Assembly (NCBI RefSeq): GCF_900289195.1
Contig: NZ_OMOH01000007.1
Coordinates: 60,001 to 92,000 of the forward strand
DNA from: Propionibacterium ruminifibrarum
GTDB lineage: Bacteria; Actinomycetota; Actinomycetes; Propionibacteriales; Propionibacteriaceae
Length of the DNA: 32,000 nt
Reading direction: 5' to 3'
A model generated the notes under the pieces. The model saw only the letters and a program-made list of their open reading frames with translations, made no database searches and was not told where the DNA came from. The position numbers and the translations under genes are program-made. Below are positions 1-32,000 of the stretch, in pieces. How positions within the stretch are numbered: the first letter of the stretch is position 1; every line of letters starts with the position of its first letter.

Positions 1-474
1 TACTGCGTGCCGGCGGCGATGGGCGCCAAGGTGGGTGCGCCCGACAAGGTGGTCGTCGGCGTCGACGGCGACGGCTGCTTCCAGATGACCAACCAGGAGC
101 TCGTCACCTGCGCGCTCAACCACATCCCGGTGAAGATCGCGGTGATCAACAACAGCGCTCTCGGCATGGTGCGGCAGTGGCAGTCGCTGTTCTACAACGA
201 GCGCTACTCGCACACCGACCTGAACTCCGACCAGCTGCCGGACATCCCGAAACTGGCCGAGGCCATGGGCGCGGTCGGTCTGCGGGCGACCACCGAGACC
301 GAGGTCGACGAGGTCCTGGCCCGGGCCGCCGAGATCAACGACGCCCCGGTCGTCATGGAGTTCGTCTGCGAGAAGGACGCCATGGTCTGGCCGATGGTCG
401 CCGCCGGCACAAGCAACGATGACATCAAGATCGCGCGCGACATGGCGCCGAACTGGGGGGAGGACGAGCTGTGA
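1..474 (+). CDS. ilvB: acetolactate synthase large (catalytic) subunit, C-terminal fragment; the 5' end lies outside the window
   Basis: The frame is open from base 1 ([34 protein letters not shown]...). GDGxF...N is the ThDP-binding motif of AHAS/TPP enzymes. The stop overlaps the ilvN start (GTGA at 471-474). Confidence 0.9.
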
Positions 475-998
475 GAACTCATACGCTCAGTGTTCTGGTG
501 AGCAACAAGTCCGGCGTGCTCGCGCGCGTCGTGGGCCTGATCTCCAGGCGCGGCTTCAACATCGATTCCCTGTCCGTGGGCACCACCGAGCACCCCGACG
601 TCTCGCGCATGACCATCGTCATGGCCGTCGAGGACGAGCGGGTCATCGAGCAGGTCGTCAAGCAGCTGAACAAGCTCATCGAGGTCTACAAGATCGTCGA
701 GCTCGAGGCCAACGCGGTCAACCACGAGATGCTGCTCGTCAAGGTGAGCTGCACCGATTCGACGCGGTCGGCCGTGATCGACATCACCAATCTGTTCCGC
801 GGACACATCGTCGACGTGAGCCCGGATTCTGTGACCATTGAGGTCACCGGGGGGCGGCAGAAGATCGACTCCTTCAGCGCGATGGTCTCCTCCTACGGCA
901 TCATCGAGATGGTGCAGTCGGGCCAGGTCGCCCTGGGCCGCGGGAGCAGAAGCATCAACGAGAAGAAACGTCCGGCTCTGGCCAAGCACAAGGGCTGA
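471..998 (+). CDS. ilvN: acetolactate synthase small (regulatory) subunit
   Basis: 175 aa. The N-terminal ACT domain ([34 protein letters not shown]) is typical of IlvN/IlvH. The GTG start is coupled to the ilvB stop, and ilvC follows. Confidence 0.92.
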
Positions 999-1028
999 GC
1001 GCGGGAACCACACACAACAGGAGTAGCA

Positions 1029-2057
1029 ATGGCAGAATTGTTCCACGAGGATGACGCCGACCTTTCGGTGATCCAGTCGAAGACGGTGGCCGTCATCGGT
1101 TACGGCTCACAGGGCCACGCCCATGCGCTCAACCTGCGCGACTCGGGCGTCAACGTCGTCGTCGGCCTGCGCGCCGGGTCCAGCTCCGTCGCGAAGGCCG
1201 AGGAGGTGGGCCTGACCGTCAAGTCGGTCGAGGACGCCGTCAAGGAAGGCGATGTCGTCGTCATCCTCGCCCCCGACCAGGTCCAGTCCACGATCTACAC
1301 CGAGCAGATCGAGCCCAACCTGAAGCCCGGCGCGGCCCTGCTGTTCGCTCACGGTTTCAACATCCACTTCGGTTACATCAAGCCCGCCGCCGGCCACGAC
1401 GTCATCATGGTCGCCCCCAAGGGCCCCGGCCACACCGTGCGCCGCGAGTACGAGGCCGGCCGTGGTGTCCCGGTGCTGGTCTGCGTCGAGCAGGACGCCT
1501 CCGGGCAGGCCTGGCCGCTGGTCCTGTCCTACGCCAAGGCCATCGGGGGCACCCGCGCAGGGGCCTTCAAGACGACCTTCCGAGAGGAAACCGAGACCGA
1601 CCTGTTCGGCGAGCAGAGCGTCCTGTGCGGCGGCCTGTCCAAGCTGATCCAGACCGGCTTCGAGGTGCTCGTGGAGGCCGGCTACCAGCCCGAGATGGCC
1701 TACTTCGAGGTCTGCCACGAGATGAAGCTGATCGTCGACCTCATCAACGAGGGCGGCATCTCCAAGCAGCGCTGGTCCTGCTCCGACACCGCCGAGTATG
1801 GCGACTACATCTCCGGCCCGCGCGTGATCGGCCCGGAGGTCAAGGAGCACATGAAGGGTGTCCTGTCCGACATCCAGGACGGCTCCTTCGCCAAGCGCTT
1901 CATGGACGACCAGGCCGCCGGCGCCCCGGAGTTCAAGCGCCTGCGTGCCGAGGGCGAGGCGCACCCGATCGAGGCCGTCGGCAAGCAGATCCGCTCGCTG
2001 TTCAGCTGGAGCGAGGACATCGACAAGGACTACGTCGAGGGTTCCGCCGCGCGCTGA
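1029..2057 (+). CDS. ilvC: ketol-acid reductoisomerase (class I)
   Basis: 342 aa. It has the Rossmann motif [21 protein letters not shown] and a conserved KARI core ([18 protein letters not shown]). It sits in ilvBNC order. Confidence 0.95.
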
Positions 2058-2091
2058 CCGCGCTGCGGCGTTCGTCCGATCGCAGAGCAAC

Positions 2092-2132
2092 CGGCCAGGG
2101 CCCCGCACCACGACGGTGCGGGGCCCTGGCCG
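2092..2132. terminator. bidirectional hairpin terminator between the convergent ilvC and SorC-family genes
   Basis: Perfect 18-bp GC-rich inverted repeat, cggccagggccccgcacc (2092-2109) / ggtgcggggccctggccg (2115-2132), with a 5-nt loop. It lies between stops at 2057 (+) and 2154 (-). There is no U-tract. Confidence 0.7.
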
Positions 2133-2153
2133 TGCCCGGGCGGGCGGCCCGGC

Positions 2154-3101
2154 TCAGTCGCCGGCCAGCGCCAGCACCGCCCGGGCCGTGGGCACGTCCG
2201 TCACGAGGGTCGACATGAGCCCGCCGCGCAGGCAGCCCAGGATGGCGGGGGCCTTGCTCCGGCCCCAGGCCACCGCGATGACGTTCTGAATGCCCTTCAG
2301 CCGCTCGAAGGGCACCGCGAGCAGGCGCTGGCAGAAACGGGAGTCCACGTGGTTGCCCTGCTCGTCGATGTGGTGGCCGCAGATGTGCCCCACCGAACCG
2401 GCCCTGAGCAGTTCGTCGTGCTCGGCGGCGGTGATGTAGCTGTCGAAGATGACGCCGTCGTGGCTGCGGGTGGTGGCGCCGATACCGGTGAGCATGACAT
2501 CGGCGTGCCCGGCCATGGCCAGGGTCATCGACACCGATTCCTCACGCCGCAGCGCGACGGCCACCCTGGGGGAGCGGACGACCAGCGGGGCCGGCAGCAG
2601 CCGGTAGGAGGCCTTCAGGTGCTGGGCCAGCTGCCGGCAGATCTCGGGGGAGTCCACCGAGTTGTTGTCCTGGGCGATCGTGCCGATGGACTGGACGATG
2701 GTCGCGTCCGGGCGGTGCAGCGGGGCCATCGCATGCACGACGTGGGGCACCGAGTGCCCGTTGGTGATGGCCAGCACGCAGTCGGGGCTGATGGCCTCGC
2801 CGAGCAGGCCGGCCGCCAGGCGGGAGACGTCCGAGACGTCCTGCCCGGCGTCCTCGGCCGAGACGCGCACCTGCGTGAGACCGAACCTGTCGGTGAGCGC
2901 CTGCTCCAGTTCGAAGGCGCGTTCGAGCGGGTGCCCGACGGTGAACCGGATGATGCCGAGCTCGCGGGCCTGCCGCAGCATGCGGGAGACCATCGAGCGG
3001 GAGTAGCCGATCTCGGCGGCGATGTCGGCCTGGCTGCGGTCGTCGATCCAATAGGCGCGCGCCACCTGCAGCAGCAGGGGGAGCTGGTCACGGTCAACCA
3101 T
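2154..3101 (-). CDS. SorC/DeoR-type sugar-binding transcriptional regulator
   Basis: I trimmed the 425-aa track ORF to the ATG at 3101 (MVDRDQLPLLLQVARAYW...), which has GAGG about 6 nt upstream. It has an N-terminal HTH (SQADIAAEIGYSRSMVSRMLRQARELGIIRF) followed by a SorC-type sugar-phosphate-binding domain. The upstream 110 codons look like a non-coding Arg/Pro-rich translation. Confidence 0.8.
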   Translation of the reverse strand: MVDRDQLPLLLQVARAYWIDDRSQADIAAEIGYSRSMVSRMLRQARELGIIRFTVGHPLERAFELEQALTDRFGLTQVRVSAEDAGQDVSDVSRLAAGLLGEAISPDCVLAITNGHSVPHVVHAMAPLHRPDATIVQSIGTIAQDNNSVDSPEICRQLAQHLKASYRLLPAPLVVRSPRVAVALRREESVSMTLAMAGHADVMLTGIGATTRSHDGVIFDSYITAAEHDELLRAGSVGHICGHHIDEQGNHVDSRFCQRLLAVPFERLKGIQNVIAVAWGRSKAPAILGCLRGGLMSTLVTDVPTARAVLALAGD

Positions 3102-3423
3102 GTCTGCCTCGCGGGTGTGCACGTCGGTGAGGGGAGCGAACGCCCTCACCGTCCAGTCTAGGGCGGTTCCCGGCTGGTCTGGCTCTCTCATGCCGCAGCG
3201 GGATGCACGTGTGTGAGAAACGGCGCCGCGTGCCCGCCGCTGGGCGCGAGGCGACGACCACCCCGAGCGGGCAATGCAGCCGCGGAGTGCGGGAACGGCC
3301 CCGGCCTCGTCGTGCCCGGCCGGGCGCGGCCCTGAGCGTTGCGGCACCGGGCGCCGCGTACCTGCTCGTGGGTCGGTGCGGCAATAATGATCATCGCGAT
3401 GAATCATGGCCGGAGGAATCGAC

Positions 3424-4446
3424 ATGAACACCTATGAGATCGCGTTCGACCCCGAACCCGACACCAAGGCGACGCTCCTGCGGGAGTTCCTCCTCCCGTG
3501 TCGACAGCACGGGAGATGGCACTACTACCTCGATCTGCCGATGACGATCCTCCGGGAGGCCGAGACGGTCGCGCAGGCCGTCGAGGCGGCCGAGCGCGAC
3601 TTCCCCCAGCTGGTCATCGTCTCGGCTCGGCAGATCGTGCCGTTCCCCAATCCGAGTTGGGACGAGCTCAGGAAGGTGCTCGACGAGGCCTTCGGCGACG
3701 AACCGGCGCTCACCACCAACGTCCGGGACGTCGTGCACGTCATCGGTGCCCTGGAGGCGCACTACGCCCCCGGCATGATGACGTACCAGATCGTGGAGGA
3801 CGAGGACGACGTCGTCAGCAGGTACAGCCCGTGGGTCGCGCTCGAGATCGAGGACCCGCTCCGCGGCCTGTACCGGGGCGACACATTGTTCCGGGTCGGC
3901 GATCTGCTCCCCGACCCCCACGTTCAGGCCAGCGACCTCGAGGGCTCTCTCGACCCGAAGGACGTGTGCCGCGACCTGGACACATTCGTCGCCTGGCGGG
4001 TCGTCCGCACATTGCGGGCACTGGTGGGAGCGGACGCGCGCCAACTCCACGCCGAGCTGCATGCGGACGGGTTCATCGACTGGGAGGCACGACGGGGGAA
4101 CCCCGAGTGCCACCAGTGTGGTCTGCCCACCGCCCGCCGCGACGAGGCCTGGTACTGCGACTCCTGCGGCGCCCAGCCGACGCTCGACGCGATCATCCAG
4201 ACGCTTCGCGACGACTACGACTGCACCGTCACCCACACGGCCGGCTCACACCATGCCCCCGCGCGTCTGCAGGTGACGCTGCCCGGGAGCGACGCGCTGG
4301 ACGAGATGCTGACGAACCTTCAGCGCGTCATCGGCCGCCGGATGGTCCTCCCCGCCACCGCCGACACCGCAGCACCCGTCACCGTCGGGCCGGTCACGAT
4401 CGGTGACGAGACATTCGTGGTCGTGGTCGAACCCTCGGCCACGTGA
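3424..4446 (+). CDS. hypothetical acidic cytoplasmic protein with an internal four-Cys zinc ribbon (CxxC-x12-CxxC)
   Basis: I chose the ATG at 3424 over 3406 because GGAGGA at 3412-3417 lies 6 nt upstream. Third-position G/C is strongly biased throughout. The motif is CHQCG...YCDSCG (Cys229/232/245/248). I see no TM segment or signal peptide and recognise no family. Confidence 0.7.
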   Translation: MNTYEIAFDPEPDTKATLLREFLLPCRQHGRWHYYLDLPMTILREAETVAQAVEAAERDFPQLVIVSARQIVPFPNPSWDELRKVLDEAFGDEPALTTNVRDVVHVIGALEAHYAPGMMTYQIVEDEDDVVSRYSPWVALEIEDPLRGLYRGDTLFRVGDLLPDPHVQASDLEGSLDPKDVCRDLDTFVAWRVVRTLRALVGADARQLHAELHADGFIDWEARRGNPECHQCGLPTARRDEAWYCDSCGAQPTLDAIIQTLRDDYDCTVTHTAGSHHAPARLQVTLPGSDALDEMLTNLQRVIGRRMVLPATADTAAPVTVGPVTIGDETFVVVVEPSAT

Positions 4447-4490
4447 GGACCGTTCCGCACCACCGATGCGGCTCCGAGGGCCTCGGAACA

Positions 4491-4532
4491 GACGGCCCCG
4501 CCCCGTGCGGTAGTGCGCAGGGCGGGGCCGTC
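4491..4532. terminator. hairpin between the convergent hypothetical and reductase genes
   Basis: 13-bp perfect stem, gacggccccgccc (4491-4503) / gggcggggccgtc (4520-4532), with a 16-nt loop. It lies between stops at 4446 (+) and 4540 (-). Confidence 0.55.
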
Positions 4533-4539
4533 CGCCGGG

Positions 4540-6456
4540 TCATTCCATGATGCGGATGGCGTGGTAGCCCTCGTGGATGGCGTCGAGGATCTTGCGCGGG
4601 CCGACCGCGTCACCGATGACGGCGACGTCGTCGCAGACCGCCAGGCAGGCCTCCTCCAGTTCATCGAAGGCGGTGAAACCGACGGCGTTCAGGACGGTGT
4701 CGGCCGGGATCGTCACGGTCTCGCCGTCCTTCTCGTAGCTGAGCGAGTCGGGCGCGATATCGGACACCGTGGCGCCGGTGACGACGGTCACACCCCGATC
4801 GGCCACCATCTTGCGCAGGTGCTGGTCGTTGTTGAGGCAGTGCGCAGCGGTGGCGAGGATGTCGGGGAGCATCTCCACGATGGTCACGCTGTCGGCGTCG
4901 GGTGCGATGGCGCACGCCGCCTCGGTGCCGGCCAAGCCGCCACCGATGACCACGACGTTCCGCCCGACCTCGGCCTGGTGCGTGAGGTACTTCGTGACGG
5001 GAATGGCGTTCTCGATGCCCGGGATCGGCGGCACCGCCGGAACCGATCCCGTCGCCAGGATGATCTTGTCGGCCTTGACCTCCGCCAGCGTCTCGGGTGT
5101 CGCCTCCTTGCCCAGCGTGATGGTCACGCCCAGCTTGCGGCACTGGGTCTCCATGGACTCGATGAGGCGGATGATGTCGCGCTTGAAGTCGGGGCCGCCG
5201 GCGGGCCACAGGGTACCGCCGAGTCTTTCGGACTTCTCCAGCAATTCGACGTCGAAACCCCGCTGACGCGCGGTGATGGCCGCCTCCATGCCCCCGGGGC
5301 CGCCGCCGATCACGAGCACCGACCGTTTGGTGCCGTCCGGCTTCGGCAGGGCGTAGGCCTTCTCCGCGTAGCACTGGGGGTTTACCGCGCAGTAGTAGTG
5401 CTTGCCCGAGAAACCGGCGAGCAGGCACTCGTTGCAGCCGATGCAGGGACGGATGTCCTCATACCGTCCCTGTTGGACCTTCCTCGGCCAGTACGGGTCT
5501 GCCAGCAGCTGGTGGGCGAGACCGACGTAGTCGAGGGTGCCCTCCTCGACCACCTTCCTGGCGAGGTCGGGTTCGATGAGTTTGCCGTCGCCCATCAGCG
5601 GAACGGACACGACCTCGCGGATGGCCCGCTGGACGTCGAGTTTGTGACCGGGTGCCGAGTAGACGGTCGTGATCGCCTGGAACCACTCCTCGTAGCAGCC
5701 CGCGTCGACGAGCAGCGCGTCGACACCGGCCCGCTCCAGGATCCTGGCCATCTCGACCCCCTCGTCGAGGGTGCGGAAACCCTCCACGCGCTGATGCGGG
5801 GTGAACTTGACGATGAGGGGCATGCCCGCCGGGATGTTCGAGCGCATGGCCTCGATGCACTCGAGTGTGAAGCGCATGCGGTTCTCGAGGCTGCCGCCGT
5901 ACTCGTCGGTGCGGTTGTTCCACTGGGGGGAGTGGAACTGGTCGAGCAGATATCCGCCATAGGCGTGCAGCATCACGGCGTCCGCGCCGGCATTGACGGC
6001 GAGGCTCGAGGAATAGCCGACGCGTTCGACGAGGTAGTGGATGTCGTCGACGGCGAATGGCTTGCAGATCAGGTCGGGGAACCAGAAGGAGCTCACCGAA
6101 CCGGCCGAGTAGGGCGGGGTGAAGGGATCGGTGAACTGCTGGCGGCCGAGACCGGGGGAGAGCTGAACGCAGACCTTCGCCCCCCAGTGGTGGCAGCGGT
6201 CGATGAGCATGTTGAGGCGTTCCACGTGGTGGAAGTCCGAGAGCTCCGTGCAGGGGCGGGGCTCGTACCGGGTGGAGACCACGTTGGCCCCGGTGATGAG
6301 CAGGCCGGCGCCGCCCTTCGCGCGTTCCTCGAAGTAGTCGATGCCCTCGTTGCAGTAGGCGCCGTCGGCCTCGCCGGTCGTTCCCATGGGGGACATGAAG
6401 ATCCGGTTCTTGAGTCTCATTGTGCCGATGCGCGTGCGGTCGAACAGGGTTCTCAT
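4540..6456 (-). CDS. 2-enoate reductase / 2,4-dienoyl-CoA reductase-family flavoenzyme (OYE-like FMN domain, 4Fe-4S, FAD/NAD(P) domain)
   Basis: The start is set at the ATG at 6456 (MRTLFDRTRIG...), with GGGAGGGGAG upstream. It has an OYE TIM-barrel N-domain and the Cys cluster CIGCNECLLAGFSGKHYYCAVNPQC. Two dinucleotide-binding motifs follow (VLVIGGGPGG, VVVIGGGLAG). Confidence 0.85.
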   Translation of the reverse strand: MRTLFDRTRIGTMRLKNRIFMSPMGTTGEADGAYCNEGIDYFEERAKGGAGLLITGANVVSTRYEPRPCTELSDFHHVERLNMLIDRCHHWGAKVCVQLSPGLGRQQFTDPFTPPYSAGSVSSFWFPDLICKPFAVDDIHYLVERVGYSSSLAVNAGADAVMLHAYGGYLLDQFHSPQWNNRTDEYGGSLENRMRFTLECIEAMRSNIPAGMPLIVKFTPHQRVEGFRTLDEGVEMARILERAGVDALLVDAGCYEEWFQAITTVYSAPGHKLDVQRAIREVVSVPLMGDGKLIEPDLARKVVEEGTLDYVGLAHQLLADPYWPRKVQQGRYEDIRPCIGCNECLLAGFSGKHYYCAVNPQCYAEKAYALPKPDGTKRSVLVIGGGPGGMEAAITARQRGFDVELLEKSERLGGTLWPAGGPDFKRDIIRLIESMETQCRKLGVTITLGKEATPETLAEVKADKIILATGSVPAVPPIPGIENAIPVTKYLTHQAEVGRNVVVIGGGLAGTEAACAIAPDADSVTIVEMLPDILATAAHCLNNDQHLRKMVADRGVTVVTGATVSDIAPDSLSYEKDGETVTIPADTVLNAVGFTAFDELEEACLAVCDDVAVIGDAVGPRKILDAIHEGYHAIRIME

Positions 6457-6901
6457 GGCTCTCCCCTCCCTCTGGCACGGAGCCATTCTTGTGGGCATGG
6501 TAAGACGCGGTTGTTTTCCTGCGCATCGAAAATGAACGAAGAATTCCCGCTGATTCTGTTAAACTTCTGAAGCCCCGTCTCCGCTCAATTCTTCGACGTC
6601 AGAAAAGCCTTTCCTCATCCCGGGGAATTCTTCTCGATGTATTTGCGCTGGTCGATGGCTCCTGTTGCTCAGGACTCCCGGTTGGCCCGGCACGGGATCC
6701 TCTTCCGAGGCGAGGACCGAGGCCCTGCCGGTCCGTGGTGCCGCGTGGCGGCTGATCCCTCCCCGGACTCCGCAGACAGTTCGCCATTCCAGCAGCAGCC
6801 TGCCGCCCCGCGTGGGCTGCAGGCTCGGTCCCGAGCTCATCCTGTTCCGCGGCGGCGACCCCGCCGCCCCGCGCCGGCGGTCGACCCAGGGTGAGAGCTG
6901 G

Positions 6902-6915
6902 TTCACAAATGTTCA
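6902..6915. promoter_or_regulatory. candidate operator, copy 1 of the TTCACAnATGTTCA motif
   Basis: TTCACAAATGTTCA lies in the AT-rich patch about 205 bp upstream of the lactonase ATG. It matches the copy at 6997-7010 at 13 of 14 positions. Confidence 0.35.
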
Positions 6916-6996
6916 TCATTTGAAGGCTCTTGAAGAGGGCTGCACCCGAGTGATCGGCGTTTTCCCCTCGTCACGTTAATATTCAATGAGTTTGGA

Positions 6997-7010
6997 TTCA
7001 CATATGTTCA
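6997..7010. promoter_or_regulatory. candidate operator, copy 2 of the TTCACAnATGTTCA motif, within a promoter-like AT-rich segment
   Basis: TTCACATATGTTCA contains the palindrome ACATATGT and lies 111 bp upstream of the ATG at 7121. Nearby TANNNT hexamers (TAATAT 6976-6981, TATGTT 7003-7008) could serve as -10 elements. Confidence 0.35.
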
Positions 7011-7120
7011 CAGTCGGTGTTGCTGGCAGGAGGTGTGGCGGGCGATAAAGGAGGTGCGGCGCACGCCCCGCGACGTGGCGGGAGCCGTAGCAATCGCACT
7101 GCGAGGAAGGAACTCAAACC

Positions 7121-8113
7121 ATGGCCATCGTCCGTACGATCACCGGCGACGTGGCGCCCGAGAGCCTCGGTGTCGTCAATGCCCACGATCACCTCATCCG
7201 CGTCGGAGCCGGCGAGGTCTACATCGACCCCGATCACCTGCTCGACGACGTCGACAAGGCGGCCCAGGAGGCCCGCTACTTCGTCGAGGCCGCCAAGCGC
7301 TGGTCGCCCAATGCAACAGTCATCGACATGTGTCCGGCCTCCAGCGGCCGCGGCGTCCTCAAGACCCTCGAGGTCGTCGAGAAGGTCCCCGGCCTGCACG
7401 TGGTGCAGGCCACCGGCTTCCACCAGCAGAAGGTCTACCTCGAGTGGCGCCAGAGCTGGGTCAACCAGTACACCGTCAACCAGATCGCCGACCTGCTCAT
7501 CGCCGACATCGTCGAGGGCATCGACCGTTTCGACTACATGGGCCCGATCGTCGAGCGCACCACCGTCAAGGCCGGCGTCATCAAGTGGGCCACCGCCTAC
7601 GGAAAGATCACCGACTGGGAGCGCAAGTCGGGCAAGGCCGTCGCCATCGCCTCCAAGGAGACCGGGGCGCCGATCAACACCCATGTCACCGCGGGCACCT
7701 GCGGGCCGGAGCAGGCCCGTTTCCTGGTTGACGAGGGCGTCGACCCCGCCAAGATCGCCATCGGCCACATCCAGCGCAACTGGGACCCGTGGGTCAGCGA
7801 GCAGATCACCAAGCTCGGCTGCTACGTGGAGTTCGACGGCACCAACCGCATCAAGTACGTGCCCGACAACGCCCGCGTCAACCTGCTGCGGGTACTCGGC
7901 GAGAAGGGCTACGGCAAGCAGATCCTGCTCGGCACGGACTCCGGCAAGGCCTCGTACCAGAAGGTCTACGGCTCGGTCTCGGGTCTTGACTACGACCCCG
8001 CGGTCTTCGCCCCGCGCCTGCTCGACGACGAGGGCTTCGAGGAGTCCTATGTCGAGGACCTGCTGATCAACAACGCCAAGACGTTCTTCGCCTTCGACCC
8101 GCAGAGGGGCTGA
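7121..8113 (+). CDS. phosphotriesterase-homology (PTE/PHP, COG1735) amidohydrolase; probable (phospho)sugar-lactone lactonase
   Basis: 330 aa, with RBS GAGGAAGG at 7103-7110. The binuclear-metal ligand set appears intact: H22-x-H24 (NAHDHL), the Lys of GVIKWAT (carboxylated-lysine position), INTHVT, IGHIQ and LLGTDSG. Confidence 0.8.
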   Translation: MAIVRTITGDVAPESLGVVNAHDHLIRVGAGEVYIDPDHLLDDVDKAAQEARYFVEAAKRWSPNATVIDMCPASSGRGVLKTLEVVEKVPGLHVVQATGFHQQKVYLEWRQSWVNQYTVNQIADLLIADIVEGIDRFDYMGPIVERTTVKAGVIKWATAYGKITDWERKSGKAVAIASKETGAPINTHVTAGTCGPEQARFLVDEGVDPAKIAIGHIQRNWDPWVSEQITKLGCYVEFDGTNRIKYVPDNARVNLLRVLGEKGYGKQILLGTDSGKASYQKVYGSVSGLDYDPAVFAPRLLDDEGFEESYVEDLLINNAKTFFAFDPQRG

Positions 8114-8118
8114 CCGAC

Positions 8119-8781
8119 ATGGCGAACAGTCCGCGTCTACAGATCGCCCTGGACACCTTCGACCTGCCGTCCGCCCTCGGCCCGCTGCAGAAGGCTGCAG
8201 GGGACGTCGACGTCATCGAGTGCGGCACCATCCTGGTGCTGTGCGAGGGCTACCACGCGGTGCGGGCCATCCGTGCCCTGTTCCCCGACAAGAAGATCCT
8301 TGCCGACGTGCGCATCGCCGAGGCGGGCGCGAAGATCTCCCGGCTGGCGTTCGAGGCCGGCGCCGACATGGTCTCCTGCGTGGCCGGCGCCTCGCTGACG
8401 ACGATCCAGCAGGTCTGCAAGGTCGCCGCCGAGTTCGGGGGCGAGGTGCAGGTGGAGCTGGCCGACGAGTGGTACGACGTCGAACGGGCCAGGGCATGGC
8501 GCGCGGCGGGCGTGCAGCACGTCATCGTCAAACGCTCCCGCGACCGTGAGGCGGCCGGCGACCTGAGCTGGAAGCCCGACGACATCGCCCGGATCGACGA
8601 ACTCGCCGCACTCGGGTTCACGGTCACGATCACCGGCGGCATCTCCCCGAAGGACCTGCCCGTCTTCGCCGGGCACCCGGTGGGCATCGTCATTGCCGGG
8701 CGCTCCATCGTCGAGGCGGACGACCCCGCCGCGGCCGCCCACGAGCTCAAGAGCACCATCGAGCAGGTGTGGCATGAGTGA
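8119..8781 (+). CDS. UlaD/SgbH-like 3-keto-L-gulonate-6-phosphate decarboxylase-family protein (OMPDC suprafamily), divergent active site
   Basis: 220 aa, collinear with E. coli UlaD as I remember it (LQIALD, VDVIECGTIL, EVQVEL, RSRD, TVTITGG, IAGRSI). The DxKxxD motif reads DVRIAE here (nt 8305-8322). Confidence 0.8.
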   Translation: MANSPRLQIALDTFDLPSALGPLQKAAGDVDVIECGTILVLCEGYHAVRAIRALFPDKKILADVRIAEAGAKISRLAFEAGADMVSCVAGASLTTIQQVCKVAAEFGGEVQVELADEWYDVERARAWRAAGVQHVIVKRSRDREAAGDLSWKPDDIARIDELAALGFTVTITGGISPKDLPVFAGHPVGIVIAGRSIVEADDPAAAAHELKSTIEQVWHE

Positions 8782-9646
8782 ACTGGCCGACGGCATCACG
8801 CTGGGCATCTACGAGAAGGCACTCGTCGGGAACCCGCTGCAGACCAGTGACCAGTGGTGCCGCTTCCTCGACCAGGTGCCGGCAGCCGGATTCAGCTACC
8901 TGGACATCTCGATCGACGAGAGCCCCGAACGCGAGGCCAGACTCGACTGGGACCAGGACATGCGTCGCATGGTCAGGGGCGCCGTCGAATCGGTCGGCAC
9001 GATGATCGGCGGGCTGTGCCTGTCGCTGCATCGCAGGATCGGCCCCGGCTCGGCGGATCCGGCGGTGCGCGCGCACGCCCGGCGGGTCATGGCCCAGGGC
9101 CTGCGGCTCTGCCACGACCTGGGCATCGGCGTCCTGCAGGTGGCCGGCTACTACTGCTACTACGAGGACCCCAACCCCGACGCGGAGCGCCACTACGCAC
9201 AGCTGCTGGCCGACGCGGTACCGATGGCCGCCCGGCTGGGCGTCGTCATGGGCATCGAGAACGTCGACGGCACCGACGTGACCTCCGTGTGCAAGGCGAT
9301 GCAGTTCGTCCGCGAGGTCGACTCCCCGTACCTGCAGGTGTACCCCGACCTCGGCAACATCGCCGAGCAGGGCCTGGATCCCGACATCGAGCTGGCGGCC
9401 GGACGCGGCCACATGGTGGCCCTGCACGCCAAGGACGTGCGCGTCGGGGAACCCCGGCGGGTCGACATGGGCACCGGAATCGTCGACTGGGACCACAGCT
9501 TCGACCTGCTCAAGGCCCAGGGCTGGGCCGGCCGCATGATGATCGAGATGTGGAACGACGACGCTCCTGACTCCAACGAGCGCTCCAGCCGGGCACGGGA
9601 GTTCATCACCGAGCACCTCACGAAGGCCGGCATACCGGTCCTGTAA
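8774..9646 (+). CDS. L-xylulose/L-ribulose-5-phosphate 3-epimerase (UlaE/SgbU-like, xylose-isomerase-like TIM barrel)
   Basis: The start is trimmed to the ATG at 8774, an 8-nt overlap with the upstream stop. The protein is collinear with UlaE (LGIYEKAL, RLDW, LSLHRR, QVAGY..YYE, QVYPDLGN, IEMW). Confidence 0.85.
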   Translation: MSELADGITLGIYEKALVGNPLQTSDQWCRFLDQVPAAGFSYLDISIDESPEREARLDWDQDMRRMVRGAVESVGTMIGGLCLSLHRRIGPGSADPAVRAHARRVMAQGLRLCHDLGIGVLQVAGYYCYYEDPNPDAERHYAQLLADAVPMAARLGVVMGIENVDGTDVTSVCKAMQFVREVDSPYLQVYPDLGNIAEQGLDPDIELAAGRGHMVALHAKDVRVGEPRRVDMGTGIVDWDHSFDLLKAQGWAGRMMIEMWNDDAPDSNERSSRAREFITEHLTKAGIPVL

Positions 9647-9669
9647 CGGCGCCCACGGCGCCCCGTCTC

Positions 9670-9712
9670 GTGCCCCTGCGGCCGGCGACCGGAACCCGGC
9701 CGCAGGGCGCAC
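9670..9712 (+). terminator. intra-operon hairpin (attenuator or processing site) between the epimerase genes
   Basis: gtgcccctgcggccgg (9670-9685) pairs with ccggccgcagggcgcac (9696-9712). That gives 12 bp plus 4 bp with one bulged G, and a 10-nt loop. A GTTTTG run lies about 20 nt downstream. It sits in a 115-bp gap inside an otherwise tightly coupled operon. Confidence 0.45.
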
Positions 9713-9761
9713 CCCGAAACCCCAACCATCATCGTTTTGACGTTCGAGGAGGAACGTTCCC

Positions 9762-10430
9762 ATGCTGGAAGCACTCAAAGAAGAGGTGTGCGAGGGCAAC
9801 ATGGCCCTTCCGCGCCACGGCCTGGTCATCTGGACCGGAGGCAACCTGTCGGCCCGCGACCCGCAGACGGGTCTGGTCGTCATCAAGCCATCGGGCGTGC
9901 TGTACGACCACATGAGCCCCGACGACATGGTCGTCGTCGACCTCGACGGCAAGGTCGTCGAGGGCAGTCACGGCCCGTCCTCGGACACGGCCTCTCACCT
10001 GTACGTCTACCGTCACCGTGAGGACGTGCGGTCGGTGATTCACACCCACTCGACCTTCGCCACCGCGTGGGCGGCCACCGGCCAGCCCATCCCGTGCTGC
10101 CTCACCGCGGTCGCCGACGAGTTCGGCGGCCCCGTACCGTGCGGCGGCTACGCGAACATCGGCACCGAGGAGATCGGCGAGCAGATCATGGCGCACATCG
10201 GCGACTCGCCGGCCATCCTGCTCAAGCAGCACGGCGTGTTCACCATCGGGACCACCATCGAGAAGGCGGTGAAGGCCGCCGTCATGGTCGAGGACGTGGC
10301 ACGCACCATCACCTACGCCAAGATCGTCGGCCAGATCGAGGACCTCCCCCAGGAGGCCATCGATGCCAACCACGACCGTTACATGAACCGCTACGGCACC
10401 GCTGCCGCATCCACGGGGGTGAGCGAATGA
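9762..10430 (+). CDS. L-ribulose-5-phosphate 4-epimerase (AraD/UlaF/SgbE, class II aldolase fold)
   Basis: 222 aa, with RBS GAGGAGG at 9746-9752. It is collinear with E. coli AraD (IKPSG, PSSDT, IHTHS, ADEF, KQHG, C-terminal Tyr). The Zn His ligands are present. Confidence 0.88.
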   Translation: MLEALKEEVCEGNMALPRHGLVIWTGGNLSARDPQTGLVVIKPSGVLYDHMSPDDMVVVDLDGKVVEGSHGPSSDTASHLYVYRHREDVRSVIHTHSTFATAWAATGQPIPCCLTAVADEFGGPVPCGGYANIGTEEIGEQIMAHIGDSPAILLKQHGVFTIGTTIEKAVKAAVMVEDVARTITYAKIVGQIEDLPQEAIDANHDRYMNRYGTAAASTGVSE

Positions 10431-11380
10431 GCAAGTACGAGATCTCAACCATCGGCGAGGGGCAGATCCGCCTGACCTGCTTCAAGGGCGAGCGCCTCAT
10501 GAGCGCTCACCAGCTGCGCATGACCGCGGCCTGCTCCGAGGCGAACGTCGCCGGCCTGCTCAGTCAGCTCGGGCGCAGGGCCTCGTGGGCTTCGGTGATG
10601 CCCCGTGGCGAACTCGCCGACCGGGTGGTCAACGAGTTCCGCGGCGTGGGCGTGGACGTGTCCAACGTCGTCATCAAGCCCGAGGGCCGGGTCGCCCTCT
10701 ACTTCATGGAGCCCGGCGAGTACCCGATGCCCGCGAAGGTGGTCTACGACCGCGAGCACACGCCCTTCCGCTCGGTGACCAGCGCCGACCTGAACTGGGA
10801 CGACATGCTCGACACCGAACTGGTGTTCGTCACCGGCATCACCGCGGCCCTGACCCAGAACACGGCGGCTGTCATCACCGAGTTCGTCGACCGCGCCGCC
10901 GACCGGGGAGTGAAGATCGCACTCGACGTGAACTACCGCTCACTGCTGTGGGACACCGACCGGGCGCGCCAGGTGCTGGAGCCGATCGCCCGCAAGTCGA
11001 GCATCGTGTTCTGCTCCCGACGTGACGGCGAGGCCGTGTTCGGCGTGGAGGCTCCCGGGCAGGGCGCCTGCCGTGCGTTGCGCGAGCTGTTCGGGGTGCC
11101 CACCGTCGTCTCCACCGACCAGGTCGACGGCGTCTACCTGTCGGACGAGACCAGAGGCGACAAGACCTTCGAGGTCACCCGCGTGCCGGTCCTCGACCGT
11201 CCCGGTGCCGGCGACGCATTCGTCGCGGGAACCCTGCACGGCTTCCTGGCCGGCGACGTCGAACAGGGCATCAAGTACGGGCAGCGCACCAGCGCGTTCG
11301 CCCTGACCCACTACGGCGACCTGACGCGGCTGTCGCCGAGTGAACTGGACATTCCCACCACCACGGACATCGTCCGCTGA
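10427..11380 (+). CDS. PfkB-family carbohydrate kinase (2-dehydro-3-deoxygluconokinase-like)
   Basis: The start is trimmed to the ATG at 10427, an ATGA overlap with the upstream stop. It carries the PfkB signature DRPGAGDAFVAGTLHG and has a ribokinase-like N-terminus (ISTIGEGQIRL). Confidence 0.85.
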   Translation: MSKYEISTIGEGQIRLTCFKGERLMSAHQLRMTAACSEANVAGLLSQLGRRASWASVMPRGELADRVVNEFRGVGVDVSNVVIKPEGRVALYFMEPGEYPMPAKVVYDREHTPFRSVTSADLNWDDMLDTELVFVTGITAALTQNTAAVITEFVDRAADRGVKIALDVNYRSLLWDTDRARQVLEPIARKSSIVFCSRRDGEAVFGVEAPGQGACRALRELFGVPTVVSTDQVDGVYLSDETRGDKTFEVTRVPVLDRPGAGDAFVAGTLHGFLAGDVEQGIKYGQRTSAFALTHYGDLTRLSPSELDIPTTTDIVR

Positions 11381-11397
11381 GCCACCTGGCCCGGCGA

Positions 11398-11422
11398 CCG
11401 CCCCGGAGCCGTTCCGGGGCGG
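11398..11422 (+). terminator. small hairpin between the kinase and MFS genes
   Basis: ccgccccgga / tccggggcgg forms a 10-bp stem with the 5-nt loop gccgt, starting 18 nt after the kinase stop. An AT-richer leader (catttccacagaaagaactgatca) follows before the MFS ATG. Confidence 0.4.
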
Positions 11423-11453
11423 GCATGTCCATTTCCACAGAAAGAACTGATCA

Positions 11454-12809
11454 ATGAGTGCTGTGAATGCGGAGCAGACCGCTCTGCAACAGATCGACTC
11501 GAGGCCGTTGACCGGCCATCAGAAGAGCCTCATCGGGCTCGCCATCGTCGGGAACATCTCGGAGTTCTTCGACATGTTCCTCATCGGATTCGTCGTGTCC
11601 CTGCTCACCAAGCCCTGGAACCTGACCGGCACCGAGACCGGCATCATCCTCGCCTGCTCCGGCCTGGGCACGGTCGTGGGCGCCATCATGTGGGGCCGTC
11701 TGGCCGACAAGATGGGTCGCAGGCGCACCTTCTTCTGGTGCGTCCTGCTGTTCGTCACCTTCACCGTCATCTCGGTGTTCACCCCCGACCGCGGCTGGGC
11801 CATGCTCGCCGTGCTGCGCGTCGGCGTCGGCATCGGCGTCGGCGGTCTGAACATCACCTCGATCCCGTACGTCCAGGAGTTCGTGCCCGCCAAGCAGCGC
11901 GGCCTGCTGTCCGGGCTCGCCTCCGTGTTCATCCCGCTCGGCCTGTTCCTCGGCTCCCTGGCCCAGAAGGCCTTCCACGAGAACTGGCGTCTGCTCATCG
12001 GCCTCGGCGCGCTACCCGTGTTCCTGCTCATCTGGATCCGCGCCGTGCCCGAGTCCCCGCGCTTCCTGCAGACCAAGGGCCGCCTCGACGAGGCACGCGC
12101 CTCGCTGGCCTGGGCTCTGGAGATCCCCGTCGAGGAGCTGGGTTCCCTGCCCGAGGTCAAGCAGGAGGCCTCCGCCTCGTACGGGACGCTGCTGCGCAAG
12201 CACCTGAAGCCGCTGGTCATCGTGACGCTCGGCTCGTTCTGCTTCATCCTCGGCTCCTTCACCGTGCAGTCCTGGGGGCAGACCCTGCTGCAGACCGGCT
12301 ACGCCAAGAGCGCCAGCACGGTGGGTTCGCTGTTCATGGTGGTCTCGCTGGCCGACCTGCTCGGCAGGCTGGGTTCGGCCTGGCTCGCCGACCGGATCGG
12401 GCGGCGCTGGACGATGTTCCTGTACGGCCTCATCGGCGCCGCCGGATCGCTCGTCGTGGCGTTCTCGGCACACCTGCAGGCGAGCTGGGTGATCTTCTTC
12501 ATCGGCATCCTGGTGACCATGGGCTTCGGTGACGGCGCCTTCGGGATCCTCAACGCCTTCGGCGGCGAGCAGTTCCCCAACGAGGTGCGGTCCACCGGTC
12601 TGGGCCTGGGCTACGGCATCGGGTCGAGTGCCAAGATCTTCGGCCCGGCCCTCATGGGTGCGATGATCGGCGGTAACGCCGTGCAGCAGAACGTCACGCT
12701 CGACGCGGTGTTCCCCGCCTTCCTGCTGTTCGCCGGGCTGCTCCTGCTCGGCGGCGTCATCTACCTGTTCGCCAAGGAGACGAAGGGGGTCGCGCTGGAG
12801 GAGATCTGA
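11454..12809 (+). CDS. MFS transporter (metabolite/organic-acid:H+ symporter-like)
   Basis: 451 aa with about 12 hydrophobic spans. MFS motif A is present (WGRLADKMGRRR), with a second copy in the C-terminal half (LADRIGRRW). Confidence 0.85.
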   Translation: MSAVNAEQTALQQIDSRPLTGHQKSLIGLAIVGNISEFFDMFLIGFVVSLLTKPWNLTGTETGIILACSGLGTVVGAIMWGRLADKMGRRRTFFWCVLLFVTFTVISVFTPDRGWAMLAVLRVGVGIGVGGLNITSIPYVQEFVPAKQRGLLSGLASVFIPLGLFLGSLAQKAFHENWRLLIGLGALPVFLLIWIRAVPESPRFLQTKGRLDEARASLAWALEIPVEELGSLPEVKQEASASYGTLLRKHLKPLVIVTLGSFCFILGSFTVQSWGQTLLQTGYAKSASTVGSLFMVVSLADLLGRLGSAWLADRIGRRWTMFLYGLIGAAGSLVVAFSAHLQASWVIFFIGILVTMGFGDGAFGILNAFGGEQFPNEVRSTGLGLGYGIGSSAKIFGPALMGAMIGGNAVQQNVTLDAVFPAFLLFAGLLLLGGVIYLFAKETKGVALEEI

Positions 12810-12835
12810 GTCGCCACCTTGAGGTGAGCGTGTGA

Positions 12836-12878
12836 CCGGGGCCGGGCACGTCCTGTGGCGGACGTGGCCCGGCCCCGG
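12836..12878 (+). terminator. operon-end hairpin terminator
   Basis: ccggggccgggcacgtcc (12836-12853) pairs with ggacgtggcccggccccgg (12860-12878). The stem is 18 bp with one bulged G, and the loop is 6 nt. It starts 27 nt after the MFS stop. Confidence 0.65.
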
Positions 12879-12954
12879 CCCGTGTCCAGCTCGCGGCGGG
12901 GCTGGTTGGGCCGCCGAGGCGCCCCTTAGGCTAAGGGCGGGAGGGCGATCTGAC

Positions 12955-13491
12955 GTGACGACATTTCTCATCATCGGCGGCGCGGGCGTGGCACTGCTCC
13001 TGCTCGCGCTCATCGTCGGTGACGTGCTCGACGGCGTCCTCGGCTCCACCGAGGGCCTCCTCGACTCGGACGTCTTCTCCACGGCCGGGCTCGCCGGCCT
13101 GGTCGGCGGTTTTGGTTTCGGCGGCGCCATCGGCCTGGGCGTCAGCGGCGTCACGATGATCGGCGTCCTGTGCGGTCTGGTGCTCGGCGTCTCGCTGGCG
13201 TACGGGGCGACGAAGCTCACCCGGGCGCTGCGCCACCAGGGCAGCTCCAACACCGTCCGCACGGACTCGCTGGTCGGCTCGGAGGCGAGCGTCATCACCG
13301 CCATCCCCGCCAACGGCTACGGCCAGATCCGGCTGTCCCACAACGGGCACCTGGTCACCATCTCGGCGCGCTGCGACACCGCCATCGAGGCGGGCTCGCG
13401 GGTGTGGATCAGCGAGGTCCTCACGCCGACCGCCGTCGGCGTGCACCCGATCGACGCCCTGCCCGCCGGTGACGCGGAGCAGGAACGTTAG
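12955..13491 (+). CDS. NfeD-family membrane protein (flotillin-associated, C-terminal OB-fold)
   Basis: The start is set at the GTG at 12955, with RBS GGGAGGG at 12940-12946. The upstream part of the track ORF runs through the terminator hairpin. It has a Gly-rich TM N-half and a soluble tail (GSEASVITAIPANGYGQIRL...GSRVWISEV). It lies directly upstream of flotillin. Confidence 0.75.
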   Translation: MTTFLIIGGAGVALLLLALIVGDVLDGVLGSTEGLLDSDVFSTAGLAGLVGGFGFGGAIGLGVSGVTMIGVLCGLVLGVSLAYGATKLTRALRHQGSSNTVRTDSLVGSEASVITAIPANGYGQIRLSHNGHLVTISARCDTAIEAGSRVWISEVLTPTAVGVHPIDALPAGDAEQER

Positions 13492-13578
13492 GGAGGGTTC
13501 CGGGCGCCAACCCCTGGCGTGCCGGGCGCGGCGTCCAGTAGCGTGACCCGGTCCACCACCCACCAGTGAAGGAGAACA

Positions 13579-15072
13579 GTGCAAGGCATCGTCACAGCAA
13601 TCATCGGGGTGATCGTCCTCCTCGTGCTCATCGGCCTGCTCATCGCGAGCCGCTACCGCGTGGCCGGTCCGAACGAGGCGTTCATCGTCACCGGACGCCG
13701 CGGCAAGGAGGTCATCAATCCCGAGACCGGCATCGTGTCCACCGACCTGTCGGGGCAGAAGGTCGTCATGGGCGGGGGCGTCTTCGTCATCCCGTTCATC
13801 CAGCGGCTGTACATCATGGACCTGTCCAGCCGGCGCATCATGGTTCAGATCCGCGGCGCCGTCTCGGGCCAGGGCATCAAGTTGAACCTCGACGGCGTCG
13901 CCATCGTGAAGGTGGGCGGCAACGAGGACTCCATCCGCGCTGCCGCGCAGCGCTTCCTCACCCAGCAGGAGCAGATCGAGTCCTTCACCCAGGAGACCCT
14001 CGCCGGCTCGCTGCGTTCCATCGTCGGCGGCCTGACCGTTGAGCAGATCATCCGCGACCGCGCGGCCTTCGCCCAGCGCGTCGCCGACGAGTCCGAGACC
14101 TCCCTCACCGGTCAGGGCCTGGTGCTGGACACCTTCCAGATCCAGGACATCACCGACGACGGCACCTACCTGAGCGACCTGGGACGCCCCGAGGCGGCGA
14201 AGGTGCAGCAGCAGGCCGCGGTCGCCGAGGCCTCCTCGCGGCAGGAGGCGGAGCAGGCCCGCATCATCGCCCAGCAGGAGATCGCGATCTCCGAGCGGGC
14301 GCTCATGCTGAAGCAGGCCGAGATCAAGGCCGAGACCGACGCGGCTGCAGCGCAGGCGGCGGCGGCCGGCCCGCTGGCCCAGGCCGACCGCGACCAGGCC
14401 ATCCTCGCCGAGCAGGAGAAGGTGGCCGTGCGTCAGGCGGCCCTGAAGGACCGCCAGCTCGACACCGAGATCCGCAAGCCCGCCGACGCCGAGCGGTACC
14501 GCATGGAGACCGAGGCCGAGGGCCGCAAGAACTCCGAGATCTTCGAGGCGGAGGCCGCCAAGGCCGCCGCCATCGCCTCCGCCGAGGCCGACGCCGAGAA
14601 GTCGCGCCTGATCGGTGTCGGTGACAAGTCCCGCCGGACGGCCCTCGCCGAGGCGGCCGCCATCGAGGGCGCCAAGCAGGGCGAGGCCGAGAAGTCCCGC
14701 CGTGTGGCCGAGGCAGAGGCGGTCCGCGCCGAGGGCGAGGCGCAGGCGGCCGCCATCCTGGCCACCGGTCAGGCCGAGGCCGAGGCCATGCACAAGAAGG
14801 CCGATGCGTACGCCCGGTACAACGACGCCGCCATCGTCGAGATGCTCGTCAACGCCCTGCCCCAGGTGGCCGAGAAGATCGCCGCCCCGATGGGCAACAT
14901 CGACAAGTACACGGTCATCAGCGCCGACGGCGCCGGCTCCGGCCCCCGGCAGGTCACCGGCACCGTCGTCGAGACCATGGAGATGATCAAGAACGCCACC
15001 GGCGTCGATCTGCAGGAACTCGCCTCGAACTACGCCCGCAAGCGGGTCGAGGGTGACCAGCTGGCCCAGTGA
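13579..15072 (+). CDS. flotillin-like SPFH/band-7 protein
   Basis: 497 aa, with a GTG start and RBS GAAGGAG at 13568-13574. It has an N-terminal membrane anchor and an SPFH domain. A long Ala/Glu/Gln-rich coiled coil (EA repeats) and a flotillin-type C-terminus follow. Confidence 0.88.
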   Translation: MQGIVTAIIGVIVLLVLIGLLIASRYRVAGPNEAFIVTGRRGKEVINPETGIVSTDLSGQKVVMGGGVFVIPFIQRLYIMDLSSRRIMVQIRGAVSGQGIKLNLDGVAIVKVGGNEDSIRAAAQRFLTQQEQIESFTQETLAGSLRSIVGGLTVEQIIRDRAAFAQRVADESETSLTGQGLVLDTFQIQDITDDGTYLSDLGRPEAAKVQQQAAVAEASSRQEAEQARIIAQQEIAISERALMLKQAEIKAETDAAAAQAAAAGPLAQADRDQAILAEQEKVAVRQAALKDRQLDTEIRKPADAERYRMETEAEGRKNSEIFEAEAAKAAAIASAEADAEKSRLIGVGDKSRRTALAEAAAIEGAKQGEAEKSRRVAEAEAVRAEGEAQAAAILATGQAEAEAMHKKADAYARYNDAAIVEMLVNALPQVAEKIAAPMGNIDKYTVISADGAGSGPRQVTGTVVETMEMIKNATGVDLQELASNYARKRVEGDQLAQ

Positions 15073-15116
15073 CCGGCACTGCGGCGGCCGTCTGAGGGCG
15101 GCCGGTCGCGGCCTGC

Positions 15117-15152
15117 GGGCCCGCGCCATGGGGTGACTCATGGCGCGGGCCC
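15117..15152 (+). terminator. hairpin terminator after flotillin
   Basis: Perfect 14-bp stem, gggcccgcgccatg (15117-15130) / catggcgcgggccc (15139-15152), with an 8-nt loop, followed by GTCTTCGT. The right arm contains the ATG at 15140. Confidence 0.6.
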
Positions 15153-15163
15153 GTCTTCGTAAG

Positions 15164-16102
15164 ATGGGTCCCGTGACTTCCCCACGCGAGCCCCGACGGC
15201 GCGCCGGGGGCGGACCCGAGAGGTCTGCTCCCGGCAGCGCCACCACCCTCGTCGGTTCGCTCCGTGCGCAGTGGTCCCGAAGGCCCTGGTACCGGGCCGT
15301 GCTCGTCGCCCTGGCCCTCGTCCTGGTCGTCGTGCTCGTCCTGGTCCGGTGCACCGGCAGGGGCGGCGGGCAGCAGGAGCAGGGTGCGGCCCCGGCGAGC
15401 AGCGCCCCGCAGGAGGCCAGTGCGGTCCCCAGCATCTCGGTGGGGTCCAGTGACGCCCCGCTGCCCTCCGCCATGGCCGGCAACCCGACCACCGCGACCG
15501 TCATCATCAACGGCGTGACCCTCAAGGCCTCCCGTGACGAGCAGGGCTACTGGCACTCGAACATCGCCTCGACCGGCCAGTGGCGGATCGCCGGCCTGGA
15601 CGTCGCCCCGTCCCAGCAGACCGCCACCGTGCACACCTACGCGGTCCAGGTCGAGGAGGGCCTTCCGCTGGACGTCGAGGCCACGGCCACCCAGATCTCC
15701 TCGATCCTCAACGACGAGCGGGGCTGGACCGGGTTCCGGGACAACAGCTTCCAGCTGGTCTCGGACCCGGCGAGGGCTGACTTCACGATCTACGTGGGCA
15801 GCGCCGGCACGGTCGACGAGCTGTGCTGGCCCGATGACACCGAGGGCCTGGTGGACTGCCGCAACGGGGACCGGATCGCCCTCAACATCGACCGCTGGCT
15901 GTTCGCCGCGCCGCCGTACGGCGGCCAGACCATCGACGCCTACCGCACCTACCTGGTCAACCACGAGGTCGGCCACTACATCGGCTTCGGGCACGTGCCC
16001 TGTCCCGGCGATGGCCAGCCCTCCCCGATCATGGTGCAGCAGACCATCGACCTGCAGGGCTGCGTGCCGGCCTGGTGGCCGGCCGAGGTCGGCTACACCT
16101 GA
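15164..16102 (+). CDS. DUF3152-like membrane-anchored putative zinc metallopeptidase (HExxH)
   Basis: It has one TM helix (AVLVALALVLVVVLVLV), then a low-complexity linker and a C-terminal domain with NHEVGHYIGFGH. The start is uncertain among 15140, 15164 and GTG 15173. I chose 15164 because 15140 is buried in the terminator stem. Confidence 0.65.
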   Translation: MGPVTSPREPRRRAGGGPERSAPGSATTLVGSLRAQWSRRPWYRAVLVALALVLVVVLVLVRCTGRGGGQQEQGAAPASSAPQEASAVPSISVGSSDAPLPSAMAGNPTTATVIINGVTLKASRDEQGYWHSNIASTGQWRIAGLDVAPSQQTATVHTYAVQVEEGLPLDVEATATQISSILNDERGWTGFRDNSFQLVSDPARADFTIYVGSAGTVDELCWPDDTEGLVDCRNGDRIALNIDRWLFAAPPYGGQTIDAYRTYLVNHEVGHYIGFGHVPCPGDGQPSPIMVQQTIDLQGCVPAWWPAEVGYT

Positions 16103-16130
16103 GACGAACGATCCATCGGGGCGTGCTTTT

Positions 16131-16189
16131 TCCAACAGGATCTGGCCGTTTCAGGCCGAGAAGCGAGGAAACGGCCAGATCCTGTTGGA
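16131..16189. repeat. 22-bp perfect inverted repeat (long stem-loop) between convergent genes
   Basis: tccaacaggatctggccgtttc (16131-16152) pairs with gaaacggccagatcctgttgga (16168-16189), with a 15-nt loop. It is flanked by CTTTTT on the left. Its G+C is lower than that of the other hairpins in the window. Confidence 0.8.
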
Positions 16190-16310
16190 TTCGGCATCCC
16201 TGCCCACGCGTCGCGCGATATGTCGCGCCTCGGCACCGGCAACGAACAGGTGCCCCCGCGCAACCAGCACGGGGCACCCGACCCTGCTACCTGACAGAAA
16301 ACCCCACACA

Positions 16311-16838
16311 TCAGTCGATGAGGTCGGCGGGGTCGTTGGCGATGATGGGCACGATGCGGTGCCCGATGGTCGCCTCGGGGTGCAGCCGGAGCCACTCCAC
16401 CAGCTCCGCGGTGATCCACCACATCATCGTGACCATCTGGAAGTGCTCGTCGCCGAGTGTGCTGACGGACCAGCCGCAGCCGGCCATCTCGTCCAGGGGC
16501 GAGCCCTCCAGCAGGGGGACGGCCCTGCTCATCTCGGCCAGCGGCGCGGTGGGTCCGACCGGGAGCAGCCAGGGCTCGTCGGGGCGCATCTGGCGGTCGG
16601 CCGGCCGGCAGCCGTCGACCCGCAGCACCCCGTCGTGCAGCATCCCGCTGATCTGCCAGCGCAGGGCCGGGTTCAGCGGCATGAGCGGCCGGTCGAGCCG
16701 GACTCCCGCGACCGGCAGCTCACCGGGGGTGGTCACCAGGGACGCGGTCGGCCCCTCGCCCCGGCTCAACCAGCCACGGCCGACGACCGGGCGCGAGGGG
16801 TCCAGGACGGGGGCTACTGAGGCGCGTCCCACGATCAT
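16311..16838 (-). CDS. hypothetical protein (no family recognised)
   Basis: 175 aa, with the ATG at 16838 preceded by GGAGGCGG. Third-position G/C bias is good. I see no TM segment and no motif I can name. Confidence 0.6.
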   Translation of the reverse strand: MIVGRASVAPVLDPSRPVVGRGWLSRGEGPTASLVTTPGELPVAGVRLDRPLMPLNPALRWQISGMLHDGVLRVDGCRPADRQMRPDEPWLLPVGPTAPLAEMSRAVPLLEGSPLDEMAGCGWSVSTLGDEHFQMVTMMWWITAELVEWLRLHPEATIGHRIVPIIANDPADLID

Positions 16839-16910
16839 GATCCGCCTCCATCTCCTGCGCCCTCGGAAGGATCCACGGGACCGACCTGCCGGGTCCGGGG
16901 CCTCATCGGG

Positions 16911-17495
16911 TCAGGGGGCCGACTCGACCAGCTCGACCCCGGCCGCGGCCATCGCCTCGCGTGCTGCCCGGCCGAGTTCGGGGCTGACCGGTTCGGTGAG
17001 GTCGGTCAGCACGCGAACCCGGTAGCCGCGTCCGGCGGCGTCCAGCGCGGTGTCCTTGACGCAGTGCGACTCGGCCAGGCCGACGACGTCCACGGCGGTG
17101 ATCCGCTGCCCGGTGAGGATCTCGTCCAGGGCCGTGCCGCCGTCGTCGACACCCTCGAAACCGGAGTAGGCGGCCGCGTACTGGCCCTTCCTCACCTGGG
17201 CGTCGGGGCGCAGGCCGGACAGGGCCGGGTGGAGCTGGGCCTCGGCGCTGCCCGCGATCCCGTGGGGCGGCCAGCTGTCGACGAAGTCCGGGTTCTCGGA
17301 GAAGTGCTCCCCGGGGTCGATGTGCCAGTCCTGGGTGGTGACCACCAGGTCGTAGTCGCCCCGGTGCGCAGCGGCGTAGTCGGCTATGCGGTGGGCGACG
17401 GCGTCGCCCCCGGCGACGGCCAGGGAACCGCCCTCGCAGAAGGTCGGCTGGACGTCGACGACGAGGAGGGCGCGGCGGGTCTGAGGTGGGTTCAT
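16911..17495 (-). CDS. pncA: nicotinamidase/pyrazinamidase (isochorismatase-like hydrolase)
   Basis: 194 aa. It has LLVVDVQPTF with the catalytic Asp. The metal site is TQDWHIDPGEHF. The catalytic Cys lies in VVGLAESHCV. Confidence 0.85.
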   Translation of the reverse strand: MNPPQTRRALLVVDVQPTFCEGGSLAVAGGDAVAHRIADYAAAHRGDYDLVVTTQDWHIDPGEHFSENPDFVDSWPPHGIAGSAEAQLHPALSGLRPDAQVRKGQYAAAYSGFEGVDDGGTALDEILTGQRITAVDVVGLAESHCVKDTALDAAGRGYRVRVLTDLTEPVSPELGRAAREAMAAAGVELVESAP

Positions 17496-17603
17496 GCCCG
17501 GAGCCTACGCCGGTCTCCCCGCGCCGGCAGCACGATTGTTCAGACGGCCGGTGCGGGTCGGTCAGTTGTCCGGCCTCCGCGAAGGGCTACCGTTGACCGG
17601 GTG

Positions 17604-17966
17604 ATGGATCGTCGGTGCTCGCGCAATGGCTGCAACGAGCGTGCAGTCGCCACCCTCACGTTCGCCTATGCCGATTCCACGGCCGTTCTCGGCCCTCTCG
17701 CCGTGGCGGCCGAGCCCGGCAGCTACGACCTGTGCGAACGGCACGCCGAGTCCATGAGCGTGCCGAGGGGCTGGGACGTCATCCGGGTGGAGGCGCCCGA
17801 TGGGCGTCCCCCCGCCCCCGACGAGGACGACCTGTTCGCGCTGGCCGACGCCGTCCGCGAGGTCGGACTGGCCGCAGAACCCGCCCCGGCCACCCCGGAC
17901 GAGGACGGTGTCGTCGAGCTGGCCCACCGGGGGCATCTGCGCGTCATCGCGGACCGGCCCCGCTGA
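17604..17966 (+). CDS. DUF3499 domain protein
   Basis: MDRRCSRNGCNERAVATLTFAYADSTAVLGPLAVAAEPGSYDLCERHAESMSVPRGWDVIRV matches the actinobacterial DUF3499 pattern (CSR.GC...ATL.., YDLC..HA). The upstream 180 codons of the track ORF are antisense to pncA and are rejected. Confidence 0.8.
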   Translation: MDRRCSRNGCNERAVATLTFAYADSTAVLGPLAVAAEPGSYDLCERHAESMSVPRGWDVIRVEAPDGRPPAPDEDDLFALADAVREVGLAAEPAPATPDEDGVVELAHRGHLRVIADRPR

Positions 17967-18097
17967 GCCGGGTCGGCATGCAGCCGGCGATCGGCGCGGC
18001 CGGCCGGACCGGGTCACGCCCGGACTCGTTCCTGACCGCACCCTGGTCGCCGGCCGGTTCGCCGGGGCGCCGGCCCTGCTGGTCTAGGGTGGTCCCC

Positions 18098-18925
18098 ATG
18101 GTTAACGAGTACGCCGAAGGCTTCCCCGCCCTCATCGCCTTCGACCTGGACGACACCCTGGCCCCCAGCAAGTCCCCCCTTCCGGCCGCCATGGGCGCCA
18201 CGATGCGCGATCTGCTGGCGGTACGCCCCGTGTGCATCATCTCGGGCGGCCAGTTCGGCCAGTTCAAGACCCAGGTGCTCGACCGGCTGCCGGCCGACAC
18301 GGACCTGAGCGGGCTCCACCTCATGCCCACCTGCGGCACCCGGTACATGCGGTTCGTCGACGGCGCCTGGCGCGAGCTGTACGCCCACGACCTGGAGCCC
18401 GCCCAGCGCCGGGCCGCCATCGAGTCGATCGAGCGCCGCGCCGCTGAACTCGGCCTGTGGGAACCGGACGAGGCCGTCGCAGGCGACCGCATCGAGGACC
18501 GCGGCAGCCAGATCACCTACTCGGCGCTCGGCCAGGAGGCGGCCGTCGACGACAAGAAGGCGTGGGACCCCGACGGCGCCAAACGCGAGGCCCTCCGCGA
18601 GGCCATCGCCGCCGACCTGCCCACCCTCGAGGTGCGGGCCGGCGGCTCGACGTCCATCGACATCACCCGGCACGGCATCGACAAGGCATACGGCATCGAG
18701 CAGCTGGCCGGGCAGACCGGCATCGCGCTGGGCGACATGCTCTTCGTCGGTGACCGGCTCGCACCCGGCGGCAACGACTACCCGGTGCGGACCCTCGACG
18801 TGCCATGCCACCAGGTGGCGGACCATGATGAGACGCTGGCCTACCTGAACCGACTGATCCCGGTGCTCGCCGCCGGTGACACGCCCGGCGCCGAGCTCCT
18901 CGACCTGCTCGAACCACTCGCCTGA
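18098..18925 (+). CDS. HAD-IIB hydrolase, eukaryotic-type phosphomannomutase-like
   Basis: The start is trimmed to the ATG at 18098. HAD motif I is FDLDDTLA. The cap and core resemble the PMM/Cof subfamily (ISGGQF, GGSTSIDITRHGIDKAYG, FVGDRLAPGGNDYP). Confidence 0.7.
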   Translation: MVNEYAEGFPALIAFDLDDTLAPSKSPLPAAMGATMRDLLAVRPVCIISGGQFGQFKTQVLDRLPADTDLSGLHLMPTCGTRYMRFVDGAWRELYAHDLEPAQRRAAIESIERRAAELGLWEPDEAVAGDRIEDRGSQITYSALGQEAAVDDKKAWDPDGAKREALREAIAADLPTLEVRAGGSTSIDITRHGIDKAYGIEQLAGQTGIALGDMLFVGDRLAPGGNDYPVRTLDVPCHQVADHDETLAYLNRLIPVLAAGDTPGAELLDLLEPLA

Positions 18926-18993
18926 GCCGGTGGCCGGGCGCCCCGGAGGCCGGGGCATCATTGATCGTGAACACAACGTTAGGAGCCAGCGCG

Positions 18994-19194
18994 ATGCCCA
19001 CTGAGGCCGATGTGACCCTCTCCCCGGACTTCCTGCAGGTCGCGGCCTGCCCGAGCTGCCATGCCAAGCTCGCCGTCGACTACGACCACAGTGAGCTCGT
19101 GTGCACCAGCACGGACTGCGCCCTGGCCTACCCGATCATCGATGGCATCCCCGTCCTGCTGATCGACGAGGCGCGCCCGACCCAGTCCAGGTGA
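18994..19194 (+). CDS. Trm112-family small zinc-ribbon protein
   Basis: 66 aa from the ATG at 18994, with AGGAG at 18981-18985. LQVAACPSCHAKL...LVCTSTDCALAYPIIDGIPVLLIDEA is the Trm112/DUF343 pattern. Confidence 0.8.
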   Translation: MPTEADVTLSPDFLQVAACPSCHAKLAVDYDHSELVCTSTDCALAYPIIDGIPVLLIDEARPTQSR

Positions 19195-19199
19195 GGCCG

Positions 19200-20213
19200 A
19201 TGAGCGACTTCGACGACTCCCTCCTCGACGACCAGGACGCCCTGGCCCGGATCGACGAGCAGCTGCGCGCCCTGGCCGGAACCGGTGCGCGCATCCGCAT
19301 GGACGCCGCGGAGCTGGGCCGCCCGGACTTCGGGGCCGGGTATCGCCCGCGTGGCGTCGTCATCGTCGGCCCCGAGGCGCGTCTCGTGCGCGCCCTGCTC
19401 GAACCCTGCTGCCCGGTGCCCGTCGTGGCCTGGCCCTTCGCCGGCCTGCCGGCCTGGACCGGCCCGCTCGACCTCGTCGTCGTCCTCGCCGGTGCCGCCG
19501 GTTCCGGCGCCGACGAGGTCTCCAGCGCCTCCGAGGCGGTGCGCCGCGGCGCGGCCGTGCTCGCCGCGGCCCCCGAGGGCTCGCAGGTCACCCGGGCCGC
19601 CGGGTCGTCCGCGACGATGCACATCCGTACCCGCAGCGCCGACGCCCTCGGCAGCGCCGTTGCGGCGATGAGTGTCCTGCACGAACTCGACCTGGGTCCG
19701 CTGGTGCGTCCCGGCGATGTCGCGGAGACCGCCGACATGGTCGCCGAGGAGTCCAGCCCCTTCCACGACCTGTCCGACAACCCCGCCAAGGACCTGGCCC
19801 TGGCGCTGGCGGACGCCATGCCACTGACCTGGGGCGGTTCCGTGCTCGCCGCCAGGGCGGCCCGCCGCGTCGCCGAGGCCCTGCGCCGGGCGAGCAGCCG
19901 TCCGGCGCTGTCGGCCGTCAGCGGGGAACTGCTGCCGGTCATCGAGGGGGCGCCGGTGCGCGACCGGTTCGCCGACCCCGACGACGGCCCCACCGAGCTG
20001 CGGCCCGTGCTCGTGATCTTCGACGACGACGAGCACAGCTCATCCATCGACGAGCAACGCGACCGGCTGGTCGCCGCAGCGGGCCTGCACGAGGTGCGCG
20101 TGTGCACCATCAACGCCACGGCGGGGGAGAGGCTCGACCGCTACGTCACGCTTCGCCAGAAGGGCCTCTACGGAGCCGCCTATCTCGAACTCGGGTTGTC
20201 CGTCCAGAACTGA
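19200..20213 (+). CDS. SIS-like phosphosugar-isomerase-related protein (conserved actinobacterial manA/manB neighbour)
   Basis: The start is trimmed to the ATG at 19200, 5 nt after the Trm112 stop. Its pattern (LLDDQDAL, NPAKDLALALADAMPLTWG, FADPDD) matches my memory of the Rv3256c-type family. Confidence 0.55.
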   Translation: MSDFDDSLLDDQDALARIDEQLRALAGTGARIRMDAAELGRPDFGAGYRPRGVVIVGPEARLVRALLEPCCPVPVVAWPFAGLPAWTGPLDLVVVLAGAAGSGADEVSSASEAVRRGAAVLAAAPEGSQVTRAAGSSATMHIRTRSADALGSAVAAMSVLHELDLGPLVRPGDVAETADMVAEESSPFHDLSDNPAKDLALALADAMPLTWGGSVLAARAARRVAEALRRASSRPALSAVSGELLPVIEGAPVRDRFADPDDGPTELRPVLVIFDDDEHSSSIDEQRDRLVAAAGLHEVRVCTINATAGERLDRYVTLRQKGLYGAAYLELGLSVQN

Positions 20214-20320
20214 TCGGGCCGTCACGGCCCGTCAGGGAGACAGAGATGAGGAACAATGGGTGCTCGCTGCACGGCACATCCCCGCGCCCTGCTTGAAACC
20301 ACGACCGAAGGCTCCCACGC

Positions 20321-21283
20321 ATGAGTGAAGAAGGCGGCATCAGGGCCACCATCGCCGCGCTCGCCGCCAATCTGGCGATCGCCCTCACCAAGTTCCTCGC
20401 CTGGCTGCTCACCGGGGCCAGCTCGATGCTGTCCGAGGCCATCCACTCGCTGGCCGACACCGGCAACCAGGTGCTGCTGCTCGTCGGGGGCAGGCAGGGC
20501 TCCAGGGGTCCCAGCGAGGCGCACCCGTTCGGCCACGGACGCCAGCGCTACGTCAACGCCTTCCTCGTCTCCGTCATCCTGTTCAGCGTCGGCGGCCTGT
20601 TCGCCCTCTACGAGGCCCTGCACAAGGCCGCGGAGGTGCTCTCCGGGGGCGGGGACGAGCTGATGGCCTCACGCTGGTGGTGGGTGCCACTCGCCGTGCT
20701 GCTCGTCAGCGCGGTGGCCGAGTCCCTCAGCCTGCGCACCGCCCTCGCCGAGACCCGGGAGCAGCGCAGGGGCAAGGGGATCATCGGTTTCGTCCGGGCC
20801 ACCAAGTCGCCGGAGCTCCCTGCGGTCCTGCTCGAGGACACCGCGGCGCTGGCCGGTCTCGCCCTGGCCCTCATCGGCATCGTCCTGACCCTGGTCACCG
20901 GCAACGGGATCTACGACTGCATCGGGTCCGGGCTCATCGGCGTGCTGCTCATCGCTGTCGCGGTCCTGCTCGGCCACGAGATGCAGTCACTGCTGCTCGG
21001 CGAGTCGGCCGACCCCGAGACACAGGCCCGTATCGTGACCGCCTTGACGAGCACGCCCGGCGTCGAGAGCGTCATCCACATGAAGACGGTGCACACCGGG
21101 CCCGAGCAGATCCTGGTCGCCGCCAAGATCGCCGTCACGAGAACCGAGAGCGCCGAGTACATCGCCGCCGTCATCGACGTCGCCGAACGCAATGTGCGCT
21201 GGAACGAGCCCCGGTGCGAGTACATCTACCTGGAACCGGACATCAGGCGGTCGAGCTACCGCCCGGCCCGACGCAAGTTCTGA
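20321..21283 (+). CDS. cation diffusion facilitator (CDF) divalent-metal efflux transporter
   Basis: 320 aa with six TM spans. It has the TM2 HSLADTGNQ motif, FGHGR, and a C-terminal cytoplasmic domain (VESVIHMKTVHTGPEQILVAAKI). Confidence 0.85.
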   Translation: MSEEGGIRATIAALAANLAIALTKFLAWLLTGASSMLSEAIHSLADTGNQVLLLVGGRQGSRGPSEAHPFGHGRQRYVNAFLVSVILFSVGGLFALYEALHKAAEVLSGGGDELMASRWWWVPLAVLLVSAVAESLSLRTALAETREQRRGKGIIGFVRATKSPELPAVLLEDTAALAGLALALIGIVLTLVTGNGIYDCIGSGLIGVLLIAVAVLLGHEMQSLLLGESADPETQARIVTALTSTPGVESVIHMKTVHTGPEQILVAAKIAVTRTESAEYIAAVIDVAERNVRWNEPRCEYIYLEPDIRRSSYRPARRKF

Positions 21284-21310
21284 ACCCCCCGCGGCAATGC
21301 GGGGAGGTGA

Positions 21311-21352
21311 CCGGGGGCGCCGGACCGCACTGCTGTGGTCCGGCGCCCCCGG
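21311..21352. terminator. bidirectional hairpin terminator between the convergent CDF and DUF3039 genes
   Basis: Perfect 16-bp stem, ccgggggcgccggacc (21311-21326) / ggtccggcgcccccgg (21337-21352), with a 10-nt loop. It lies between stops at 21283 (+) and 21365 (-). Confidence 0.7.
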
Positions 21353-21364
21353 GTCGGGAACGGC

Positions 21365-21628
21365 TCAGCGGTCGGGCCCCTTGTCCTCACCCGGCTTCAT
21401 CTGCTCCCAGATCTCCTTGCAGGTGGGGCAGACGGGGAACCGGTCGGGATTGCGGGTGGGCACCCAGACCTTCCCGCACAGGGCCACGACGGGAGTGCCC
21501 GTCACGAGCGCCTCGGTGAGTTTCGCCTTGGGGACGTAGTGGCTGAAGCGCTCCTCATCACCCTCCTCGTAGGTGGGCTGGGTGCGTTCCTTGACGATGG
21601 TTTCAGACCCCGGTGCCAACTGACTCAT
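21365..21628 (-). CDS. DUF3039 domain protein
   Basis: Only the last 87 codons of the 606-aa track ORF are credible. ERFSHYVPKAKLTEALVTGTPVVALCGKVWVPTRNPDRFPVCPTCKEIW is the DUF3039 pattern. The rest is antisense to the MFS gene. Confidence 0.8.
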   Translation of the reverse strand: MSQLAPGSETIVKERTQPTYEEGDEERFSHYVPKAKLTEALVTGTPVVALCGKVWVPTRNPDRFPVCPTCKEIWEQMKPGEDKGPDR

Positions 21629-21730
21629 GGGCTCATCGTCCCACACCGGCCAAGCGGTGCGGCCGGGACGGCGGGAGGCTTTCCCGGCGCTGGTGCACGA
21701 TGCCGGCAGGGCGTGCTTTGATGGACCCTT

Positions 21731-23125
21731 GTGACCGGTGGAGTCAGCAGAACCAGCGCTGCGGGGGTGAGTCCCCTGCTCGTCGTCGGCATTCTCGCCG
21801 CCGTCCTGGCGACCGCGTTCGAGAGCTACGGCACGCTGACGGCCATGCCATCGGCCGCCTCGCAGTTCGGGCGCATGGACCTGTACGACTGGGCGTTCAC
21901 GACGTTCATGATCTTCCAGGTGATGGCCATCGTCATCGGCGGGCGCCTGTGCGACCGGATCGGTTCCGTCATCCCCCTGGCCGGTGGGATGGTCGTCTTC
22001 GTGCTCGGCCTGGCGGCAGCCGGCCTCTCGGTGTCGATGCACATGCTGCTGGCCACGCGCGCCGTGCAGGGCCTCGGCGCCGGCATGAGCAATGTCGCCC
22101 TCATGGTGCTCATCGGCCGGGTCTTCTCCGACGAGCGCAAACCGGCGATGATGTCGGCCTTCTCGTTCTGCTGGGTCCTGCCGAGCTTCGCCGGCCCACC
22201 GGTCGCCGCCTTCATCACCGAGCACTTCGGCTGGCACTGGGTCTTCTGGGGCCTGATCCCCGTCGTCGTCTTCTCCCTCGCCACCGGCTGGGCGCCCCTC
22301 ATGCGGGTGCGCGGCCGTGACCTCGACGCAATCGACGAGGGCAACGAGGACCCGGCCAACGCGCCCGTCCCGCTGTGGGCGGCCGTCTGCGCGGCGCTCG
22401 GTGCCGCGATGATCCAGTACGCCGGGCACCGGCTCGACCTGGTGGCCGCGGTCGTCGCCCTGGCCGGGCTCGTCCTGCTCCGCCTGGCGATCCCCGCGCT
22501 CATGCCGGCCGGTTTCCTGCGGCTGGGCAGGGGCCTGCCCTCGGTCATGGTCACCCGCGGGCTCGAGAACGGCGCCTTCATCGCCTCCGAGACCTATCTG
22601 CTGCTCATCCTCACCCAGGAGCACGGCATGGACCTGGGCCGGGCGAGCATCCTGCTGTGCACCGGGTCGATCACCTGGGCCCTCAGCTCGTGGGCGCAGT
22701 CCCAGCAGTGGATGCGCGGGCGGATGCGCCGCGACCGGATCATCGTGCTGGGCGCCTGGCTGTGCACGATCGGTGTCGCGGTCATGCTCGTCTGCGCCCT
22801 GGTCGAGGCCCTGCCGGTGCCCGTGCTCATCGCCGGCTACGCCACCGGGGGCTTCGGCATGGGGCTCATCGCCTCCAGCACCTCGCTGGCCGTCATGGCC
22901 CTGTCGGACCCGGCGGTGCTCGGCCGGTCCACCTCGTCGCTGCAGGTCTCCGAGGGCCTGCTCAACTCCCTCATCACCGGTGTCGCCGGCTCGGCCTACG
23001 CGCTGGGTGCAGCCGGCGGCAACTGGCCGATCGTCTTCGGCTCGGTGCTCGCCGTGACGACCACCGCCGCGGCCGTCGGTCTCGTCGCCGCCCTGCGCGT
23101 CGGCCCGGTGCACGACCCGGCCTGA
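21731..23125 (+). CDS. MFS transporter (drug/metabolite exporter-like)
   Basis: 464 aa with a GTG start and about 12-14 hydrophobic spans. Motif A is GGRLCDRIG. Confidence 0.8.
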   Translation: MTGGVSRTSAAGVSPLLVVGILAAVLATAFESYGTLTAMPSAASQFGRMDLYDWAFTTFMIFQVMAIVIGGRLCDRIGSVIPLAGGMVVFVLGLAAAGLSVSMHMLLATRAVQGLGAGMSNVALMVLIGRVFSDERKPAMMSAFSFCWVLPSFAGPPVAAFITEHFGWHWVFWGLIPVVVFSLATGWAPLMRVRGRDLDAIDEGNEDPANAPVPLWAAVCAALGAAMIQYAGHRLDLVAAVVALAGLVLLRLAIPALMPAGFLRLGRGLPSVMVTRGLENGAFIASETYLLLILTQEHGMDLGRASILLCTGSITWALSSWAQSQQWMRGRMRRDRIIVLGAWLCTIGVAVMLVCALVEALPVPVLIAGYATGGFGMGLIASSTSLAVMALSDPAVLGRSTSSLQVSEGLLNSLITGVAGSAYALGAAGGNWPIVFGSVLAVTTTAAAVGLVAALRVGPVHDPA

Positions 23126-23224
23126 CCCCGGTGTCGTGCGCCCGGGCCGGGGATGCCCCCGGATTCCCGGCCGGCCCCTGTGCACAACTGGGGCGGGCCG
23201 ATTCGCTCATGGCATTCTTGAGGC

Positions 23225-24199
23225 GTGAGCGAAGATTCCCGCAACGACCAGAACCAGGGCTCCGGGTACGGCCACGACCTGCAGGCGGGTCAGCAGGACG
23301 GCCGGCCCGCCCAGCAGCTGCCCCCGGCCGGGTGGTACTCCGACCCGCACCCGCAGGGCATCGGCCAGCGGTACTGGGACGGCGCCCGGTGGACGCACAG
23401 CACGCGCCCCGATCCGGCCACCGCCGCTGGGGTTGCGGGCCCTGCCGAGGCCGCTCCCACCGCCCCGGTGCAGCAGGCTCAGCCCCAGCCCGGCTATCCC
23501 CAGGGCCGGCCGGGTCAGGTTCAGCCCCAGCCGGGTTACCCCCAGGCCCAGCCCGACTACGGCCAGGGCGGCTATCCCTACGTCGGCGGTTACCAGCAGC
23601 CCTGGCGCACCGAGGCGGGTTTCGCCTACCCGAGCGGCCCTGTCACCGCCGACGGCGTGCGGCTCGGCGGCTGGGGCGCCCGATTCGTCGCGTGGATCAT
23701 CGACGGCATCCTGCTGGTCGTCATCCAGACCATCGTCCTGCAGCTCTTCTTCCGCGACATCGTCACCGCGATGATGCAATGGCAGCAGGACGTCATCTCC
23801 GCCTTCAACAATGGCTCCACCGACGTCCCGAGCCCCCTCGACCCGGTCTACGGCGTGACGACCCAGTGGTACGTGTTCCAGGTCGTCGTCCTGATCATCG
23901 GCTTCGTCTACTTCCTGCTCCTGACGCACTACCGGGGCGCCACCCTCGGCCAGCAGGCCCTCGGCCTGCGCGTCGTACCGGTCGACCGGGGCCGCGTGCC
24001 CGCCGGCCTGCCCTGGGGCCCCAGCCTGATCCGTATCGGCGTGCTGTGGGTCGGCCGTGTCATCGGCCTGCTGCCCGTCATCGGTTTCCTGGGCAACCTG
24101 GTGCAGCTCGCCGACGTCATCTATGGCCTCGCCAACAAGAAACGCCAGACCCTGCACTGCCGGTTCTCCGGCACCCAGGTCATCTCGACCCGCCCGTGA
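23225..24199 (+). CDS. DUF2510 + RDD-domain membrane protein with a Pro/Gln/Gly-rich linker
   Basis: It starts at a GTG. The N-terminal GWYSDPHPQGIGQRYWDGARWT is the DUF2510 pattern. A QPQPGYPQ repeat linker follows. The C-terminal RDD-type polytopic domain reads GGWGARFVAWIIDGILL...THYRGATLGQQALGLRVV. Confidence 0.75.
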   Translation: MSEDSRNDQNQGSGYGHDLQAGQQDGRPAQQLPPAGWYSDPHPQGIGQRYWDGARWTHSTRPDPATAAGVAGPAEAAPTAPVQQAQPQPGYPQGRPGQVQPQPGYPQAQPDYGQGGYPYVGGYQQPWRTEAGFAYPSGPVTADGVRLGGWGARFVAWIIDGILLVVIQTIVLQLFFRDIVTAMMQWQQDVISAFNNGSTDVPSPLDPVYGVTTQWYVFQVVVLIIGFVYFLLLTHYRGATLGQQALGLRVVPVDRGRVPAGLPWGPSLIRIGVLWVGRVIGLLPVIGFLGNLVQLADVIYGLANKKRQTLHCRFSGTQVISTRP

Positions 24200-24295
24200 T
24201 CCCGCCGCTCGACTCGTCGTCGGCGGACGCCCGTCTGCGTGGTCGCCTGCCGGGCCTGCAGGGGCCTGCGGGGGAGCACTCGCTAGGGTGGGGCC

Positions 24296-26533
24296 ATGGC
24301 CCTGAGTGACCCCGCGCTGAACCGTCTCGCCGAACTCTTCGGCATCGCCACTCAGTTCTGGGACTGGAAGGGCCGCCGCGTCGACGTGACCGACGAGACG
24401 GTCATCAAGGTGCTCGCCGCGCTCGGTGTCGACGCCTCCACGCCCAAGGCCGCGGACGAGGCCGTCCTGGCGCAACTCGACAAGCCGTGGCGCCGCGTGC
24501 TGCCACCGGTCGTCGTCACGCGCGCCGGGAGCGCCTCGACGATCAATGTGCACGTCGAGGACGGCCACCCGGCCCAGGTCAGGGTCCGCCTCGAGGACGG
24601 GGGCCTCCGCGATCTGCAGCAGGTCGACAACTGGGAACCGGCACGCCCCATCGACGGACGCATGATCGGCGAGGCCAGTTTCGCGCTGCCCGCGGACCTG
24701 CCGCTGGGCTATCACCGCATCCAGCTGTTCTCCGATGACCTGCAGGCCGAGACGACGCTCATCGTCTCACCCGCCTTCCTCGGCTTCCCTCGCGCCATGG
24801 GGGACCAGCGCATCTGGGGCTACGCCGCGCAGCTCTACTCGGTGCGTTCGGCCGACTCGTGGGGAACCGGGGACTTCTACGATCTCGGCGCCCTGGCCGG
24901 CTGGTCCGCCTCGCAGCAGTACGCGGGCTACGTCCTCATCAACCCGGTGCACGCCGCCGAGCCGGTCGAACCACTCGAATCGAGCCCGTACCTGCCGACG
25001 AGCAGGCTCTTCGTCAACCCGATGTACATCCGCCCCGAGGCCATCGCCGAATACGCCTTCCTCGAAGAGACCGACCGCGCCCGCGTCCAGAGCGCGAAGG
25101 CCGAGCTGGCCGGGCGGCTGGCCGGCTCCGAGCGCATCGAGCGGGACATCTGCTGGTCCCTCAAGCGGCGTGCCCTGCGCATCATCTGGGCGGCCGGGCG
25201 CGACGACCACCGGCAGATGATGTTCGAGGCGTACCGCCGCCGCGAGGGCCGCATGCTGCGCGACTACGCCACCTGGGCGGCGCTCACCCAGGAACTCGGC
25301 CGCGACTGGCGCCTGTGGCCGCCGCAGTACCAGCGGCCGACGTCGCCGGAGGTGGACGCCTTCCGCGTCGAACACGCCGACGAGATCGACTTCCAGTGCT
25401 GGCTGCAGTGGATCGCCTCGGTGCAGGCCGGCAGGGCCCAGCAGACGGCGCTCGACGCCGGCATGGCGGTGGGGGTCGTCACCGACCTGGCCGTGGGGGT
25501 CAGCGCGGCCGGGGCCGACACGTGGATGATGAACGACGTCTACGCCGAGAACATGACGGTGGGCGCACCGCCGGACGCCTACAACCAGCTGGGACAGGAC
25601 TGGGGCCAGCCGCCGTGGCGCCCCGACCGCCTCGAGGACCTCGCCTACGCCCCCTTCCGCACGATGGTGCGCAACGCCCTGCGTCACGCCGGCGGCATGC
25701 GCATGGACCACATCATCGGCATGTTCCGCCTGTGGTGGGTGCCGGCCGGCAGCGGCCCGCGCGAGGGCACCTATGTGCGCTACGACCACGAGGCGCTCAT
25801 CGGCATCATCGCCCTCGAGGCGTACCGCGCCCAGGCGATGGTCATCGGCGAGGACCTGGGCACGGTCGAGCCGTGGGTGCGCGAGTACCTCGCGAGCCGC
25901 GGCATCCTCGGCACATCCGTGCTGTGGTTCGAGGAGGAGGACGGCCACCCCAGGGCCATGGAGTCCTGGCGGGAGTACGCGATGGCCTCGGTCAACACCC
26001 ACGACCTGCCCCCGACGGCCGGCTACCTCGACAAGTCGCACGTGCGGCTGCGCCACGGGCTGGGTCTGCTCACCGAGTCGCTCGAGGAGGAGGAGCGCCT
26101 CGCGGACGAGGAGCAGGAACGCTGGATGGCCTACCTCCGCGCCGTCGGGGCCCTCGACGAGTCACCGGACGACGTCACCGAGGCCAGGGTGCTCGGCCTG
26201 TACCGCATGCTCACCCGCACCCCGAGCCGGGTGCTGTGCGCCACGCTCGTCGACGCGGTCGGCGAGAAACGCATCCAGAACCAGCCCGGCACGATCGACG
26301 AGTACCCGAACTGGCGGGTGCCGCTGGGCGGCCCGGACGGGCAACCGCTGCTGCTCGAGGACATCTACGCGATGGAGCGGCCGATGCGGCTGGCAGCCGT
26401 GCTCAACGGCTTCACCCAGGTGCCGGCGCCGTGGGAGCGCTCCGACGAGGTCGAGTCGCGGCCCGTCAGCCGGCGCGTTCCGCTGCGGGCCGCGCCGGGA
26501 CGCCACGGCCTGCCACGGACGTCACGGGCATGA
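24296..26533 (+). CDS. malQ: 4-alpha-glucanotransferase (amylomaltase, GH77) with the actinobacterial N-terminal extension
   Basis: 745 aa. The GH77 core is present ([67 protein letters not shown]). The last 40 or so aa are Arg/Pro-rich and overlap the menC start. Confidence 0.9.
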
Positions 26534-27549
26534 ACGCCGGGAGCGGACGGTTGGAGCTGGGGAGGCTGCGCGTCCCCGGCCGGTTGGCGCGCGCCGGCAT
26601 CGACGAGGTCCTCGTCTTCCGGGTGCCGCTGCGGCACCGCTTCCGCCGCATCGACGTGCGCGACGGCCTGCTGCTGCACGGCCCGCACGGCTGGGGGGAG
26701 TGCTCGCCCTTCTGGGACTACGACGTCACCGAGTCCGCGGCCTGGCTGCACGCCGGACTCGAGGCCGCCACCGCGCCGCTGCCGGCGCCGCTGCGCGACG
26801 AGATCCCGGTGAACGTGACGATCCCCGTCGTCGGCCCGCCCGAGGCGGCCGGGCTCGTCGCCGCCTCCGGCGGCTGCACGACGGCCAAGGTGAAGGTCGC
26901 CGATCCGCGCAGCACCCTGGCCGAGGACTGCGCCCGCGTCGAGGCCGTCCGCCAGGCGCTGGGCCCCGAAGGCCGGATCCGGGTGGACGCCAACGCCGCC
27001 TGGACCGTCGACGAGGCGGTGGCCGCCCTCACCGAACTCGACGCCGCCGCGGGCGGCCTCGAGTACGCCGAGCAGCCCTGTCCCACGGTGCCGGAACTCG
27101 CCCGGGTGCGGGCCCGGGTCGACGTGCCGATCGCCGCCGACGAGTCAGTGCGCCGCGCCGAGGACCCGCTCGCCGTCGCCCGCGCCGGCGCTGCCGACGT
27201 CATCGTCGTCAAGGTGCAGCCGCTCGGCGGCGTGCTGCGCGCCCTCGACGTGGTCGAGCAGGCCGGGCTGGACGCCGTGGTCTCCTCGGCCCTGGACACC
27301 TCCATCGGCATCTCGGTGGCGGCCACTCTCGCCGGCTGCCTGCCGGAACTGAACCACGCCTGCGGCCTGGCGACCGTCGAACTGTTCGACGGCGACGTCA
27401 CCGACCACCCGGTCCTGCCCGCCGGCGGGGTGATCCCGGTCACCAGGGCCACGGTCGAGACGCCGGTCGGCGACGCCGCCGCCCCGCCGGGGCGGCTCGC
27501 CGAGCGGTGGGCCGAGCGTCTCGACGCGCTGTGCGGGGAACTGCGGTGA
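26530..27549 (+). CDS. menC: o-succinylbenzoate synthase (enolase superfamily)
   Basis: Only the 3' third of the 896-aa track ORF is credible. The pattern is [60 protein letters not shown] and VVKVQPLGG. The ATG at 26530 overlaps the malQ stop (ATGA). A downstream TTG near 26584 is an alternative start. Confidence 0.8.
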
Positions 27550-29141
27550 CCCCGGACGCGACCGCCGAGAACGAGTCCACCCGGCTCGCCCGGCGCATGG
27601 TCACGGCGCTGGCCGCCGGCGGCGTCCGGCACGTCGTCTACTGCCCGGGCTCACGCGACGCCCCCTTCGCCTACGCGCTCGACGCCGCCGAGCGGGCCGG
27701 ATGGCTGCGGGTGCGCGTCCACCTCGACGAGCGCGACGCCGCCTTCGTCGCGCTGGGCATCGCCAAGGCGGCCAGGCTGGCCGGACGCACCGAACCCGTC
27801 GCCGTGGTCACCACCTCGGGCACGGCGGCGACCAATCTGCACCCGGCCGTCGCCGAGGCCGACGCCTCCGGCACGCCCCTCGTCGCCGTCACCGCGGACC
27901 GCCCCCATGAGATGTGGGGCACCGGCGCCAACCAGGTGACGAGACAGAGCGGCCTCTTCGGCGCCATGGCCCGCGCCGCCATCGACATCCCCGCCGGCTT
28001 CCCGGCCGACGAGCGCCTCGACGCGGCGGTCGGCCGGACCCTCGCGCCGGCCCTCGGCGCGCTGACCGGCGACCCCGGGCCGGTGCAGTTCAACGTGGGG
28101 CTGCGCGAACCCCTGGTGCCCGCCTCGGGCTGGGCCCCGACCGGGCGTCCTCCCGCCGGCGCGAGCCGCCCGCCCGCCCCGCCGCAGCGCCCGGCAGGCG
28201 TCCTCGACCTGCCCGAACGCACCCTCGTCGTCGCGGGCGACACGGCAGGCCCGCGGGCCGAGACGCTCGCCCGGGCCGGCGGGTGGCCCCTGCTGGCCGA
28301 GCCCTCCTCCGGCGCCCGCTTCGGCCCGCACGCCGTGTGCGACTACCAGCGGCTGCTGGACGACGGGCTCGCCGACCCGGCCGAGGCCGTCCTCGTGCTG
28401 GGCCACCCCACCCTGTCCCGTCCCGTCTCCAGGCTGCTGGCCCGCCGGGACCTGCGGGTCGTCGTCGCCGCCGACGGCTCACGCTGGACCGATGTCGCAG
28501 GCCTAGCCGAGGTGGTGGCGGGGCCGGTCGAGGTGAACCACCGGCCGGCCGGCGGCTGGCTGCGCACCTGGCTCGACGCCGACGCCGCGCGTCCCGCAGG
28601 AAGACCCAAGGACGAGGCGGCCGCCATGATCTGGGTCGCCCACTGCGCGCCGGACGCCCCCGCCTTGGTGATCGGGGCCTCCGACGTCATTCGCGCCTTC
28701 GACCGCAACGCCGCCCCCGCCGGACGCGGCCCACGTGTCGTCTCGAACAGGGGACTGGCCGGGATCGACGGCACCGTCGCCACCGCCGTCGGTCTCGGCC
28801 TGGGCCTGGGCCGCCCGGTCCGCGCCGTCGTCGGTGACCTCACCGCGGCCCACGACGGGCTCGGCCTGCTCCACGGCACCCTCGAGACCCAACCCGACGT
28901 GCAGGTCGTCGTGCTCAACGACGGCGGCGGGACCATCTTCACCCGGCTCGAGCACGCCGACGCGGCCCCGCCCGGCCTGTTCGCCCGCTACTTCACCACC
29001 CGCCAGGGCGTCGACTTCGCCGCCCTGGCCGCGGCGACCGGTGCCGCCCACCACGCGGTCGACGACACGGCCGGGCTCGGTGCGCTGCTCGCCGAACCCG
29101 TCCGGGGCTGCTCACTCGTCGAGGTCCGGCTGGGACCGTAA
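27546..29141 (+). CDS. menD: 2-succinyl-5-enolpyruvyl-6-hydroxy-3-cyclohexene-1-carboxylate (SEPHCHC) synthase
   Basis: The GTG at 27546 overlaps the menC stop (GTGA). ThDP-enzyme N-domain motifs are present ([38 protein letters not shown]). The C-terminus has GDL...NDGGGTIF. The upstream 590 codons of the track ORF are rejected. Confidence 0.85.
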
Positions 29142-29146
29142 GGATC

Positions 29147-30382
29147 TCAGCCCCGGGCCAAGCCCTGGCGCATCGGCGTCATCTTGGAACCCGTCTCGTC
29201 CCACTCCAGCTCGGCGCGGGAGTCGGGCAGGATGCCCGCCCCGGCGAAGAGCCGCGCCCTGCGCGAGCCCGGCTCGAACTGGGCGCAGCGCAGCGCCAGA
29301 CCCCACTGGCCCGAGCCGTCGGCGCCCATCCAGCCCACCGGGCCCGAGAAGCGTCCCCGGTCGAGCCGTTCGACGGCCTTGATCTGGGCGAAGGCCTCGG
29401 CCCTCGGCGTGCCGCAGATCGCCGCGGTGGGGTAGAGGACGTCCGCCACGTCGGCCGCGCTGCGCCCCGGCGCCACGCGCGCCGTGATGTCGGTCGCCAG
29501 GTGCGTCACATTGGGCAGTTCGAGCAGGTAGGGGCCGTGCAGCAGCGGGGCGCTGAGCCCGGCCTGCTCCAGGTGGGCCGTGACGGAGGCGACGGCCAGC
29601 GCGTGCTCGTGCTGCTCCTTCGGGTCGGTGAGCAGCTCCTGCACCCATCCGGGCTTGCGGGTGCCGGCCAGGATCCGGCAGCGGAAGACGCCGTCGTGCA
29701 CGTCGACGAGCAGCTCGGGTGTCGCCCCCACCAGGCCGTCGTCCGCGTAGATCCAGCAGTCGGGGAAGCGCGTGCCGAGCCAGTCGAGCACGCCCACCTG
29801 GCTGAGCGGACGGTCGGCGGCGGCGTCGACGCTGCGGGCCAGGACGACCTTCTCCTCGACCCGGTCGGGGTCGGCGAGGACGGCGCGACTCGCGTCGATG
29901 GCCCGCGCCCATGCCTGCTCGGCGCCGGGCGCGGTGGTGAACTCGAGGCGGGGCGCGTCGCGGTGCACGTGGTCGCGGGGCCGCGGCTCCGGCTCGCCGG
30001 CGGGTGCGATGAGCCAGGTCGGCTCGCCGGCGGCGGCGCGGACGAGGGTGAACCGCGGGACGACGAGGAAACCGCTCTGGGCCGGGTCGAACGGGAACGA
30101 GCCGAAGGCGAGGGGGCCCGCCCGGTGCCCGGCGGCCCAGTCTCGGAAGCGCCGCCATGCGGAGGCGACGGGCCCGGGGCCGACGGCCTCGAACCGGGCG
30201 AGCTCGCCCCAGCCGACCAGGGCCGGCCCGCCGTCCGGGGCGACCCACACCCAGGGGCGTTCCACGTCGGCGGGTACGAGGCTCAGCGCGGCGCTCAGCC
30301 ACTGCGCGCTGCCGAGCCCGCGCCGGTCGTCGAGGGCGGCGGCACGACGGCGCGTCAGCGCGCTGACATCGGCCACCTCCAT
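29147..30382 (-). CDS. menF: isochorismate synthase
   Basis: Chorismate-binding C-terminal motifs are present (ATPELLV, LAGT, EH..V, LHPT-like YPTAAICGTP, DRG.FSGPVGW, LRCA, AGAGI...S.P..EW.ET). The start is placed at the ATG at 30382. The track ORF starts at the TTG at 30523, so the start is uncertain. Confidence 0.8.
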   Translation of the reverse strand: MEVADVSALTRRRAAALDDRRGLGSAQWLSAALSLVPADVERPWVWVAPDGGPALVGWGELARFEAVGPGPVASAWRRFRDWAAGHRAGPLAFGSFPFDPAQSGFLVVPRFTLVRAAAGEPTWLIAPAGEPEPRPRDHVHRDAPRLEFTTAPGAEQAWARAIDASRAVLADPDRVEEKVVLARSVDAAADRPLSQVGVLDWLGTRFPDCWIYADDGLVGATPELLVDVHDGVFRCRILAGTRKPGWVQELLTDPKEQHEHALAVASVTAHLEQAGLSAPLLHGPYLLELPNVTHLATDITARVAPGRSAADVADVLYPTAAICGTPRAEAFAQIKAVERLDRGRFSGPVGWMGADGSGQWGLALRCAQFEPGSRRARLFAGAGILPDSRAELEWDETGSKMTPMRQGLARG

Positions 30383-30571
30383 CACATCCGCCGAGTCTAG
30401 TGGAGCGGCCCGAACCACCCGCCCCGCGGTCCCAGCGGCCCTCGGCGGCGGGGGGCGTCGGAGTCCGCCGTGCCCGGCGTTCCACGGGTCACGGCCGATT
30501 CCCCCGGCGGGCCCGGCCCTCAACAGGGGTGGGATCGGGCGGGTTCGCCGGCCGGCGCGACGACCCGGGGC

Positions 30572-31804
30572 TCAGCCGTGTTCCCATGCCTCCCCGTCGG
30601 CCCGGGCCCGTGCCAGCAGCGCCCTGACCGCCGCCCGGTCGGGTTTGCCCGAGGCCAGGGCGGGCAGCTCGTCCAGGCGCAGGACGACCCGCGGCGCCCG
30701 CTCGCGTCCGACGGCCCGTCCGGTCGCCTCGCGCAGCCGCCTCGCGTCGAGGCCTGCGGGTGCGGCGACGGCGGCGGCGACGACCTGGCCCCAGCGGGCG
30801 TCCTCCAGCCCGACGACGACGCAGTCGCTCACCAGGCCGGTGCCCAGCACCGCCTCGGCGACGTCGGGGGCGCTGATCTTGAGGCCGCCGCTGACGATGA
30901 CGTCATCGGTGCGCCCGCGGATCGACAGGACGCCGTCGGTCGTCGCGCCGAGGTCGTTCGTGGCCAGCCACCGCTCACCGTCGATCAGCCGCACGCCCGG
31001 GGCGCCGTCGAGGTAGTCGCTCATCACCATCGGCCCGCCCAGCCAGACCCGCCCCGCCTCGCCGTCCCCGGGGCGGTCCCGGTCATCCGGGGCGCTGAAC
31101 GCCACGTGGACCCCGGCCAGCGGGCGCCCGTCGTAGACGCAGCCGCCGCAGGTCTCGCTCATGCCGTAGGTCAGGCGCAGCGCGAGCCCGGCGGCCCGGG
31201 CGGCCGCCACGAGCGGGGCCGGGGTGGCGGCGCCGCCGACCAGGACGGCCGTCGCCTCGGCCAGGGCCCTCGTCGCCTCGGCGTCGGCCAGCGCATCGGA
31301 CAGCTGGGTCGGCACCAGCGAGACGTAGGCGCGCCCGTCCGGGTCCCGCCGGGCGGCCCGCCGCACGGCCTCGCCGACGAGCCGGGGCGTGGCCCGCCCC
31401 TCGACGACGAGGGGCGGGCGGCCCGCCACGAGCGAGCGCGCGACCACCTGCAGGCCGGCGATGTGGTGCGGCGGCAGCGCGAGCACCCAGCTGCCCGCAC
31501 CGCCGAGCCTGGCATGGGTGGCCTCGGCCGAGGCCCGCAGCTGCGCCCCCGACAGGCCGACGAGCCGCCCCCGTCCGGTCGTCGACCCGGAGGTGCGCAC
31601 CACCAGACGCGCCCCGGGCGGCCTGCGCACGATGCGCGAGGCGGCGTCCCCGGCCAGGGCGCCGGCGTCCTCGTGCGGCCCGGCGGGCATGAGCAGCGGC
31701 CCGTCACCGCCGGCCAGGACCGGTTCCAGGGCGCGCGCCAGCGCCCCGGCCGACGTATCGGTGCGGTCGGCGACGAGGACGTCGGGCGCGGGGGAGCCGG
31801 TCAT
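30572..31804 (-). CDS. menE: o-succinylbenzoate-CoA ligase (short actinobacterial AMP-binding enzyme)
   Basis: 410 aa. It has the adenylation motif VRTSGSTTGRGRLVGLS, then TYGMSET, and a C-terminal ...LPALASGKPDR. It lies between menB and menF. Confidence 0.8.
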   Translation of the reverse strand: MTGSPAPDVLVADRTDTSAGALARALEPVLAGGDGPLLMPAGPHEDAGALAGDAASRIVRRPPGARLVVRTSGSTTGRGRLVGLSGAQLRASAEATHARLGGAGSWVLALPPHHIAGLQVVARSLVAGRPPLVVEGRATPRLVGEAVRRAARRDPDGRAYVSLVPTQLSDALADAEATRALAEATAVLVGGAATPAPLVAAARAAGLALRLTYGMSETCGGCVYDGRPLAGVHVAFSAPDDRDRPGDGEAGRVWLGGPMVMSDYLDGAPGVRLIDGERWLATNDLGATTDGVLSIRGRTDDVIVSGGLKISAPDVAEAVLGTGLVSDCVVVGLEDARWGQVVAAAVAAPAGLDARRLREATGRAVGRERAPRVVLRLDELPALASGKPDRAAVRALLARARADGEAWEHG

Positions 31805-32000
31805 CAGAAGTAGTACGGGTACCGCGACCAGTCCGGCGCGCGGTGCTGCAGGAAGGCGTCGCGGCCCTCCTGGGCCTCCTCGGTCATGTAGGCCAGCCGG
31901 GTGGCCTCGCCGGCGAAGGCCTGCTGGCCCGCGATGCCGTCGTCGATCATGTTGAACGCGTACTTGAGCATGCGGATCGACTGCGGCGACTTCGTGGCGA
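31804..32000 (-). CDS. menB: 1,4-dihydroxy-2-naphthoyl-CoA synthase, C-terminal fragment; the 5' end lies outside the window
   Basis: It is not in the ORF track because no start codon falls inside the window. My minus-strand translation is ...ATKSPQSIRMLKYAFNMIDDGIAGQQAFAGEATRLAYMTEEAQEGRDAFLQHRAPDWSRYPYYF*, which matches the MenB C-terminus. The stop TGA (31804-31806) overlaps the menE ATG by 1 nt. Confidence 0.85.
   Translation of the reverse strand, partial: ATKSPQSIRMLKYAFNMIDDGIAGQQAFAGEATRLAYMTEEAQEGRDAFLQHRAPDWSRYPYYF

What the first reader, a model, noticed from the sequence alone, without database searches (positions are those of the whole stretch)
7121..12809. Ula-type sugar-acid operon with no PTS and no UlaG: a PTE-family lactonase, PfkB kinase and MFS permease feed UlaD/E/F homologues
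Six co-directional genes are tightly coupled: a 5-nt gap, an 8-nt overlap, then an ATGA overlap. They encode a COG1735 phosphotriesterase-homology amidohydrolase with an intact binuclear-metal ligand set, and homologues of UlaD, UlaE and UlaF/AraD. A KdgK-like PfkB kinase and an MFS symporter complete the operon.

In the established E. coli pathway, L-ascorbate enters through the UlaABC PTS as the 6-phosphate. The MBL-fold lactonase UlaG opens the ring, and UlaD/E/F convert the product to D-xylulose-5-P. In the related yiaK-S route, an FGGY kinase (LyxK) makes 3-keto-L-gulonate-6-P.

Here the PTS, UlaG and LyxK roles are all filled by unrelated folds. This implies a transporter-plus-kinase route: lactone or acid uptake, ring opening, phosphorylation in either order, then decarboxylation and two epimerisations. 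From memory, some COG1735 proteins were shown to hydrolyse phosphorylated sugar lactones, which fits. The substrate (L-ascorbate, or another C6 keto- or aldono-lactone) and the order of steps are unknown.
Basis: partly seen in the sequence, partly recalled or inferred. Interest (0 to 1): 0.72.

Follow-up and report, generated by a model that had tools for sequence, protein, structure and literature searches.

The report
PTS-free vitamin C operon in Actinobacteria
This is a conserved actinobacterial operon that most likely breaks down vitamin C using a membrane permease plus an ATP-dependent sugar kinase in place of the usual phosphotransferase uptake system; the kinase step has not been described before and nothing here has been tested at the bench.

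Summary
The six genes are real and sit at the stated coordinates. They are a PTE-family lactonase, UlaD-, UlaE- and UlaF-like enzymes, a KdgK-like PfkB kinase and an MFS permease.

- Two junctions are gaps of 115 and 73 nt, each holding a GC-rich hairpin.
- A SorC-family regulator lies at 2154-3191.
- Two operator palindromes lie upstream of the lactonase gene.

All six genes recur together in 65 of 80 actinobacterial species, usually with the regulator divergent. No PTS, UlaG or dehydrogenase recurs beside them.

Related lactonases in Mycoplasma, a Lentisphaerota genome and a probable Chloroflexota genome sit in operons of lactonase, ascorbate-type PTS and UlaDEF. The last of these shares this regulator type and operator. 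PfkB+MFS therefore looks like a swap for the PTS.

The proposed route is L-ascorbate uptake, 6-phosphorylation, ring opening, decarboxylation to L-xylulose-5-P, then two epimerisations. Lactonase-for-UlaG was already proposed for mycoplasmas, and the operator motif was predicted in Bifidobacterium bifidum. The kinase-plus-permease version appears undescribed.

Verdict: a new variant of a known kind, with substrate and step order inferred only.

The parts
2154..3191 (-). SorC-family (SgaR-like) transcriptional regulator, 345 aa. The ORF is open up to 3431.
   Evidence: Pfam finds a Sugar-bind domain (PF04198) plus an HTH. The 345-aa start matches gene calls on related contigs. A homologue lies immediately divergent from the lactonase gene in 58 of the 65 complete loci. 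In this window it is displaced about 3.9 kb by two inserted genes.
6902..6915 (.). Distal operator-like palindrome TTCACAAATGTTCA
   Evidence: It has 3 mismatches to TGAACATATGTTCA. Only 2 matches occur in the 32-kb window, both here, against 0.06 expected. The motif is enriched more than 100-fold upstream of the lactonase gene across loci. The same motif was predicted for B. bifidum SgaR (PMC4746261 supplement).
6997..7010 (.). Proximal operator-like palindrome TTCACATATGTTCA, 124 nt upstream of the lactonase ATG and 95 bp from the distal site
   Evidence: Many other loci also carry a pair of sites, typically 73 to about 118 bp apart, with a proximal site near -100.
7121..8113 (+). PTE-family (COG1735) binuclear-metal lactonase, predicted phospho-lactone hydrolase
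   Evidence: PF02126 at 153 bits. NF045706 'phospho-furanose lactonase' scores 240 bits, below its cutoff of 630. The best PDB matches are 3msr/3ovg at 206 bits and 3pnz at 162 bits. Metal ligands and the cationic phosphate-site residues are conserved.
8119..8781 (+). UlaD-like 3-keto-L-gulonate-6-P decarboxylase homologue, D-x-R-x-x-E variant
   Evidence: It scores 185 bits against E. coli UlaD 1kv8. NF009832 scores 232.5, below its cutoff of 250. E112, R139, T169 and R192 (E. coli numbering) are kept, while K64 is R, D67 is E and H136 is K.
8774..9646 (+). UlaE-like L-xylulose-5-P / L-ribulose-5-P 3-epimerase
   Evidence: NF009688 scores 339.8 bits, above its cutoff of 317. PF01261 matches.
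9674..9707 (+). GC-rich hairpin in the 115-nt UlaE-UlaF gap (12-bp perfect stem)
   Evidence: The fold is -35.2 kcal/mol with z -4.3. No T-tail follows, so its role as an attenuator, processing site or stabiliser is unknown.
9762..10430 (+). UlaF/AraD-like L-ribulose-5-P 4-epimerase
   Evidence: NF005123 scores 343 bits, above its cutoff of 251. PF00596 matches.
10427..11380 (+). KdgK-like PfkB kinase, predicted to phosphorylate the imported substrate (L-ascorbate at O6)
   Evidence: PF00294 at 107 bits. The best NCBIfam model, a KDG/KDGal kinase, scores 209, below its cutoff of 440. The best PDB match is 2afb, a KDG kinase. The gene is present in every locus with room for it and is always adjacent to the MFS gene where an MFS gene is present.
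11398..11422 (+). GC-rich hairpin in the 73-nt PfkB-MFS gap
   Evidence: The fold is -25.4 kcal/mol with z -2.2.
11454..12809 (+). MFS permease (sugar-porter / aromatic-acid:H+ symporter-like)
   Evidence: PF07690 at 178 bits and PF00083 at 160 bits. No NCBIfam cutoff is met.
12836..12878 (+). Large GC-rich hairpin 27 nt after the MFS stop codon, the likely end of the transcription unit
   Evidence: The fold is -45.2 kcal/mol with z -3.9.

Best explanation
This is a PTS-independent version of the L-ascorbate (vitamin C) fermentation pathway.

Inferred steps:
1. The MFS permease imports L-ascorbate.
2. The KdgK-like PfkB kinase uses ATP to make L-ascorbate-6-phosphate.
3. The PTE-family binuclear-metal lactonase opens the ring to 3-keto-L-gulonate-6-P.
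4. The UlaD-like enzyme decarboxylates it to L-xylulose-5-P.
5. The UlaE-like and UlaF-like epimerases convert that to L-ribulose-5-P and then D-xylulose-5-P for the pentose-phosphate pathway.

A SorC-family (SgaR-like) repressor binds two TGAACATATGTTCA-type palindromes upstream of the lactonase gene. It is probably released by a phosphorylated intermediate such as L-xylulose-5-P.

What is shown: the genes, their family assignments, active-site conservation, synteny, the operator motif, and the PTS-versus-kinase/permease alternation between lineages. What is inferred: the substrate, the order of kinase and lactonase, and the effector.
For: 1. Family assignments. The UlaE-like and UlaF-like proteins pass NCBIfam cutoffs for the two epimerases. 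The UlaD-like protein is 46% identical to E. coli KGPDC and keeps E112, R139, T169 and R192. From memory, those residues distinguish KGPDC from hexulose-phosphate synthase.

2. Conservation. All six genes lie together in 65 of 80 actinobacterial species. No dehydrogenase, PTS or UlaG recurs beside them. With no redox enzyme, the substrate must already be at the oxidation level of ascorbate or 3-keto-gulonate.

3. PTS-containing sister operons. M. synoviae has RpiR | PTE - EIIC(ascorbate-type) - IIB - IIA - UlaD - UlaE - UlaF. The same holds in a Lentisphaerota genome and in L092. In these operons the lactonase can only receive a PTS-phosphorylated lactone.

4. L092 links the two versions. Its lactonase is 51% identical to the window's. 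It has the same D-R-E UlaD variant, a SorC regulator, and the same palindrome at -113 and -229. The only difference is PTS versus PfkB+MFS.

5. PfkB and MFS move as a pair. Where they form a separate transcription unit they carry their own pair of operator-like sites. That puts them in the same regulon.

6. Phosphate site. The residues that, from memory, bind phosphate in Lmo2620 are K242, K244, R275 and Y278. Those in MS53_0025 are K217, K244, Y245, R275 and Y278. They align with R219, R243, K245, Y246, K276 and Y279 here. These are invariant in Actinobacteria and conserved in all PTS-linked homologues.

7. The same operator motif was predicted for SorC-family SgaR in B. bifidum. There it controls an L-xylulose kinase/epimerase operon (PMC4746261 supplement). 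This fits L-xylulose-5-P as the shared intermediate.
Against: - No biochemical or growth data exist for any member.
- The only activities I found reported for the closest solved lactonase are on 5-phospho-pentono-1,4-lactones (PMC10971088). I could not establish whether L-ascorbate-6-P was ever tested, because the primary papers are not held.
- The kinase's nearest characterised relatives phosphorylate open-chain 2-keto-3-deoxy acids, not lactones.
- The UlaD-like protein replaces two active-site residues of E. coli KGPDC (K64 to R, H136 to K) and falls just below the NCBIfam cutoff.
- The roles assigned to the phosphate-binding residues come from memory.
- The MFS protein matches no acid-sugar transporter family above its cutoff.
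- Two hairpin-containing gaps leave co-transcription unproven.
Confidence: 0.55

Rival explanations
1. Same substrate, opposite order. The lactonase hydrolyses free L-ascorbate to 3-keto-L-gulonate. The KdgK-like kinase then phosphorylates the open-chain keto-acid at C6, doing the job of LyxK in the E. coli yiaK-S route.
For: The kinase's closest characterised families are KDG/KDGal kinases and IolC, which act on open-chain keto-acid sugars.
Against: The lactonase keeps the full cationic and tyrosine cluster that aligns with the phosphate site of Lmo2620 and MS53_0025. Its 51%-identical homologue in L092 works behind a PTS, and no kinase gene lies in or beside that operon, so it must take a phosphorylated lactone.
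Confidence: 0.15
2. Same chemistry, different natural substrate. This would be another enediol- or keto-lactone, or a keto-acid, that yields a beta-keto acid phosphate and then L-xylulose-5-P or a close analogue. Examples are an ascorbate analogue such as D-erythroascorbate, or a plant- or host-derived hexulosonate lactone.
For: The characterised lactonase relatives prefer 5-phospho C5 lactones (PMC10971088). The UlaD-like protein is a distinct D-R-E subfamily below the curated cutoff. Clostridial homologues of the lactonase sit in quite different acid-sugar clusters with DUF1537 kinase and PdxA. The substrate range of the family is therefore broad.
Against: UlaE and UlaF pass the epimerase cutoffs, which points to L-xylulose-5-P. 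The D-R-E UlaD variant also occurs behind an ascorbate-type EIIC PTS in L092. No redox enzyme is conserved in the locus.
Confidence: 0.17
3. The PfkB kinase and MFS permease form an L-xylulose (or pentitol-derived ketopentose) uptake and kinase module feeding UlaE/UlaF. This would match the SgaR regulon of B. bifidum. The lactonase and UlaD-like enzyme would serve a separate or accessory branch.
For: The same regulator family and operator control gatC-lyxK-sgaU-sgaE in B. bifidum, with L-xylulose as the predicted effector.
Against: The lactonase and UlaD would then have no source of phosphorylated substrate. Yet both accompany PfkB-MFS in every locus with room for it. In the other phyla an ascorbate-type PTS occupies that role. 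PfkB is unrelated to the FGGY L-xylulose kinase.
Confidence: 0.08
4. This is a chance juxtaposition or decayed remnant with no joint function.
For: Two internal gaps with strong hairpins could separate transcription units. The regulator is displaced in this genome.
Against: The locus is conserved with intact ORFs and high GC3 in 65 of 80 species across several actinobacterial orders, including the reduced genome of Tropheryma whipplei. The operator pair is retained.
Confidence: 0.01

Closest known systems
Mollicute ula operon with a PTE-family lactonase (M. synoviae MS53_0025 locus; M. hyopneumoniae MHP7448_0377)
   Same: A homologous COG1735 lactonase (37% identity, 206 bits to 3msr) is the first gene of an operon that ends in UlaD-, UlaE- and UlaF-like genes. 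There is no UlaG. The lactonase was proposed from gene context to replace UlaG (PMC4866288, PMC11092275).
   Different: The mollicute operon has a complete ascorbate-type PTS (EIIC-GAT, IIB, IIA), an RpiR regulator and a canonical D-K-D UlaD. The window has PfkB kinase plus MFS, a SorC regulator and a D-R-E UlaD.
E. coli ulaG / ulaABCDEF regulon (anaerobic L-ascorbate fermentation)
   Same: The predicted chemistry is the same from L-ascorbate-6-P to D-xylulose-5-P. UlaD, UlaE and UlaF homologues are present.
   Different: There is no UlaABC PTS, no MBL-fold UlaG and no DeoR-type UlaR. Uptake, phosphorylation and ring opening are done by unrelated folds: MFS, PfkB and a TIM-barrel amidohydrolase.
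E. coli yiaK-S (sgb) route
   Same: It uses a permease-type transporter and a soluble ATP-dependent kinase to make 3-keto-L-gulonate-6-P. The SgbH, SgbU and SgbE steps are equivalent to UlaD, UlaE and UlaF.
   Different: The E. coli route (from memory) uses an FGGY kinase (LyxK), the reductase YiaK, a TRAP-type transporter and no lactonase. None of these is present here. A lactonase is always present instead.
SgaR (SorC family) regulon predicted in Bifidobacterium bifidum (Khoroshkin et al. 2016, PMC4746261)
   Same: It has the same regulator family and essentially the same palindromic site (CGATGAACACATGTTCATCG against TGAACATATGTTCA here). UlaE- and UlaF-type epimerases are among its targets.
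   Different: The B. bifidum regulon is gatC-lyxK-sgaU-sgaE, assigned to L-xylulose. It has no lactonase, no UlaD-like decarboxylase and no PfkB or MFS gene.
Phospho-furanose lactonases Lmo2620/Bh0225 and MS53_0025/MAG_6390 (COG1735)
   Same: The fold, the binuclear-metal ligands and the residues aligning with the phosphate site are the same.
   Different: The window protein is 37% identical to MS53_0025 and is below the NCBIfam equivalog cutoff (240 against 630). The published substrates are 5-phospho C5 lactones. The substrate expected here is a 6-phospho C6 enediol lactone.

Membership tests
E. coli-type Ula system | UlaABC ascorbate-specific PTS (EIIC-GAT, IIB, IIA) | tested here: not met
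   No PTS domain is found in any gene of the window. None recurs in the flanks of the 80 related loci. The rest of the genome was not searchable.
E. coli-type Ula system | UlaG, an MBL-fold L-ascorbate-6-P lactonase | tested here: not met
   None is in the window or among the recurrent neighbours. A PTE-fold lactonase is present instead.
E. coli-type Ula system | UlaD (KGPDC) with its catalytic set: D11, E33, D62, K64, D67, E112, H136, R139, T169, R192 | tested here: inconclusive
   The protein is 46% identical to E. coli UlaD. D11, E33, D62, E112, R139, T169 and R192 are kept, but K64 is R, D67 is E and H136 is K. NF009832 scores 232.5, below its cutoff of 250. The same variant follows an ascorbate-type PTS in L092.
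E. coli-type Ula system | UlaE and UlaF epimerases | tested here: met
   NF009688 scores 339.8, above its cutoff of 317. NF005123 scores 343, above its cutoff of 251.
Mollicute-type PTE-ula operon | COG1735 lactonase encoded with UlaD, UlaE and UlaF, and no UlaG | tested here: met
Mollicute-type PTE-ula operon | Ascorbate-type PTS genes inside the operon | tested here: not met
   The PTS is present in L087, L091 and L092. It is absent here and in the 80 actinobacterial loci, which carry PfkB+MFS.
Phospho-furanose lactonase (NF045706 / EC 3.1.1.104-type) | Binuclear-metal ligands (HxH, carboxylated Lys, His, His, Asp) | tested here: met
   H22, H24, K155, H188, H216 and D273 are conserved.
Phospho-furanose lactonase (NF045706 / EC 3.1.1.104-type) | Phosphate-binding Lys/Arg/Tyr cluster | tested here: met
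   R219, R243, K245, Y246, K276 and Y279 align with the Lmo2620 and MS53_0025 positions. The role of those residues is recalled from the published structures and was not re-read here.
Phospho-furanose lactonase (NF045706 / EC 3.1.1.104-type) | Score above the curated equivalog cutoff | tested here: not met
   The score is 240.4 bits against a cutoff of 630. The protein is a related clade, not an equivalog.
Phospho-furanose lactonase (NF045706 / EC 3.1.1.104-type) | Hydrolysis of a phosphorylated sugar lactone | not testable with these tools
   This needs an enzyme assay.
KdgK (2-dehydro-3-deoxygluconokinase) | Score above a curated KDG-kinase cutoff | tested here: not met
   NF041332 scores 209 against a cutoff of 440, NF040938 scores 104 against 400, and NF052444 scores 52 against 400. 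The fold is PfkB with a GAGD motif, but the protein is not an equivalog of any named kinase.
yiaK-S (sgb) system | FGGY kinase LyxK, reductase YiaK and a TRAP-type transporter | tested here: not met
   None of these families is in the window or recurs in the related loci.
SgaR (SorC-family) regulon | SorC-family regulator plus a TGAACA-N2-TGTTCA palindrome upstream of the target operon | tested here: met
   The regulator is at 2154-3191. Two sites lie at 6902-6915 and 6997-7010. The motif is found in 53 of 78 loci. The published site is in PMC4746261. Binding itself is untested.

The most novel reading that the evidence does not exclude
The KdgK-like PfkB enzyme is an ATP:L-ascorbate 6-phosphotransferase, an activity with no described enzyme. 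Together with an MFS permease it would functionally replace the ascorbate PTS. That would give host-associated Actinobacteria a previously unrecognised route for consuming vitamin C. The carriers include oral and ruminal Actinomyces, Cutibacterium avidum, C. modestum and C. namnetense, bee- and primate-gut Bifidobacterium, Corynebacterium, and the reduced-genome pathogen Tropheryma whipplei.
Probability: 0.45. Interest if true: 0.7.

Novelty: new variant of a known kind. Interest (0 to 1): 0.58.

Why it matters
Bacterial vitamin C fermentation is textbook-tied to the UlaABC PTS and UlaG. Genome annotation and pathway tools such as the KEGG and MetaCyc ascorbate modules (as I recall them) would therefore score these Actinobacteria as unable to use ascorbate.

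If the prediction holds, it would:
- add a new enzyme activity, a soluble L-ascorbate 6-kinase in the PfkB family;
- confirm a second lactonase fold for L-ascorbate-6-P;
- reassign hundreds of 'phosphotriesterase-related protein' and 'sugar kinase' annotations;
- identify ascorbate consumers on skin, in the mouth, in the rumen and in insect guts.

Retention of the operon in the 0.9-Mb genome of Tropheryma whipplei would suggest that host ascorbate is a carbon source for that pathogen. The kinase-for-PTS swap on an otherwise constant operon is also a clean example of modular non-orthologous displacement.

Tried and rejected
- **Primary papers.** I tried to read the Korczynska 2014 and Xiang 2012 papers by DOI and PMC id. 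Neither is held. Residue roles and the question of whether L-ascorbate-6-P was tested therefore rest on memory and on secondary citations.
- **Literature searches.** Searches for a characterised actinobacterial pathway, 'ascorbate kinase', or PTE plus ascorbate found nothing relevant. The last search found the B. bifidum SgaR prediction.
- **Riboswitch or other RNA.** The Rfam scan of the whole window found no match.
- **Promoters and terminators.** The sigma-70 promoter scan found nothing, and no canonical terminator lies inside the operon. This is uninformative for a high-GC actinobacterium.
- **The neighbouring OYE/FadH-like flavoenzyme (4540-6498) and the 346-aa ORF (3406-4446).** I considered them as pathway members and rejected them. 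They flank the locus only in the Propionibacterium australiense lineage.
- **Other recurrent neighbours.** RadA, DisA, transketolase, FecCD and similar genes are lineage synteny, not pathway genes.
- **The D-R-E UlaD motif as a marker of lactonase-linked operons.** I rejected this because the M. synoviae and Lentisphaerota UlaD proteins are canonical.
- **Structure prediction and fold search.** I did not use them. The sequence matches to solved structures were already unambiguous, and the tools give no ligand contacts.

Full report
**Observation**

The window is high-GC actinobacterial DNA. Its lactonase is 98% identical to that of Propionibacterium australiense.

ORF listing, third-position GC and independent gene calls on six contigs carrying the identical lactonase all give the same six co-directional genes:
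- 7121-8113
- 8119-8781
- 8774-9646
- 9762-10430
- 10427-11380
- 11454-12809

The 5-nt gap, 8-nt overlap and ATGA overlap are real. Each holds a perfect GC-rich stem-loop, and a third lies just after the MFS stop codon. Co-transcription is therefore likely but not shown.

**The proteins**

*Lactonase.* Gene 1 is a PTE-family protein (PF02126). Its best solved relatives are 3msr/3ovg (206 bits) and 3pnz (162 bits). To my knowledge these are the phospho-sugar lactonases MS53_0025 of Mycoplasma synoviae and Lmo2620 of Listeria. The nearest NCBIfam model is 'phospho-furanose lactonase', but at 240 bits against a cutoff of 630. The metal ligands H22, H24, K155, H188, H216 and D273 are intact.

*UlaD-like.* Gene 2 is 46% identical to E. 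coli 3-keto-L-gulonate-6-P decarboxylase. It keeps E112, R139 and T169. It has Arg for K64, Glu for D67 and Lys for H136. The first two changes are invariant in 78 actinobacterial homologues. It falls just below the curated cutoff (232.5 against 250). A search of 1.84 billion representative proteins shows that D-R-[E/R/K] proteins form a sizeable third group. The other two groups are canonical KGPDC (D-K-D ... E-H-R-T) and hexulose-phosphate synthases.

*Epimerases.* Genes 3 and 4 pass the curated cutoffs for L-ribulose-5-P 3-epimerase and 4-epimerase.

*Kinase.* Gene 5 is a PfkB kinase. It is nearest to KDG kinases but far below every curated cutoff.

*Permease.* Gene 6 is an MFS permease with no specific family assignment.

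**Conservation**

A scan of one genome per species found 182 species with a relative of the lactonase. The best 80 are all Actinobacteria: Propionibacteriaceae, Cutibacterium avidum/modestum/namnetense, Actinomycetaceae, Bifidobacterium of bees and primates, Corynebacterium, Microbacterium, Rothia and Austwickia.
- All six genes lie together in 65 of the 80. Most exceptions are truncated contigs.
- PfkB is present wherever there is room, and it is always next to the MFS gene where one is present. The pair relocates as a unit.
- One Amycolatopsis locus has ABC-transporter permease genes and no MFS gene.
- Clustering all flanking ORFs showed no further recurrent partner. There is no PTS, no UlaG and no dehydrogenase.
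- A contig labelled Tropheryma whipplei, with GC of 46-50%, carries the six genes without the regulator.

**Regulation**

In 58 of the 65 complete loci a SorC-family regulator is divergent from the lactonase gene. In this window its orthologue lies at 2154-3191. It is separated from the operon by a 346-aa ORF without family matches and an OYE/FadH-like flavoenzyme. These two genes occur here only in this lineage.

A 14-bp palindrome, TGAACATATGTTCA, occurs upstream of the lactonase gene in 53 of 78 loci, often as two copies 73-118 bp apart. That is 83 sites in 23.4 kb, against 41 in 1.43 Mb elsewhere.

The window has exactly two matches, at 6902-6915 and 6997-7010. They are 95 bp apart, 219 and 124 nt upstream of the ATG, and 0.06 matches would be expected by chance.

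In the four loci where PfkB-MFS is a separate unit, it has its own pair of such sites.

The motif is not new. Khoroshkin et al. predicted CGATGAACACATGTTCATCG for SorC-family SgaR of B. bifidum. There it controls gatC-lyxK-sgaU-sgaE, with L-xylulose as effector (PMC4746261 supplement).

**Comparison with PTS-containing relatives**

The M. synoviae lactonase gene heads an operon of PTE - EIIC-GAT - IIB - IIA - UlaD - UlaE - UlaF. A Lentisphaerota genome has the same operon, followed by HPr and enzyme I.

Locus L092 has GC of 43%. Its organism is probably Chloroflexota, judged from the names in the cluster of a similarly scoring homologue. It has SorC | PTE - EIIC - IIB - IIA - UlaD - UlaE - EIIC - UlaF. 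Its lactonase is 51% identical to the window's. Its UlaD carries the D-R-E variant. The same palindrome sits at -113 and -229.

So one backbone of regulator, operator, lactonase and UlaDEF exists in two versions that differ only in PTS versus PfkB+MFS.

**Mechanism**

A PTS delivers its substrate already phosphorylated. In the PTS versions the lactonase must therefore act on a phosphorylated lactone.

From memory, phosphate is bound by K242, K244, R275 and Y278 in Lmo2620. In MS53_0025 it is bound by K217, K244, Y245, R275 and Y278. These residues align with R219, R243, K245, Y246, K276 and Y279 here. All are invariant in Actinobacteria and conserved in the PTS-linked proteins.

The simplest reading has three parts:
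- The actinobacterial lactonase takes the same phosphorylated lactone.
- The kinase therefore acts first, on the imported lactone.
- With no redox enzyme in the locus, and L-xylulose-5-P epimerases downstream, the substrate is L-ascorbate.

I put this at about 0.55. The substrate, the step order and the effector are all inferences.

**Rivals**

- *Lactonase-first order (0.15).* The kinase would act on 3-keto-L-gulonate. This fits the kinase's KDG-kinase ancestry but not the lactonase's phosphate site.
- *A different lactone (0.17).* This fits the C5 preference reported for the Mycoplasma enzymes (PMC10971088) and the atypical UlaD. Clostridial homologues of the lactonase also sit in DUF1537-kinase/PdxA acid-sugar clusters.
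- *L-xylulose module (0.08).* This echoes B. bifidum SgaR but leaves the lactonase and UlaD without a substrate.

**Novelty**

Replacement of UlaG by the PTE-family protein was already proposed from gene context for mycoplasmas (PMC4866288, PMC11092275). UlaG itself is nearly absent from Actinobacteria (PMC3219644).

I found no paper describing the PfkB+MFS version, an 'ascorbate kinase', or this actinobacterial locus. The library lacks most subscription journals, so absence is not proof.

I rate it a new variant of a known kind. It is a good and easily testable enzyme-discovery target rather than a new kind of system.

Noticed in passing
window 8119-8781 (residues R65, E68, K137 of the UlaD-like protein): The OMPDC-suprafamily D-x-K-x-x-D motif reads D-x-R-x-x-E, and E. 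coli H136 is Lys. R and E are invariant in 78 actinobacterial homologues, while K is found in 64 and H in 14. A search of representative proteins shows a whole D-R-[E/R/K] group beside canonical KGPDC and HPS. The catalytic meaning is unknown.
   Followed up: partly
window 3406-6498: A 346-aa ORF with high GC3 and no Pfam match, plus a 652-aa OYE/2,4-dienoyl-CoA-reductase-like Fe-S flavoenzyme (nearest models BaiCD and bilirubin reductase, all below cutoff), are inserted between the SorC regulator and its operators. This occurs only in the P. australiense lineage. On related contigs the hypothetical gene is called as only 105 aa.
   Followed up: partly
window 9674-9707, 11398-11422, 12836-12878: Three perfect GC-rich stem-loops without T-tails lie in the two internal gaps and after the last gene (-35, -25 and -45 kcal/mol). 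They could be factor-independent terminators of the actinobacterial type, attenuators or mRNA stabilisers. I did not check whether they are conserved in relatives.
   Followed up: partly
L090:1224-7005 (contig labelled Tropheryma whipplei): The reduced-genome pathogen carries lactonase-UlaD-UlaE-UlaF-PfkB-MFS with no SorC regulator or operator nearby. The contig GC of 46-50% fits the organism.
   Followed up: partly
L088:1038-10078 and L089:5140-14391 (Clostridia/Blautia): Homologues of the lactonase (two paralogues in L088) sit with a DUF1537 four-carbon acid-sugar kinase, PdxA-like dehydrogenase, Fe-ADH, 2-hydroxyacid dehydrogenase, DHDPS-like aldolase and a TRAP or MFS transporter under a sigma-54 activator. 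This is a different, apparently uncharacterised lactone/acid-sugar pathway.
   Followed up: no
L091:8001-15398 (Lentisphaerota): The PTE-PTS-UlaDEF operon is followed directly by the HPr and enzyme I genes. The general PTS components appear to be dedicated to this one operon.
   Followed up: no
protein P0203: A 430-aa PTE plus EIIC-GAT fusion protein is attributed to the nematode Parascaris equorum. It is 64% identical to the Mycoplasma lactonase, so it is probably bacterial contamination or a merged gene call.
   Followed up: no
L015, L017, L018, L026-L034 (Actinomyces loci): The in-operon UlaF gene is missing. A more distant UlaF/AraD-like gene (48-53% identity) sits convergently just after the MFS gene. 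Seven Actinomyces loci also have transketolase within 10 kb.
   Followed up: no
window 12832-15072: A membrane protein without a Pfam match (possibly NfeD-like) followed by a flotillin/SPFH protein lies directly downstream of the operon. The pair is conserved in the closest relatives.
   Followed up: no
window 25773-31813: Menaquinone genes (MenD-like TPP enzyme, isochorismate synthase, AMP-binding MenE-like) lie in a stretch of 75-78% GC. The 1122-aa ORF holding the MenD domains overlaps the MalQ gene and is probably over-extended at its 5' end.
   Followed up: no
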